DNA of 64,000 nucleotides from assembly GCA_903913645.1 (NCBI GenBank), contig CAIWMA010000393.1:10420-74419 (forward strand). Reading direction: 5' to 3'. Under the pieces are notes generated by a model, which was not told the DNA's origin, did no database searches, and was given only the letters and a program-made list of their open reading frames with translations. The stretch comes from an uncultured Bacteroidales bacterium. Its GTDB lineage: Bacteria > Bacteroidota > Bacteroidia > Bacteroidales > UBA4417. This document shows positions 1-64,000 of this stretch, one piece after another. The translations under genes and the position numbers were made by a program. Positions within the stretch are counted from its first letter, which is position 1; the number at the start of each line of letters is the position of its first letter.

Positions 1-3000
1 GATCGATAATAACAATAAAACCATTAGGCCCGCCATCAGGGCAGGGATAAGTTGTTCCGCCTGTTTGAGTCCAGATAGTTTTATCAGTCCAGTTTCCATT
101 AGCATTACTAGTATATACCGGAATATCAGGTGGGAATGCGGAACTGATTCCTGCAGTATATTCCCCGCCAAGATTGTTTGAGCCGGTGTGATTAAAAGTT
201 AATATATTATTTGTTGCATCAACTGTATTAGTCATGCTCCAGCTGGTTCCGGGCACTATTAACCTGGCATCAAGGTAATTGCTTTCCTGAACACCCCTTA
301 CATCACTTTGTTGATAGTTGAAGGTGAGACTTCCTGTTAAACTTGTTAGTCCCGAACTAGTCACCGTCCAATAATAATCGAGGGCATTGGCAGGATCAAT
401 TACTACGGGATGTCGTTGGTTGATATTACTTATTTGAACATATCCAACAGTACTTCCTGCTGATATAGTTAAAGTTGCAGGTGTGTATTTATCCAGGCAT
501 CCGATAGGGAATACGAAGGCTGCTGATGGTCCGGCAGGGAATAGTTTACGAACTCCTTCATCGCTGAATACACCATCAGTTTTTATCATTTTATTCCAAC
601 TGTAAGGCGCTCCCTGAATATTGCTTTGCAATCCTAACGATAGCAGATTTTGATTAATGTCAAGAATACCCAGAGTAAGAACCAGGTTTTCTTCCATGGA
701 GATATCATTTAGAGCCTGAACTCCGAATCCATTATTTATTTCCAGACGCCCAAAACTTCCACTACCTGAAAGATATTGTTTTGATGCGCCAACAAGTTTT
801 ATACCTGTGTTTGCAAGATTTGAATCGGTAAACCTTCCGTTGTTAACAAAATTGCTTGACACTTGCACCAGATTCGATCCCAAAATGAGATTGCCTGAAC
901 TTAATGTCATATCATTCAATATATTACAAGTGCTATTAACTGTAAGCGTAGCTCCGGGATTCGCCTGGAGATTGTAAAAGTTAGTTGACCCGGTTATGCT
1001 TTGTGCGCCAAGATAGGACGAACTGTTTAAAGCGCTGAAAACTGTAAGGTTTGTACCTGCGATATAACCTCCCGTACCAACAGCATTTACAAAATTCCCG
1101 TTAAAAGTTGTATTAATGTTGTTTGTATTAAAAATGCTATTGGTCGATATGTTTAAATCTCCGTTCAGGATTAAAGGGCTTACCATCAGCTTAGTAGTTG
1201 CGACATTTCCTGCTGTACCTGATATGGTGAGATGATTTAAAGGTGTATTGGCATCAACCAGGAATGTTTGTGCTCCATTTGTACCCGGCGAAAATATCAT
1301 TGTGCCGCCGGTAACGTTTCCGGTTTGCGGTCTCAGGTATAAGTCGCCAAAAGTGGTTCCACCGCCTCTGATAAACGTGATTGTACCATTCGACATGGTA
1401 AAACTGCTGCCATTGTTCAATACTTCAAGTTTAGCATTTGCTGCTAGTGCTGCTTGTCCGTTAATTGTAACTGTTCCGCCGCTCTGAATGTAATTCAGTA
1501 TTCCCCCGGCATTGGAAGGATTGCGCCTGATTTGCCCGTTTACAACCAGGTTTCCTCCGCGGACATCAATTGTTGATGCACCCCCGCTTGAATATTCAAT
1601 ATCGTTGTTATTAACCGTAGTTCCGTTTGTTGGCCCAACGTAAACATTGCCATTGAGCAGCGTTAACTTTCCATAGAGATATAAGTCATTCGTATTTGAA
1701 TTGCTATTTGCAATTAGTATGTTCTTATTTCCTGTATTTGAATAATTTACATATAATCCGGCTGTTGCTGGAATAGTAAACGCGGAAGCAGCCGAAATAG
1801 TAAAATCCGATCCCGGATTGGTCCGCATATAACGAAGAGTGCCATTTTGAAGTGTAAGCCAGTTGTCTGCAAGAGTGGTTAATGCTCCTCCAATATTTAA
1901 AGTGAGTGTAGTTGCCTGCGAATTTCCTTTATTAACAACAACTTTATTTAAAATAGTAGTAGCACTGGTACCTGATATGGATGCATTGTTTGAACCCTGG
2001 AATATTAAGTCACAATAATAGCCGGAATTAAGTAATCGTACATATGGCGCGGCGCTTGAATTATTCACAAAGTTTCCGCCAATAGCCATAGTATTTGGTT
2101 GTGGAGTTCCGGCCGGCACGCCGTAAACAGCTGGTTGCATATCTATGTAGCCATTTGTGCCTACAGTAACATTTCCGTCAATAATCAGGTGCTGGGGTAT
2201 GATCTCAGGCATAAATATAAATGTGCCTGTGTTGATATTCAGATTGCCGGTTATGTGTATTGTTTTTTCAATAGTCGGATTATAAATTACAGAATTATAT
2301 GGAGCAATATTGGTGTTCCAACTCACTGCTATCCATGCATTGGCATTATCGCCTCCGCAAGTTAAATCCCCTTTAATTGTTGTTAAAGCATTATTAGGCA
2401 GAACTAAATTATCACCACCTTTTGCAGTAACCATCAGATTACCGTAAGTAGCAACATTAGAAGGTAATATATAAAGTGCACCTGTAGCCCCGTCAATATC
2501 ATAAAACTCAGTAGTGCCTTGGTTGTTGTTGAAGTCCGAAAAATCGCTGTTGGCAGGAAATGAAAACAATTTTGGTACATTGGCGCCTGTTACACTTGTT
2601 GTAAGTCGGAATAAGCCATTTCCCAGAGGATGAGTTAGCACAATACTAAATTTGCTGGTTGTCCATGTATAAATATCCAGAACGGAACCTGCCTGAATCT
2701 GTAAACTAGCACAATTGGCTGCTGCAGTTAAGTTCACTGTATTGTTATTACCTATTACTACAACATCGGTTGCTCCAGGGAATGTGGCAGCAGCAGCTCC
2801 CGTATGCTTTAAAACGGGGTCGGTAGACCAAGTTGTATTTAAATTCCATTGTGCGCTTGCACGGCTGTAAAATACGGTCGGGGCGCCAAATGGATCCGTT
2901 GCTACATCATCGCCTGCAGTATAATCTCCATCAATAATGGCAACATTTTCCAGGAAATTTCCGGTTCCGGGTTCTCCGATAATATTATTGACTTTATCTA

Positions 3001-6000
3001 CATCATTAACGGTACCCTTCGACCAGGCAAAAGTTGTATTATTAAATCTTGCTGCTACATACCCTGATTCATCTGCATCCCCGGAAGCTGCTGGAACATC
3101 ATTCTGGCTATATGTAAAACCATGGGATACTGTGGCAGATCCAAGAGTGAAACCTGTCGATTTTACATGCCAGTAATAGGTAAGGCTGCGTCCTTTAAAC
3201 TTGGTAGCCGGATGTTCGTACCCAACCGGATTAACCGTTATAGTTCCAGCGGCTGTTGGAGTGCCATTAATACTTATAGTTGCTGGTGAGTAATTTGCTG
3301 ATACATGGCTGGCTGATGGCGATCCGATAGGAAAAGTAAAAGAAACTGCTGCATTGTATACCTTACTGAGTCCTCCATCTCCAAGTACACCGGAAGTTTG
3401 TATATATCTGTTTGAATTGGCTCCTGAAATTGTAGCCAGGGCAGTTAGTTTAAGGTTATTGCTTTGAATATTAAATACTTTATAGCCGGTTGCAGAACCA
3501 GAAAAAGTGAGTGTCCCGTTTATAGTGGTATTTGAGTTTAAAACTACTGAAGCTGAACCGTTTGCAGGTTTATTTAATTCAAGATTTGAAAATTCACCGG
3601 TACCATCTCCGTCTATAGATTGGTTACCATCGTTGATCAGGACAATTTTTCCGGTTCCTGAATGAACCCCGGCATTATATATGTTACCTGACGCATTTAC
3701 TGTTTTTCCATTATCGTTCAGGCCACCTTCAATAATCATCAGGGAATCAGCAACATTCATCGAAGGTTGAGTTCCAGTTAAAGTCAACGGAATTCCAGCT
3801 GGTTTATCGATTTTAAGTTTATTGAGGTTAAGGGCTGCACCCAAGTTAATAGCAAAATTCTGAGCAGCTGATCCATTGAAAATAGTTCTGTTGCCACTTG
3901 TCCCGGTACATGTATAAGTTGTTCCTGATGCTATATTGAAATCACCGCCAACTATAATGTCCTGCAGATTAGCATCTAAAACTCCAGATTGTAAATCAAT
4001 ATTCTGGAATATTACAAGTGGGTTCGAGTTCAATGCTACCTTTGATGTGCCACTAACTCTGTTAACAAGTAGGTTTGCAAATGGTGCTTTGGAATTAATG
4101 AGGTAATCCATATCGGTACCAGTCCCGGTAATGGGTAAAACCTGAACTGTACCTCCTGTTACATTGATATTGGATGCAGGGCAACCAATAAATGCTGCAT
4201 AAGAGGTGGCTGTGGTGCCGGTAACATCATAAATTGAGATATTTCCTCCTGACATGATGAATCCATTTGCCGGATTCGTATTGAGATGAAAAGTTCCAAT
4301 TCCTGCATTTCCATCTGTTATATTTGCTCCCCGGGTTGTGTTGATCGTAGGAATAGCCAGGTCATCAGGAATTGTGTAACTGATATTATTCTGGAAACGC
4401 CCTCTTAGGATTACAGTTCCTCCGCTTTGCCTGTAGGTAATCAGCCCGGTATTAGACCCTGAACCATCATCAATTTGTTTGGTATCCAGAATCCCTCCGT
4501 TGAGAATTAGCTGTCCTGAAGAATAGCTCCAATAAAGAATCCCGGCAGATTCACGGGTTGATAAATAACCACTGTTAATTTGTAATTTACCAAGTATCGA
4601 GAGTCCGCTTACATTTGTTGCTCCGGTATTAATACCATACAATACATTTGATCCTCCGGTGAGGCTATATGCAGCCTGAACTTCAGTATAATCATCTGCA
4701 GTTGAAAGCACTATAACTTCGGTTCCATCGAGTACAATCGCTCCGTTAGCAGGAATATAATAATGGGAAGCTGGCGGCCCGGCAGTTGCTCCTTCTGACA
4801 AAGAAGGGATTACGGTTAAACCTTGCAATACAAGCGTGCCATTCCTGACCCAGAGTGCTTTCTTGAGATCGGGATTAGCTACTGTTGAATTAGCACTCGG
4901 CGCGTTATTAGCGCCAAATAACCTGAAGTTTGAATAAGCATTGGAATAAACTGTTAGCTTGAATGTCTGATCTGTACCTTTATCAACGATCAGGTTATAA
5001 AAATCTGTCGTTCCGTTGCATAAGAGTTGGTTGTTGCTGCTTCCCTGGAAATAAACAGTTGCTGCACCGGTCAATGTAAAAGCATCATATTTAGGAGCAG
5101 TTTGATTTGTCAGTCTTACTGTTCCATTATTGTTGAAATCACCCTGTATTATAACACTGTGGGTTTCATTATTATAATAGTTTAAAAATGGAGCTGTACC
5201 ACCATTTGATACAGTAAGTGGAGCATCGGATCCGGTAACTGTATTACCTGTTCCAACTGTTATTGAAGCACCTGCATCAACAGTTACATTCCCCTTGATG
5301 GTAATTTGCCGTCTGTTGGCAGTTGTATTATTGATCTGGTAAGTTCCTTTTTTAACATTAAGATTACCATTAATAACCAGGTTGTTTATTTGCCTGGCTA
5401 TTTCACCAACATTGTTGATCGTAAGGTGATAATAAATTGTTTGTGAAGTTGAAAGGTCAAATGCTCCTGAAGTTTTATACTCTGTATTACCTCCATCAGT
5501 TGTTACAAATGTATTATTTGTAACCGAAGGAAAATTTGCTGAAGCCAACTGTAAAGTGCCTCCTCCGCGCAAAGCAGTAAGAGTGGTTGTAAACCTGAAC
5601 GTCGATTGATCGAGGATACCACCTGCCTGCACAGTGATATCATGATTTGTAGTGGCTACATCTGCTGTTAGTGTAACTGTTCGGCCCGTAAGAATGACAA
5701 CTTTATCTGAATTGCCTGGAAATGTTGTGATAGGCCCCGTTGATCCACCCGGATCATAGGTCCAGGTACTTGGCTGGTTCCAGTTCCCGGATTGATAGGA
5801 ATAGTAAATGGCAGTCATTGAGGTTGTTACGGTATGAGTTGAACTTAATGGTCCATCGCACCCTGTTGCCGTTGCTGTTATTACGCTTGACCCTAACCAG
5901 CCTGCAGCAAATGTAATGCTTCCTGTTGTAGCCGAAATTGTATTTCCTCCTGCAAGGCTTGCAGCATCAAGCGAATATGTAATTCCTGTATTGTTAGCAG

Positions 6001-9000
6001 CTGTTGCGGAATAAGGAAGTGTTCCTGCTCCCTGAGACCTGGATGAAGATGGTCCAAGTGCAAAAACAGGTGATCCTACCGAGGGAGTGATTGTAATGCT
6101 GCTAGTAGCCGATACAAGGGAGCATCCGCTGGCAGCAGGGATTGTATTTGTAACTACATAAGTACCAGCAACACTGGCTGCCAGATTTATCTGACCGGTA
6201 GATGTATTTACGAAAACCAGGCCGGTACTTGAAGAAAAAGTTCCAGCTGTTCCGCCGCCACTTAATGTTGGAACCGGGTTTGCTGCTCCCTGGCAATAGG
6301 GACTGCCTGTATAACTGAAAGTTGCAACAGGAGCAGGATTAATCGTAACTGTGATAGGGTAACCTATACTTGAGCAAACAGGGTAAGTGGTAGCAACTGT
6401 TAGTATGCCGTTATACGTGCCTGGTGTAATATTCCATGGTACATTAATTGAGATAGGACTGGCTGGTAAACCCCAACCTGGAATATCACCTAATCCGGCG
6501 GTATTGGCTGCTGCATCGAAATCAATACTGAAAGCTGAAGGGCTTCCGGTAGTTGCCGAGTAAGTGAGGAGAGCAGAAGTAACACCGCTGCATATGGATG
6601 GGTTTAGTCCAAGAGTAATTGTTAATGTTGGATTTACCGTCATTGAAAAGCTGGTTGAATACAGTGCAGGACAACTACCACTCTGTACCAGGGCACGATA
6701 TTCCCAGATTCCACCTGAAGAAGGGGTCTCGGAATAGGTGGTTGATGTATTCGAAATATTTGACCAAGCTCCTGAGTTAAGCCGCTTCTCCCAGCGTGTA
6801 ATAGTGCCTGTGCTTCCATTCAAAGTAAATGTACCTGTCGAAGAACCTTCACAAATAGGGGTTGAACTGCCGCTTATCCAACCCCCAACTGTATTTGCAT
6901 CAACTGAAATTGAAGTTACAGCTGAGTAGACAGATGCGCAAGTTCCGTTTTGAATTAATACTCGGTAATCCCATGTGCCAGCTGCAAATGGTAATTCAGA
7001 AAAGGTAGAATTACCACCGTTGCCAACATTTATCCAGCCTCCTGAATTTAGCTGGTGCTCCCATTGTACAATTGAACCGGCAAAACCTGCCTGCGTTAAT
7101 GTGCCTGTGCCTGCACCAAGGCAAAGAGGAGATGCGCTACCTGTAATAGCTCCTCCTGTTGAACTGGGATTGATCGTAAGAGCAGTACTGGCATCATTTG
7201 CGGAAAATAAGTTTGCGTTTCCGGAATATGCAAATGAGATGGTAAAAGGTGACCCTAAAACGGGAATAGTAGCCGAGGTGTAGTTAATAGAAAATCCCCC
7301 GGTACCATTTGTGATAGAAGTATTTTGAGTATTTCCATTTATCGTAACACCAATTGCTTCACCTATGGCTGGATAAGTTGGTCCGACAGCACTTACAGTT
7401 CCAGCAAGCGTTATTGTTGACGTTCCAAAACATATACTTTGGCTGGCAGTAAGCCCGGAAAAAGAAGGAGAAAGGGATCTGGTATCCGTAGTAACCGTCA
7501 AAATTCCTGTTGTTGCTGCAAAATAAACATTATCTTTATTTGTAGCTGCAGAAGAAGATGATCCCCAGGTGCCGTTTATTTTATTAAAAGTGGCTAGTTT
7601 AAGAGTTCCTACACTAATATTTAATCCCCCGGTTATATTCGCTGAAGCTCCATTGATTAAAAGATTTCCTGAAACAGCGGTTCCTGTGGTAATAGTTTTT
7701 GCTCCACTCCCGGAAAAAATCAGGTTGTTGTAAGTAACAGCTCCAATTGTTTGTGCACCTGCAGCATTCCATTCAACTGTTCCGCTATTGGCCGTAAAAG
7801 TTCCAGTTGTTCCACTAACACTGCCTCCAATTTTTAACAGACTTGATCCGCCTTCCAGTGTGCCATTTGTTCTTGTCCACGCTCCTGTAAAAATATGGGT
7901 CAAACCGATTCCCATGTTTAGTGTTCCTCCTGTTCCGTTAATTGTTAGCCCCGCACCGCTCACATTTCCGGTAAAAGTAGCTGTGCCGGCAGTTTTTGTC
8001 ATAGTAACAGTTCCTGTAGTAGAAAATCCAGCAATACTCTGGTTTGCTGTTCCACCAATTGTTACTCCTCCTGCCGCACCGCTAACAGAAACACCATTAT
8101 TAAAAAGGTCACCATTTAATGTTAATAAAAACGATGACAAAGCAAAAGTTATGTTGGTATTGACTGTTAATGTTCCGTTAGTGGTAGTAGCTGCACTTAA
8201 GGTCTTAGTACCAGAACCGGAAAGTATGAGATTCGAATAATTTAAGCCTGCAACATTTTGGTTGGCAGCATCATAAATAACTGTCGAACCTGATAGAAAA
8301 GTATTAGTTGTATAATTTGTAGGAAATGTGCCGCCAATAAGCAGTATACTTGTGCCGTCAATACTTAATGTACCACCGGCAGCACTTCGGTTTGCAGTAA
8401 AAGTAGCCAAATCGAGGGTTGCACCTGTTTGTATTGTAAGATTTGCTCCAATAGTGGTATTAGCTCCTAATGTTTTGACTCCAGAATTAGAAGCAATAAG
8501 ATTATTGTAGGTAGCTCCCCGAATAATTTGTGCGCCCGTACCATTATAGTTTACTGTTCCGGTTCCACATGTAAAAGTACCTGTAGATGTATTATTGCCA
8601 GCAATATTAAGAGTTCCAGTTCCTATTGTCAGTGTACCGCCTCCCGACATGATGCCGGACATTGTAAGTGTATTGGTTCCTATAGCTAAAGTTACTAATC
8701 CCGGAGCTGAATTCATTGTTACATCACCAATATGACTTGATGTAGCTAAATTATAAGTCATTACTCTGGCAGTAGCATTAGTTGTAAGAAGAACTACATT
8801 GTGAATATCACCAGCTGTTTCTCCGACGTAGCCAGTCTGACCTGGATATGTAGCATTTGTTGCTGCCCCTGATTTTACCCAGCCCGCTGTATTCCAGGTT
8901 GTTCCAGCAGTCATGGTTCTGGTAAAAGTTGTTTGCCCCCATCCCAATGTACTTAGCCCTGAAAAAACAAATAAAACAGCGACAAACAATATCGTCTGCA

Positions 9001-9052
9001 AATTTAGTCTACAAGTGGATTTTGTTTTTTCTATAAGCATATCAAGAAACAT
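1..9052 (-). CDS. giant secreted beta-helix / Ig-like repeat surface protein (adhesin-like); 5' end present, 3' end truncated by the window edge (>3000 codons)
   Basis: Absent from the ORF track because it has no stop inside the window. Manual minus-strand translation from ATG 9052 (or ATG 9040) gives [43 protein letters not shown] (signal peptide), then G/T/N-rich [12 protein letters not shown] / [14 protein letters not shown] beta-helix-like repeats. The same frame (codon top coordinate = 1 mod 3) was spot-translated at ~7090, ~6800, ~6300, 5821-5762, 3178-3161, 2878-2822, 379-359 and 121-59 and read as sensible protein with no stops. An in-frame stop would have produced a listed minus ORF starting at 9052/9040, and none is listed. 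An in-frame TAA at 9080-9082 bounds the 5' end. The P/V-rich plus-strand ORFs at 1248-9125 are its antisense shadow. Confidence 0.8.
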
Positions 9053-9060
9053 CGACAGCA

Positions 9061-9068
9061 CAAAAGTA
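9061..9068 (-). promoter_or_regulatory. candidate Bacteroidota sigma-A -7 box (TACTTTTG = TAnnTTTG) upstream of the giant gene
   Basis: The minus strand reads TTACTTTTG at 9069-9061, an exact match to the Bacteroidetes -7 consensus TAnnTTTG. A TTTA lies about 20 nt upstream (9085-9088). The motif sits in the 85-bp gap between the chaperone stop and ATG 9052; given the spacing, ATG 9040 would then be the more likely start. Confidence 0.3.
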
Positions 9069-9137
9069 ACTGGATTTAATTATATAAAGTTTGAGAGTCT
9101 ATGGAGAGCCTGTAAAGGCCTTTAAGTGGGAAATAAA

Positions 9138-9995
9138 TTATTTTATAACAAATTCCTTTTCAGCGTATATCTCGGCTTTACCATCATTAGGTGCCTGGAA
9201 TTTAATCACCAGTTTCCCTTTGGAATAATCAACCCCGGGAACCTTGTGTAACTGCATTTTAAATTTACGGGTTTTATTAGGCGTGTATACTGCTATACCA
9301 CGTACAACTCCAACTTCAACCGGTTCTTTTTGTGCAGTAGCCCATAATACGGAAAGATCTCCATATACAGATTTATCACCAGTACGCTCAAATGTTATGG
9401 TAAGATTTGGTACGGTGTCACTTTTTACATCGAGATTTATAGCTGTAATGTCAACTTTTGCCTGCAGATCCCCATTGCGGATAATTACTGGAATGCTGAT
9501 ACCAAATATTGGTACGAGTTTTATACCAATAGAAGTTGTATCATTTGTAACTTGTTCTTCACCCAGAAGTTTCTCTGCCGGCACTGCCCTGAAATAAACA
9601 TGCGAGCGATATTCTCCGTTTTGCATATCCGGCATTTTGCGGTACTGCATTCGTATTACTTGGGATCCATTTGGAGGCAGAGTGACTGAACGGGGGAAAA
9701 ACCTGAGATATTTGTCAGCAAACAGCTGACCTTCTTCAGGTTGTTCAATCTGAACGAAACTTCCGTCCTCAGTCATCCTGTACTGTACAAAGGAGACGGT
9801 ATATTTTGCTGTATCAGCACCAGTATTGGCAAGAGTAAGTTCCTGCGAAAGCTTATTGCCTTCAAAAACAACCCTGCGTGGAGTAATTAACAAATTCCCC
9901 TGAGCGGTCGATTGATTGCTTACTAAAACTAATGCAAAAAAGATTGCCAGAAGGTAAAATTGTGCGATTCTGCTTTTGATTCCGGTATTTGTCAT
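9138..9995 (-). CDS. PapD-like periplasmic pilus/fimbrial chaperone (two Ig-like domains)
   Basis: ORF track 9138..10016 begins with a TTG; the first ATG is at 9995 (MTNTGIKSRIAQFYLLAIFFALVLVSNQSTAQG, signal peptide). The mature N-terminus NLLITPRRVVFEG..QELTLANTGADTAKYTVSF and the later FFPRSVTLPPNGSQVIRMQY and ISIPVIIRNG resemble the A1, F1 and G1 strand signatures of PapD_N-type chaperones, including an Arg at the equivalent of the subunit-carboxylate-anchoring Arg. The size fits two domains. Confidence 0.65.
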   Translation of the reverse strand: MTNTGIKSRIAQFYLLAIFFALVLVSNQSTAQGNLLITPRRVVFEGNKLSQELTLANTGADTAKYTVSFVQYRMTEDGSFVQIEQPEEGQLFADKYLRFFPRSVTLPPNGSQVIRMQYRKMPDMQNGEYRSHVYFRAVPAEKLLGEEQVTNDTTSIGIKLVPIFGISIPVIIRNGDLQAKVDITAINLDVKSDTVPNLTITFERTGDKSVYGDLSVLWATAQKEPVEVGVVRGIAVYTPNKTRKFKMQLHKVPGVDYSKGKLVIKFQAPNDGKAEIYAEKEFVIK

Positions 9996-10390
9996 GGCTC
10001 GTGAATTTTTCTTCAAACTTACATAATTTTTTTGACTCGGGGCATTGAAGTCCCAGCCATATCAATACGCAGTCATACAAGCTTCCGGAGTAATTATAGA
10101 GAGTACTATACTGTTAATAGTCAATGAGCTATTATGTAATATGGTTTTCATTAAAAAACCTTTGTTAATGCGATGTTTTTTGTAAAAGGCATTTTCCAGA
10201 TTGTTCAAAGTCACCCATGTAGTCAAAGAGCTGGGAATTTTTACTATCGTAATATGCTCCGCAATGAATTAAAAAGTTAATGAGCTCCGTAGTAATCTGC
10301 TGTTCACTTTTATTGCAATGACCGTATTCAATATGATTTACTGTTTGAAAAACGGGAGGCCAGAATTCGACCTTGAGAAATTATTATATA

Positions 10391-10424
10391 AAAAAAAGGG
10401 TGGAAGGAAAAACCATTCACACCC
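10391..10424 (-). terminator. Rho-independent terminator after subunit gene 10447..10959
   Basis: The minus strand reads GGGTGTGAATGG-TTTTT-CCTTCCACCC followed by T7-8 (plus-strand A-run 10391-10397). The stem has two single-nt bulges. It begins about 20 nt after the stop codon. Confidence 0.7.
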
Positions 10425-10446
10425 TTTTTTATATTTTTTGTATTAC

Positions 10447-10959
10447 TTAGTTGTAGTTAACAGTTACGTCAAAAGGAGTGCCTGATACATAAGTTCCTGC
10501 AGCTTGTCCTGCAGCTACATTTAAAGTCGCACCAACATCTACAGTTTGAGTTCCAGCAGCGCTTAATGTACCGGTTGTTGCAGGTACGCTTGTAAATGAA
10601 TTAACTGACATCGTATTAGTTCCTGATGTTACAGTTGTAGCTGTTGAAGGAAGCGTAATGGCATAAGTGTAATTGGCTGTACCTGTTATTGCAAAATGTG
10701 CAGCGGTTACTATACCGGGAACAGCTGGCAGAGTAACACCTCCTGTGATTGATCGTGTGCTTGCTGGAGCAAGAACTACAGTACCACCGGTTGCGCTAAC
10801 GGCTACATTACCGAAATTCATGTCACCGGAATTAGCAATAGCAATTGGAGTTACAATAGTGCCTGTAGCAGTTGCATTAGCTGTAACCTGAGCGTTAACG
10901 CTTAAAGAAGCAATTGTTATTAGAGCGATAAGCGAGAAAAGGATTGAGAAATTTTTCAT
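10447..10959 (-). CDS. DUF4402 / spore-coat-U(Csu)-like secreted fibre subunit, class 1 paralogue A
   Basis: 170 aa. Signal peptide MKNFSILFSLIALITIASLSVNAQ, then an alternating T/A/V strand (VTANATATGTIVTPIAI), a DMNFGNV motif and a T/A/G-rich body ending GATLNVAAGQAAGTYVSGTPFDVTVNYN-COOH. About 80% identical (my manual alignment, about 28 differences over about 147 mature residues) to 12703..13215. Confidence 0.7.
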   Translation of the reverse strand: MKNFSILFSLIALITIASLSVNAQVTANATATGTIVTPIAIANSGDMNFGNVAVSATGGTVVLAPASTRSITGGVTLPAVPGIVTAAHFAITGTANYTYAITLPSTATTVTSGTNTMSVNSFTSVPATTGTLSAAGTQTVDVGATLNVAAGQAAGTYVSGTPFDVTVNYN

Positions 10960-11027
10960 TGTTTTGATTTTTTTTTTTGAGTTTCTATTAGTTGGATTTA
11001 AATCGTTTTGAGCGATGCTAAATTAAA

Positions 11028-11043
11028 TTCATAAACCGTGCCA
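11028..11043 (-). promoter_or_regulatory. candidate sigma-54 type (-24/-12) promoter: TGGCACGGTTTATGAA
   Basis: The minus strand reads TTGGCACGGTTTATGAA, ending about 70 nt upstream of ATG 10959. The -24 half (TGGCACG) is perfect. The -12 half is ATGA instead of TTGC. The identical 16-mer recurs at 13283-13298 while the flanking sequence has diverged. A second TGGCACG lies at 11067-11061 with an even poorer -12 half. Confidence 0.5.
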
Positions 11044-11195
11044 AGTACTTTGAAATAGTGCGTGCCAAAGTCGAATATAGTTATGTTAAATTAGTTAAGT
11101 GTCATATGATCAACATTTTAAAAATTTATATATTTTATTTGATAAAAAATATTGATGTTAAATTGATAAAACACTAACGGAAAAATGTTATCATT

Positions 11196-11216
11196 TTGCG
11201 ACAAAGCCATTCGCAA
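11196..11216. promoter_or_regulatory. candidate enhancer (UAS) palindrome TTGCGA-N9-TCGCAA
   Basis: Perfect 6+6 inverted repeat with a 9-nt spacer, embedded in the conserved context AATGTTATCAttTTGCGAcaaagccatTCGCAAATTGAGAT. It starts 153 bp upstream of the TGGCAC box. A near-identical element sits at the same relative distance upstream of the paralogous gene (13452-13472). Confidence 0.5.
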
Positions 11217-12052
11217 ATTGAGATTAATATATATGATTCTTCATATCTCACTTCCTCTCACCCTAGACTGGCTGGATTCATTTTGACCAATATTAAATAA
11301 GTTTTTGGTTCATATTCCGAACTTCAGAATTTGGTTTCTTGTCGTTGGTATAAAGTGTTGCGTTTAATTGTATTGCAGGTTGTAAATATGTTTTTGTGAC
11401 CTATACGCCTACTGAATTTAATTTGCAGGCAATGTTATCGATTGAAATTTAAATTTAATAACAAAACTGTAACCGTTGAATGAATATGAATTTAAGAATT
11501 GAAAAGTTTTTTGACTTTATTTAGAGTAGTTATCTCGGAAGAACAAAGGAAATTAGGGATTTTAAACCCTTAACCCAGTTTAAACTTATTACTATTTTTA
11601 TTGAAATAGGAATTAATTGCTGAATATCTAAGGGTAAGTAAGTACTATAAATATATTTTTGATTTCTTTACTTTGTTTGTGATTTTTTTTGGATAAATGA
11701 ACTTAAAATCATTTGTTTGCCCAAACAGCTTTGAGATGCCTGGTTTATTGTGCAAAACCACCAAAGGATTAAACCTTTGATGGTAGTGCGGCTCAAAAAC
11801 AACGAATTATTCCAACTCTTAATTCGTATTTATAATGTTTTTGTTTCTTTTCTGTGATAGGATATATTTGCTGAATTGGGACATCCAAGTTTTAAAGATC
11901 CTAAGTTGGTTTATTATAATGAAATAGATTTTAAAACACTAATTTTTGCATTTGAAATAAGCCTGATGCAGATAATACAGCAATAAGTATTAAATCAAAC
12001 TGTGCCTGGTGATAAAGTTATATTTTAAGGTACCAATTAAAAGTGTTGCATA

Positions 12053-12073
12053 TTGAGACAGAGTCTTTCGCAA
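12053..12073. promoter_or_regulatory. degenerate third copy of the UAS-like palindrome (TTGAGA-N9-TCGCAA)
   Basis: One mismatch in the left half-site, same 9-nt spacer, and a partly similar left flank (AGTGTTGCATA vs AATGTTATCAT). It lies just 3' of the stop of 12088..12597. No matching TGGCAC box was found at the expected distance. Confidence 0.25.
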
Positions 12074-12087
12074 AAAAAGAAAAAGGT

Positions 12088-12597
12088 CTAGTTGTAAGCA
12101 AATGTCAGGTTAAAAGCCCCGGAATATAATCCAACCGGATTATCAATCATTGATCCTACATTTAGAGTGGCACCCAAGTAAACAAACTGCTGTCCATTAG
12201 CTAGAATACCGGTTCCGTTTCCTGCCTGGGGATAAGAAACCCAATTGCTGACTAACATGGTTTTAGATGATTTTTGATGGACCAGCACTGCAGGGCCGCT
12301 AGGCAGTTGTATTGAAAAAGCTGCATCAGGCGCACCGGTAATATAAAAAATCCCTGAGTTAGCAATTCCCCCGCTCAATATTACCGATCCGCTTGTGGTA
12401 CGTATTCCGTCAGGAGTAACAATAACCTGTCCTCCCTGTACTTCTGGAGAAAACTTACCGAAGTTTAGCTGCGAGGTTTCAGTGGCTGTTAAGGCTGATA
12501 TTACTTCGGCAAATGCTTGGGCTGTAACACTTGCTTGGCTGTAGGCCTTAAATGAAAAAGAAACAATAACGAGTAATATGATTGAGTATCTGAACAT
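12088..12597 (-). CDS. DUF4402 / SCPU-like secreted fibre subunit, class 2 (divergent)
   Basis: 169 aa. Signal peptide MFRYSIILLVIVSFSFKAYSQ, then ASVTAQAFAEVISAL..QLNFGKF, ending GATLNVGSMIDNPVGLYSGAFNLTFAYN-COOH. It shares the LNFG motif, the GATLNV motif and the terminal YN with the class 1 subunits. Confidence 0.65.
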   Translation of the reverse strand: MFRYSIILLVIVSFSFKAYSQASVTAQAFAEVISALTATETSQLNFGKFSPEVQGGQVIVTPDGIRTTSGSVILSGGIANSGIFYITGAPDAAFSIQLPSGPAVLVHQKSSKTMLVSNWVSYPQAGNGTGILANGQQFVYLGATLNVGSMIDNPVGLYSGAFNLTFAYN

Positions 12598-12650
12598 AAA
12601 ACTAGTTTGTAATTAAAAGTATTGTAGTCAATAGTTAAAAAAGAGGATAT

Positions 12651-12682
12651 AAAAAGGGTGGAATGAACATTCATTCACACCC
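12651..12682 (-). terminator. Rho-independent terminator after subunit gene 12703..13215
   Basis: The minus strand reads GGGTGTGAATGAA-TGT-TCATTCCACCC followed by TTTTTATATCCTCTTTTTT. It begins about 20 nt after the stop. The stem sequence is related to the terminator at 10391-10424. Confidence 0.7.
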
Positions 12683-12702
12683 TTTAAAAACTTTATGTTG
12701 TA

Positions 12703-13215
12703 TTAGTTGTAATTAACAGTAACTTGGAAAGGTGTGGCGGAAACGTATGTGCCGGCAGCCTGGTTGGAAGCAATATTTAATGTTGCACCTACATCAATTG
12801 TTTGGGTTCCGGTCCCACTTAGTGTTCCGGTAGTACCAGGATTACTTGTAAATGCAGTAACAGTCATAGTATTAGCACCCGATGTAACCGTAGTTGCTGA
12901 GGATGGAAGTGTAATAGAATAGGTATAATTCGCAGTACCAGTTACAGCAAAATGAGCAGCTGTAACAGTTCCTGCAACAGCGGGAAGTGTAACGCCTCCG
13001 GTAATTGTCCGGGTACTGGCAGGAGCAAGGATAACAGTTCCTGCTGTAGCACTAACAGCAACATTACCGAAATTCATGTTACCTGAATTTGTAATTGTAA
13101 TAGGAGTGATGATAGTTCCTGTTGCGGTTGCAGTTGCAGAAACCTGTGCGAAAGAAGTAGTAGCGAATCCGAGAACTACTAAGGCAATTGCAATTAGTTT
13201 AGTGATGTTTTTCAT
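12703..13215 (-). CDS. DUF4402 / SCPU-like secreted fibre subunit, class 1 paralogue B
   Basis: The track ORF 12703..13299 starts at an ATG that is itself part of the ATGGCAC promoter-like box. The realistic start is ATG 13215 (MKNITKLIAIALVVLGFATTSFAQ signal peptide), giving 170 aa colinear with 10447..10959 and ending GATLNIASNQAAGTYVSATPFQVTVNYN-COOH. Confidence 0.7.
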   Translation of the reverse strand: MKNITKLIAIALVVLGFATTSFAQVSATATATGTIITPITITNSGNMNFGNVAVSATAGTVILAPASTRTITGGVTLPAVAGTVTAAHFAVTGTANYTYSITLPSSATTVTSGANTMTVTAFTSNPGTTGTLSGTGTQTIDVGATLNIASNQAAGTYVSATPFQVTVNYN

Positions 13216-13282
13216 TTGATTGAGTTTGTTTAAAGTTATTTTTGAGTTGGATTTAATTCGTTTTGAGCGACGAAAGGTAAAT

Positions 13283-13298
13283 TTCATAAACCGTGCCA
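13283..13298 (-). promoter_or_regulatory. candidate sigma-54 type (-24/-12) promoter: TGGCACGGTTTATGAA
   Basis: Identical 16-mer to 11028-11043, about 70 nt upstream of ATG 13215. It is followed by a conserved leader segment CGCTCAAAACGA(A/T)TTAAATCCAACT that is also present upstream of 10959. Confidence 0.5.
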
Positions 13299-13451
13299 TA
13301 ACTTATTAGATAACTTGGTTAAGAGGAGAAAATATTTGAAAATAAATTTATAAATACCATATAATCAATACAATAATGATTAATGAGAATGATTTACAAA
13401 ATAATAAATATAAAAACCTAAATATGTTTTTTTTGAAACAATGTTATCAAA

Positions 13452-13472
13452 TTGCGACAAGTTAAATCGCAA
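13452..13472. promoter_or_regulatory. candidate enhancer (UAS) palindrome TTGCGA-N9-TCGCAA
   Basis: Context AATGTTATCAaaTTGCGAcaagttaaaTCGCAAATTGAGAT. It starts 154 bp upstream of the TGGCAC box, against 153 bp in the paralogous unit. The DNA between the box and the palindrome is otherwise unalignable AT-rich sequence. Confidence 0.5.
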
Positions 13473-13619
13473 ATTGAGATGTATGTGGCCAGAAAATTGT
13501 TTTAGAAATAGAGTAATCGGTACAATTACCAGGAAAGCCTTTTTGGAATTACCGCACTGAAATTTATTGGCAGGAAATGTTGCTATATGAAATGAGAAAG
13601 GTATCTGAAAAGAAAAATA

Positions 13620-14048
13620 TTAATTGTATGCCAATACTATATTAATATTCCCTGCATACACTGACGAACTTTGATCCAGATTGCTATCACCAGGAAAGCA
13701 TTGCAGATTAATGGATTGAGATCCGTTTATTGCGTTGGTTTCAAATCCAAGGGCACTGTATGCCGAAGTTTCCATAGCAATTTGTTGATTAGTACTGCTT
13801 GTTAGCATTGCTCTGCCTAATATTAAAGAACACGAAGCTGATTCAGCACTTTTTATTTGAATTTGTCCAAAATTAATTCCTTCAGTTTGGTTACGTTGAA
13901 TTGTAAAAGTAGATTGTGAAGTTGAACTGGCACTAACTGATTCTACCACTTCAGCAAAAACGTGTCCCTGAACTGTTGTTTGGGCATATCCTGCTACTGA
14001 AGTAATCGTAAGAAGTATAAGGATTATATAAGACAAATACCGTTTCAT
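13620..14048 (-). CDS. DUF4402 / SCPU-like secreted subunit, class 2-like, short, two Cys
   Basis: 142 aa. Signal peptide MKRYLSYIILILLTITSVAGYAQ, then TTVQGHVFAEVVESV (compare AQAFAEVISAL in 12088..12597), GINFGQI, ending SSSVYAGNINIVLAYN-COOH. It is the only paralogue with cysteines (SASCSL, NLQCFP). Confidence 0.55.
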   Translation of the reverse strand: MKRYLSYIILILLTITSVAGYAQTTVQGHVFAEVVESVSASSTSQSTFTIQRNQTEGINFGQIQIKSAESASCSLILGRAMLTSSTNQQIAMETSAYSALGFETNAINGSQSINLQCFPGDSNLDQSSSVYAGNINIVLAYN

Positions 14049-14172
14049 GATGTAAGAAATATTTGCAAACTGTTTATTTTTTGTTCTGCTAAGTTAATGG
14101 AGCAGAAGAGCTTTGACAAATAATCTGAGTAATATATTTTTTATTGATGTTGAATATAATAAATATAAAATT

Positions 14173-14215
14173 AAAAAACACCTAGAAATCAACACATTAG
14201 AGCTGTCCTAGGTGT
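14173..14215 (-). terminator. possible terminator after the response-regulator gene
   Basis: The minus strand reads ACACCTAG-(22 nt loop)-CTAGGTGT followed by TTTTTTAATTTT. The 8-bp stem and large loop make it weak. Confidence 0.35.
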
Positions 14216-14349
14216 AAAATAATTATTTCAATAATGTAAATATAATTTACTCATGAAAAACTTTACCTGGTAAGATTATGATAAGAATATCTGTAAACCG
14301 GAGATTTTGTGAGTAAATTTTACTTGTATTTTATAAATTATGTCATTAA

Positions 14350-15699
14350 TTAGTTTGGCGTAATGCCGTATTTTTCGATTTTGGCGTTTAAGGTTGGCCT
14401 GGAGATACCCAATACACGTGATGCTTCCACTTTATTCCATTTAACCTGGGTTAATACCTGCTTGATATAAACTTTTTCAACTTCGTCCAGGGTAGTAAGT
14501 TCTGTAATCGATATCCCTGCCATGGTCTGGGAATTCTGCGGAATAGTAATATTGTCCTTTTCCAGAGAACTTCCTCTGCCAACTATCATTGCCTGTAAAA
14601 TTAAATTCTCAAGTTCCCTGATATTTCCCGGCCAGTCGTAGTTTTTAAGTTTCTCGAAAACCCCTTCACTAACCTGATTGATGTTTTTCTGAAGTTTGCG
14701 GTTGTATCGTTGGATGAAGAAATAGGTCAGCTCGTTGATATCGTCTTTACGCTTACGTAAAGGTGGAAGATCAATAGTAAATACTTTAAGCCTGTAATAA
14801 AATTCCTCACGAAAACGTCCATCTGCAATAAGTTGTTCCAGATTTTTGTTGGTGGATGCAATTATTCGAGCTTTGAGAGGCAGAAGTTCAGGGTTTCCTG
14901 GTTTTTCAAATTCCATATCCTGCAAGATTCTAAATAGTTTCACCTGGAAATTATCAGAAAGATTTGAGATTTCATCCAGGAAAATAGTGCCTTCCCCTAC
15001 AGTTTCAAATTTCCCTCTTTTGTTCTCCTTAGCGCCAGGAAATGCATCTTTCTCATAACCAAAAAGTTCCTTCTGAAGCATGTCGTCATTTAAGGATGAA
15101 CAATCAATAGTTACGAAAGGAAAATCGCGGGTAATACCGCTATGATGAATAAGTTTTGCTATCAATTCCTTACCTGTACCAGTTTCCCCGGTGATAAGCA
15201 CATTGATTCTGTTTAATGAAATACGCCCAATATTCTTGAAAATTTCCCTCATAATAGGAACTTTTCCTATCAGCGAGTTTTCTTCTATCATTTTACGTGT
15301 ATCACGGGTAAATGGTTGCGAAACACTGAGGTTTTGTTCACTTATTTCAAGCGTTCGTTTTATAACTTCAATTAATTCTTTTGAATGGATTGGCTTTTCA
15401 ATAAAGTCGACTGCTCCAAGTTGTATCGCTTTAATGGTAAGTGCGACATCACCGTGACCTGTTAAGATAATTATAGGAAGTAATGGCTGATTTTGTTTTA
15501 TAATACTCAGTACTTCGATTCCCGACATTCCCGGCATCATATAGTCGGTAAGCACAAGATCAACCTGAGATGTTGCCAGCAATGTGATGCCTTCTTCTCC
15601 ACTGGTAACTGTAAAAACACGATAGCCTGCCTTGGTGAGTGTTTGCTTCAGTATCATTAGGATCATATTGTCATCATCAATGACTAATATTGTTTTCAT
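14350..15699 (-). CDS. NtrC-family response regulator (REC + sigma-54-interaction AAA+ + Fis-type HTH) with variant L1 loop
   Basis: 449 aa. REC domain (VIDDD, DLVLTDYMMPGMSG, EKP). AAA+ domain with Walker A GETGTGKE, Walker B GTIFLDEI, RFREEFYYRL and PPLRKRKDDI. C-terminal HTH NKVEASRVLGISRPTLNAKIEKYGI. The GAFTGA signature reads ELFGYEKDAFPGA. No histidine kinase gene is adjacent. Confidence 0.85.
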   Translation of the reverse strand: MKTILVIDDDNMILMILKQTLTKAGYRVFTVTSGEEGITLLATSQVDLVLTDYMMPGMSGIEVLSIIKQNQPLLPIIILTGHGDVALTIKAIQLGAVDFIEKPIHSKELIEVIKRTLEISEQNLSVSQPFTRDTRKMIEENSLIGKVPIMREIFKNIGRISLNRINVLITGETGTGKELIAKLIHHSGITRDFPFVTIDCSSLNDDMLQKELFGYEKDAFPGAKENKRGKFETVGEGTIFLDEISNLSDNFQVKLFRILQDMEFEKPGNPELLPLKARIIASTNKNLEQLIADGRFREEFYYRLKVFTIDLPPLRKRKDDINELTYFFIQRYNRKLQKNINQVSEGVFEKLKNYDWPGNIRELENLILQAMIVGRGSSLEKDNITIPQNSQTMAGISITELTTLDEVEKVYIKQVLTQVKWNKVEASRVLGISRPTLNAKIEKYGITPN

Positions 15700-15761
15700 A
15701 GGTATAATATAAGGTTAATTTACTGTTTTGGAAATACTTTCATTTGAAATGCGGTGATAAA

Positions 15762-15795
15762 TTTACAAAATGTTCTTTACCTTTTACAAAATGTT
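15762..15795. repeat. 13-bp direct repeat TTTACAAAATGTT x2, 21-bp phasing, upstream of the regulator gene
   Basis: Copies at 15762-15774 and 15783-15795, 63-96 bp upstream of ATG 15699. The AAATGTT core recurs next to the UAS palindromes (AATGTTATC at 11185, 11431 and 13440). Confidence 0.5.
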
Positions 15796-15919
15796 GTAAA
15801 AATATATTACTATTTTAATTAAATTGAACATATCGATTCAGGCAGGAATACGGTTATTGTAAAATCTAGTATATGTTAACTGAATTAGAAAATATATAGT
15901 TATCCGACTTTTGCACAAA

Positions 15920-16516
15920 TTAATACGTTGCCATCAGAAATCCACCCGTCAAAATAGTTAAAAGAATAACAAATCCGGATCCCATGGCAAATCCGCCCCA
16001 AACCTTCTTCTTTTTGATAGCATGAGCAGTTTTTGTATAGCCGTCATAATAACTCAGGTTTTCCATTAGTTTCGGGTCCTTGTATCCCAGGTTTTTCATT
16101 GAATTGGCTGGATGGGTAGCGGAACAAGCAATAGCAGGAATCACTCCAAACGGGAAATACAAACTGGCGATCATTGTTCCGATTGCTGCAGGTTTATAAC
16201 CTTTATAATTAATTTTGGCATCATTAACGCCCAGGGTATACAGACTGTCAGTCCCTTGCCTGCTATCAGCTACAGGTATTTCATTTTCAGATAGATATAT
16301 AACAATTCCACTATGATATTTAAGGCTTGTAATGTCTTGACGTAAAAGAGATGTGGTATCAAAACTATTTTCAGCAATAAAAGTAATATCATTTGGATTA
16401 AACTGAATAATCCGGACTTTCATTTCCCCGCCCGATTTAAGAGTAATTACATCCTGAGCTGAAACAATACAAATTCCGGCGAAAGCCAGAAATAAAAACA
16501 CAAATATTCTCATCAT
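15920..16516 (-). CDS. hypothetical membrane-associated protein
   Basis: The track ORF starts at a TTG (16540); the first ATG is at 16516 (MMRIFVFLFLAFAGICIVSAQD signal peptide). It has a hydrophobic C-terminal segment and no family I recognise. Confidence 0.5.
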   Translation of the reverse strand: MMRIFVFLFLAFAGICIVSAQDVITLKSGGEMKVRIIQFNPNDITFIAENSFDTTSLLRQDITSLKYHSGIVIYLSENEIPVADSRQGTDSLYTLGVNDAKINYKGYKPAAIGTMIASLYFPFGVIPAIACSATHPANSMKNLGYKDPKLMENLSYYDGYTKTAHAIKKKKVWGGFAMGSGFVILLTILTGGFLMATY

Positions 16517-16716
16517 TATAAGTTCCGTAATTGAGTTCAAATTTAACTAAAAATAGACTTTGATATTGACGGGTTTTATTTTCTTTTATTTAATTCTATT
16601 ACTCACTTGTTTAGCGTACTTTTGCCATTGATATCCATGCATGTCAAATAATAGATCAGGGTATAACAATTCATGCGATTCGGTTGGTATTCAGTTAAAT
16701 AACTTAAAACAAAATT

Positions 16717-17169
16717 ATGGCAAGAGCACGTGAAACTTTTGGAAAAAGGGAAAATCGCACTAAACAAGAGAAAAAAAGGAAAGAAAAAGAAGCAAAGAGG
16801 CTTGACAAGAAAGATGGCAGGGATGGCAATAACCTGGATGAAATGATTGCCTATGTTGATGAATATGGAAGAATATCCTCCACACCTCCCGATTTAACCA
16901 AAAGAGTAGCGATCAAAGCCGAAGACATACAAATTGGAGTTCCCAAATATGTTGAGCCTGGTGCAGGCGAAGTGATCCGGACCGGCATAGTAGCTTTTTT
17001 CAACGATTCGAAGGGTTACGGTTTTATTAATGATACATTATCAGGTAAAAGTGTTTTTGTTCATATTAATGGGCTTGAAGAGCCAATCAAGGAAAACAAT
17101 AAGGTTACATTTGAAGTTGTTGATGGTCCCAAAGGGCCTAATGCTGTAAATGTTAAACTGGTTAAATAA
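16717..17169 (+). CDS. cold-shock-domain protein with long K/E/R-rich N-terminal extension
   Basis: The C-terminal GIVAFFNDSKGYGFINDTLSGKSVFVHINGL..VTFEVVDGPKGPNAVNV matches the CspA-type cold-shock domain (RNP1-like KGYGFI, RNP2-like VFVH). The N-terminal ~85 aa are highly charged. Confidence 0.8.
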   Translation: MARARETFGKRENRTKQEKKRKEKEAKRLDKKDGRDGNNLDEMIAYVDEYGRISSTPPDLTKRVAIKAEDIQIGVPKYVEPGAGEVIRTGIVAFFNDSKGYGFINDTLSGKSVFVHINGLEEPIKENNKVTFEVVDGPKGPNAVNVKLVK

Positions 17170-17197
17170 CAATTTCATCTTTCGGTTAATTCATAAA

Positions 17198-17229
17198 CTG
17201 CCAGCCATTCATTTGGATCTGGCAGTTTT
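17198..17229 (+). terminator. Rho-independent terminator after the csp-like gene
   Basis: CTGCCAG-(14 nt)-CTGGCAG followed by TTTT. Confidence 0.7.
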
Positions 17230-17344
17230 GACGTTCAGAATAAATACTGTGTTTACAATAAAAAAATTTCCGGAACCTTATCTGATTATTTACTAGTTTT
17301 ATCCTTTCAATTAATTCTATTGCCGACTTACTGGTTATTTCCCA

Positions 17345-18787
17345 ATGAAATATATCTGCGTACTTGTTCTGATACTCTTCACATTATTATCCTGTAAGAA
17401 GACAGATGATCCTGAACTATTGGAAACTATAAAGGTTGTTATAATACAAGGATGCAACAATGCCAAATTATTGTGGGAACCAATAACCGGGTATCCCGAT
17501 TCTGTTGTTGAGTTTTCAGTGTTCTTAAATGATAGCCTAATTGGTGATCATCTGGAAACCAGACAGTTTAATATTAAAAATCTTTCAGAAAATAAATCGT
17601 ATAAAGCTAAAATTGAGGCATTTGCTATTAACAAGAAAATTGCTGAATGCACATTTCAATTTACAACACTTCAAAACCAGCCACCACTGAATTTTGATGT
17701 TACTGAAATAGCAATTCAAAGAACATCTGTTGGGTTAACATGGAGCGAGTCGACTGATCCTGAAAATACGAAAATCGTTTATGATATTTATCTCAATGGC
17801 CAGTTAAAAACCAATGGAATAAAAGAATTGACCTGCAAGATAGATGGATTGATTCCGGGTAGTTATACGGGCGAAATTAGGGCCAGGGATTCTGCCGGAA
17901 ATACTCAGAAATCAGTTTTTGCTTTTAAAACTATATCGGTTGATAAAAGTGTCCTTGTACACAGGTTTATTGAATACGATGGATACAAGCGCGATTATGC
18001 TTATTATTTGCCATCCTCCTATGACTCATCGGCCAGGTTGCCTCTAGTATTTGCTTTACATGGCGCTAACGGAAATGCCTGGAATGAGATCGGATCATCC
18101 TATTTCAAAACTATTGCCGACAGGGAAGGTTTTATACTTCTTATGCCCCAGGGTTTATTAGGTTCCTTTAACGGGGAAACTTTTTATCAATGGAATGCAC
18201 ATTATATTTTTCCTTGGGATGATGTGAGTCTTTTGAATTACCTGATAGATTTCATGTATACCAAATATAATATCGATCTGAGTAAAGTCTATATAAGTGG
18301 TATGTCAAATGGCGGCTTTATGACTTTTTTTGCTGCGCGGGGCCTTCAGTACAGGGTTGCTGCAATTGCCCCGATTTCGGGCCTGATATCACAGAATGTT
18401 TTTACCAGCTATACATTAAAAAGGCCGATTCCATTATGTTATATGCATGGAACGGCTGACAATATTGTTAAAATTGATAGTTATCCCTCTGTAGATTCTA
18501 TACTTAGTTTCTGGATTACGAATAACAAATGCAACCGTACTCCGCAGGTTACGCAATTGCCTGATATTGCTGATTATGATAATTCAACCGTTACTTTGTA
18601 TCAGTATGCTGGACAAACAACAGATTCTGAAATAGAATTTTATGAAATCGTCGGTGGCGGACATTCTATTCCAGGTGTTGAGCCAGGAGCGAATATGGAT
18701 ATCAATGCCTGTGAAGTCATCTGGTCTTTTTTTAGCCGACATTCATACCTGAATCATAGTCAGGGCAAAATTGTCGACCTTCGATAA
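17345..18787 (+). CDS. lipoprotein with two FN3-like domains and a C-terminal PHB-depolymerase/LpqC-family esterase domain
   Basis: Lipobox LLSCKK. FN3-like LTWSESTDPENTKIVYDIYLNG. Esterase part LPLVFALHGANGNAW, nucleophile elbow GMSNGG, HGTADNIV, GGGHSIPG. Confidence 0.65.
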   Translation: MKYICVLVLILFTLLSCKKTDDPELLETIKVVIIQGCNNAKLLWEPITGYPDSVVEFSVFLNDSLIGDHLETRQFNIKNLSENKSYKAKIEAFAINKKIAECTFQFTTLQNQPPLNFDVTEIAIQRTSVGLTWSESTDPENTKIVYDIYLNGQLKTNGIKELTCKIDGLIPGSYTGEIRARDSAGNTQKSVFAFKTISVDKSVLVHRFIEYDGYKRDYAYYLPSSYDSSARLPLVFALHGANGNAWNEIGSSYFKTIADREGFILLMPQGLLGSFNGETFYQWNAHYIFPWDDVSLLNYLIDFMYTKYNIDLSKVYISGMSNGGFMTFFAARGLQYRVAAIAPISGLISQNVFTSYTLKRPIPLCYMHGTADNIVKIDSYPSVDSILSFWITNNKCNRTPQVTQLPDIADYDNSTVTLYQYAGQTTDSEIEFYEIVGGGHSIPGVEPGANMDINACEVIWSFFSRHSYLNHSQGKIVDLR

Positions 18788-18935
18788 AAATTACGACCTT
18801 TGTATTCTCAAACCAGATTAAAGTAAATTCGATTGAAGAATTGTTTTTATTTAATAACTCTAATCTCAGCAATTATTCCCGAAACTTTAATTGTAATAAT
18901 TGATTGAGGTAACAATTTGAAAACCAATAGTTAAT

Positions 18936-19730
18936 ATGGTAAATAGTACAACAAAAATACACATAATTGGTGGCGGTAATTTGGGCGTATCTTTAGCACT
19001 AGGTTTATCTAAATTCTCTTCCGACTCCCAAATCACAGTCACCCGGCGAAATATTCAACAAATTCAGTACTTGGAAAAGTTGAATATCTGCGTATCATCC
19101 GATAATACTTTCGAAATCGGTCAGGCAGATATTATTCTGCTTACTGTAAAGCCGTACCAGGTCGACACGGTATTAAATGAAATTCTTCCTCATATTTCGC
19201 ACAAAATCCTGGTTTCAGCCGTCACCGGTTTAAGTGTTGATGCGCTCGAGAAAAAGACCAATCATGCCCATTCAATTGTAAGGATAATGCCTAGCATTGC
19301 AGCTCAATTCGGCGAATCTGCAACTTGTATCTCATTTTCAGAAGGCAGCCATGATGCAGGGAAAAAAGTATCGGAATTATTTGATCTTCTTGGAACTGCC
19401 CTGGTTATTGAAGAAAAACTTATGGATGCAGCAACAATTATGGCATCATGTGGAACTGCTTATGCATTGCGGTATATCAGGGCAGCTATGCAGGCTGGTA
19501 TTGAAATCGGATTTGACTCACAAACTGCTCTGGCAATAGCTTCACAAACTGTAAAAGGTGCTGCCAGGATGACCCTTGATGAGAAAATTCACCCGGAGCA
19601 ATTAATAGATCGGGTAACCACTCCAAAAGGATGCACTATTGTAGGTTTAAATGAAATGGAGCACCAGGGGTTTAGCTCTTCTTTGATAAAAGGAATTAAA
19701 ACTTCTTTCGATAAAATCAAGGAAATATAG
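18936..19730 (+). CDS. proC: pyrroline-5-carboxylate reductase
   Basis: Rossmann IHIIGGGNLG at the N-terminus and the C-terminal ProC signature VTTPKGCTIVGLNEME; 264 aa. Confidence 0.85.
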   Translation: MVNSTTKIHIIGGGNLGVSLALGLSKFSSDSQITVTRRNIQQIQYLEKLNICVSSDNTFEIGQADIILLTVKPYQVDTVLNEILPHISHKILVSAVTGLSVDALEKKTNHAHSIVRIMPSIAAQFGESATCISFSEGSHDAGKKVSELFDLLGTALVIEEKLMDAATIMASCGTAYALRYIRAAMQAGIEIGFDSQTALAIASQTVKGAARMTLDEKIHPEQLIDRVTTPKGCTIVGLNEMEHQGFSSSLIKGIKTSFDKIKEI

Positions 19731-19926
19731 GCGTTACCTATATATTGTTTTCGAAATATCATGTCTTTCTCAAAATGAGACTTTCTTTTCTTGTCCCAAA
19801 TCATATATTTAGAGCTTATCATGTCTCTGTTTAGTTCAATTTTCATGGAATTAAATCCTTTGAAATTTCATTGTTAAGCGGATAAGTTAATTACGCTATT
19901 TTTGCCCACAATAATCACGTGGCACT

Positions 19927-21717
19927 ATGCAACCCCGCACATCAATTTACCATAAATTAATACTCTATATTTTCTTTTTAGGGATTTTCGTCATTGTTAC
20001 GGTAAGTTTGTATTCCTTTATTACAGCCCGCAATGCTATTCTCCAGCGTACATTCGATCAGCTCACTTCGCTAAAAGTAGCGAAAAAAGAACAGGTTGAG
20101 CAGTTTTTTAAGGACAGGCTTAAAGAAGTCGAATTGTTTGCGAGCCAGGAAAATCAAGGAATCATACGGATTAACACCCAAAAACCGGAAGGTCAGATAT
20201 CTTTCAATACAAATAAAAAAGGAATCACCGCGAATTACCAGCATTTTTTCAAATCGGGTGGGTATTACACAAAAGTATACCTCATTTATGGTGAGCATTT
20301 TGAATCTTATGCTATGGATTCTGTTTCAGATAATCAGATAATACTCAACCAAGATGAAAAAAAATATCTTGAACCGGTCATCAACCGGGCGAGAAAAGAA
20401 AACCAGGCAATTATCGAGGATTATACCTTTAGCTTTACTGACAGCATTTGCAGCTTATTTATTGCTACACCAATATCAGGTGCAAATCAAACGGAATCTG
20501 GGATTGCTTTGTTTGTACTAAAGCCTTCGGTTATCAGTAATATAATGAAAAATGAAGAAGTTGTTAAAAGTCTGGGCAAGAGTGGCGAAGTTTATCTTGT
20601 AGGACCGGATTCACTGATGCGTAGCGAATCCCGCTTTTTTAAAAATTCAATTCTGCACCTGCCAGTTAAAACAGAATCTGTCAGAAAAGCATACTCATCA
20701 GGAGAAGGTAGCCATTTAAATAAGGATTATAGAGGAATAATTACTTTGTCATCGTATAACCGACTCAATATACCTGGACTGGATTGGATCATTGTTGCCG
20801 AAATGGATAAACGCGAAGCGATGCGGCCTGTGTACAAACTGGCAAATGAGATAGTGTTTCTCAGTATTTTTATAACCCTTATACTTTTTATTTTTGCTTA
20901 TATCATTTCACGGACGATTACAAAGCCAATAATTGAACTCAAAAATGCAACTATCCGGGTCAGGAATGGAGATTTGGCTTCCATCCTACATAGTAAATCC
21001 AACGATGAACTAGGGGAATTGACTGTTAATTTCAATCTAATGACAAGCCAGCTTAAAACTCAGCAGGAGGAACTAAAGGATCGTGAGGTACGGATTTTTT
21101 CATCTTTTATCGATGGGCAGGAAGACGAACGTCAACGCCTTTCGCGCGAATTGCACGATGGGCTTGGGCAGATGATTATTGCCACCAAGCTGAAAACGGA
21201 AAGTATTGTGAATACAGGAAACGGAATAAATATCGAAAATATTTCACGATTGCGTCTGATGTATGATAGCCTGGTGGATGAAGTGAGGAGCATTTCCAAT
21301 AACCTGATGCCTGCAGCATTGCAGGAATTCGGGCTTGAAATTGCCCTGAAACAGATTTGCAATGAGATTTCGAGCCACAGCCGGATTAAAGTTATTTTTG
21401 ATTCCCAGATTTCGGATCGTGAATTGGACAAACGAATTGCTGTTTATATTTTTCGGATTGCCCAGGAAGCATTGAGCAATGCTGTTAAACATTCAGGTGC
21501 AGGAGAAATTATTATGACTTTAATTGGTAATGAGAAAATGATCAGCCTGAATGTTCAGGACGATGGAGTTGGAATTAACATGGAAGAAAACCGCGATCAG
21601 AATGGCCGTGGCATAAACAGCATGAATGAAAGAGTCAGGCTGCTACATGGTTTGATGGATATTTCAAAAGGAGTAAATAAAGGAACTATTGTTTCGGTGA
21701 AAATACCATTAATGTGA
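19927..21717 (+). CDS. sensor histidine kinase (extracytoplasmic Cache-like domain, HAMP, HisKA_3, HATPase_c)
   Basis: Two TM segments flank a ~270-aa periplasmic region. HAMP (PIIELKNATIRVRNGDL..DELGELTVNFNLM). HisKA_3 H-box ERQRLSRELHDGLGQ. ATPase N/G boxes (EALSNAVKHSGA, DDGVGI, GRGINSM). Confidence 0.85.
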   Translation: MQPRTSIYHKLILYIFFLGIFVIVTVSLYSFITARNAILQRTFDQLTSLKVAKKEQVEQFFKDRLKEVELFASQENQGIIRINTQKPEGQISFNTNKKGITANYQHFFKSGGYYTKVYLIYGEHFESYAMDSVSDNQIILNQDEKKYLEPVINRARKENQAIIEDYTFSFTDSICSLFIATPISGANQTESGIALFVLKPSVISNIMKNEEVVKSLGKSGEVYLVGPDSLMRSESRFFKNSILHLPVKTESVRKAYSSGEGSHLNKDYRGIITLSSYNRLNIPGLDWIIVAEMDKREAMRPVYKLANEIVFLSIFITLILFIFAYIISRTITKPIIELKNATIRVRNGDLASILHSKSNDELGELTVNFNLMTSQLKTQQEELKDREVRIFSSFIDGQEDERQRLSRELHDGLGQMIIATKLKTESIVNTGNGINIENISRLRLMYDSLVDEVRSISNNLMPAALQEFGLEIALKQICNEISSHSRIKVIFDSQISDRELDKRIAVYIFRIAQEALSNAVKHSGAGEIIMTLIGNEKMISLNVQDDGVGINMEENRDQNGRGINSMNERVRLLHGLMDISKGVNKGTIVSVKIPLM

Positions 21718-21855
21718 TTTGATAAAAATGGATAAATCCGAAATAAATATATGTTACATTTGCCCGCTAAGCATCAAGGATTCAACACACAAAATTCCAG
21801 TAAGCAGTAACCACTCGCCAACAACCAGTCAACAGATAACCTCTATTTTTAACCT

Positions 21856-22512
21856 ATGCCATCAATAAAAATCATACTTACCGAAGATCACCAGTTATTA
21901 CGCGACGGAATAAAAGCGTTGATAGCTTCTGAAAATATTGAAATTGTCGGCGAGGCTTCAACAGGTGAAGGGCTTTGGAAATTGATGGAAAGTGTACTTC
22001 CTGATATTATTCTGATGGATATTTCGTTGCCCGATATTTCAGGAATTGAATTAACACGAGAAATGTCAGAACGTTATCCTGAGGTTAAGGTGCTTATTTT
22101 GTCAATGTTTACCGATGAGAGCTTTATAAACCAGGCTATTAAAGCCGGGGCAAAAGGATATCTGCATAAAAACACCACGCGCGAAGAAATGCTTGTCGCT
22201 ATTGATACAGTTTATTCAGGCAGTGAGTTTTACAGCGATAATATCTCTAAAATAATTCTAAAAAGCTATATAGATAAGGCTAAAAAGAATGGGGAAGATA
22301 ATAGCAATCCCCACGAAATACTTTCAAAACGGGAAATCGAGATTTTGAAAATGTTTGCTGAAGGATTTATAAATAAGGAAATTGCCGATCGCCTTTTTAT
22401 CAGCATTCGTACAGTTGAATCCCATAAAAACCATATCATGCAGAAACTAAACCTGAAAACCCAGGTTGAGCTGGTTAAATATGCAATCCGGCATAATCTT
22501 ATAAATATCTGA
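21856..22512 (+). CDS. NarL/FixJ-family response regulator (REC + LuxR-type HTH)
   Basis: REC domain (ILTEDH, DIILMDISLPDISG, KGYLHK). C-terminal LSKREIEILKMFAEGFINKEIADRLFISIRTVESHKNHIMQKL. Confidence 0.9.
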   Translation: MPSIKIILTEDHQLLRDGIKALIASENIEIVGEASTGEGLWKLMESVLPDIILMDISLPDISGIELTREMSERYPEVKVLILSMFTDESFINQAIKAGAKGYLHKNTTREEMLVAIDTVYSGSEFYSDNISKIILKSYIDKAKKNGEDNSNPHEILSKREIEILKMFAEGFINKEIADRLFISIRTVESHKNHIMQKLNLKTQVELVKYAIRHNLINI

Positions 22513-22616
22513 TATATAATTTGATGGATTCTGATAATCGTGTCCGGATTTAAAATCTGTATTCATTATCTATTATAACTTATAACTTATCCCGTTTCCC
22601 TTCTCTCACTCCGTGC

Positions 22617-22649
22617 ATCACGTAATCAAGCTACGCTAAATCACGTAAT
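22617..22649. promoter_or_regulatory. direct repeat ATCACGTAAT x2 (23-bp phasing) upstream of amt
   Basis: Exact 10-mers at 22617-22626 and 22640-22649, about 105-140 bp upstream of the likely amt start 22755 and about 105 bp downstream of the LuxR-type regulator gene. The core ATCACGT also occurs at 19914-19920, 7 nt upstream of the kinase ATG. Confidence 0.4.
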
Positions 22650-22754
22650 ATATCCCACTTTAATTTTCAGTATTTTACAGTATTGATGTTCGCAAATCTT
22701 ACGTCTACTTTTGGTGCAACTTATTTAACAAAATATACACTAAATCAACACATT

Positions 22755-23984
22755 ATGATTGATACCGGATCAACTGGCTTTATGCTGCTTGCAACAAGCC
22801 TCGTCATGCTGATGACACCCGCATTGGCTTTCTTCTACGGTGGCCTGGCTACAAAACGAAACATACTTGGTATAATGATACAGAGTTTTGTTTCCTTAGG
22901 CTGGACAACCGTACTTTGGGTAACTTTTGGATATTCGCTCTGTTTTAGTGGCGGCGAAGGCGGATTATTGGGCAATCTGGATAAGGCATTTCTTGCCGGT
23001 ATCGGAATGGATTCACTGTATGCCGGGAATCATAAAATTCCGGAAATTGTATTTATTGCATACCAGATGATGTTCGCAATTATCACTCCTGCGCTTATCA
23101 CCGGAGCATTTGTGAACAGGGTTTCTTTTAAAGCTTATATGATTTTTCTCACGGTATGGCAAATTCTGGTTTATTACCCGTTTGTTCATATGGTTTGGGG
23201 TGGTGGACTGTTGGCCGAATGGGGTGTTCTCGACTTTGCCGGTGGTATTGTAGTTCATGCCACTGCCGGATTTGCAGCACTTGCTTCTGTATTTTATGTG
23301 GGCAAACGTGTTAACAAAAATTCAACTCCAAATAGTATTCCACTGGTTGCTATTGGTAGTGGATTGTTGTGGTTTGGCTGGTATGGTTTTAATGCAGGCA
23401 GTGAGTTGCAAGTTGATGGAGTTACTTCCTTGGCATTTTTAAATACTGATATAGCTGCCTCCTTTGCTACTGTAGCATGGTTGGGGATCGAATGGTTCCG
23501 CGAAGGGAAACCTAAATTACTTGGACTGTTAACAGGTTCAATTGCCGGCCTGGCTACTATTACACCATGTGCCGGATTTGTACCTATATGGGCATCGCCG
23601 ATTATTGGAATTATAGCAGGTGCCGCTTGTTATCTGGCCGTTCAATGGAAAAATAAAATGCAATGGGATGACGCGCTGGACGTATGGGGTGTTCATGGTG
23701 TAGGTGGTTTCATTGGTACCATTCTGTTAGGAGTATTTGCTTATGCCGATACTAATGTTGTGACCGGACAGGTTTACAGCGGGCTTATTTATGGTGATGT
23801 TTCATTTTTCATGAAACAGGTTATAACTGTTGTTGCTGCTTCTGCTTATGCGTTTATATTTACTTATATTATGCTTATTATCATCAATTATTTCACTAAA
23901 GTCAGGGTTAGTGAGGATGATGAAATAATTGGTCTGGATACTGCCTTGCATGGCGAACATGCTTATGATGAGGGTGCTCTTTAA
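22755..23984 (+). CDS. amtB: ammonium transporter (Amt family)
   Basis: The track ORF starts at TTG 22683; the likely start is ATG 22755 (MIDTGSTGFMLLATSLVMLMTPALAFFYGG). Amt signatures DFAGGIVVHATAGFAAL and WFGWYGFNAGS. No glnK follows it. Confidence 0.85.
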   Translation: MIDTGSTGFMLLATSLVMLMTPALAFFYGGLATKRNILGIMIQSFVSLGWTTVLWVTFGYSLCFSGGEGGLLGNLDKAFLAGIGMDSLYAGNHKIPEIVFIAYQMMFAIITPALITGAFVNRVSFKAYMIFLTVWQILVYYPFVHMVWGGGLLAEWGVLDFAGGIVVHATAGFAALASVFYVGKRVNKNSTPNSIPLVAIGSGLLWFGWYGFNAGSELQVDGVTSLAFLNTDIAASFATVAWLGIEWFREGKPKLLGLLTGSIAGLATITPCAGFVPIWASPIIGIIAGAACYLAVQWKNKMQWDDALDVWGVHGVGGFIGTILLGVFAYADTNVVTGQVYSGLIYGDVSFFMKQVITVVAASAYAFIFTYIMLIIINYFTKVRVSEDDEIIGLDTALHGEHAYDEGAL

Positions 23985-24007
23985 ATAACCCGTTCAACTA
24001 AACCAGG

Positions 24008-24035
24008 AAAAGCTGCTCTAACCAGGCAGCTTTTT
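24008..24035 (+). terminator. Rho-independent terminator after amt
   Basis: AAAGCTGC-(loop)-GCAGCTTTTTG. Confidence 0.7.
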
Positions 24036-24201
24036 GTTTTAAGTCTGTTGCATGGTCAATTCTGGTTTGGAAATTATCAAAATCGGTTCAGTCAAAATGG
24101 CATATAAGTATGAAAAAGTATTGACAAAACGGCACAAATTTCTAAGATTTTATTGTTGGCTTATTTGTTGATCAAATCTGATATGTAATAATCTCATTAA
24201 A

Positions 24202-26790
24202 ATGAACTTCAACAATTATACAATTAAAGCGCAGGAAGCTGTTCAGCAAGCACAGCAGATTGCCACAACCAATCAAAATCAAGCCATTGAAACTGCACAT
24301 CTTGTGAAAGGTATTATGGCTGCGTATGATAACGTGCTTCTTTTTCTTACCAACAAATTGGGGATTGATTTCAATACTTTTGAAAAAGGAATCGACTCTA
24401 TTATAGGCAGTTATCCCAAAGTGCAGGGCGGAGAGCAATTCCTTTCGAACGATGCTTCCAAAGCATTGCAGAAGGCTGAATCTATGATGAAAGACTTTGG
24501 AGATCAATTTATAACCATTGAACTTATCATTCTTGGAATACTTGCATCTAACGACAGTGTTTCGAAACTTATGAAACAACTCGGTGCTAACGAGAAAGAT
24601 CTAAAAGCAGCTATTATTGATCTGCGTAAAGGCTCTTCTGCCACCAGCGCTACCGCAGAAGACACATACAATGCCCTTGCCAAATATGCCCGCAACCTCA
24701 ATGAACTGGCACGGAAGGGCAAACTCGATCCGGTAATCGGCCGTGATGAAGAAATTCGACGCGTACTGACAATACTTACCCGGCGTACTAAAAATAATCC
24801 TATTCTTATCGGTGAACCCGGCGTTGGTAAAACAGCTATTGCTGAAGGTATAGCACATCGGATAGTAAGTGGCGATGTACCTGACAATCTGAAAAATAAA
24901 CTCATTTTTTCTTTGGATATGGGTTCACTTATTGCAGGTGCGAAGTACAAAGGAGAATTTGAGGAAAGGTTGAAAAGTGTTGTAAAAGATGTTATATCCT
25001 CCGATGGAGACGTAGTTCTGTTTATCGACGAAATTCATACTCTTGTGGGTGCCGGAGCTTCGGAAGGAGCTATGGATGCAGCAAATATCCTGAAACCGGC
25101 CTTAAGCCGTGGCGAACTTCGTGCCATTGGTGCAACTACTTTGAGTGAATATCAGAAATATTTTGAAAAAGATAAAGCGCTTGAAAGACGTTTCCAGGTT
25201 GTTATGGTAAATGAACCTGATACGCTGGATGCAATTTCTATCCTTCGTGGACTCAAGGAACGCTACGAAACTCATCACCAGGTGCGGATTAAAGATGAAG
25301 CTATTATAGCAGCTGTGGAACTTTCACAACGATATATTACTGACAGGTTTCTGCCTGATAAAGCAATTGACCTGATTGATGAGGCAGCAGCTAAACTCAG
25401 GCTCGAAATTAACTCTGTTCCTGAAGAACTGGATGAAAAGGAACGCCGTATCCGCCAGCTGGAGATTGAGCGCGAAGCTATTAAGCGCGAAAAAGACGAG
25501 GTTAAACTAAAACAACTCAACGAAGAGATTGCCAACCTTGATGAAGTGCGTAAAGCATTGAAGTCAAAATGGGAAGCCGAACGTAACCTGGTTAATGGTA
25601 TTCAACAGCAAAAGAAAAATATAGAAACCTATAAATTCGAAGCAGAACAAGCCGAGCGCGAAGGCAATTACGGACTGGTGGCTGAACTTCGTTATGGTAA
25701 AACCCAGGAAGCAGTCGCAAGACTTGAACAGCTCAAAATAGAACTGAACCTTATGCAGGTTAACTCAATATTAGTTAAAGAGGAAATTGGTTCGGAGGAA
25801 ATCGCAGAAGTTGTTGCCCGCTGGACCGGAATTCCGGTAACCCGAATGCTTCAAAGCGAACGTGAAAAGCTGTTACATCTCGAAGACGAACTTCATAAAA
25901 GAGTGGTTGGGCAGGACGAAGCTATACAGGCTATTTCGGATGCAATCCGTCGCAGCCGTGCCGGATTACAGGATGCAAAACGCCCAATGGGTTCCTTTAT
26001 TTTCCTTGGAACTACCGGTGTTGGTAAGACAGAACTGGCCAAAGCCCTTGCCGATTATATGTTCAACGATGAAAATGCATTGGTTCGAATTGATATGAGC
26101 GAATACCAGGAACGACATTCAGTTTCGCGACTGGTTGGAGCGCCTCCGGGATATGTTGGGTATGATGAAGGAGGTCAGTTGACCGAAAAAGTGCGTCGTA
26201 AACCTTATTCCGTAGTTCTGTTTGATGAAATGGAAAAAGCTCATCCCGATGTTTTTAATATACTGTTACAGGTTCTGGATGATGGACGATTGACTGATAA
26301 TAAAGGTCGTACGGCTGATTTCAGGAATACCATTATTATTATGACTTCCAATATCGGATCAATGTTAATACAGGAAAAGCTAAAGACAATCAACCAGTTG
26401 AACCGTGAAAAGGTATTGGATCAAACAAGGGATGAAGTTTTCGATTTATTGAAAAAGACGATCCGACCTGAATTCCTGAACCGTATTGATGAAGTAATCA
26501 TGTTTACTCCCCTGACAGAAAAGGAAATAGCGAAAATTGTCCACCTGCAGTTAAAGAAGATTGAAGAAATGCTTCTTGCCAATGATATACACCTCGAAGT
26601 TACAGATGATGCAATTCAACTACTTGCAAATGAAGGCTTTGATCCACAATATGGAGCTCGTCCGCTAAAACGGGTTTTGCAACGCGAAATCCTTAACAAA
26701 CTTTCGAAAATGATACTGGCTGATGAAATCAGGAAGGATAAGAAGATAGTTGTTAGTATAAAGGACGATAATCTGGAATTCTCAAATTAG
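24202..26790 (+). CDS. clpB: ATP-dependent chaperone/disaggregase ClpB
   Basis: 862 aa. Clp_N repeats, two AAA+ modules ([10 protein letters not shown] and [15 protein letters not shown]), a long coiled-coil middle domain, and the [10 protein letters not shown] sensor motif. Confidence 0.95.
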
Positions 26791-26815
26791 AATTTCTGAT
26801 AAATTGTTATTAGAA

Positions 26816-26858
26816 AAATAGAAAATGGGTCAGTGATTTGCGAACCTATTTTCTATTT
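26816..26858. terminator. bidirectional hairpin terminator between convergent clpB and 26874..27611
   Basis: AAATAGAAAATGGGT-(13 nt)-ACCTATTTTCTATTT: 15-bp arms with one mismatch, flanked by A/T runs. Confidence 0.65.
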
Positions 26859-26873
26859 TCCATTTCCACCAAA

Positions 26874-27611
26874 CTAATTCTCCGGAGATCCCTGGCTTAT
26901 CCAGATTTTCACCGTAGTGATCTGGCAATCCGATAATTTGTTTCCGTTTTGAGGCATAGCTTTATATCCGGTCAAATGACTAATGGTTCCAAAAAACTTT
27001 CCATTATCAGCAATTGCTTTCACACCGGCATAGGTAGAAAGGTTAATTCCACCACCCGGAGTGGCACCGCTGTGGCAACCCTGGCAATTATTCTGAATTA
27101 GTGGTTTTATATGAGTTGAATATTTGACATTTGTTGTATCGCAGGTACTTTCGATACAACTGTTATTTTTTGCACCCTGGCCGATCCATTTCGAAATTGT
27201 TGACAACTGAGTACTGGTCATCGGTGCTGCAGGAGCAGGAGGCATATTTTCTTCACCGGTATTTAACATTGCGCGGTACACTTTGCTGTTAGTAGGATTG
27301 CTTATACTTATTCCTCCCGTTGACAGAATCCCGGAATAGGAATTAAGATACAACCCTTTCTTATGAGTAATTGCATCGTGACAACCGCTTAATGCGCAAC
27401 TGGATTGAAATATTGGCAGAACCTGCTGTGCAAAATATACCGTATCCTTACTGCAAGTTGATCCGGTTGTTCCCCCGTTGTTATTGTTCCCTATTGTATC
27501 TACAGGAATTACAATGCCAAGAAATTCAGGCTCGTGTTTGCATGAGTAGGAGAGAAGTATAGAAGAAATAAAAAGTGCCGAAATTAAAATCGGGAATAGA
27601 TTGCGTTTCAT
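26874..27611 (-). CDS. lipoprotein with two tandem c-type-cytochrome-like domains
   Basis: Likely start ATG 27611 (MKRNLFPILISALFISSILLSYSC lipobox). Two parallel modules: VLPIFQSSCALSGCHDAITHKKGLYLNSY..ENMPP and IKPLIQNNCQGCHSGATPGGGINLSTY..KAMPQ. The second has a canonical CxxCH; the first reads C-ALSG-CH. Confidence 0.55.
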   Translation of the reverse strand: MKRNLFPILISALFISSILLSYSCKHEPEFLGIVIPVDTIGNNNNGGTTGSTCSKDTVYFAQQVLPIFQSSCALSGCHDAITHKKGLYLNSYSGILSTGGISISNPTNSKVYRAMLNTGEENMPPAPAAPMTSTQLSTISKWIGQGAKNNSCIESTCDTTNVKYSTHIKPLIQNNCQGCHSGATPGGGINLSTYAGVKAIADNGKFFGTISHLTGYKAMPQNGNKLSDCQITTVKIWISQGSPEN

Positions 27612-27689
27612 TAAAAGATCTGGTTTATATATATAAACTTCGATAGTATAAAAATGTTGCAAGCGAAATCCTAAAAAGCGAAAATTAAT

Positions 27690-29093
27690 CTATTTGAATT
27701 TAATCTTCTTGGCTGCAAAAGCACTCATTTTTATCAGCAACCACCCGTGACTAAAACGATTTATCTGGGTACTTCCATATTCGCGATCGCGGTACCGGAT
27801 AATTATTTCAGTAATTTTCAGGTTAAGTTTGGCAGCACCAAATATCAGGTCGAAATCACCAAAAGGGTCGAAGTCTCCGAAATAATGGCGATTACGGGTA
27901 ATCTGGTCATAATCCTTTTTGTAAAGTACTTTGGTGCCACAAAGCGTATCTTTCAGCCGTTGTCCCAGCAAATAAGTGAAAAACATTCCGAAAAATTTGT
28001 TTCCCAGAAGGTTCAGGAAACGCATGGCATTTTTGTCCATTGGATAAACCAACCGGCTACCGTTAATAAATTCACCTTTATTGTAGCGTAAAGCATCATA
28101 AAATTTCGGCAACTCTTCAGGCGGCATAGTAAGATCTGCATCCAGTATCATTAAAATTTCTCCTTTGGCAGCTTCAAAAGCTTCTCGAACGGCATTTCCT
28201 TTTCCTTTGCCGCTTTGCCTGAGTACTTTAATATCTTTATCAGGATACGCTGCTTTTACGCGATGCATCTCTTCCAATGTATTATCTGATGAATGGCCTT
28301 CGATAAAAACAAACTCCTGATGTGTTCCAAATGCAGGAGTTCGTTTTACAGCATTTTCAATATTCCCTTTTTCGTTACGGGCAGGCACCACAATGGAAAC
28401 ACTGTATTGCTGATTGTCGCTTAATAAGGGCCTTGCGATAATAAGATTAACCAGGTCGAGACGATTGAATATTGGTAGGTTGGCCAGAAATTTGTTAAAT
28501 ATGAGATTAATGATCGGGATATATTTTGGAAACATCAGTTTCCTTTCAATCTTAATCACCTGGTATCCTTCCAGTTCCAGCAAATTGCATGTATCTCCAT
28601 TCGAAAACCAGTTTTGTGCCGGCTGTTTGAGTTTTAGGCTGAAAAATTCACCTGACCGCAAAATAGGTTCCCACACATAATTGTATTGCGAAATTACAAT
28701 CCGCGTCTGGGCATGACAAAGTTTCTTCAGATTATGAAATGCCGTCTGAACATCCCACAAACAATTGGTGAGGTCGGAAAGTATAATATAATCGAATATA
28801 TCGTTTAACTGGAGTTCTTCAACATCATCAACTTTGAAAATCAGATCAGGATACCGTTGGCTGGCAGTTTCGATGTGTGCAGGCGCAAAATCGATGCCTA
28901 CACCGTATAATGGTTTAGTGGTATTCAGTAAATTACCGTTCCCACAGCCGATTTCAAGCACTCTTTTACCTTCCGGAATAATTGACGCAATATATCCTTC
29001 AAGTGATTTGTGGTAAAACCGGTTCATCTTCTCCCATTTACTCCTCGAAGCGGCAGTTTTTACATAAAAGTTCCTGATATCTTCTTTCTTCAT
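27690..29093 (-). CDS. fusion protein: class I SAM-dependent methyltransferase + family 2 glycosyltransferase (polyprenyl-phosphate sugar synthase-like)
   Basis: The track ORF starts at TTG 29126; the first ATG is at 29093 (MKKEDIRNFY). N-terminal half VLEIGCGNGNLL (SAM motif I). C-terminal half SIVVPARNEKGNIE..ILMILDADLT..NGSR (GT2 DxD architecture). Confidence 0.7.
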   Translation of the reverse strand: MKKEDIRNFYVKTAASRSKWEKMNRFYHKSLEGYIASIIPEGKRVLEIGCGNGNLLNTTKPLYGVGIDFAPAHIETASQRYPDLIFKVDDVEELQLNDIFDYIILSDLTNCLWDVQTAFHNLKKLCHAQTRIVISQYNYVWEPILRSGEFFSLKLKQPAQNWFSNGDTCNLLELEGYQVIKIERKLMFPKYIPIINLIFNKFLANLPIFNRLDLVNLIIARPLLSDNQQYSVSIVVPARNEKGNIENAVKRTPAFGTHQEFVFIEGHSSDNTLEEMHRVKAAYPDKDIKVLRQSGKGKGNAVREAFEAAKGEILMILDADLTMPPEELPKFYDALRYNKGEFINGSRLVYPMDKNAMRFLNLLGNKFFGMFFTYLLGQRLKDTLCGTKVLYKKDYDQITRNRHYFGDFDPFGDFDLIFGAAKLNLKITEIIIRYRDREYGSTQINRFSHGWLLIKMSAFAAKKIKFK

Positions 29094-29377
29094 GCAAATG
29101 GATTCTAAATTGTAATAATTCAGCAAAACTACAAAAAGAAATTTGCATTATAGCTTGTTTACAATCTGATTGCTTAAGAATACCAGGCATTTTAAAATAC
29201 TGAAACCTGATTTTTGCACAAGCACATTAACTGTTTTTTTAAAAGAGTGAAATTATGATGGATCAAAATCATGAAAAGTCTAATAATTTATTGATTTGCC
29301 AGACCTGACATTTTAGTTTCGGGAAAAAATCGGATATTTGTAATTCTGAAGCACTTTTATTCCTATAGAGTTTAATT

Positions 29378-31387
29378 ATGGCAAAAATTACCACAAATCC
29401 ACAAAATCAGAAAGTTGTTTCTTCCAGTGGCAGGAAACCAATACCCACCCAGGAATCAAAAGATTTATTACGATCGATAGATGCATTTCTTGATCCGCGG
29501 CTTGCATGGCTAATCTGGGTAATTTTAGGAATAACGTTTTTTTTTAGTTTATTACTTTTTGATTCCCGCGTCAGTTTATCGGGTGATGATTCATTTTATA
29601 TAATCCGAGCTTCAGATTTTATTCATTCATTTAAATATCCTGCTTTCCAGGGTCCGTTGTACCCAATTGTACTATCGGTATTTGTTGCCATTTTTGGTAT
29701 CAGCCTGGTACCACTTAAAGTTTTGTCATTGCTTTTCGTTTTAGGTTTTATATACCTTTTCTTTATAGCCTTTCGTTCGAGGATACCTTCTACATTGCTT
29801 GTTATCAGCTTATTGGCAATGAGTTTTAACTCTTTTGTTTTGTATTATGCAAGCCAAACCTACAACGAAGCATTTTACCTTTTCATGCAGATTGTTTTGG
29901 TGTTGGTTTTCTTTCGCAGTTTTATTGATACCGAACAGGAAGTTACCCTTAAATTGGATTTGAAACGACATGCATTACTGGCAGTAAGTTTGTTGGCTCT
30001 TGCACTGACTAAAAATGCAGGATATTCAGCTGTTATTGCGGTTCTTGGCTATTTTTTGTTGCAGGGTCAATGGAAAAATATTTTCTACTCTATAGCAGCT
30101 TTTGGAGTTGTAATGATTGTATTTCAGGGAGTTAAATATTTGCTTTGGAGCGATGGCGGCTTGCAGTTTTCATCACAGGGATCCAGTTTGATGAATAAAG
30201 ATTATTACAATCCGCAGGCAGGTAAAGAAGAGTTTAGCGGATTCGTTACCAGGTTGATTGATAACTCTAACCTGTACCTTTCAAAACATTTTATGTCAAT
30301 GCTTGGATTCAGGAAAATTGTTCCGGCTATGAGTGTAAGCTCTTTGGTGTCTGTTTTGATTTATATGCTTTCAATAGGTTCATTGGTTATAACTTTTAAA
30401 AAGAACAAATACCTTTTCTTCACCGGTTTGCTGACAGGTTCGTTTCTTTTGATCTCTTTTTTAATTTTGCAAACCAAATGGGATCAGAATCGTTTGATAG
30501 TCCCGGCTATCCCCTTGTTATTGTTAGTGATAAGCTCTTTTTTGTATTATATTTCGAGCAATAAAAACTATAAATTCCTGCAAGCAGCTGTGCCTGTCCT
30601 CGCACTATATATTCTCTTTCAAAGCCTTGCAGTAACTGCAGGAAGTGTAAAAGCAAATCAACAAATCAGCGGGAAATATGGCGGTCTTACTCCTGACTGG
30701 AAGAATTATCTCAAGGCAAGCGAATGGGCAGCTACAAATCTCCCCAAAGAGGCAGTAATTGCCTGCCGCAAGCCTTCAATATCTTTTGTTTACGGAAAAG
30801 GACGCAACTTCTATGGGATTATGCAATTGCCAGCCTACAGTACCGATATTTTCCTGAAGAACTGGACAAATGAGGATTCAACGTATGTGATGTTCAATTA
30901 TGCTGATTTTGGCGGGAAACAACTCAAACCGGAATTATTCTCTATGCTGAAAGAAAACATGGTAGCCATGCTTTTTGTGGGTGATACAGTTTTCTTTGCT
31001 GACAAGGTTAACAAAAGTAATAGGAATGTTTTCTTTAACGGGATCAATTCTGCAGGTTTTAACTATATTTCGACCGCAGGTACTTTGAAATCTATCCTCA
31101 ATGAAGGTAAGCTTGTAAAATTGTATTATCCTGATTCCTTGCTAATCTCATTGCAAAATGCAGGTGTAACCCATATTCTCACAGCAAACCTGAGGCGGAA
31201 CTCAACACAGAAAGATGGATTTATTATTAATACGGTTGAGCGCTATATGGCATTTATCCAGGAGAAGTATCCGACGATTTTTACAAAAATATCACAGGTT
31301 GGTGATGATAATAATGAACCTGCGACTATCGTAAAGATTGAATATGAAAAATATGGTCGTTCGGTTAAAACTCCGGCTTCAAAGTAG
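29378..31387 (+). CDS. polytopic membrane protein, GT-C (ArnT/PMT, GT39-like) glycosyltransferase candidate
   Basis: 669 aa. About 12 hydrophobic segments over the first ~430 aa, an early loop SGDDSFY (DxD-like), and a soluble C-terminal ~230 aa. It is divergent from the MT-GT2 gene, a common GT2 + GT-C pairing. Confidence 0.45.
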   Translation: MAKITTNPQNQKVVSSSGRKPIPTQESKDLLRSIDAFLDPRLAWLIWVILGITFFFSLLLFDSRVSLSGDDSFYIIRASDFIHSFKYPAFQGPLYPIVLSVFVAIFGISLVPLKVLSLLFVLGFIYLFFIAFRSRIPSTLLVISLLAMSFNSFVLYYASQTYNEAFYLFMQIVLVLVFFRSFIDTEQEVTLKLDLKRHALLAVSLLALALTKNAGYSAVIAVLGYFLLQGQWKNIFYSIAAFGVVMIVFQGVKYLLWSDGGLQFSSQGSSLMNKDYYNPQAGKEEFSGFVTRLIDNSNLYLSKHFMSMLGFRKIVPAMSVSSLVSVLIYMLSIGSLVITFKKNKYLFFTGLLTGSFLLISFLILQTKWDQNRLIVPAIPLLLLVISSFLYYISSNKNYKFLQAAVPVLALYILFQSLAVTAGSVKANQQISGKYGGLTPDWKNYLKASEWAATNLPKEAVIACRKPSISFVYGKGRNFYGIMQLPAYSTDIFLKNWTNEDSTYVMFNYADFGGKQLKPELFSMLKENMVAMLFVGDTVFFADKVNKSNRNVFFNGINSAGFNYISTAGTLKSILNEGKLVKLYYPDSLLISLQNAGVTHILTANLRRNSTQKDGFIINTVERYMAFIQEKYPTIFTKISQVGDDNNEPATIVKIEYEKYGRSVKTPASK

Positions 31388-31492
31388 GAAATAACTGTAA
31401 GGCATTATTAGTACTTATAAAACTGTAGACATCTGCCTGTTTTCTTCTGCAATCAGGTTTTATAGGTACGATGTTTAATCGCTTTTCTAAAT

Positions 31493-33328
31493 CTATTTAT
31501 TTTTATTGAATACATCCATATATACTGATTGAAGATACGCTTTACCTTGCATTTCATTCATACTGTCAGCTTTTTGTGCTGGTTCAATATAGGAATTAGT
31601 TATAGTATTGAATACTTTTAAATAGCCGGGCTTTTGAAATCCGAAACCGCCAGTAAAAGTGAAAAATGAATAGGGAATATAACTGGATGTTACTATGTTT
31701 TTGCTGAATTTAAAATCATCTGACTTTAACTGAAGCTGCGCCAGTAAAGTAGCTGCCAGGTCGGTCTGTGAAGCGAGATTACTGATTACTGTATCGTGAA
31801 CATTAAGTGCACCACCCAGCCAGATCATTGGAATATGATACCTGTTTTTATCAGAATTTTCAGAATTCCCGGGCCGGGTGCTGCCATGATCGGCTATAAT
31901 GATAATCAATGTATTATCCCACCATTTCCGGGTTTTTGCAGTCTTAATGAAATTCCCTATGGAAGCATCGGTATAATGCAATGAATTGAGGTACTTTGAG
32001 TCATCGTCGTCGCCTGCTATCACTTTAGCTACAGGTGTTTCGAACGGTTCGTGACTGGTAAGGGTGAGTATTGTTTTAAAGAATTTTGTATCAGAATCGG
32101 GAGAGGCAGCAAGGCATTTGTTGAAAACAACATGGTCAAAAGCACCCCATTTCGATTTCAGGTCAGAGGCTAGAAAATCCTTATCCGACACCATTTTATC
32201 ATAACCCGCCTGAACCAGGAATGACAGGTAGTTTGCAAACTGCAAGGTGCCACCATAATAAAATTCACTTCTGTAACCAGCTGCATTCAGCTTTTGGGGA
32301 AGAAAGGCCAGCTTCTCAGTTAATTTCGGGTATTTCAAAGGACTGGAACCTGGTAAGGACGGGTATCCGGCTAAAACAGCTGCAATTCCTTTGTCGGTGC
32401 GGTCGGAAGCAGCATAAACCTGGTCGAAAAGTACACCTTCCTTCACCAGTTTATTCAACTCAGGCATTATACCCGGTTGTCCCCCGGTGGCTTCAAGTGC
32501 TTTGGCCGTTAGACTTTCGGTAATGAAAAGTATAATATTCGGACGATTATTTTTTAACAGAATATGAGTTGTTCCTTCACTGGCTTTAAGCGACGCAAGT
32601 AGTTTATTTACTTCTTCTTCACTGTAATACAAATACTTGTGGTGAAGGTCGCCCGATTCGCTGATCGAAAATCCAACATTCCAGATCGGGTTAATCGCAG
32701 CATGATTCGCAAATTGCTTTTGCGAGAAATAAGCAGAACTTGTTGAAAGGCTTGCGATCCCGATTCCTCCCCGTAAAACCACAATCAACAAAAGAGTAAG
32801 CGGCAGCAAGGCGAAAACTGAACTATTGTTTTTTTGTAACGAACCAAGTCGAGGATTAAATATTTTGTAATAAAGGAAATACACTAATCCGGAAATCAAG
32901 AAAACCCCAAGTGTTTCTCCTATTACGGTAAATATGCTGACACTTGCCGTCATAGCTTTAAGGTTCGTCATATAAAAGAGCGGTGTAGCATCAATCCTGA
33001 ATCCCCAATACCTGTACATGAAAAGGTCTCCCAAAATAATTATTGTACAACAAAGGAGAACAATTGCCGTATATCCGTGGTAAAAATATTTTATAGACCG
33101 GCTTTTGAAAAACGTCGTAAACGTCAGTAATAAAGAAGGTATAAAAACTAAATAAGCAGAAATAGCAATATCAAGCTTAAATCCATAGATGAATGTATTA
33201 ACTATTTCCAGGAAGGTTAATTGTGACGATTTGTCGAAATAGGTTAAGAGAAAAGTCGCTCTAACAACCACAAAAAGCAAATACCAGGATACCAGGTAAA
33301 GTAAAAATATGGAAATTCGTTTCTTCAT
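31493..33328 (-). CDS. LTA-synthase-family sulfatase-fold membrane protein (phosphoglycerol/phosphoethanolamine-transferase-like)
   Basis: 611 aa. Five N-terminal TM segments, then an alkaline-phosphatase-superfamily domain (ILFITESLTAK, TLTSHEPF, IIIADHGS). Confidence 0.7.
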   Translation of the reverse strand: MKKRISIFLLYLVSWYLLFVVVRATFLLTYFDKSSQLTFLEIVNTFIYGFKLDIAISAYLVFIPSLLLTFTTFFKSRSIKYFYHGYTAIVLLCCTIIILGDLFMYRYWGFRIDATPLFYMTNLKAMTASVSIFTVIGETLGVFLISGLVYFLYYKIFNPRLGSLQKNNSSVFALLPLTLLLIVVLRGGIGIASLSTSSAYFSQKQFANHAAINPIWNVGFSISESGDLHHKYLYYSEEEVNKLLASLKASEGTTHILLKNNRPNIILFITESLTAKALEATGGQPGIMPELNKLVKEGVLFDQVYAASDRTDKGIAAVLAGYPSLPGSSPLKYPKLTEKLAFLPQKLNAAGYRSEFYYGGTLQFANYLSFLVQAGYDKMVSDKDFLASDLKSKWGAFDHVVFNKCLAASPDSDTKFFKTILTLTSHEPFETPVAKVIAGDDDDSKYLNSLHYTDASIGNFIKTAKTRKWWDNTLIIIIADHGSTRPGNSENSDKNRYHIPMIWLGGALNVHDTVISNLASQTDLAATLLAQLQLKSDDFKFSKNIVTSSYIPYSFFTFTGGFGFQKPGYLKVFNTITNSYIEPAQKADSMNEMQGKAYLQSVYMDVFNKNK

Positions 33329-33462
33329 ACGTTGGAAATGGAAGCGTAGCCTGCAAAATTGATGAAAATAACAAGACTAGCTGTATAATTACAATAATTT
33401 ATAATAACTTGGCGTATTCAAAATTGTTTTATTCCGGGCAATTTTTAACAACTACAAATCAG

Positions 33463-34017
33463 ATGTTATTAAATGAATACAACTTCCGTGAACTTTTACT
33501 GAAAGGGAATTCCCGTTCTTACACTGATTTTGTTGCTGATATTGTTTCAAAGCGACATGAATTGGTGGGTGAACTATGGGAAATATATCTTGCCATGGAA
33601 GAGCCCGTGTCGCGCCGTGCAGCATGGATTATTGATACCGCGTCGGAAAATAAACCCGGCTGGGTTGAGCCATTTTTGCCTCTGTTAATCGATAAACTTC
33701 CTGAATTTAACCACGACGGGCTGAAACGTCATGCTTTACGTATGATTGCCCGTTTGCCTTTTCCTGCGAATTGTGAAGGTGAACTCCTGAATATTGCATT
33801 CGAATGGTTGATATCTATAACAGAAAGTGTTGCTGTTAAAATGTATTGCATACAGATTTTGTACCGTCTCTCAGCAACAGAGCCTGATATTTTGCAGGAA
33901 TTATATGATACCATTGAATTCCAGATAGCGGATGGAACGCCTGGATTTAAAAGTATTGGCGGCAAAATGATGCGCCAGATTGATCAGGATATTATGAAAC
34001 GGAAAATGGTTAAGTGA
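33463..34017 (+). CDS. hypothetical protein (helical repeat-like)
   Basis: The track ORF starts at TTG 33409; the first ATG is at 33463 (MLLNEYNFREL). No signal peptide and no motif I recognise. Confidence 0.45.
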   Translation: MLLNEYNFRELLLKGNSRSYTDFVADIVSKRHELVGELWEIYLAMEEPVSRRAAWIIDTASENKPGWVEPFLPLLIDKLPEFNHDGLKRHALRMIARLPFPANCEGELLNIAFEWLISITESVAVKMYCIQILYRLSATEPDILQELYDTIEFQIADGTPGFKSIGGKMMRQIDQDIMKRKMVK

Positions 34018-34103
34018 TGTCGGATTTCAGATTTTAGATGTTGGATGATTGATTTTAATACCGAATACCCAGCACCTGATTCCTAAGCTCTTGCAACTCC
34101 CAC

Positions 34104-34733
34104 CTACCTCATATCATTAATTTCCACTCCCGGATGTTCTGCTTTATTAAAAGAGAAAACATTATCGGCAATGGGCTGGTCTGCGATAAATTTATCAACG
34201 ATATACGAAAAAGTACTGCCGTTCCGGTCGTAAATTACGAATTTGCTGATTTGTTTTTTGCTCTTGTCAATTGTTAGCTGAACTTTAGTAAATGTTTTTC
34301 CTTTTTTCAAGGGATATAGTTCAATTACCTGGTCATTTCCTTTTTCTTCTATAAATTTTGATTTATAGTCTTTGCCGTAGCCACTAAGCAATTTTGTCGG
34401 GGTAAATGAGTCCTCATCTTCGCCGGCATTATTTATCTGAACTTCTTTGGCTTCCTTGAGGTAAGTCCACATTGTTTTACCATCACTAATCACATCCTGA
34501 CCCGCAGCACTAAGTTTGTATTTGTCGCCTTTGGAAAGTAGTGAACCTTTGAATTTATCATGGATTTTTTCCTTAACATTATCCATCGCATAAGTGAACT
34601 CAATTTTAATAGTTTTATACAACTTTGTTTTAACTGAGACTTCGTCGAGTATGGCAGTAGCTTTTTTGTCATTTTGGGCAAAGCCTGAAAAGGTAAAAAC
34701 TACCAATACGGCAATCATTAAAAGGTTTTTCAT
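34104..34733 (-). CDS. lolA: outer-membrane lipoprotein carrier protein LolA-like
   Basis: 209 aa with a signal peptide. ATAILDEVSVKTKLYKTIKIEFTY..KGSLLSKGDKYKL..DGKTMWTY is a typical LolA-like pattern, and the position immediately downstream of ftsK is conserved. Confidence 0.65.
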   Translation of the reverse strand: MKNLLMIAVLVVFTFSGFAQNDKKATAILDEVSVKTKLYKTIKIEFTYAMDNVKEKIHDKFKGSLLSKGDKYKLSAAGQDVISDGKTMWTYLKEAKEVQINNAGEDEDSFTPTKLLSGYGKDYKSKFIEEKGNDQVIELYPLKKGKTFTKVQLTIDKSKKQISKFVIYDRNGSTFSYIVDKFIADQPIADNVFSFNKAEHPGVEINDMR

Positions 34734-34750
34734 TTTATAGAATTATTAAT

Positions 34751-37453
34751 TTAGTATTCTTCTTGCTTTCTATTGCTATTAAGGTCTTTCAAAAATTGTT
34801 CCAAAGCGAATTCTGTTGCAACTTTAACTTCACGGGCTTTACTGCCTTCGAAAGGACCAACTATTCCTGCTGATTCCAGTTGATCGATAATACGGCCGGC
34901 ACGATTGTACCCCAGTTTGAGTTTTCGCTGCAAAAGTGAAGTGGAGCCTTGCTGTGTTGAAACTATGAGATAAGCTGCATCTTCAAAGAGTTCGTCACGT
35001 TCGCCAGGATCAAGTTCCTGTTGAATTTCTGACTCTTCTTCGTTAAATTCAGGTAAAGCATAAGCAGAAGGATAACCCCGCTGTGAACCAATGAATTCGG
35101 TGACACGTTCCACTTCATGCAAATCAATAAAAGCACACTGTAAACGGATCATATCGCCGCCCTGCGACATCAAAAGATCACCGCGTCCGATCAACTGATC
35201 AGCTCCACCGGTATCCAGAATAGTACGGGAATCGATTTTGGAAATAACCCTGAAAGCTATACGTGCCGGGAAATTGGCTTTAATTGTACCAGTAATGATG
35301 TTAACGCTCGGACGCTGGGTTGCAATAACAAGGTGAATGCCGATAGCACGCGCAAGCTGAGCAAGTCTTGTGATAGGATGTTCAACCTCTTTACCGGCTG
35401 TAAGAATCAGGTCGGCAAACTCATCAATAACTAAAACAATGTACGGCATAAACCGGTGCCCGTTGAGCGGATTCAACTTCCGGGCAATAAACTTGGTGTT
35501 GTACTCTTTAATATTGCGGACCTGGGCATCTTTCAGCAGGTCGTAACGGTTATCCATCTCAATATTGAGTGAATTAAGTGTTCTTACTACTTTCCGTGTA
35601 TCCGTTATAATAGCTTCTTCCGAATCGGGTAGCTTAGCCAGGTAATGACGTTCAATTTTCGAAAACAAAGTCAACTCAACCTTTTTAGGGTCAACCATCA
35701 CAAATTTGAGCTCCGACGGATGTTTTCTGTAAAGCAATGATGTGATAATTGCATTGAGACCAACAGATTTTCCCTGCCCGGTTGCGCCAGCCATTAGTAT
35801 GTGCGGCATTTTGGTGAGATCGGCAATAAATTCCTCATTTTGTATCGTCTTGCCTATTGCAAAAGGAAGTTCATAATGATTGCTTTTGAATTTCTCTGAA
35901 GCAATCAGCGATTTCATTCCAACAATGGCAGGATTCTGATTAGGAACTTCAATACCGATGGTGCCTTTTCCAGGAATTGGGGCAATAATACGAATTCCAA
36001 GTGCTGAAAGACTCAACGCTATATCATCTTCAAGATTTTTAATTTTTGAAATGCGTACACCAGGAGCTGGAATAATCTCATAGAGTGTTACTGTCGGACC
36101 TATAGTCGCCTTTATCTTGTCGATTTGAATGCCATAGTTTCCAAGCGTTGAAACAATACGGTTTTTGTTGGCTTCAAGTTCATCTTTTGTAACGCTTATT
36201 GTACCAACTCCATATTCATCAAGCAAATCAATACCCGGAAGCACAAAAGTAGCCAGGTCAAGATGTGGATCGTAAGCCGTATCCATTGTTTGATGCTCAA
36301 CATCAGAGTTTCCAGGTGTGTCAGTTACATTAACTAAGGGAGGCTTGACAGGTTGAGGCACCGGAGGAATTATTGTAAAGTCATTATCAGAAACTGCGGC
36401 CAGAATTTCGGGTATTTCGACCGTGAACTCAACTTGCGAATTTGGCTGTGGTTTTACTTTTGGAAAAGATACCGGCTCAAATGAGGTATTTGTTGCCTGC
36501 TCATTGCCAGTGGCTTTTTGTTGTTGGGTAGCTTGTTTGGTGTTACCTACAACCGTTTCAAAATCATTAACCGCAAATTCTACAGTATTGTATTTGTCAA
36601 CAGGTACATCCTGAGCATTTCGGGCATTTACGGTGAATTCCAGATCCTGGTTTAAGAGATACTCATCCAATCCTTCTGCAGATGCTTTTTTGCGATTTTC
36701 GATCCAGTGTTTTACCTGGTGAAGGGAGAAATTAAATACTATGACTAAAAATGCAACAAAAATGAATATTAATAGAAGCATTAAGCCCATTTTGCCCATC
36801 AGTTTATCGAGATAAATAGAGGATTCATAACCTGAAATGCCTCCTAGTATTGAAAGTGCAGAATCTCTGAATAAAAACCCTAAGGTAACTGATAACCATG
36901 CCATGGCTAAAAGAATGAATCCGAGGCTGGACCCAAGCGCAATAATCTTATGTTTAAGCGTAAGCCTAACTCCAAGTACAAATAACCAGATTGGAATAAA
37001 TAACGTTCCTATCCCAAAACCTTGTTTAACTAGTAAAATGGATGCAGCCGCACCCAAACGTCCACCAAGGTTATTGGCTTCCAGTGTTTTATCAGAGAAT
37101 ATTCTTGAAAAACCTACTCCAGAAAATATGTCGTCCGCATCGCCGGCAAACCAGTTGATCAGAAAAGAAATAATTGCAATAAAAACGAAAAATGACGTCA
37201 GCAGAGAAAAAATACCTACCACCTGCGATAGTTTTTCCATTCGCGATGTAAGTGGATTCAGATTTTCTTCCTGCTTCGTTTTTGACGGCTTGGCTTTTTT
37301 CTTTTCCTTAGGCTCAGGCGGAGCGTTTACCGGCTCATCCTGAAGCGTGTTTTTGGGAAGTGAATTCGAAGTGTATCGGGGCATTATTTCAGATAAGGTA
37401 AAATCGATAAGTGGCTTGGCGTTTTCTGTAAATTTATTGTTTTTACGTAACAC
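34751..37453 (-). CDS. ftsK: DNA translocase FtsK/SpoIIIE
   Basis: 900 aa (GTG start in the track; the exact start is uncertain). N-terminal TM segments, a Q/P-rich linker, motor domain MPHILMAGATGQGKSVGLN, VLVIDEFADL, ATQRPS, and a C-terminal gamma wHTH (STSLLQRKLKLGYNRAGRIIDQLE). Confidence 0.95.
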   Translation of the reverse strand: MLRKNNKFTENAKPLIDFTLSEIMPRYTSNSLPKNTLQDEPVNAPPEPKEKKKAKPSKTKQEENLNPLTSRMEKLSQVVGIFSLLTSFFVFIAIISFLINWFAGDADDIFSGVGFSRIFSDKTLEANNLGGRLGAAASILLVKQGFGIGTLFIPIWLFVLGVRLTLKHKIIALGSSLGFILLAMAWLSVTLGFLFRDSALSILGGISGYESSIYLDKLMGKMGLMLLLIFIFVAFLVIVFNFSLHQVKHWIENRKKASAEGLDEYLLNQDLEFTVNARNAQDVPVDKYNTVEFAVNDFETVVGNTKQATQQQKATGNEQATNTSFEPVSFPKVKPQPNSQVEFTVEIPEILAAVSDNDFTIIPPVPQPVKPPLVNVTDTPGNSDVEHQTMDTAYDPHLDLATFVLPGIDLLDEYGVGTISVTKDELEANKNRIVSTLGNYGIQIDKIKATIGPTVTLYEIIPAPGVRISKIKNLEDDIALSLSALGIRIIAPIPGKGTIGIEVPNQNPAIVGMKSLIASEKFKSNHYELPFAIGKTIQNEEFIADLTKMPHILMAGATGQGKSVGLNAIITSLLYRKHPSELKFVMVDPKKVELTLFSKIERHYLAKLPDSEEAIITDTRKVVRTLNSLNIEMDNRYDLLKDAQVRNIKEYNTKFIARKLNPLNGHRFMPYIVLVIDEFADLILTAGKEVEHPITRLAQLARAIGIHLVIATQRPSVNIITGTIKANFPARIAFRVISKIDSRTILDTGGADQLIGRGDLLMSQGGDMIRLQCAFIDLHEVERVTEFIGSQRGYPSAYALPEFNEEESEIQQELDPGERDELFEDAAYLIVSTQQGSTSLLQRKLKLGYNRAGRIIDQLESAGIVGPFEGSKAREVKVATEFALEQFLKDLNSNRKQEEY

Positions 37454-37634
37454 TATTACTGCAAAATTATGAATTTTTTAGTAAAGTAATGATGGACATT
37501 TTCTGTCAAAAAAACAGACCTTTTTCAGCTAACGAAAAAGATCTGTTTAAATTATAGGAATCTCATTTTATAAGTATCAAACAAGTCCCCTTATTTTAAA
37601 TATTTTCGGTGAAATATTAAGGATAATAAGTTTG

Positions 37635-39143
37635 TTATTTTATAGTTCTGAATAACTTACTCCACCTGATTTTGCCATCAAATAGAGACTTATTATTATC
37701 AAGTGAGAGCCATACAAAAACTGCTTTCCCAACTATATGATCCACAGGAACAAATCCCCAGAAACGGCTATCAGCTGAATTGTGGCGGTTATCGCCCATC
37801 ATCCAGTAATAATCGAGTTTAAACGTATAGGAGGTTGCCACTTTACCATTGATCAATATTTTTCCATCTTTAACTTCAAGTGAATTCAACTCGTATGCAT
37901 TGATAATACGTGAATACAGAGGAAGGTTGGCTAATGTGAGTTTAACTGTAGCCCCGGCTTTTGGAATATATAATGGTCCGAAATTATCTACGTTCCAGGC
38001 ATAGGCCGAATCGAAAGGGAAAATATAATTCTGCCAGAATCCTTTAGGCTGAATAATCTTTTCTACAGCAAGGACATTTGGAAGTTGTTTAAGTTTATCT
38101 GCTGATTCCTGGGTTAGAGTAATAACCTGGTCACCCGATTCGGTCATCTGTATTTCTTCGGTGATATCAAGTTTACCGATCAAACGTTTATTAATAGGAT
38201 TGCCGTCCGTTTTTACCTGGTACATAAATTGCGAAAGTTCAGGAAAGTCAAGAGCCTTGCCATTGATATGGACAACTTCGTCAATAATCTGAATTGTATC
38301 GCCAGGTAAGCCAATACAGCGTTTGATGTAGTTTTCGCGTTTGTCAACAGGGCGTGCAACAATATCGCCATACTGGAATTTATTGTTCCAAACATCATCG
38401 CGACCATACCTGCGGATCAACGAATAATAACTCTGATTCTGTTGTTTAAGTGCAACTGTATCGCCATCAGGATAATTGAAAACTACTACATCTCCATGTT
38501 TTATAGTTGTAAATCCCGGGAAACGGTAAAAAGGCCATTTGATCCATTCAACATACGATTTTGTGAATTGAGTTAATGGCATAGTATGATGTACAAACGG
38601 GAAAGCCAGCGGGGTATTGGGGAGTTTTGGTCCGTAACTCATTTTGCTGACGAAAAGAAAATCGCCAACCAGCAAAGATTTTTCCATGGATGACGTAGGT
38701 ATGGTATATGCTTCAATCATAAAAACTCGGATGATGGAAGCAGCTACTACAGCAAAAATGATTGCATCAGTCCATTCGCGTAACTGCGATTTCTTTACTC
38801 TCAACCTGTTTTCAGGTTTAACATAATGCTCATTTTTAGAAATGCCCAGGTAAGGAAGGTAGGCATAAGGGAAAAGTACTGCAAGAGCTTGTTCACCAAG
38901 GTTGTGTTTGCTGTAACTTAATGCATTTTGCACCAGCATCAGCATGATCATAAAGAAGTTTATGAAAGGCACCAGCATAATCAGGAGCCACCACCATGGT
39001 TTACCGATTACTTTTAACCAGATGTAATAGTTGTAAAATGGTATCAGGGCTTTGTATCCGCCAACTCCTGCTTCGTCGAATATCCAGTAATTCAACATGG
39101 GGAAAAGGATGATAATAAGTAACAAAATTGTCATCAGATCCAT
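37635..39143 (-). CDS. lepB: signal peptidase I (long Bacteroidota form)
   Basis: Catalytic Ser box IPTSSMEKSLLVGD, Lys box YIKRCIGLPGD, and GDNRHNSADSRFWGFV. Confidence 0.9.
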   Translation of the reverse strand: MDLMTILLLIIILFPMLNYWIFDEAGVGGYKALIPFYNYYIWLKVIGKPWWWLLIMLVPFINFFMIMLMLVQNALSYSKHNLGEQALAVLFPYAYLPYLGISKNEHYVKPENRLRVKKSQLREWTDAIIFAVVAASIIRVFMIEAYTIPTSSMEKSLLVGDFLFVSKMSYGPKLPNTPLAFPFVHHTMPLTQFTKSYVEWIKWPFYRFPGFTTIKHGDVVVFNYPDGDTVALKQQNQSYYSLIRRYGRDDVWNNKFQYGDIVARPVDKRENYIKRCIGLPGDTIQIIDEVVHINGKALDFPELSQFMYQVKTDGNPINKRLIGKLDITEEIQMTESGDQVITLTQESADKLKQLPNVLAVEKIIQPKGFWQNYIFPFDSAYAWNVDNFGPLYIPKAGATVKLTLANLPLYSRIINAYELNSLEVKDGKILINGKVATSYTFKLDYYWMMGDNRHNSADSRFWGFVPVDHIVGKAVFVWLSLDNNKSLFDGKIRWSKLFRTIK

Positions 39144-39342
39144 AATAGGTTTCTTTAGTTAAGGATTAATAGAATGAGATTGTTAAGGTATAAAGTATTA
39201 TTAAGCAATAGGTTGTGATTCCTTGTTCAAAGTTACACAATAATCGTTAGGCGCAAATATCTGCCAAAAGTTACGTGGTTATTGGCAGAGTTTTGTTAAT
39301 ATGTGTTAAAACGCTGATTCGTAAGTAACTTTAAAGCCGCAC

Positions 39343-40056
39343 TTAAAGATTCAGCAAATCTTTCATGGTAAAAACTCCGTGCCTGTTTTGAACCCAGGCA
39401 GCTGCCATAACTGCTCCTATGGCAAATCCGCGCCTGTCTTTTGCTTCGTGTGTAAGGGTTATCTGGTCAATATCGGAACTCCATGTAATCGAATGTGTGC
39501 CCGGAACATTTCCTTCACGAATGGACTGAACCTGTATTTCACCGGTTTCCGGTTTAGCATCTGTCAGATTAGTATACCTTGAGTTTGATGCAATAATATC
39601 GTTTGCCAGTGTAATAGCTGTTCCACTGGGTGCATCCAGTTTCTGGGTATGATGTATTTCAACCATTGATGGTGAATACATGGGATACGCTTCGAGAAGA
39701 GAGGCCAGCCTCCTATTGATGTCGAAAAAGATATTTACGCCGATGCTGTAATTAGACGCATAGAACAAGGTGCTGTTGCTATTTACGCACATCTCAGATA
39801 TTTCCTGAAACCTGTCATACCACCCGGTAGTACCCACAACAATAGGAATTCCTGCCACGAAGCATTTAAGTATATTTTCAATAGCAATGGCAGGTATTGA
39901 AAATTCTATCGCTACATCGCATTCCTTAAGAAGTTCTCCTTTTTCCTGCCAGTCCTTTTCATTGTCTAATGTCAGACCGATGGAATATCCATGCTCCAGT
40001 GCTATTTTTTCAACCTCATGACCCATTTTCCCATATCCAAGCAACGCAATTTTCAT
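39343..40056 (-). CDS. dapB: 4-hydroxy-tetrahydrodipicolinate reductase
   Basis: Likely start MKIALLGYGKMG at 40056. Signature EIHHTQKLDAPSGTA. Confidence 0.9.
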   Translation of the reverse strand: MKIALLGYGKMGHEVEKIALEHGYSIGLTLDNEKDWQEKGELLKECDVAIEFSIPAIAIENILKCFVAGIPIVVGTTGWYDRFQEISEMCVNSNSTLFYASNYSIGVNIFFDINRRLASLLEAYPMYSPSMVEIHHTQKLDAPSGTAITLANDIIASNSRYTNLTDAKPETGEIQVQSIREGNVPGTHSITWSSDIDQITLTHEAKDRRGFAIGAVMAAAWVQNRHGVFTMKDLLNL

Positions 40057-40122
40057 ATATGATGGTTTTGTTAAGGTCAAATATCTTGTTTTTATTTGAT
40101 TACTAATGCTTTATGCTAACGT

Positions 40123-40818
40123 TTAAAATCGCAAACTCAGGTTAATTCCTCCGGAAATTCCTTTTGCCGTGTTCATGCCAAGAACTGGCATCCAGGGATC
40201 AACTCGGAGCGTCAGGTCGTCATTAATGTTATAGTCGAAGAAATGAGCATCAACCGTAGCATCTACAACAGTGAGAATATACCACACTCCAGTAAGAATA
40301 TAGGAAACCTCAAGATTTCTCCTGTAGTAATCCCGTCCTTCTTTTAATTGAGCTGCAGTATATCCTTTTTTAGCCCAATCGTTTGGCGGATCAGGATAAG
40401 GAAACATGTTAGGCGGGGTTGGAGGGTGCACCGTTGTTAGAGTAACACCAACATATTCGTATGCATCCTTCAATTCCTTGTAGTAGGTGGAATTCATATG
40501 GATGAAGTATATCATTGTACCAAAGCCGGCATATACAATAGGAAGCTTCCAGTATTTATGGTTATACGCCTGACCCAGTCCGGGCAGAACCAAAGCATAA
40601 ATAGTAGCTTTTCGGGGAGAGTGGAGTACTTTAATTTTAGCAGGTACAGAGTCCTTAACTTTGGCAATTGTATCCTGTGCATCTGCCTTGTATCCTGAAA
40701 AAAAGTTGAAAACCAACAAAAGCATAAAAACGAAACAAAGTCCGCGACCCTTTCGATGTGAGGAAATCGGCAGACTTTGTTCCTGTTGGTTACAAATGTA
40801 TTTTGCTTTACTTATCAC
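40123..40818 (-). CDS. DUF5683-like membrane protein
   Basis: Signal/TM region, then [32 protein letters not shown]. It sits in the position between parB and dapB that is conserved in Bacteroidota. GTG start in the track. Confidence 0.55.
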
Positions 40819-40823
40819 TGCTG

Positions 40824-41717
40824 TTATTCAAGTCCTAGCTTTGTTATAATTGCTTGCAGATCTTCGTCTGAAACAAAAGGTATTACAATACTTCCTTTTC
40901 CTTTTAGTGTACGGTTAAGTTCAATTTTCCTATTTAGGCGTTCCTGGAGGGAATCTTTCATTACTTCATACTTTAATGGAAGCGCAATTTTATTTGGTTT
41001 GGATACAGGTGTAACCACTTTGTCGAGTTGGCGTACCAGTTTTTCAACCTCACGCACCGAAAGTTCATCCGAAATTATCTTGCGGGTAATTAATAATTGC
41101 TTAGCCTGATCTTCAACGTTAATCAAAGTACGGGCATGGCCCATGCTTATTGATGCGTCTCTTAATGCTGCCTGAATTTCAGCCGGTAATTTGAGTAACC
41201 TCATGTAATTGGTAACGGTAGTTCTGTTTTTACCAACCCGTTTGCTGAGTTCTTCCTGTGTAAGGCTGCATTCTTCAATTAACCTGTTGTAGCTGATGGC
41301 AATTTCTATGGCATTCAGGTTTTCGCGCTGAATGTTTTCAATCAGGGCCCATTCGAGCATTTGCTCATCATTAGCCACGCGGATATAACATGGAACTGTT
41401 TCAATTCCTGCAAGCTTTGATGCCCTGAATCTGCGTTCGCCGGAAATGAGCTGATACTTGTCGTATCCCATTTTGCGAACTGTAAGAGGTTGAATTATAC
41501 CTTGTTCCAGTATAGATTGCGCAAGTTCAGCCAGCGATGTTTCGTCAAAATCCTCCCTGGGCTGAAAAGGATTTGTTTCAATTTTTGTAAGTGGAAGATT
41601 GGCAATTGCACCAGCCACATAGTTTCCTGAGATATCCTTTGAGGTAATATCTGTTTCAGGGCTTTCGAGTATTGCACTCAAGCCACGTCCTAATCCTGTT
41701 TTTTTTTGAATTGCCAT
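40824..41717 (-). CDS. parB: chromosome partitioning protein ParB
   Basis: [26 protein letters not shown], and the [26 protein letters not shown]. Confidence 0.95.
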
Positions 41718-42526
41718 TATTCCTGAACCTTTATTTCTTTTTGCTCCTGGGTAAGTGTGGTCATTTTATTTTTCTGCAACACTTCACGGGCCAGGTTAAG
41801 GTAATTGAGCGAACCTGTGCTGCTGGCATCGTGCATGAGAACGGTTTGCCCAAAACTCGGAGCTTCAGCCAGTCGTGTATTTCGTGCTATAATGGTATTG
41901 AAAACCATATCCTGGAAATGTGTCTTCACTTCTTCTACAACCTGGTTCGAAAGGCGTAGACGACCATCGTACATGGTGAGTAAAATACCTTCAAAATCGA
42001 GTTTTGGATTCAGCCTTGATTGAACTATCTTGATGGTATTCAGTAATTTGCCCAGACCTTCGAGTGCGAAATATTCGCATTGTACCGGTATGATTACTGA
42101 ATCGGACGCCACCAGCGAATTTATTGTAACCAATCCAAGCGATGGTGAACAATCGATCAGAATAAAATCGTAGTCGTTGCGAAGTTCTTCAACAACTTTG
42201 CGCATCTTCACCTCACGGTTTGGAAGGTTAATCATTTCTATTTCAGCGCCAACCAGGTCAATATGCGCGGGCAACAAAAATAAGTTTGGAGTTTCGGTAC
42301 CCAGTATGATATTTTTTGCTTCAACTTCTTCGATAATACATTCGTAGATGCTGGCTTTTATATTTTTTGGATCATAACCAACTCCCGAAGTGGCATTTGC
42401 CTGAGGGTCAGCGTCAATAATTAATGTTTTGAATTCCAATACGGCCAAAGCTGCTCCCAGGTTGATAGCAGTGGTAGTCTTTCCAACTCCGCCTTTCTGG
42501 TTAGCAATGGAGATTATTTTACCCAT
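41717..42526 (-). CDS. parA: chromosome partitioning ATPase ParA/Soj
   Basis: Deviant Walker A NQKGGVGKTTT, IIDADPQ and DFILIDCSPSL. It overlaps the parB start by 1 nt. Confidence 0.95.
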   Translation of the reverse strand: MGKIISIANQKGGVGKTTTAINLGAALAVLEFKTLIIDADPQANATSGVGYDPKNIKASIYECIIEEVEAKNIILGTETPNLFLLPAHIDLVGAEIEMINLPNREVKMRKVVEELRNDYDFILIDCSPSLGLVTINSLVASDSVIIPVQCEYFALEGLGKLLNTIKIVQSRLNPKLDFEGILLTMYDGRLRLSNQVVEEVKTHFQDMVFNTIIARNTRLAEAPSFGQTVLMHDASSTGSLNYLNLAREVLQKNKMTTLTQEQKEIKVQE

Positions 42527-42692
42527 TCGTGAGGATGTTAATTTGATATTAATGTATTTAAATTCAATGATTTGATTCTGAATATCCAGGCTTTAAATGA
42601 CAAAATGCATGCATGTAATAGTGGACAAAGGTACAAAAAAGCGATAGCCACTTTAAACCTGTGTTAATAAGTTTTTGGCTCAATCACCAATT

Positions 42693-42716
42693 AAAAAACC
42701 TGATGTGAATCAGGTT
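42693..42716 (-). terminator. Rho-independent terminator after 42751..43098
   Basis: The minus strand reads AACCTGAT-TCAC-ATCAGGTT followed by TTTTTTAATT. Confidence 0.65.
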
Positions 42717-42750
42717 TCTTAATTTGAAATTAATAAATATCCGGTTATTA

Positions 42751-43098
42751 TTATTCGGTTGGTTCGCCTGATGTATTTTCAGGACTAATGTCAGTCAGAA
42801 GCCTTCTGACTTCTTTATAAATTCTTTCCGGTGGTTCTTTCCCGGTTTCTATAAAGGAAAATGCATCCTGAAGGCCGTGCATGAATTTTTCGAAGTCTTC
42901 CTGGTAAAGAAAAATTTTATGTTTGTCGTAAACGAATTTGGCAAGTGCATTATCAAACCGCTTTTTGCTTTCGGTTATAGTAATGTATAACTCCTTGTCA
43001 CGAGTACTTTTAACATCAAAAAAGTAAGTGCGTTTCCCTGCCTTCACCGATCGTGAGAATACATCTTCTCTGGTATCTGAATAATCAAATTCTTCCAT
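42751..43098 (-). CDS. PUR-alpha-like / DUF3276 nucleic-acid-binding protein
   Basis: 115 aa. VFSRSVKAGKRTYFFDVKSTRDKELYITITESKK is the characteristic Bacteroidota DUF3276 pattern. Confidence 0.65.
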   Translation of the reverse strand: MEEFDYSDTREDVFSRSVKAGKRTYFFDVKSTRDKELYITITESKKRFDNALAKFVYDKHKIFLYQEDFEKFMHGLQDAFSFIETGKEPPERIYKEVRRLLTDISPENTSGEPTE

Positions 43099-43453
43099 CT
43101 TTTTATACCGTTACTTGTTTATAATTACACCTTCTTCTAACGCAAATGTAGAAATTATATTTCAATTGGCAATAGGCTTAAATTTTTACAAAAATTAAAT
43201 GGCAACAGTGGGAAGGATTGCTTCAGAACAAAGCCGAAAAGGAAACCTGAAAAGGATAAAGACTTTGTTTGCAACACAGGATGGAATGTGAATAGCGATA
43301 TTGGACAGAATACTTTAGTAACAAGAAGTTAGCATATAACTACGTATAGCATGTTCTTTTGATTATTTTTAATTCCAGGTATCAAAACAGCAGTATTTAA
43401 ATACACTCATTCCTGCATATAAATTTTTCGTTCACAGGTTTCGCCAAATTCCA

Positions 43454-43461
43454 TACCTTTG
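43454..43461 (+). promoter_or_regulatory. candidate sigma-A -7 box TACCTTTG (TAnnTTTG) for nusB
   Basis: Exact match to the Bacteroidetes -7 consensus, 35 nt upstream of ATG 43496. No clear -33 TTTG was found. Confidence 0.35.
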
Positions 43462-43495
43462 CGGCTTAAAACATTAACGGTTCATTGTACATTTT

Positions 43496-44458
43496 ATGCT
43501 AAGCAGAAGGTTTCTTCGGATAAAAGTAATGCAGGCGATTTACGCCTTTCAACAGGAGGGTCCTGAAAGTATAAGTGCTGGCGAAAAACAACTGATTATC
43601 AGTCTCGACAAACTGTACGAACTCTATATCTATCAGATTTCACTGATAATCGAGATTTCAGATTTCGCGCGAAAACGCATTGAGGAAAACCGGCTTAAAC
43701 AGCTTCCTACACCAGAGGATCTAAATCCAAACCTTCGTTTTATTCAAAACAAATTCATCAGTCAGCTTGAGAATAACCGGGATTACCTGAAACGTAATGC
43801 GGCTTACAAAATCAACTGGGTGGATGAAGACGAGATGATCAGGAAATTCTATAACCTGATGCGTGAGGATGAAACTTACATTTCTTACATGAATAAGCCG
43901 CAAGTAAACTATGCTGATGAAAAACAAGTAGTTGAAATGGTTATTCTTCGACTGTTCTCCGAATCGGATCACCTCCGGAGTTATTTCGACGAGCGGAATA
44001 TATACTGGACCGAAGACTTTGATACAGCAGTGATGATGGTGGATAAAACCATTAAAGGTTTCAAAGAAAGTGCGGATGAATATACCAGCCTTCCTACATT
44101 GCTGAAAGACGAAAACAACAGCGATGGCAGTGAAGATATGGAATTCGTTAAGCATTTATATCGTAAAACACTGATAAACAGTACTGATTTAAATATAGTG
44201 ATCAGCGAACGCGCTTCGAACTGGGACCTTGAACGTATAGCGGTAATGGATACCATCCTGATAAAAATGGCTATAACCGAACTGATCGAATTCCCTTCGA
44301 TACCTATAAAAGTAACCCTGAATGAATATATTGAACTATCGAAAGAATACAGTTCACCCAAAAGTAAAATATTTATCAATGGAGTACTTGATAAGTTAAT
44401 CGTAGATTATAAAGAGCAGGGAATTATTAAGAAATCGGGTAGGGGATTGATGGAGTAA
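43496..44458 (+). CDS. nusB: transcription antitermination factor NusB (long Bacteroidota form)
   Basis: N-terminal SRRFLRIKVMQAIYAF and C-terminal NusB fold motifs (WDLERIAVMDTILIKMAITEL, EYIELSKEYSSPKSKIFINGVLDK). Confidence 0.85.
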   Translation: MLSRRFLRIKVMQAIYAFQQEGPESISAGEKQLIISLDKLYELYIYQISLIIEISDFARKRIEENRLKQLPTPEDLNPNLRFIQNKFISQLENNRDYLKRNAAYKINWVDEDEMIRKFYNLMREDETYISYMNKPQVNYADEKQVVEMVILRLFSESDHLRSYFDERNIYWTEDFDTAVMMVDKTIKGFKESADEYTSLPTLLKDENNSDGSEDMEFVKHLYRKTLINSTDLNIVISERASNWDLERIAVMDTILIKMAITELIEFPSIPIKVTLNEYIELSKEYSSPKSKIFINGVLDKLIVDYKEQGIIKKSGRGLME

Positions 44459-44516
44459 TGTACAATTTACGATGTGTGATTGACGATTTTCGATTAATGA
44501 TTTACTAATTACTCTT

Positions 44517-44954
44517 ATGCTCCCCGACTTCTTCATCCGTGGATTTATTGATAGTGACTATCCTGAAATGATCAGGTTATGGGAAAGTCTTGGGCTTGGA
44601 GGTGCTCACCGTGGCGATGATTTACTTGTTATAAACCGTACAATAAAAATGGGTGGGCAACTTCTGCTGATGGTTGAAAAAGAATCAGCATCTATTGTCG
44701 GTTCTTCATGGCTTACAGTCGACGGCAGGCGGACTTATCTTCATCACTTTGGTATAAAAGAAGGTTTGCAGGGGAAAGGACTTGCGAAAATGCTCCTTAC
44801 AGAATCTCTGAAACTTGCTAAAACATTTGGAATGCAGGTAAAACTTGAGGTGCATAAAGATAATTTTAAAGCACTTGACCTTTACACAAAAGCCAGGTTT
44901 TCTTACCTTGGCGATTATCAAACATTTATTATCCGGGATATTTCTTCCATTTAG
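44517..44954 (+). CDS. GNAT-family N-acetyltransferase
   Basis: 145 aa. Acetyl-CoA motif A region HHFGIKEGLQGKGLAKMLL. Confidence 0.7.
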   Translation: MLPDFFIRGFIDSDYPEMIRLWESLGLGGAHRGDDLLVINRTIKMGGQLLLMVEKESASIVGSSWLTVDGRRTYLHHFGIKEGLQGKGLAKMLLTESLKLAKTFGMQVKLEVHKDNFKALDLYTKARFSYLGDYQTFIIRDISSI

Positions 44955-45009
44955 TAGTCATCTGGCAATGAATTATTACTTTTGCACTCTTGATCAACAA
45001 AATACTTTC

Positions 45010-45480
45010 ATGAAAAGGAACTTTTTAGCATTTTTGCTTTTTGTATTTGTTTCAGTGGTATTTATTTCGTGTGGATCACGAAACCCTAGTACTAATGAGA
45101 CTTCTGACGGAAGTTCCAATTCTGATTCAGGTATGGTTTCTACCGATAAAAATGCTTTTCCTGTTATAACTTTTGAAAAGGATTTTCATGATTTTGGCAA
45201 AATTAATTCTGGTGAAAAGATTACCTATTCTTTTAAATTTAAAAATACAGGGAAATCAGTTCTCCTCATTTCAAATGTGAGTACCTCGTGTGGCTGTACC
45301 GTTTCTTCATTTCCGAAACAACCAATTAAACCTGGTGAAGAGTCATCAATCGATGTGAGCTTCGACAGTACAGGCAAGCATGGACTGCAAAACAAATCGA
45401 TAACCGTTTTCACAAATGCCCAACCTACAACCGTCACACTTCGGATTCAGTCATTGATTGTGGAACCTGAAGATATTTAA
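45010..45480 (+). CDS. DUF1573 lipoprotein
   Basis: The realistic start is ATG 45010 (MKRNFLAFLLFVFVSVVFISCGS lipobox); the track start 44845 overlaps the GNAT gene. FEKDFHDFGKINSGEKITYSFKFKNTGKSVLLISNVSTSCGCT is the DUF1573 signature. Confidence 0.8.
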   Translation: MKRNFLAFLLFVFVSVVFISCGSRNPSTNETSDGSSNSDSGMVSTDKNAFPVITFEKDFHDFGKINSGEKITYSFKFKNTGKSVLLISNVSTSCGCTVSSFPKQPIKPGEESSIDVSFDSTGKHGLQNKSITVFTNAQPTTVTLRIQSLIVEPEDI

Positions 45481-45531
45481 AATAGTTTTTGTTCAAATAA
45501 TTAATAATAAATCACGTAAAAATTAAATCTA

Positions 45532-45876
45532 ATGAATTTACTCAACATCTTACTTATGGCTCCTGCGGGAGGAGGACAAGGTACAGGTGGCGGCTCAATG
45601 GCCAGCTCACTTATTTTTCTTGTACTGATCTTCGTTGTATTTTATTTCTTCTTTATCCGCCCTCAGGTAAAGAGGCAGAAAGACCAGAAGAAATTCAGGG
45701 AAGGCTTATCGAAAGGTCAGAAAATTATTACCATTGGGGGTATCCACGGTAAAATTGTAGAAATGCAGGAAACCACATGCACCATCGAAGTAGAAGGCGG
45801 TGTAAAACTAAAACTTGAGAAATCGGCTGTTGCTGCTGATTCGCAGGATCAGCTTACTGGCGAACCAGCCAAGTAG
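45532..45876 (+). CDS. yajC: preprotein translocase subunit YajC
   Basis: A single TM segment followed by IRPQVKRQKDQKKFREGLSKGQKIITIGGIHGKIVEM. Confidence 0.85.
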   Translation: MNLLNILLMAPAGGGQGTGGGSMASSLIFLVLIFVVFYFFFIRPQVKRQKDQKKFREGLSKGQKIITIGGIHGKIVEMQETTCTIEVEGGVKLKLEKSAVAADSQDQLTGEPAK

Positions 45877-46017
45877 TTGTAGTATACTAGTTTTAAAAAC
45901 TCATACACAAGGAGAATTGGAGACTCTTCGACTTAGCTCAGTGCAGGCAAGGCGAGGTCGGACCTTGAGAAAGGGAATTCCCAACCTCAGTTCTAACCTC
46001 AAATTTCTTTAGAATTT

Positions 46018-47022
46018 ATGGCAGTTGATAGCCAAATTGATACAGGTATAAAGCCTAGCGAAACAGGCCGGAAAGAACACCGATCTCATCCGAGATTGAT
46101 TGTCTTTCTGGTCTGTCTTGTGATCAGCATTCTCATGTGGCTGTTTATCGAACTGATGAAAGATTATAACGATGAAATAAAGTATAATGTTACCTTTATT
46201 AATGCTCCCAAGGATCTGATTCTTACCCACAGTGGCGATAGCGTAATCAGTATTGGTATGACTGCGCAAGGATTTGAATTGTTGGCTGCAAAATATGCGC
46301 ATAAACTGCGTGACTTGACAATAGATTTATCATCGTTAAAAATCAGGGCTGCCGGCGAAGGTTATTCGGCTTACCTTCCTTCAGCCCTGATTGTAGAGCA
46401 ACTGGGAACTCAAATTCGTTTCGACAAAGAAATTACCTTTATAAAACCAGATACACTTTTCTTCCGGTTTTCTAAGATTTTTAGTAGAGTAGTACCAGTT
46501 AAACTGGATATGGATTATACCCTTAGCGGGCAGTACGATTTAACCGACAGCATTGCCTTCAATCCGCAATTTGTCACTGTTTCGAGTATTAAAAGTATAA
46601 TAGATACCTTGTCATTTGTAACTACCCGAAATCTCCATCTTTCTCAACTTGATAGCAGCGTAAATATTAAAGTAGCCATTAACAAAGGGTTCAGGGCTAA
46701 TTTGTTAAAATATTCAATCGATTCGGTTACGGTTAAAATAAAAGTTGAGAAAGTAACCGAAGCTGGTTACACTGTTCCTGTTTCTATTTCTGGGAATGGC
46801 GAAAACGTGAAGATTTTTCCTGATAAAGTGGAAATAGTCTGCAGGATACCACTATCAGCATATCCTCATATAGCTGCCTCTGATTTTTCAGCGGAAGTTG
46901 AATTCCTGCCTTTATTAAAAAAGGAAAAAAAACTGAAGGTGATCCTGGTGAAAATTCCTGATAAAGTCAGGGTTTTAAAAATCAGTCCAACGGAAGTCGA
47001 GTACATTATCATTTCGAAATGA
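46018..47022 (+). CDS. YbbR-like domain protein (CdaR-like)
   Basis: 334 aa with an N-terminal TM anchor and repeated beta-rich ~85-aa segments. It sits in the conserved position between yajC and coaE. Confidence 0.5.
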   Translation: MAVDSQIDTGIKPSETGRKEHRSHPRLIVFLVCLVISILMWLFIELMKDYNDEIKYNVTFINAPKDLILTHSGDSVISIGMTAQGFELLAAKYAHKLRDLTIDLSSLKIRAAGEGYSAYLPSALIVEQLGTQIRFDKEITFIKPDTLFFRFSKIFSRVVPVKLDMDYTLSGQYDLTDSIAFNPQFVTVSSIKSIIDTLSFVTTRNLHLSQLDSSVNIKVAINKGFRANLLKYSIDSVTVKIKVEKVTEAGYTVPVSISGNGENVKIFPDKVEIVCRIPLSAYPHIAASDFSAEVEFLPLLKKEKKLKVILVKIPDKVRVLKISPTEVEYIIISK

Positions 47023-47603
47023 TCCGCATAGGGCTAACCGGCAACATCGGAACAGGTAAATCTACTATAGCCAGGATTTTTGAAATTCTGGGTGTTCCGG
47101 TATATCATGCCGATAAACAAGCTCGTGGAATAGTTGGTTCTGAAAAGGTTACTGAACAAATTGCTTTATTGTTCGGCAATAAGGTACTCGACTTGAAGAA
47201 TCAGGTTGATCGAAAAGCATTGGCAGCCATTGTTTTCACGGATAAGGAAAAACTTGTTGTTTTAAATAACCTGATCCATCCATTAGTGGAAGCAGATTTT
47301 TCACAATGGTGTACTCTCCATTTGGATAAAAAATATGTATTGCAAGAAGCAGCTATCTTATTTGAGAGTGGATTTCAACGGTTATTCGATTCAACAATAC
47401 TGGTTACAGCACCCGAAAAACTTTGTATTGCACGTGTAATGTCACGTGACGGAATTACCAAAGAGATGATTTCTAATCGTATTCTTAACCAATGGTCACA
47501 GGAAATAAAACTAGAAATGGCTGATTACATAATAACTAATGATGAAACAGCGATGGTGATTCCACAGGTTTTGTCAATCCATCAAAAAATCATCAAGAGT
47601 TAA
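47019..47603 (+). CDS. coaE: dephospho-CoA kinase
   Basis: P-loop IGLTGNIGTGKST, then ADKQAR and IHPLV. A 4-nt overlap with the upstream gene suggests translational coupling. Confidence 0.9.
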   Translation: MIRIGLTGNIGTGKSTIARIFEILGVPVYHADKQARGIVGSEKVTEQIALLFGNKVLDLKNQVDRKALAAIVFTDKEKLVVLNNLIHPLVEADFSQWCTLHLDKKYVLQEAAILFESGFQRLFDSTILVTAPEKLCIARVMSRDGITKEMISNRILNQWSQEIKLEMADYIITNDETAMVIPQVLSIHQKIIKS

Positions 47604-47614
47604 TTCCTCACGTT

Positions 47615-48262
47615 CTACTGGACAATACTGAAATTAAACATTGGAGTTCCCAACTGGCTCATAAGCCTGACCCAGATCGGTAAAACTTGCTCAGTTCCAC
47701 GGGCAGCTGAAATATCACCAAGATCAATAATTTTTTCCCAGCCGAATGAGCGTATCAAGTTTTCAACTTCAGCTTTGGCGCCGGAATCATTACCACAGAT
47801 AAATACATTCCCGGGATCTTTCAATGCACCAGGATTGGTCATTAACTGGCAATTCATTGTGTTTAACGTTTTAATGACCTTAACATCCGTAAATTGACGC
47901 TGAATAACTTCGCCCAGGGAATCGGTATTACAAACCGATAGTGAAGGTGGCATGCCTTTCGAGAAATCAAGAGGATTAGCCACATCAACAAGAATTTTCC
48001 CTTGCAGGTTTTCGCGACCTGCCAGTTGAAGAGCTTCGAGCGACACCTGACCTAATGTACAATTGAAAATAATTTCGCCGAAAGCGGCAGCATCAGCAAA
48101 CGTTCCGTTTGAGGCTGATTCCCCGTTTAGTTTGGCCCATGCAGTTGCTTTTTCATTACCTGCAGAGCGCGAACCCATCCTGACTTTATGGCCAAGTGAA
48201 ACCAGTTTTGTACCAAGGGTATCACCGACCATCCCGGTTCCAAGTATTGCTATATTTTTCAT
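47615..48262 (-). CDS. NAD(P)-binding oxidoreductase (NADPH-dependent F420-reductase-like, COG2085-type)
   Basis: The realistic start is ATG 48262 (MKNIAILGTGMVGDTLGTKLVSLGHKVRMGSR, Rossmann fold); the upstream extension in the track is hydrophobic junk. Confidence 0.6.
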   Translation of the reverse strand: MKNIAILGTGMVGDTLGTKLVSLGHKVRMGSRSAGNEKATAWAKLNGESASNGTFADAAAFGEIIFNCTLGQVSLEALQLAGRENLQGKILVDVANPLDFSKGMPPSLSVCNTDSLGEVIQRQFTDVKVIKTLNTMNCQLMTNPGALKDPGNVFICGNDSGAKAEVENLIRSFGWEKIIDLGDISAARGTEQVLPIWVRLMSQLGTPMFNFSIVQ

Positions 48263-48429
48263 TGCTTTGACATTTATGAAGTAATAAACACACAAAAGAA
48301 GCAAAAGTTTATAGCAGGAATAAAGTGCTGACAGAATACAGTAATGTATTAATGGCAAATTTTCCGATCTGTATGAAATGTATCAGAGTAAATCCTATTT
48401 TTGCAGCTATTAAATTAAAAGATTTCATT

Positions 48430-48969
48430 ATGGCAGAAATAATTTTAGGAGTGGGTTCACGGGTAAAGCACCCCCAATTTGGCAAAGGAGTTGTGGTACA
48501 GATTCGTTCGGATGCATATGAAATATGTTTCATTGATCATGGAGTAAGGCAAATTATGCGCGATTATGATGGGTTGGATGTTTTCGAAGCTTTGGAAACC
48601 CCTTCGGATCTGGTTACCTACGAAAAAATAGAAAAAAGTCTGGTTCGGGTTTTGCGTCGTTTTAGTGATGTTCAGGAAACTGTACCACTTGGGCAAAAAT
48701 GGACCGGAGGAAAAATGGTTCTTTACCCCGGAGATAAATCGCTCAAAGAAAAGGAAGTTCCTATTGAAACATTTTTCCATAAAATTGTGATGGTTCGCGA
48801 TCGCGTTAGAGTTATGGAACAGCGTATTAACGCAAGCGCGCTTACCGATGAGGAAAAAGTTGATTTAGAACAATATATAACCAGGATTTACGGAAGTTTA
48901 ACAACGTTTAATGTTCTGTTTAAAAATAAAGAAGATCAGTTTACGGGAGAACGAGGGGGGAAGGAGTAA
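48430..48969 (+). CDS. hypothetical protein with N-terminal Tudor-like G-x-R-V-x-H-x-x-F-G-x-G motif
   Basis: Likely start ATG 48430 (MAEIILGVGSRVKHPQFGKGVVVQ). That motif resembles the DUF3553 / UvrD C-terminal small domain; the rest is unassigned. Confidence 0.4.
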   Translation: MAEIILGVGSRVKHPQFGKGVVVQIRSDAYEICFIDHGVRQIMRDYDGLDVFEALETPSDLVTYEKIEKSLVRVLRRFSDVQETVPLGQKWTGGKMVLYPGDKSLKEKEVPIETFFHKIVMVRDRVRVMEQRINASALTDEEKVDLEQYITRIYGSLTTFNVLFKNKEDQFTGERGGKE

Positions 48970-49067
48970 TGACTCAGAAGCTAGGTGTAAGCTGTAAGCA
49001 TTTTCAAATTATATCGATATAATTTTGCATATAAATTCATATCTGGTTAAAGATTGAAATGAGAATG

Positions 49068-49103
49068 AAAGAGCCGCAAATGAGTAATCAGATGCGGCTC
49101 TTT
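49068..49103. terminator. bidirectional hairpin terminator between convergent genes
   Basis: AAAGAGCCGCA-(14 nt)-TGCGGCTCTTT, a perfect 11-bp stem. Confidence 0.7.
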
Positions 49104-49149
49104 GACGTTCATTAAATTAGAAATACTTTTCAGAAAATATTGGACTGTT

Positions 49150-51585
49150 TTAAAATGTTCCTCTCAATGTTACAAATACGTTCCTTCCAGGCGCGTTAAT
49201 TCCACTTGCAAAAGTGCGGTATTGAGTATCGAAGATATTATCGACCCCTGTTTGGATAGTTATGTATTTATATACTTTGTATGAAAGATGTAAATTAACA
49301 GTAAACCAGGCTGGCATTCCTTCAGCCGTTGCATATTCGAGGTTATCCTCAGCACCGGCATCTAATGAATAGTTTTTTAGATGTTTCCACCCATTGTATT
49401 CAACAGAAAAGTCGGAACTGAATTTATGATTTGTATAGGTAAGCATAGCATGGGCCATAATAGGAGGAATATGGTCAAGCGGAGAATCGGAACTGTCGGT
49501 CTTAATTCTTCCATAAGTGTAATCAAAGCCAGCTACCAACAATAGATTGTCAGTGCATTGTGATTTAAAGTTTGACGAAAATCCATAAAGATAAGCCTTC
49601 CCCTTATTCTGGTTTGAATAAACTTTACTCAGCGCTCCATCATACATAATTGAGTCTTTCCCGTTATACGTAGATGCACTTGCAACTATTGCATCGTACA
49701 AGTTGGTATAAAAAATGGAATTTTCCCATTGTGTTTTGTCATTGAAAATTTTCGTGATTCCCAATTCGTAATTTATTGTTTTCTCAGGTTTCAGATCAAC
49801 ATTTGGAACCATGATAGTGCCTGGAGCAGGATCAAAAATTTTGGTTACATCATCCACATTTGGTACACGAAATCCGGTTGAAACCAAAAACGAAATTTTC
49901 ACGTCATCCGATGGCGAGTTGATAATACCTATGCTTCCTGAATATACAGGAGTTTTCTGGTCAATGGTGCTGAAAGGAGGGTTTGCAGGTAAAGGATCAG
50001 GTGGATTTGTAGGATCTGATAAAGTACAATGAAGTGTTGAATATCCTGCCCTGATTCCATCAGTAAGCGTTAACTGATTGTTGATTTTCCATGTATCAGA
50101 AATATATATCGCATAATTATTCATCTTATTTTCTCCATCTGGAAAACGGGTTGCAAATTTTGCAATTTCGCCGGTACCTATATCTTTCTTATTGGCTGTT
50201 GATTTTAATCCATTTAATTGAACATCAGCTCCAAAACGCATATCGTGTGCCTTTATCTTTTTCTGGAAATCAAGATTTGCGCCTACAACATTCACATTCT
50301 CAATCCGGTTTTTTAACCATTTATCGCCAAAATTCCTGTTATGCCTACTTTCTTCCAATGCCTGGTAGTTCAATCCTAAATGTATGGATTGGAATGTTCC
50401 TTCCGGATTTTTAAGATTAAAATCGTATGATGTCAGGAGGCGTGATTGAGGCCCGTAGTACCATTCCGCACTTTTAAGGCCATTGCCACCGGCACCTGGT
50501 AAGGTGAGTCTGTCATATCGGGGAACATCGGATGAATTGGAATATTGAATGTTCAATCCATGTGTTATGTGTTCGCCTTGTTTGAATGCAAATTTTTGTA
50601 AGAGATCATATTGCGAGTATGCACTTTGCACCTGCAGGTAACGATCGGCGTTTTTCACCACAGAATCCTTTCCGTTTATCCTCTCAGCATAGTTAGGCCT
50701 TTCGCCATAACTTTCAGTATAAAACGGATTCTGATTCCTGCCTCCTCTTAAATCTCCAAAATTTGAAAAAGTGAATGACGTAAGGGATGCTAATTTTTTC
50801 CCACCGATATTAAAATCCGCATGTACTGCAGATTCATTATCCACACTGCCATAGCGATACATTGCATTCGCTTTCACATTCAATTTATCACCTGTTGCAA
50901 AAAGTGGTTTTTTTGTATATAAATGAATAACTCCGCCAAGAGCGTCACTTCCATATACGGTTGATGAGGGACCATAAAGAATTTCGGCTCTTTCAAGGTA
51001 ATTGTTATCTGTTTTGATGAGATCCTGCATGTGCCCTCCACGATAAATAAGATTATTCATTCGTACACCATCTATTTCCAGGAGAACCCGGTTTCCTTCA
51101 AAACCTCTGATATTTGGGCTGCCACCGCCAAGTTGGCTTTTCTGCACGTGAATATTGCCGCCATTTCCAAGAAGGTCGGCTGTTGATTGTGCCTGTATAT
51201 TTGCAATATCCTGAGCAGTGATCACCTGAATCTGCTGGGCAACTGTTTTCCGCGTTTCTTCAACTTTATTTGCTGAAATAACCACCTCATGGAGGTTAAT
51301 TGCATTATACGAGAGATAGACAGTATTTCCGATTTTTTCTACTTCGGACTTTTTGAATTCAATCTTGATAAAAGAAAGGTGAGAAAAAGTAAGCTCATCA
51401 CTTTCCTTAAATTGAGAAAGATCCGCACTTCCATTATTATCGGTTGTAACTGAAGTTGATTTGCTTGTGTTGTAAATCAGGCAGTTGCTTACTGGAAGAA
51501 GGTCCGACTTGCTGATTACCCGGACCTGTTGAGCAAAAGATGCTCCAGCAATAAGCAGTAATACTAAAGTAATTAGTTTATTCAT
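49150..51585 (-). CDS. TonB-dependent receptor with N-terminal carboxypeptidase-regulatory-like domain
   Basis: 811 aa with a signal peptide. CarboxypepD_reg-like VRVISKSDLLPVSNCLIYN..TDNNGSADL, plug domain (GGSPNIRGFEGNRVLLEIDGVRMN), and a beta-barrel ending in ...VFVTLRGTF. Confidence 0.9.
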   Translation of the reverse strand: MNKLITLVLLLIAGASFAQQVRVISKSDLLPVSNCLIYNTSKSTSVTTDNNGSADLSQFKESDELTFSHLSFIKIEFKKSEVEKIGNTVYLSYNAINLHEVVISANKVEETRKTVAQQIQVITAQDIANIQAQSTADLLGNGGNIHVQKSQLGGGSPNIRGFEGNRVLLEIDGVRMNNLIYRGGHMQDLIKTDNNYLERAEILYGPSSTVYGSDALGGVIHLYTKKPLFATGDKLNVKANAMYRYGSVDNESAVHADFNIGGKKLASLTSFTFSNFGDLRGGRNQNPFYTESYGERPNYAERINGKDSVVKNADRYLQVQSAYSQYDLLQKFAFKQGEHITHGLNIQYSNSSDVPRYDRLTLPGAGGNGLKSAEWYYGPQSRLLTSYDFNLKNPEGTFQSIHLGLNYQALEESRHNRNFGDKWLKNRIENVNVVGANLDFQKKIKAHDMRFGADVQLNGLKSTANKKDIGTGEIAKFATRFPDGENKMNNYAIYISDTWKINNQLTLTDGIRAGYSTLHCTLSDPTNPPDPLPANPPFSTIDQKTPVYSGSIGIINSPSDDVKISFLVSTGFRVPNVDDVTKIFDPAPGTIMVPNVDLKPEKTINYELGITKIFNDKTQWENSIFYTNLYDAIVASASTYNGKDSIMYDGALSKVYSNQNKGKAYLYGFSSNFKSQCTDNLLLVAGFDYTYGRIKTDSSDSPLDHIPPIMAHAMLTYTNHKFSSDFSVEYNGWKHLKNYSLDAGAEDNLEYATAEGMPAWFTVNLHLSYKVYKYITIQTGVDNIFDTQYRTFASGINAPGRNVFVTLRGTF

Positions 51586-51717
51586 GAATAATAATTGATT
51601 TTATGAAATGTGATACACTACAACTACCTACACGAATGTGTAAAAGTTGAAAATCTGCAACTTTCCCGGCCTGATTCAAAAAGAATCAGAAAGAAGAATA
51701 GTTTGATGAATGAAAAA

Positions 51718-52251
51718 TTAGCTGAATTGCTGTGGAGGAGGAGATGAAATTTGAATAGCAGGCCCTTTATAAAAGGCTTCGGAACAAAATAGAGCTGATG
51801 AAAGAGTAATCTCTTTAGCATGAAATGGCTTTTCGGTTACAATTCCGGTTTTAATGATTTTTTCAACAATAAATCTTGCGGTATTTTGAACCGGTATCGG
51901 CTGATTATTTGAATTGATTATCCTTGTTTGTGCGATTAAAGATTCTTCTTCATTGTCGTGAATACAGACGTATTTAATGTACCTGCTATCAAATACTTTG
52001 CGCACTATATCGTACATTTTACCATCAACGATGATTTCTCTGTCGTTCAAAATCTTTAAACGGGAGTTTTCTTTACTTTTAACAAATACAAAGTAGGTCA
52101 GATGCTTGTCTGGAAAAGTTGAAATCTGAGCCCATTTTTGATGTTGGATGGCAACTTTCATTACCGAAAGTACAAGGAAATATCCTAATGAATTATAAAT
52201 CAATAATCCACAGAGTAATATTGCCGATATTTTATATGCACTTTTTTGCAT
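51718..52251 (-). CDS. hypothetical membrane-anchored protein
   Basis: 177 aa with one N-terminal TM segment (ISAILLCGLLIYNSLGYFLVLSV). No family I recognise. Confidence 0.45.
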   Translation of the reverse strand: MQKSAYKISAILLCGLLIYNSLGYFLVLSVMKVAIQHQKWAQISTFPDKHLTYFVFVKSKENSRLKILNDREIIVDGKMYDIVRKVFDSRYIKYVCIHDNEEESLIAQTRIINSNNQPIPVQNTARFIVEKIIKTGIVTEKPFHAKEITLSSALFCSEAFYKGPAIQISSPPPQQFS

Positions 52252-52363
52252 GCGACAAAAGTAATCAGATTTTATGAAACTATCTGCTTTTGGTTTTGTT
52301 TAAATTAAAAGTTCAACGTAATTTAGTCGTTGCAAAATATCAAGTTATTTAAATAGAATCAAT

Positions 52364-54625
52364 ATGTTGTTTGACATTGAACTGGTCAGGAAAGTCTATT
52401 CATTGCTACCTTCCAAAATTGAAAAAGCGCGTAAATCAGTAAACCGACCCCTTACACTCAGCGAAAAAATTCTTTTCAGTCACCTTTGGGACGAATTACC
52501 AGCAAAGCCTTACGGCAGGGGAGAAGACTATGTTAATTTTGGCCCCGATCGCGTTGCTATGCAGGATGCAACTGCGCAAATGGCTTTATTGCAGTTTATG
52601 ACTGCAGGCCGCAGCCATACAGCCGTTCCCAGCACGGTGCACTGCGATCACCTTATTCAGGCATCGGTAGGTGCAAGTGCCGATTTAAGTGTTGCACTTT
52701 CACAGAATAAAGAAGTGTACGATTTCCTCGAATCGGTATCCGCAAAGTATGGAATAGGATTCTGGAAACCCGGAGCAGGAATTATCCACCAGGTAATTCT
52801 GGAAAATTATGCTTTCCCCGGTGGAATGATGATTGGTACTGATTCACATACAGTTAATGCCGGCGGACTAGGCATGGTTGCTATTGGAGTCGGTGGCGCT
52901 GATGCCATGGATGTGATGGCCGGAATGGCCTGGGAACTGAAAATGCCGAAACTTATCGGTGTTAAACTAACAGGGAAATTGAATGGCTGGGCTTCATCCA
53001 AAGATATTATACTGAAAGTTGCCGGGATTCTTACCGTGAAAGGTGGAACCGGTTGTATTGTTGAATATTTCGGCAACGGTGCCGATTCTCTTTCTGCCAC
53101 TGGAAAAGGAACAATTTGCAATATGGGCGCGGAGATAGGAGCAACCACTTCGATATTTGGCTATGATGCTAAAATGAGTGATTACCTGAAAGCCACGGGC
53201 CGTGAAGAAATTGCAACCCTGGCTGATGGAATTATTGATGATCTTCGTGCGGATGCAGATGTTTATAATTCACCTTCAACGTATTTTGACCAGGTTATTG
53301 AAATTGATCTGAATACTTTGGAACCTTATGTTAACGGACCTTTCACACCTGATGCAGCTTTCCCTATTTCAGAATTTGTAAAAGTGGTTAAAGAAAGAGG
53401 ATATCCTCAGAAACTTGAAGTTGGCCTCATTGGTTCATGCACTAATTCCTCGTACGAAGATATTACCCGTGCAGCTTCTATAGCAAGGCAAGCCACATCA
53501 AAGAACCTGAAAGTTCAGGCTGAATTTGTAATTACTCCGGGTTCAGAATTAATTCGTTTTACAACAGAACGCGATGGTTTACTATCTGATTTTGAAAAAA
53601 TTGGCGGTGTTGTAATGGCAAATGCCTGCGGACCATGTATCGGTCAATGGAAAAGACATACCGATGATCCCGAAAGACGGAATTCAATCATAACATCCTT
53701 TAACCGGAATTTTGCAAAACGTAACGATGGCAATCCCAATACCCATGGTTTTGTGGCTTCTCCTGAAATTGTAACCGCTTATGCAATCGCTGGTGATCTT
53801 TGCTTCAATCCTTTAACAGATTACCTGGTTAACAAAGCAGGTGAAAAAGTTAAACTGGATGAGCCCCAGGGCATTGAATTACCTGTTGCAGGTTTTGATG
53901 TTGAAGATGCCGGTTACCTTGCACCACCTGCTGATGGATCAGGTATAACTATTTCGGTGAAACCAGATTCTGATCGACTTCAGCTACTTGAACCTTTCGG
54001 AGCATGGAAAGGCACTGATTTGCTGGCTCTTCCATTGCTTATCAAAGCTAAGGGAAAATGCACAACCGACCATATTTCGATGGCTGGTCCATGGTTGAAA
54101 TACCGAGGACATCTCGATAATATTTCCAATAACATGCTGATCGGAGCATTGAATTTTTTTAACGAAAAGACAAACCTGATTAAAAACCAGTTAGATGGAG
54201 AGTATGATACCGTTCCTGCAACAGCTAGAGCTTATAAAGCCGCCGGATTAGGTTCGATAGTTGTCGGCGACGAAAACTACGGCGAAGGCTCGTCCCGCGA
54301 GCATGCAGCCATGGAGCCTCGTCATTTGGGCGTTAGAGCAATACTGGTAAAATCGTTTGCCCGTATTCACGAAACCAACCTGAAAAAACAGGGAATGCTG
54401 GCGCTCACCTTTGCCAATAAAGCTGATTATGAGCTTATAAGGGAGGATGATCGCATTGATATAACAGGATTAACTTCATTTACGCCGGGTAAACCCTTAA
54501 TCCTTGTCTTAAATCATTCGGATGGAACAATGGATCAATTCCCTGTAAAGCATACGTATAACCAAATGCAGATTGACTGGTTTAAAGCCGGTGGAGCACT
54601 GAATTTGCTGAGGATGAGTTTGTAA
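52364..54625 (+). CDS. acnA: aconitate hydratase (mitochondrial-type, ~750 aa)
   Basis: Aconitase signatures [25 protein letters not shown] and [10 protein letters not shown], plus the swivel domain [10 protein letters not shown]. Confidence 0.95.
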
Positions 54626-54642
54626 TTAACTGGATATTTCTG

Positions 54643-54680
54643 AAAGAGCCACTTTCCATTACAACGGAAGTGGCTCTTTT
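54643..54680. terminator. bidirectional hairpin terminator between aconitase and 54705..55748
   Basis: AAAGAGCCACTTTCC-(8 nt)-GGAAGTGGCTCTTTT, with a one-nt bulge. Confidence 0.7.
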
Positions 54681-54704
54681 ATTTTAAAAAATGTCTTGTC
54701 TCGT

Positions 54705-55748
54705 TTAACTCTCCTCCTTAAAAAACAACTGGTAAAAGTACATTCCCGACTCCTGGTCGAAACCTCTAACAATTTGCTGGTTATCACCATGTACATATAT
54801 ATGGAAATTCTTATCCAGCTTTATAATACTGCGGAAAAACTTGGATTGTTTTTTTACAGCCGCTGCTGAAATGTCAAAATTATCAGTGAGTTGAACGCCA
54901 TTTTCAACTTCGAATTCTGTTTTATAGGATTTAAAACTGCTGATCATATCAGGAGCCTGCATCACTTCGTTGGCAAAATCATCCATTCCGAAAGTATCAT
55001 TCTCTTTGAAGAATTTCACTGATTTATTTAGTATTTCAGCCTGGTCAGCTTTAGAAACTTCAAATTGCTCAGGAAATTTTTCTACGACAAACTTCTTGCA
55101 CATGCTCAGCACATTTTTAGTCTGGTAGTACTCGTCGTTACGAACAAGTACATGCAAAAAATGATCGATCCAGTATTGCGCTTCACCGCCTTTGTTCAGG
55201 TTATCAACTACTGAAACCAGGTAGCCCTGATCCCGTTCGGTATTGAAAATCAGGCAGCCTTTATCCAGTTTATGGATGTTGACCCCAGCTTCACTTTCAA
55301 CTGAAAATCCGTCGTTCTTTTGATAAACTTTCAGAAAAGTCTCTTTTGTTTCCGACTTAAACAAACCAACAGCATCCATAGTTTCTCCGTCTACAATACA
55401 ATCGCGGAAATGTACAACGTATAATTCCCCGCCCTTTACTTTTGGATGTACTGACTGTTCGTACAGGTGTTTAGCCAGGTTTACGGATTGATCAAAAAGT
55501 GTTTCAGGATTGTTGAAAATAGCAGAGACATAGGAATATACCTCGTTCAGTTTTAAATCCGATTCGTGGTACAGGTTATAATATTCATTTGATTTAAAAG
55601 GCGAAAAGAAATACGTCAGCAGCAGGTCATTTATACTTTCGTCGGTCCGCAATTCGGATTTTGAAAAACGTATGCCTTCGTTGTTTAGTTTATTACCTAC
55701 ATTATGAAGGGCAATGGATTGGATTTCAATTTGTTCAGTTATAATCAT
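54705..55748 (-). CDS. nucleoid-associated protein (NdpA/YejK-like, NA37 family)
   Basis: 347 aa. The N-terminus IQSIALHNVGNKLNNEGIRFSKSEL and the overall size and charge pattern fit the family as annotated in Bacteroidota. This is a call from memory, not a search. Confidence 0.55.
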   Translation of the reverse strand: MIITEQIEIQSIALHNVGNKLNNEGIRFSKSELRTDESINDLLLTYFFSPFKSNEYYNLYHESDLKLNEVYSYVSAIFNNPETLFDQSVNLAKHLYEQSVHPKVKGGELYVVHFRDCIVDGETMDAVGLFKSETKETFLKVYQKNDGFSVESEAGVNIHKLDKGCLIFNTERDQGYLVSVVDNLNKGGEAQYWIDHFLHVLVRNDEYYQTKNVLSMCKKFVVEKFPEQFEVSKADQAEILNKSVKFFKENDTFGMDDFANEVMQAPDMISSFKSYKTEFEVENGVQLTDNFDISAAAVKKQSKFFRSIIKLDKNFHIYVHGDNQQIVRGFDQESGMYFYQLFFKEES

Positions 55749-55801
55749 AGTTTCAGTTGCAAAGTATACTTCTTAATTATATCAAAAAAGGTTGGAAGCC
55801 G

Positions 55802-55846
55802 GAAGTCCGAAGACGGAAGCAATTTTAACCTCCGACTTCGGACTTC
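55802..55846 (-). terminator. long hairpin (16-bp stem, one mismatch) after the phosphoglucomutase-family gene
   Basis: GAAGTCCGAAGACGGA-(13 nt)-TCCGACTTCGGACTTC. On the minus strand a T6 run follows about 14 nt later. It is embedded in GGAAG-rich DNA. Confidence 0.5.
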
Positions 55847-55867
55847 TGATTTCTTACTTCTAGCTTT

Positions 55868-57616
55868 TTATTTCAATCCCATAGCCACAATAATTTCTTC
55901 AATACGGCCATCGAGTCCGGCTTCAACTTTCTTGAAATCTGCCACAGCCTTGAGGTCTGCTCTTACGCTGAAGTAGAATTTGATTTTAGGCTCGGTGCCT
56001 GAAGGACGCATGGAAATCTTGCTGCCATCAGCAAGGAAGAACTGAAGAACATCGCTCTTCGTTAAAGTAATAGGTTTAACTTTTCCAGTTGCAATATCTG
56101 TTTCCTGGCTAAGTTCATAATCGTTCATCGTTTTAACCTTTGAACCGGCAATTTCCTTTGGTGGGTTAGCGCGGAAGCCTTCCATCATTGCCTTTATCTC
56201 AGCCTGTCCACTCATGCCTTTTCTAACTACATTTACCAGGTTTTCTTTGTACAAGCCATATTCCAGGTAAATATCGAGAAGCAATTCATAAAGGCTTTTC
56301 CCTTTGCTGGCGGCCCAGGCAGCACACTCTGCAAATATGCAGCAGGCAGTTACAGCATCTTTATCACGGACAAAATCGCCGATCATAAAACCATAGCTTT
56401 CTTCGCCGCCACCAATAAAAGTTTTCTTTCCTTCATTATTCCTGATCACTTCTGCTATCCATTTGAATCCGGTTAGCACATCAAAATATTCAACTCCGGC
56501 GCTCCTTGCTATATCACCGATAAGCTCAGTAGTAACAATGGTTTTAACGATATATTCGTTGCCGGTGAGTTTGCCTTTAGCCTGCCATTGTTTTATGAGG
56601 TAGTATGTAAGTAGGGCAGCAGTCTGGTTCCCGTTGAGTAAAATATAATTTCCATCGAGGTCTTTCACTCCAACGCCAATGCGATCGGCATCTGGATCTG
56701 TAGCTAATACAAGGTCAGCATCGATGGCACGGGCTTTATCCAGGGCCATCTGAAGGGCAGCTTTTTCTTCAGGGTTAGGAGAAACAATGGTTGGAAAATT
56801 TCCATCAGAAACAGCCTGCTCCTCAACAATATGGATATTTTCGAAGCCGTAATCTTTCAGCGCTTTTGGTACCAGGGTTATTCCAGTTCCATGTAAAGGA
56901 GTGTACACGATTTTCATGTTCTTTTGAGGAACAATAACTTCAGGTGCCAGCGAATAGCTTTTCGATACTTTCAGGAATTCTTTGTCAATGCTTTCGCCTA
57001 TAATATTGATCTTCATTGCATCACCGGCAAAGTTTACGTCTCCTATAGATGCGATTTTCTGAACTTCTGTGATAACATTTTTGTCGTGAGGCGGAACCAG
57101 TTGTGCGCCGTCGTTCCAATACACTTTGTATCCGTTGTATTCCTTCGGATTATGTGAAGCTGTGATTACAATCCCGCTGTGGCAATGAAGGTAACGCACT
57201 GCGAATGAAAGTTCAGGTGTGGGGCGTAGATGTTCGAAAAGAAAAACGGTTATCCCATTAGCTGATAAAACCTCAGCAGCGATTTTTGCAAAATAAGTGC
57301 TGTTATTTCTCGAATCGAATGCTATGGCTAGCCTGATTTCATTATCCTTTGCAAATACCTTTTTCAGATAATTTGCCAGACCTTGCGTAGCCATTCCAAC
57401 TGTGTATTTGTTCATTCTGTTTGTTCCGTCGCCCATAATGCCGCGCAGCCCGCCGGTTCCAAATTCAAGATCACAATAAAAACTTTCAGCCAGTTCGGCA
57501 GGATCATTTTCGATCATCCGACTGATGCGTGCTTTAGTTTCGTTATCAATATTTTTATCACATAGCCAGGCCTCAGCTCTTTTTAAAATTGCAGGGGCAA
57601 TAGGTGTATTTGCCAT
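55868..57616 (-). CDS. phosphoglucomutase/phosphomannomutase family protein
   Basis: 582 aa. Active-site TASHNPKEYNGYKV, metal loop ATDPDADR, sugar loop GGEESYG. Confidence 0.9.
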   Translation of the reverse strand: MANTPIAPAILKRAEAWLCDKNIDNETKARISRMIENDPAELAESFYCDLEFGTGGLRGIMGDGTNRMNKYTVGMATQGLANYLKKVFAKDNEIRLAIAFDSRNNSTYFAKIAAEVLSANGITVFLFEHLRPTPELSFAVRYLHCHSGIVITASHNPKEYNGYKVYWNDGAQLVPPHDKNVITEVQKIASIGDVNFAGDAMKINIIGESIDKEFLKVSKSYSLAPEVIVPQKNMKIVYTPLHGTGITLVPKALKDYGFENIHIVEEQAVSDGNFPTIVSPNPEEKAALQMALDKARAIDADLVLATDPDADRIGVGVKDLDGNYILLNGNQTAALLTYYLIKQWQAKGKLTGNEYIVKTIVTTELIGDIARSAGVEYFDVLTGFKWIAEVIRNNEGKKTFIGGGEESYGFMIGDFVRDKDAVTACCIFAECAAWAASKGKSLYELLLDIYLEYGLYKENLVNVVRKGMSGQAEIKAMMEGFRANPPKEIAGSKVKTMNDYELSQETDIATGKVKPITLTKSDVLQFFLADGSKISMRPSGTEPKIKFYFSVRADLKAVADFKKVEAGLDGRIEEIIVAMGLK

Positions 57617-57791
57617 GATATGAATGATTTATATTATTATAGCAGATTGATGTTTACTCTTACAAACGTAAGGAAATTATTTGGATCAGAAGCGGCTGGC
57701 AGTGAAAATTTAATGCCGTCCGATGCTGTTAATTGTCGGATATTTTCGAATATAGTTAGATGGAATCATTTAGAAGGAATACACTATTGTT

Positions 57792-59795
57792 TTAGGCTTT
57801 GCGGGATTTGCCCGATTTGAGCAGTGTATTAAATTTTACACCCATCCGTACCCAACTTCCAGGTTGAGGCACATTTCCGTAATCAACATATTCGGTGTTG
57901 AGCAGGTTGGTGGCTTCAGTAAAAATCATCCAGTTATTATACTTATAATTGAGCTGAAGGTCTATTTGAACGAAAGGTGCATACGGTGTTTCGTTGGTTT
58001 CTTCTTTTCCATCAACATACTTTTTGTAACCTCCTTCGCGATCCTGGTAACTAAAAGCCCAGGATGCTGAAAAGTTATGCCATACCTGGTGGTAAATAAG
58101 GAGATCGGCTTTATGTTTCAGTATATCGAGTACATATTTCGACATGTAATCGTCACTTGATTTATCAGCTTTCAGGAAAGCATAATTAAACGTGATACTT
58201 TTCAAAAAACTATGTCTTCCGGCTAATTCTTCCACATTCATCGTAATACTTGTCTCAATACCAGCCACATTTACCTGGGTGATATTCATAGCCTGCCAGG
58301 GATTCTGGTTCTGGAGTTTAACCCAGTCGATCATATTTTTGCCATACCGTTTAAATACAGCTGCATTGGCAATAATTCCCGGTTTATTGAATTTCAGGCC
58401 GGCTTCTATGGTAATTGCTTCTTCCGGCTTGAGATTGGGATCGCCTTTGTTGGTAAAATCGTTGTAATATAAATCGGTGAAAGTCGGCAGTCGCAGGGTT
58501 CGGTTGGCTGTACTGTAAAGCCTGATGTTTTTGTTGATCTGATAGGCTAAATCTACTCCGGGATACAATGCAATTTTACCGGGAAGCGCACTCAGGTAAC
58601 TCGCCAGTAAACCCGCTGAAGCAGAAAATTTGTCCAGGGCTATCGATTCCTCCACAAACAAACCTGCTGAAGTCCTGGCTTTACCCATAGTATAAAACGC
58701 ACTATCAACACCTTTTACAGGAATGCGAGAAGTGAGTGAATCGCCAAGTTTATTGCTTCGGATCATTTCATGCCGTATATCATAACCAACTGATAATTTG
58801 CTTTTATTTCCGGTTGCCGTCCAGATATTTGCGTTGGAACCAATAACTTCAGTATAATGGTAATTATGCGTTGTATACCATGATGGTGCTTCATTACGGA
58901 ATAAGCGAAACTCGTCATAGTGCCTCCGGAAATAGATTGCAGGTGCAAAACCTTTAAAATTGGATCTATAACGGATCGATGCAAATAGTGTTCTGGTTGT
59001 TTCGAATTGATCCGGATATTTGGGCGTGTAAAAACTGTTGGCACCGAATGCTTTTTTCATACAAGCTGCCTGGTATTCGAGTTTCTGTGTTTTGCCAGCG
59101 GTTCCGCTGTAAAATAAATTCATCGCCTTGAAATCTGTATTGGCGGTATAACCATCAGAACCGGTTTTGCTGATTTGCAGATTGTGCGTTGTATTGCCAA
59201 GGCTCTTTAAAATAGAAGCTGACAGGCTATAAAGACTGTATTGTCCTCCCATGGCTGAAACAGAGACCTGGTCTGCAACTTTTTCATTGGTAATAATATT
59301 GATCACACCGTTAAATGCATTTGCCCCGAAAACCCGGGCTCCAGGGCCTTTTAATATTTCAATGCGGTTAATACTCGCCAGGTCAACAGGTATATCCATG
59401 TTGTGGTGGCCTGTCTGCGGATCGCTGATATTCATGCCATTGAGCAACACAAGTGTCTGGTCGAATGAACCACCCCTGATGCTAATGTCAGCCTGCATTC
59501 CAAAGGATCCACGGCTTCGTATATCCGTATTCATCGCATAGCTAAGCAGTTCCGAAATATTCCTGACCGGCATTTGTTCAATTTCCTTTTTTCTGATAAC
59601 CTGTATGCTTCGTTTTAATTGCTCAAACAGAACCGGCGTACGGTCGGCTGTAACGACGAATTGGTCGAGGGTTATATGTTTGCTGATTGAAGTATCCGTT
59701 ACTGCCTGTGCTAACAGTTTGTTGGAATTTACTGCAGCCAATATTACTACAAAAAGAAGGAAATGAAATGAATAAAAGTATTTGTTTATCAGCAT
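57792..59795 (-). CDS. TonB-dependent receptor (BtuB-like small class)
   Basis: The likely start is ATG 59795 (MLINKYFYSFHFLLFVVILAAVNSNKLLAQA); the track start 59909 adds a non-signal extension. TonB box-like DQFVVTADR, a plug domain (RGGSFDQTLVLLNGMNISD), and a barrel ending in an aromatic-rich strand. Confidence 0.85.
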   Translation of the reverse strand: MLINKYFYSFHFLLFVVILAAVNSNKLLAQAVTDTSISKHITLDQFVVTADRTPVLFEQLKRSIQVIRKKEIEQMPVRNISELLSYAMNTDIRSRGSFGMQADISIRGGSFDQTLVLLNGMNISDPQTGHHNMDIPVDLASINRIEILKGPGARVFGANAFNGVINIITNEKVADQVSVSAMGGQYSLYSLSASILKSLGNTTHNLQISKTGSDGYTANTDFKAMNLFYSGTAGKTQKLEYQAACMKKAFGANSFYTPKYPDQFETTRTLFASIRYRSNFKGFAPAIYFRRHYDEFRLFRNEAPSWYTTHNYHYTEVIGSNANIWTATGNKSKLSVGYDIRHEMIRSNKLGDSLTSRIPVKGVDSAFYTMGKARTSAGLFVEESIALDKFSASAGLLASYLSALPGKIALYPGVDLAYQINKNIRLYSTANRTLRLPTFTDLYYNDFTNKGDPNLKPEEAITIEAGLKFNKPGIIANAAVFKRYGKNMIDWVKLQNQNPWQAMNITQVNVAGIETSITMNVEELAGRHSFLKSITFNYAFLKADKSSDDYMSKYVLDILKHKADLLIYHQVWHNFSASWAFSYQDREGGYKKYVDGKEETNETPYAPFVQIDLQLNYKYNNWMIFTEATNLLNTEYVDYGNVPQPGSWVRMGVKFNTLLKSGKSRKA

Positions 59796-60004
59796 TATAT
59801 GTTGATTATGAGTATGTTTGAAGGTAAGATGGCTGCTTTTTTGAAAAGGGAGCAAAATTAGCCTGTTAAACAATATGAATAACAAATTCCTGTGATTTAG
59901 CCTTTTCACGGAAGCACAGTTTAGCTTCGATAATAGTACTTTAAATCAGCCGGTCGGTTTTATTAACAAATTAAAACCGGATTTGATGATAAAATACAAA
60001 TAAA

Positions 60005-60478
60005 TTAAAAACTGGAAATCGCTGCTGTTCCTAAAAGCACAAGGGATAATGTATATATAACAAGCAAGATAACGGTTGAAGCACCTATAAAAACAAACAG
60101 ATTTTTGAGGTTTCGTAGTGAAATAGTCATTTTTTCCGTGCTGGAAAGATTTACTGCTTTCAGTACATTATTCGAAAATTTATTCAGAAAAAAAACAGGG
60201 ATAACATAGATTACAGCGACCAGGATGTATAAAAATGAAAGTATAGCCGGCGAGAATGGAAGATTTAAAGGAATTAATTCATCCGCTGATGATACTTTAT
60301 TTAAAACAAAACTCATCACAATTCCACCTGCAATTAAAAGGCCAGTTACTATGAAACCCAGGATTGCGAGGAATTTGCCCCATTTTGCCGCTGTCAACAG
60401 GAAAGAGATTGATTCGGCGGTTAGTTGTGGAATTTCGGATTTAGTATCTGGTGATGATAAATTTTTATGCTCTTCCAT
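60005..60478 (-). CDS. small polytopic membrane protein (possibly DUF5362-like)
   Basis: 157 aa with four hydrophobic segments. The AAKWGKFLAILGFIVTGLLI motif is remembered from DUF5362, so family confidence is low. Confidence 0.4.
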   Translation of the reverse strand: MEEHKNLSSPDTKSEIPQLTAESISFLLTAAKWGKFLAILGFIVTGLLIAGGIVMSFVLNKVSSADELIPLNLPFSPAILSFLYILVAVIYVIPVFFLNKFSNNVLKAVNLSSTEKMTISLRNLKNLFVFIGASTVILLVIYTLSLVLLGTAAISSF

Positions 60479-60593
60479 AAATAGTGGCTTTTACTTTAAA
60501 TAAATATTCCTAACCAGATTTTCTAAAGGTTAAGACCTACAAACATACATAATTATTATCAAACATTGATAAAAGCACATTGGACAAAAGACG

Positions 60594-60619
60594 AAAAAGC
60601 CATGTTTCCATGGCTTTTT
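60594..60619 (-). terminator. Rho-independent terminator after the OmpA-family gene
   Basis: AAAAAGCCATG-TTTC-CATGGCTTTTT, a symmetric hairpin with T-runs on both strands. Confidence 0.75.
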
Positions 60620-60651
60620 CTGATATCTTTTTAAAGAAGTTATACAGTGTC

Positions 60652-62679
60652 CTACTTGCATTTTCCAAAGAAATCAAGTGGTAGTGTTTTTGAATCCAGT
60701 TCCTGTCCATCAATGTAATTTGAAGGATCAAACTGATCAGGATTCGTAACAGGTATAGTGATACTGGTAATTTTAAATTCGGTACGTCGGTTAGCCTGGT
60801 GCTCGGCAGAGGAACATTTAATTCCATCAAAGCATTTATTGATAAGATTGCGCTCACCATAGCCTTTGGCCGCGATCCTGGTTTTGTCGATACCGCTGTT
60901 TACTATGTATTTAACAGCCGATTCAGCTCTGTTCTGTGAAAGTTTATCGTTATACGCAAATGATCCGCGGCTGTCAGTATGTGATCCCAATTCGACATTT
61001 ACAGGATTTTCGTTCATGATACGAACCAATTTATCCAATTCAGGTTTGGCATCGTCACGGATTTTGTATTTATCGAAGTCGTAATAAATATTTTCGATGC
61101 TGAAGGTTTTATTGACTGTAAGTTTGTCAAGTAGCAGATCGCGGGGAGCCATGTTCGTGTTCCCTTCCTTTAGCAAAGTAATTGGAAACGGGCTGCAGTC
61201 AGCTATAAAATTTGGCATCAATGCTTTTACAACGTAATCAGCCTGTTTGTCGATAACAGATTTGTACATTCCATCCGCATCGGTTTTGAGTACTTTAACT
61301 TTTCCAGTAAATGGATTGTAAAGGAAAACAGAGGCGCCAGCCAAAGGTTGCAAGGTAGTTTTATCTTTTACAAAACCGGCAATAAGAGTAGGTAAAACCG
61401 GTGCAGGTTCTACTACACGGAAAGCATAAATATCGTCGCTGCCAACTCCATTGGGACGATTGGAAGAGAAAAAACCGTTTTTATTTCCGGGGGCAAAAGC
61501 GACGGCAAAATCATCGAAAGAACTGTTAATAGGGCGATGCAGGTTTTCTGGCGTTGTCCATTTCCCATTTTCATCTTTTGTTTCAAAAATATCAAGTGAA
61601 CCATACCCCGGATGTCCGTCGCTGGAAAAGAAGAGAACACCGTCACTACGCATACTTGGGAACATTTCTTTACCTTTTGTATTCACAGGTTTTCCCAGGT
61701 TTTTGGCAGGGCCCCAGTCAGCTCCTTTTCGTTTACACATCCAGATATCAGTTTCGCCTTGTCCGCCCGGCATGTCACTAACGAAATACAAGGTTTGTCC
61801 ATCTGCTGAAAGTGAAGGATGGCCAACCGAATAGTCTTTGCTGTTCAGGAAAAACGGTTGAATTTCGCCCCATTCACCTTGAGTTTTAGTTGCGTAATAG
61901 ATTTTTAGCAGGTTGGTTTTGTAATTGCCTTCGCGTTTTGCTTTTCCAAAGAAAGAGCGGGTGAAGTAAATGCTGTTTCCATCGGAACTAAAAGTAGCAG
62001 GTCCATCATGATATGCCTGGTTAATCTTGCTACTGAACTCAGACGCTTCTTCCATGTTTCCCCAGAAATCGCCAGCTGATGCCGGTTTGGATTTCATAAT
62101 ATTAAGATAGCCATGCCCGGTCCAGCCATATTCTTTTCCTTCGCCTGGATTGGAATTGAAATCAGAGGCAAACACAAGTCCTCCTTCATAAAAAGCAGGC
62201 CCGAAATCGCTTTGGTTAGTGTTCAGATTATTTGCTAATTTGACTTCGTATCCAGGTTTTATAGCTTTCCAGGGTCCAAGTACACTGTCGCAATAAGCAG
62301 CATATTGCTTTCCCTTATGATCAGAAGGATTCATCTGGCTATATTTCAGATACATCTCTTTTGCGTCTTCATAATTACCTGTTGACTGCAGTGCCTGTGC
62401 AAAGTAATAGAAGGATTCCGGTTTTGCGCCGGGCGCAGCTACAGCCTGCGCATAAGTTTCCTTTGCATTTACTATGTCATGCTGTAACCGATAGCAGTCA
62501 GCCAGCAATGGAAGTGCATCATTACGCGTTTTTTCATTGGCAGAAACTTTCTTAAGTATCTCAACTGCACTTGCATAGTTATACTTATCCATCTGCTTCT
62601 GAGCCTTGTAAATTGACTGGCAACTCATCAGAACTGAAAGCAGGATGCCAATTGTCAAAAAATGAATATACCTCTTCAT
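60652..62679 (-). CDS. OmpA-family protein with TPR, TolB-like beta-propeller repeats, CarboxypepD_reg-like domain and C-terminal OmpA peptidoglycan-binding domain
   Basis: 675 aa with a signal/lipobox region LSVLMSC. TPR-like N-terminus, repeated S.DG..LYF.S motifs (WD40-like/TolB), and a C-terminal OmpA_C domain (VELGSHTDSRGSFAYNDKLSQNRAESAVKYI..GYGE). Confidence 0.85.
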   Translation of the reverse strand: MKRYIHFLTIGILLSVLMSCQSIYKAQKQMDKYNYASAVEILKKVSANEKTRNDALPLLADCYRLQHDIVNAKETYAQAVAAPGAKPESFYYFAQALQSTGNYEDAKEMYLKYSQMNPSDHKGKQYAAYCDSVLGPWKAIKPGYEVKLANNLNTNQSDFGPAFYEGGLVFASDFNSNPGEGKEYGWTGHGYLNIMKSKPASAGDFWGNMEEASEFSSKINQAYHDGPATFSSDGNSIYFTRSFFGKAKREGNYKTNLLKIYYATKTQGEWGEIQPFFLNSKDYSVGHPSLSADGQTLYFVSDMPGGQGETDIWMCKRKGADWGPAKNLGKPVNTKGKEMFPSMRSDGVLFFSSDGHPGYGSLDIFETKDENGKWTTPENLHRPINSSFDDFAVAFAPGNKNGFFSSNRPNGVGSDDIYAFRVVEPAPVLPTLIAGFVKDKTTLQPLAGASVFLYNPFTGKVKVLKTDADGMYKSVIDKQADYVVKALMPNFIADCSPFPITLLKEGNTNMAPRDLLLDKLTVNKTFSIENIYYDFDKYKIRDDAKPELDKLVRIMNENPVNVELGSHTDSRGSFAYNDKLSQNRAESAVKYIVNSGIDKTRIAAKGYGERNLINKCFDGIKCSSAEHQANRRTEFKITSITIPVTNPDQFDPSNYIDGQELDSKTLPLDFFGKCK

Positions 62680-62784
62680 TATTATGGGTTTTATTAGTTA
62701 CTGTGATTTTGTCTAGTGGTTCAGGTTATAAATTGGGCAATGATGGTTAGTGGGTTACATTTATTTTATTATTTGAACTTCGAC

Positions 62785-64000
62785 CTAGTTACTTCCATGA
62801 CCACGAACATAAACATATCCTGTTCTGTTTTTCTGGTCTTTTATCTTTAAGATAAAAAAGTAGACTCCATCCGGAAGATATTCGCCCTTCTCATTGGTTC
62901 CATCCCAACGTTTATCCGAATTATTGTATCCTGATGCTTCGTAGAGTTTTGTACCCCACCTGTTGAAAATAATTACATTGTTATCAGGAAAACTTTCAAT
63001 TCCGCCAATATACCAGAAATCGTTTTTGCCATCACCATCAGGTGTTACCAGGTTAAAGATTTCAATCTCCGCTGCCGGACGTACAGGGAATATGGTAATT
63101 ATTACCAGTGCAGTAGCACATTTAGAAGGAGTTCCTCTATCACAGATTTTATACGTAATAGTGTCATTTCCAGCAAAGTCCTTAGCAGGTGTATAATTAA
63201 TGAACCCACCTTCAATATTCTCAACGCTTCCATGTTTTGGATTGCTGACTATACTTACGTCAAGGCCAAGACCAATGACATCGGTATCATTTCCGGTTAT
63301 ATTTACAACAACTGGTTCGTTAAGGTTAGTTGTATCATAATCATTCCTTGCAATTGGCCTGACAGGTTCTTCCATTCTAACGGTAACCTGATCGCTTTGT
63401 GAACAGCCACTTAATGCATCAGTAGTGGTCATGGTAAATACGGTTTCAGTATTTAACGCCAGGGTTGTAGGGTTCAATACACCATTGGTCGCGAGATAAT
63501 TAGCAGGTTCCCAGTTGTACGAAAGTACGCCTGATCCGCCTGCAGCAGTTCCGTTAAACGATGTAGTTGTTCCGCTTACAATCACCTGGTCAGTCCCAGC
63601 ATTCACAATAATAGGCTTATAGATTGTCAGAGTAACCTCATCTGAAGTTTCTTGATTTCCACATTCTGAAGGTCCATAAGCTGTTAGTTTAAATACCACA
63701 GCACCGGTTTCATTGGCTGCAGGTGTATAGGTTGGGTGCAGAGTTGTAGCACTTGATAATGTACCAAGCCCGTTATGAGTCCACGATAACGAACTATAAT
63801 TTGTTGCAGAAACATTAGTAAAAGTGTAAGGAACCGCCGAACACAAAACCTTATCTTCACCAGCAAAGGCGGTAACCGTTTGATTTATAGTAACAGTAAC
63901 TGTCATTGAACAGGTTGAGACGTTTCCACATCCGTCTGTCGCAGTCCATTCTATAGTTGTATTTCCAACTGTGAACAACCCCGAAGCGTCGGCAGTATGG
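62785..64000 (-). CDS. large surface protein ending in a T9SS type-B sorting domain (gliding-motility-associated C-terminal domain); 5' end outside the window
   Basis: The track start 63978 is an internal TTG; the frame stays open to 64000 (…HTADASGLFTVGNTTIEWTATDGCGNVSTCSMTVTV, HYR-like). Ig-like repeats follow, then the C-terminus VTPDGDGKNDFWYIGGIESFPDNNVIIFNRWGTKLYE..WDGT..LPDGVYFFILKI, which is the type-B CTD signature. Confidence 0.85.
   Translation of the reverse strand, partial: HTADASGLFTVGNTTIEWTATDGCGNVSTCSMTVTVTINQTVTAFAGEDKVLCSAVPYTFTNVSATNYSSLSWTHNGLGTLSSATTLHPTYTPAANETGAVVFKLTAYGPSECGNQETSDEVTLTIYKPIIVNAGTDQVIVSGTTTSFNGTAAGGSGVLSYNWEPANYLATNGVLNPTTLALNTETVFTMTTTDALSGCSQSDQVTVRMEEPVRPIARNDYDTTNLNEPVVVNITGNDTDVIGLGLDVSIVSNPKHGSVENIEGGFINYTPAKDFAGNDTITYKICDRGTPSKCATALVIITIFPVRPAAEIEIFNLVTPDGDGKNDFWYIGGIESFPDNNVIIFNRWGTKLYEASGYNNSDKRWDGTNEKGEYLPDGVYFFILKIKDQKNRTGYVYVRGHGSN

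Follow-up and report, generated by a model that had tools for sequence, protein, structure and literature searches.

The type IV major pilin gene pilA is under PilR/PilS-sigma-54 control in Pseudomonas, Myxococcus and Geobacter. It is largely its own transcript, with a sigma-54 promoter, an NtrC-family regulator upstream and a terminator after the gene, and this arrangement yields a large excess of the major subunit over the products of the assembly genes. In activators of this type the Phe and the Thr of the GAFTGA L1 loop are taken as essential for sigma-54 contact, and the Thr has been linked to the sensing of promoter DNA near -12. Sigma-54 is active in Bacteroidota on typical -24/-12 promoters, one of which has been validated by mutagenesis in Flavobacterium psychrophilum (PMC9723704), and the Bacteroidia rows of a published table read '1 27 27', which we take as rpoN in 27/27 sampled genera (PMC12316311 S1 Table).

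Here we analysed a 64-kb window of an uncultured Bacteroidales genome (all coordinates are window positions) that carries two copies of a cassette in the order activator-site candidate, mid island, sigma-54-type promoter, conserved mRNA leader, subunit gene and terminator. As judged from their sequence, the two copies are old, selectively maintained and adjoin an NtrC-type activator gene. Save for the -12 box and the sigma-54-contact loop of the activator, both off the textbook sequence, the cassette is a fairly ordinary switch. We found the identical layout in 27 distinct copies on ~20 contigs, combining protein-found loci with a metagenome scan; in 10 copies from 6 genomes, ascertained via the protein, the four islands stand in the same order and in ungapped register. 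Activator genes of the same family adjoin the cassettes in loci L001-L003, L024, L065, L066 and L084. Overall, it is rather probable that the promoters are of sigma-54 type and that the adjacent response regulator activates them.

The 16-mer that an earlier note on this DNA had reported ahead of both paralogous subunit genes, TGGCACGGTTTATGAA, occurs exactly twice, at 13283-13298(-) (promoter A) and 11028-11043(-) (promoter B), with no further match in the window even at 3 mismatches; its distance to the start codon, given as about 70 nt, measures 68 nt for promoter A and 69 nt for promoter B. The -24 element carries the invariant GG, as TGGCAC(G) in both window copies, and TGGCAY is present in 10/10 protein-ascertained copies. 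The -12 element, in contrast to TTGCW with its invariant GC doublet, is ATGAA: the T and the G are kept and the C is replaced by A, so that the doublet is GA, a deviation already flagged in the earlier note. The proposed -24/-12-like geometry is borne out: GG and TG are spaced as in a -24/-12 promoter, and GG-N10-G (G2G3...G14) is found in every copy and in other lineages. Boxes with GG and TG at exactly this spacing and with variable spacers recur in independent DUF4402 lineages (TGGCACACTTTCTGAC, TGGCACACATTGTGAC, TGGCACGTCGTTTGCT, TGGCATGCAAATTGAA and others), and several further Bacteroidota lineages have boxes of this kind 54-97 nt ahead of DUF4402 genes. In ~1 Mb of Bacteroidota DNA there are 25 intergenic, correctly placed TGGCAY-N6-TG boxes, 22 of which precede DUF4402 genes. 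Their -12 triplet is TGA in 19 cases, TGC in 4 and TGT in 2; TGA is thus the majority state of DUF4402-linked promoters across Bacteroidota at the loci examined, while fully canonical TTGCT and GTGCA versions also occur in unrelated DUF4402 lineages. The bona fide E. coli sigma-54 promoter pspG, TGGCATGATTCTTGTA (TTGTA), likewise lacks the C at -12 (PMC12316311 S10 table).

Sigma-54 would be the reader of this box. Within the 64-kb window there is no rpoN gene, and near-matches to other sigma-54-like boxes all fall inside coding regions. An extra TGGCACG box without a -12 partner lies 24 nt upstream of promoter B (11061..11067, (-)); an extra TGGYAY box at -24 to -26 is seen in 16/27 copies, and at least one extra box in 17/27. 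Covariation of the activator loop type with the -12 sequence was not supported: TGA at -12 is also found beside GSFTGA regulators (L004, L048, TGGCACACCGTTTGAT) and beside GSFTDS regulators (L024, L065, L066). Lentimicrobiaceae DUF4402 promoters have GC (TGGCATGAATTTGGCA in L010 and L017).

Further upstream, the palindrome TTGCGA-N9-TCGCAA is exact at 11196-11216 and 13452-13472, and the box-to-palindrome distances of 153 and 154 are as the earlier note had them. As a unit, however, the palindrome is better seen as the core of a 37-bp composite dyad: ATCTCAATTTGCGA-N9-TCGCAATTTGATAA(CATT) at 13441..13480 (-) (UAS-A) and, in the same composite layout, ATCTCAATTTGCGA-N9-TCGCAAAATGATAA(CATT) at 11185..11224 (-) (UAS-B). 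The consensus, built from 20 distinct UAS sequences without internal indels, consists of a pair of 13-bp near-palindromes (TCKCAW-N-TTGMGA) spaced 22 bp centre to centre. The GTCKCAW anchor lies at -158 to -160 from TGGCA in 25/25 copies, i.e. it is constant to +/-1 bp, and this constancy together with the absence of indels is what a face-of-helix looping constraint predicts. Throughout ~1 Mb the 13-bp TCKCAW-N-TTGMGA is confined to these upstream positions, and the 62%-identical L084 locus is among the loci that have it. The dyad-symmetric sites expected 80-200 bp upstream of an enhancer-dependent promoter are therefore present as predicted sites. A third, degenerate UAS-like site, TTGCGAAAGACTCTGTCTCAA (12053..12073, (-)), is a one-mismatch copy of TTGCGA-N9-TCGCAA just past the stop of the 12088 gene; L001 and L003, though not L002, carry a similar TGTC(G/A)CAAATTGA site at this location.

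The stretch between box and palindrome had been described as unalignable. This holds for the inter-island DNA, which is at the random level, but not for a conserved mid island inside it, TTGATTATATG at 13358..13368 (-), flanked by A/T tracts and lying 70 nt ahead of the first base (T) of TGGCA, and TTGATCATATG at 11103..11113 (-). At this fixed position the window copies share TTGAT(T/C)ATATG in ungapped stacks. The family consensus, YTGATTATC, sits roughly halfway between UAS and promoter, and the motif is found at -70 in 23/27 copies. We regard the mid island as a candidate bending or architectural-protein site. By inspection, YTGATTATC does not fit the IHF consensus WATCAANNNNTTR on either strand; this conserved, central element may instead bind another architectural protein or be bent by itself.

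Nor are the downstream flanks wholly unalignable, as had been claimed, because conservation resumes past a variable 10-nt gap and runs on for ~30 nt beyond the 16-mer. The conserved leaders, CGTCGCTCAAAACGAATTAAATCCAACTCAA (13242..13272, (-)) and CATCGCTCAAAACGATTTAAATCCAACTAAT (10987..11017, (-)), again align as ungapped stacks. The predicted +1 lies 12 nt downstream of the A found in place of C-12, and the conserved block starts exactly there. To our knowledge, conservation of the first 30 transcribed nt is not usual among sigma-54 promoters, and the leader may have a role of its own. We rejected the leader as an RNA element: the only hairpin of leader A is weak (-2.0 kcal/mol, z -1.8), that of leader B (-1.1 kcal/mol) is not significant, and neither is better than shuffles. 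An Rfam search of 9000-16000 gave no match.

The gene at the head of the locus (14350..15699, (-)) encodes an NtrC-class response regulator, as the earlier note had proposed: Pfam finds REC (5.4e-33), the sigma-54 AAA+ domain (PF00158, Sigma54_activat, 5.6e-55) with its AAA lid, and a Fis-type HTH (HTH_8, 1e-12). The protein aligns to A. aeolicus NtrC1 (4l4u, 1ny5) over residues 3-446 of 449 aa, and the AAA+ core is gap-free, Walker A and Walker B included; it thus has the AAA+ and HTH domains required of a bacterial enhancer-binding protein (bEBP). The GAFTGA L1 loop, on the other hand, reads DAFPGA, without an indel relative to NtrC1: the Phe is kept, Pro takes the place of the Thr, and Asp that of the first Gly. 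A census of the nearest 120 homologues, which extends down to 55% identity, finds Thr in 0/120; GAFPGA accounts for 54, DAFPGA for 23 and GAFAGA for 9, and a few have no recognisable loop. The HTH region is highly conserved across the clade. A Thr-to-Pro change in B. japonicum NifA is reported inactive, and the GAFPGA protein DVU2960, the only GAFPGA case in our literature search, has no assigned regulon (PMC4641369). The earlier claim that these are the regulator's target promoters thus gains from the linkage and from a UAS at fixed distance, but the DAFPGA loop and the inactive NifA variant make it less safe than it looked; the adjacent regulator is nonetheless the probable activator.

The same observations lend something to a reading that we consider unlikely, namely that the promoter is a genuine sigma-54 promoter at which the GAFPGA-type neighbour, unable to remodel sigma-54, serves as a UAS-bound modulator or repressor or only nucleates assembly, the remodelling being left to a canonical GAFTGA activator whose gene lies at another site. 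Besides the inactivity of the NifA variant, members of the clade have a relaxed loop (P/A/S/V/L) or have lost it, and the L084 locus keeps its TGGCAY...TTGAA promoters beside a regulator whose loop is KPGNPE. However, the regulator retains all of its ATPase motifs, for which a protein that only binds DNA would have no use; L001-L003 and L084 show tight linkage of regulator and cassettes; and, apart from the mid island, the cassette contains no second conserved UAS-type motif.

Rhodobacter capsulatus NtrC acts on the housekeeping polymerase without sigma-54. By this precedent the regulator could work without sigma-54 altogether, the 16-mer being an operator or an element for another sigma factor, e.g. 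with a Bacteroidetes sigma-A TAnnTTnC-like box downstream. This is quite unlikely, even though the contact loop lacks its defining Thr, the GC at -12 is missing and a weak TAnnTT(T/A)C-like pattern has a fixed place between 16-mer and leader. TGGCA is invariant, whereas the TAnnTTTG-like box is only loosely conserved (TACCTTTC, TAATTTAG, TATATATC, TGAATATC, TTAATTAC) and has no TTTG -33 element at a suitable distance, and the recurrence of GG-N10-TG in unrelated DUF4402 lineages, with different spacers and with canonical TTGCT/GTGCA among them, also speaks against it. For an ECF-type promoter both spacing and conservation are wrong (CGTC in one copy, CATC in others). The sigma-A (TAnnTTTG) and ECF readings downstream of the 16-mer were accordingly rejected, and a generic sigma-70 scan gave 21 hits vs 21.9 in shuffles.

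For the identity of the shared islands the null used was neutral divergence after duplication, not chance. The class-1 paralogues share 74% protein identity and 35% identity at four-fold degenerate sites (31/88), and the inter-island DNA of A and B is 40-44% identical vs 35% expected from composition. The islands, in contrast, are identical at 16/16 positions in the 16-mer, 85% in the leader, 83% in the mid island and 78% in the UAS block. Since the four-fold sites are saturated and yet the islands are conserved, the islands are under purifying selection, as the earlier note had argued. An alignment of orthologous and metagenomic loci agrees: it shows conserved islands separated by DNA that is not conserved. 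Across the window and L001-L003 the A-type cassettes are orthologous to one another, as are the B-type cassettes, and the duplication therefore predates those genomes. That the islands are functionless leftovers of recent duplication or of gene conversion is scarcely credible: the genes are paralogous and might in principle owe their common upstream sequence to inheritance, but comparison of the sequences already refutes this through the saturated four-fold sites, the random-level inter-island DNA and the islands kept in 27 distinct copies, and the age of the duplication also speaks against it.

The class-1 subunit genes A (12703..13215, (-); with signal peptide) and B (10447..10959, (-)) each encode a 170-aa DUF4402 protein. 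Long transcription units, 13215 through 12088 and 10959 to the chaperone and giant gene, had been proposed and are now doubtful, because a terminator stands straight after each class-1 gene: a strong hairpin plus U-run lies within ~20 nt of each and is kept in every copy examined. Terminator A (12648..12685, (-); A-run, GGGTGTGAATG/CATTCCACCC hairpin, U5; -18.1 kcal/mol, z -4.26) is kept with compensatory changes in all other copies, and terminator B (10390..10430, (-); A-run, hairpin, U8; -19.2 kcal/mol, z -4.27) is conserved in other copies. Most transcription therefore probably yields subunit mRNAs of a single gene, and the genes further on are expressed by read-through only. The second-class DUF4402 subunit gene (12088..12597, (-); 169 aa) has no promoter box of its own and so would be reached only via read-through of terminator A. 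Two tandem terminator-like hairpins with U-runs (11754..11830, (-)) form the sole conserved block of the 1.1-kb spacer (81% conserved in L001-L003; second hairpin -21.3 kcal/mol, z -4.98) and probably mark where unit A ends. A short DUF4402-like subunit gene (13620..14048, (-); 142 aa) with no TGGCA box ahead of it lies between the activator gene and UAS-A; reading of its product shows a signal peptide, an NFG motif and AYN at the C-terminus, and a 134-139 aa gene follows the activator homologue in L081, L083 and L084. The chaperone gene next to the subunits is weakly PapD-like (Pfam), and Pfam and NCBIfam gave no match for the giant ORF, the 142-aa ORF or a 206-aa ORF. The AlphaFold model of the subunit (mean pLDDT 59) is too poor for a fold search, a PDB sequence search with the subunit found no match, and our literature search found no mention of DUF4402.

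We propose that each copy is a self-contained, sigma-54-type and enhancer-dependent expression cassette for a major DUF4402 (fimbrial-like) subunit. The phosphorylated regulator (14350-15699) would bind the 37-bp composite dyad, centred ~164 bp upstream of the TGGCA box and ~-190 from the start site, as two dimers and assemble into an ATPase ring. The AT-rich intervening DNA would loop this ring onto RNA polymerase-sigma-54 held as a closed complex at TGGCAYGGTTTRTGAA, probably assisted by YTGATTATC at the loop midpoint, which could bind an HU/IHF-like protein or be intrinsically bent. Transcription would start ~12 nt past the -12 box, at the first base of the conserved 30-nt leader, and most transcripts would stop at the hairpin-plus-U terminator directly 3' of the 170-aa gene, read-through supplying the minor subunit as well as the chaperone-like and giant genes. 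For the uncharacterised, widespread DUF4402 surface-filament-like genes of uncultured Bacteroidales this provides a concrete regulatory model, which names an activator, a probable binding site, a promoter and, in the promoter-plus-terminator cassettes, a likely setting of subunit stoichiometry.

More tentatively, and with rather more doubt than confidence, we suggest that a widespread Bacteroidota bEBP clade with the GAFTGA Thr changed to Pro/Ala consists of working activators of -24/-12-type promoters, commonly with TGA. If so, the interface of activator, sigma-54 and fork junction has been re-wired in a Bacteroidota lineage, and a Thr-less activator clade paired with -12-deviant promoters offers the sigma-54 field a natural experiment. 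In a radical version these ATPases would drive TGGCA-box promoters without using the L1 loop; L084, where the regulator loop is unrecognisable and the promoters are kept, points that way. The invariance of GAFTGA serves as a filter in regulon-prediction pipelines (PMC12316311), and this filter would systematically under-detect Bacteroidota activators and promoters if such pairs are functional.

The cassette shares with sigma-54/NtrC-type enhancer-dependent promoters (glnAp2-NtrC, nifH-NifA) GG and TG at -24/-12 spacing, a dyad-symmetric UAS 100-200 bp upstream, apparently with two tandem dimer sites, an adjacent regulator with REC, AAA+ and Fis-type HTH, and a conserved element midway, where IHF sits in nifH-type promoters. 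It differs from them in having TGA, not TGC, at -12, a DAFPGA, not GAFTGA, loop, a mid element off the proteobacterial IHF consensus and an uncultured Bacteroidales host, and in the conservation of its first 30 (predicted) transcribed nt. Like DVU2960 of Desulfovibrio vulgaris and the NifA mutant, the regulator has Thr-to-Pro in an otherwise intact bEBP (PMC4641369); unlike DVU2960, a single orphan, and the NifA variant, an inactive lab mutant, it belongs to a clade in which the Thr is missing throughout the 120 nearest homologues and which is linked to conserved -24/-12-like promoters. Within the same phylum, F. psychrophilum remFG-sprCDBF (motif SM4) likewise combines a sigma-54-type promoter with surface/adhesin genes and a giant protein, a likeness consistent with the theme that sigma-54 controls the cell exterior, although SM4 is described as a typical -24/-12 motif, belongs to unrelated genes and comes with no defined UAS or activator (PMC9723704). 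As in pilA, a major filament-like subunit gene is combined with a sigma-54-type promoter, an NtrC-family regulator and a terminator; unlike pilA, the DUF4402 proteins have Sec signal peptides and a weakly PapD-like chaperone gene and are not type IV pilins, no sensor kinase gene corresponding to PilS is adjacent, and the cassette is tandem-duplicated.

The gene content of the locus is as an earlier note, made from the sequence alone, had described it. Pfam matches identify three DUF4402 genes, namely the two class-1 subunit genes (12703-13215 in cassette A and 10447-10959 in cassette B, 170-aa ORFs ending in TVNYN) and the minor-subunit gene (12088-12597), whereas the chaperone-like gene (9138-10016) has weak PapD_N and Fn3-like matches. 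A domain search resolves the 14350-15699 product into REC, Sigma54_activat, AAA-lid and HTH_8. The giant ORF (2-9079, minus strand; >3000 codons) runs past the start of the window and has a signal-peptide-like N-terminus; neither Pfam nor NCBIfam gave a match to it, and its counterpart in the related locus L084 has fn3 and G8 matches, both weak. A 142-aa ORF 3' of the activator gene (13620-14048, minus strand), undetected by Pfam, looks, from its signal peptide, NFG and C-terminal AYN, like a short and divergent subunit of the DUF4402 type. Comparable small genes follow the activator homologue in L081 (9737-10156), L083 (9800-10216) and L084 (9631-10035), even in Lentimicrobium-type loci lacking the remaining cluster.

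In good agreement with the earlier description, the 16-mer TGGCACGGTTTATGAA occurs exactly twice on the minus strand (13298-13283 and 11043-11028), with no other match at up to three mismatches; TTGCGA-N9-TCGCAA is exact at 13452-13472 and 11196-11216, and the distances between these elements were confirmed. The class-1 proteins of cassettes A and B are 74% identical, their four-fold degenerate sites are saturated (31/88 identical, 35%) and the inter-island DNA is 40-44% identical versus the 35% expected from base composition, whereas identity reaches 16/16 in the 16-mer, 85% in the leader, 83% in a central 12-mer and 78% in the upstream activator site (UAS) block. Hence purifying selection acts on the islands; the saturated four-fold sites and the retention of the islands in 27 distinct cassette copies refute neutral inheritance or gene conversion.

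These copies come from two surveys. A scan with a subunit profile, restricted to one genome per species, yielded 80 loci across Bacteroidota; L001-L003, from uncultured Bacteroidales, are orthologous (regulator 95% identical as protein, ~83% as DNA) and carry both cassettes each, and L041 and L055 carry one apiece. Another 16 contigs came from a metagenome scan queried with the 16-mer and eight bases of the leader; their copies were thus selected on the promoter and TCGCTCAA, but not on the UAS, mid island, remaining leader or terminator. When the copies are stacked without gaps on TGGCA, every one shows the same islands, and the intervening DNA is unalignable. The proposed module of box and palindrome, however, had overlooked two further islands, a mid island and a leader, which have to be added to it.

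The sigma-54 assignment of the promoter box, TGGCAYRGTTTRTGAA, is based on its geometry and its recurrence in independent lineages. Upstream of DUF4402 genes in such lineages, a constant 10 nt separates GG from TG, whereas spacer and flanks differ (e.g. TGGCACACTTTCTGAC, TGGCACACATTGTGAC, TGGCACAATAAATGTT, TGGCACGGTATGTGCA, TGGCACGTCGTTTGCT and TGGCATGCAAATTGAA, 54-97 nt from the ATG); 22 of the 25 correctly placed intergenic boxes in ~1 Mb lie upstream of DUF4402 genes, and several of these loci have an adjacent regulator of the same family. Sigma-54 is active in the phylum: mapped promoters of F. psychrophilum include ones of the typical -24/-12 type, of which one was verified by mutagenesis and one drives a giant-adhesin operon (PMC9723704). 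The -12 doublet is GA instead of the defining GC (among these boxes, TGA in 19, TGC in four, TGT in two); pspG of E. coli, with TTGTA, is a bona fide sigma-54 promoter lacking C-12 (PMC12316311). While rpoN was not found within the 64-kb window, we take the Bacteroidia rows of the S1 Table of PMC12316311 ('1 27 27', in unlabelled columns) as indirect support for its presence. In L084 a near-canonical box, TGGCACAATTTGTGCA (679-694), precedes an unrelated gene (222 aa) by 64 nt; this suggests that the genome has sigma-54 promoters with GC at -12 alongside those of the TGA type. A sigma-A promoter could be sought in a TAnnTTnC-like pattern between box and leader, but it is unlikely: the pattern is poorly conserved, TGGCA is invariant and no TTTG at -33 is suitably spaced. 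For an ECF promoter both spacing and conservation are wrong.

The box is followed by a variable 10-nt stretch and the leader CATCGCTCAA(A)ACGATTTAAATCCAACTAA, whose first base is the predicted +1 if the A replacing C-12 is counted as -12. In the window the 30-nt leader, CATCGCTCAAAACGATTTAAATCCAACTAA, occupies 13242-13272 and 10987-11017 (minus strand), starting at the predicted +1. Across the 27 copies it is better conserved than the coding sequence. A search for stable structure found a single weak hairpin, no better than in shuffled sequences, so the conservation is at the sequence level; the leader might, for instance, bind a factor or signal read-through of the terminator. The leader contains TCGCTCAA, similar to the UAS half-sites TCGCAA and TCTCAA. 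Upstream of the main box, 16/27 copies have an additional TGGYAY box at -24 to -26 and nine copies have one at -13 or -15 (11061-11067, minus strand, in the window; also L041, L055 and L085-L100), and in some copies the TGGCA boxes form an array with a roughly 13-bp period. None of the extra boxes has a correctly spaced -12 partner, and none was found in A-type cassettes.

The UAS has the consensus ATCTCAWTTTGCGA-N9-TCGCAAWTTGATAACATT, without internal indels. With the T of TGGCA set to position 0, its GTCKCAW anchor is found between -158 and -160 in 25/25 copies. The palindrome proposed as the regulator's site is present but forms the inner part of this larger element: the outer parts (TCTCA, TTTG, TTGA.A) are conserved at least as well as the inner TTGCGA/TCGCAA, which several copies carry in altered form (TTGTAT, TTGAGA, TCTCAA). 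Both arms are near-palindromic over 13 bp (TCKCAW-N-TTGMGA), with 22 bp, or about two helical turns, from centre to centre, and the 13-mer does not occur outside these upstream sites in ~1 Mb of fetched DNA. From these features we infer that the UAS holds two dimer sites side by side, as NtrC-type enhancers usually do. In L084, a more distant locus, the left 13-mer is retained as TCTCAAATTGCGA and as a perfect TCTCAAATTGAGA, and the second arm is degenerate or differently spaced. A degenerate UAS-like site with one mismatch to TTGCGA-N9-TCGCAA directly follows the stop codon of the 12088 gene (12053-12073); a related TGTC(G/A)CAAATTGA occupies the equivalent place in L001 and L003 and is absent from L002.

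About midway between UAS and promoter, YTGATTATC is found at -70 in 23/27 copies, flanked by ATTTTTA and TTTAnAAA tracts. By its position this mid island is a putative bending site. It does not match the proteobacterial IHF consensus.

That the 14350-15699 regulator activates both promoters is supported by its domains and adjacency, but a feature that the earlier note could not see qualifies the proposal. Its L1 loop reads DAFPGA (codons 15031-15048, minus strand), and aligns gap-free with A. aeolicus NtrC1, which has GAFTGA there. The Thr is missing from all of the regulator's 120 best homologues (55-95% identity, Bacteroidota), in which Pro, Ala, Ser, Val or Leu takes its place (GAFPGA 54, DAFPGA 23, GAFAGA 9, DAFAGA 5; a few loops are unrecognisable). 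GAFTGA is regarded as invariant (PMC12316311), a Thr-to-Pro variant of B. japonicum NifA was reported to be inactive, and the single known natural GAFPGA protein, DVU2960, has no assigned regulon (PMC4641369). A comparison of loop types with -12 sequences among the loci revealed no co-variation: TGA at -12 also occurs beside GSFTGA and GSFTDS regulators, and GC in Lentimicrobiaceae DUF4402 promoters. The regulator of L084 (8001-9359; 62%-identical locus) has KPGNPE in the GAFTGA position, yet the DUF4402 genes there (10223 and 11491) keep TGGCAY...TTGAA boxes (TGGCATGCAAATTGAA and TGGCACACTAATTGAA) as well as the 13-bp palindromes, though at other distances (about -135 and -110). It is mainly this locus that keeps our confidence from being higher. 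Alternatively, the regulator may bind the UAS while another, canonical activator remodels sigma-54, or it may act independently of sigma-54.

Each class-1 stop codon is followed within ~20 nt by a GC-rich hairpin, with an A-run before it and 5-8 U after it (minus strand; 12648-12685 in cassette A, -18.1 kcal/mol; 10390-10430 in cassette B, -19.2 kcal/mol; z about -4.3 for both). Wherever another copy has an intact ORF of 169-172 codons, a matching terminator comes after it, and the stems show compensatory changes (GGGTGTGAATG/CATTCCACC, GGTGTGAAAGA/TCTTTCACACC, GGTGCGAAAG/CTTTCGCACC). With both an A-run and a U-run, these terminators are possibly bidirectional. Since a conserved terminator immediately follows each subunit gene, each cassette probably yields mainly a monocistronic subunit mRNA, and the long transcription units proposed earlier (13215 through 12088, and 10959 towards the chaperone and giant genes) need correcting. 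The 12088, chaperone-like and giant genes each lack a TGGCA box, and their transcription would require read-through or other promoters. In unit A, 11754-11830 (minus strand) holds two tandem terminator-like hairpins, each followed by a U-run; it gave no match in Rfam and is the sole conserved block (about 81% to L001-L003) in a 1.1-kb gene-free spacer. L001 (6571-7131) and L003 (6571-7117) have an additional copy of the minor-subunit gene (169 aa) 3' of the second cassette; in the window 9990-10390 leaves ~350 nt without an ORF, so that this copy was seemingly lost or never gained.

Overall, the earlier observation was correct and its interpretation largely sound, though three points had to be corrected: what the UAS is, how many islands there are and how far the transcription units extend. 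As such, the promoter module is of an expected kind; it is the combination of a Thr-less activator clade with promoters carrying TGA at -12 that merits experiment. We liken the cassette to the classical enhancer-dependent promoters of the NtrC/NifA type. As both the GC at -12 and the Thr of GAFTGA were looked for and are absent, we class it as a variant of this kind and not as a plain member. In its logic it would also be akin to the control of a monocistronic major pilin gene by PilR and sigma-54.
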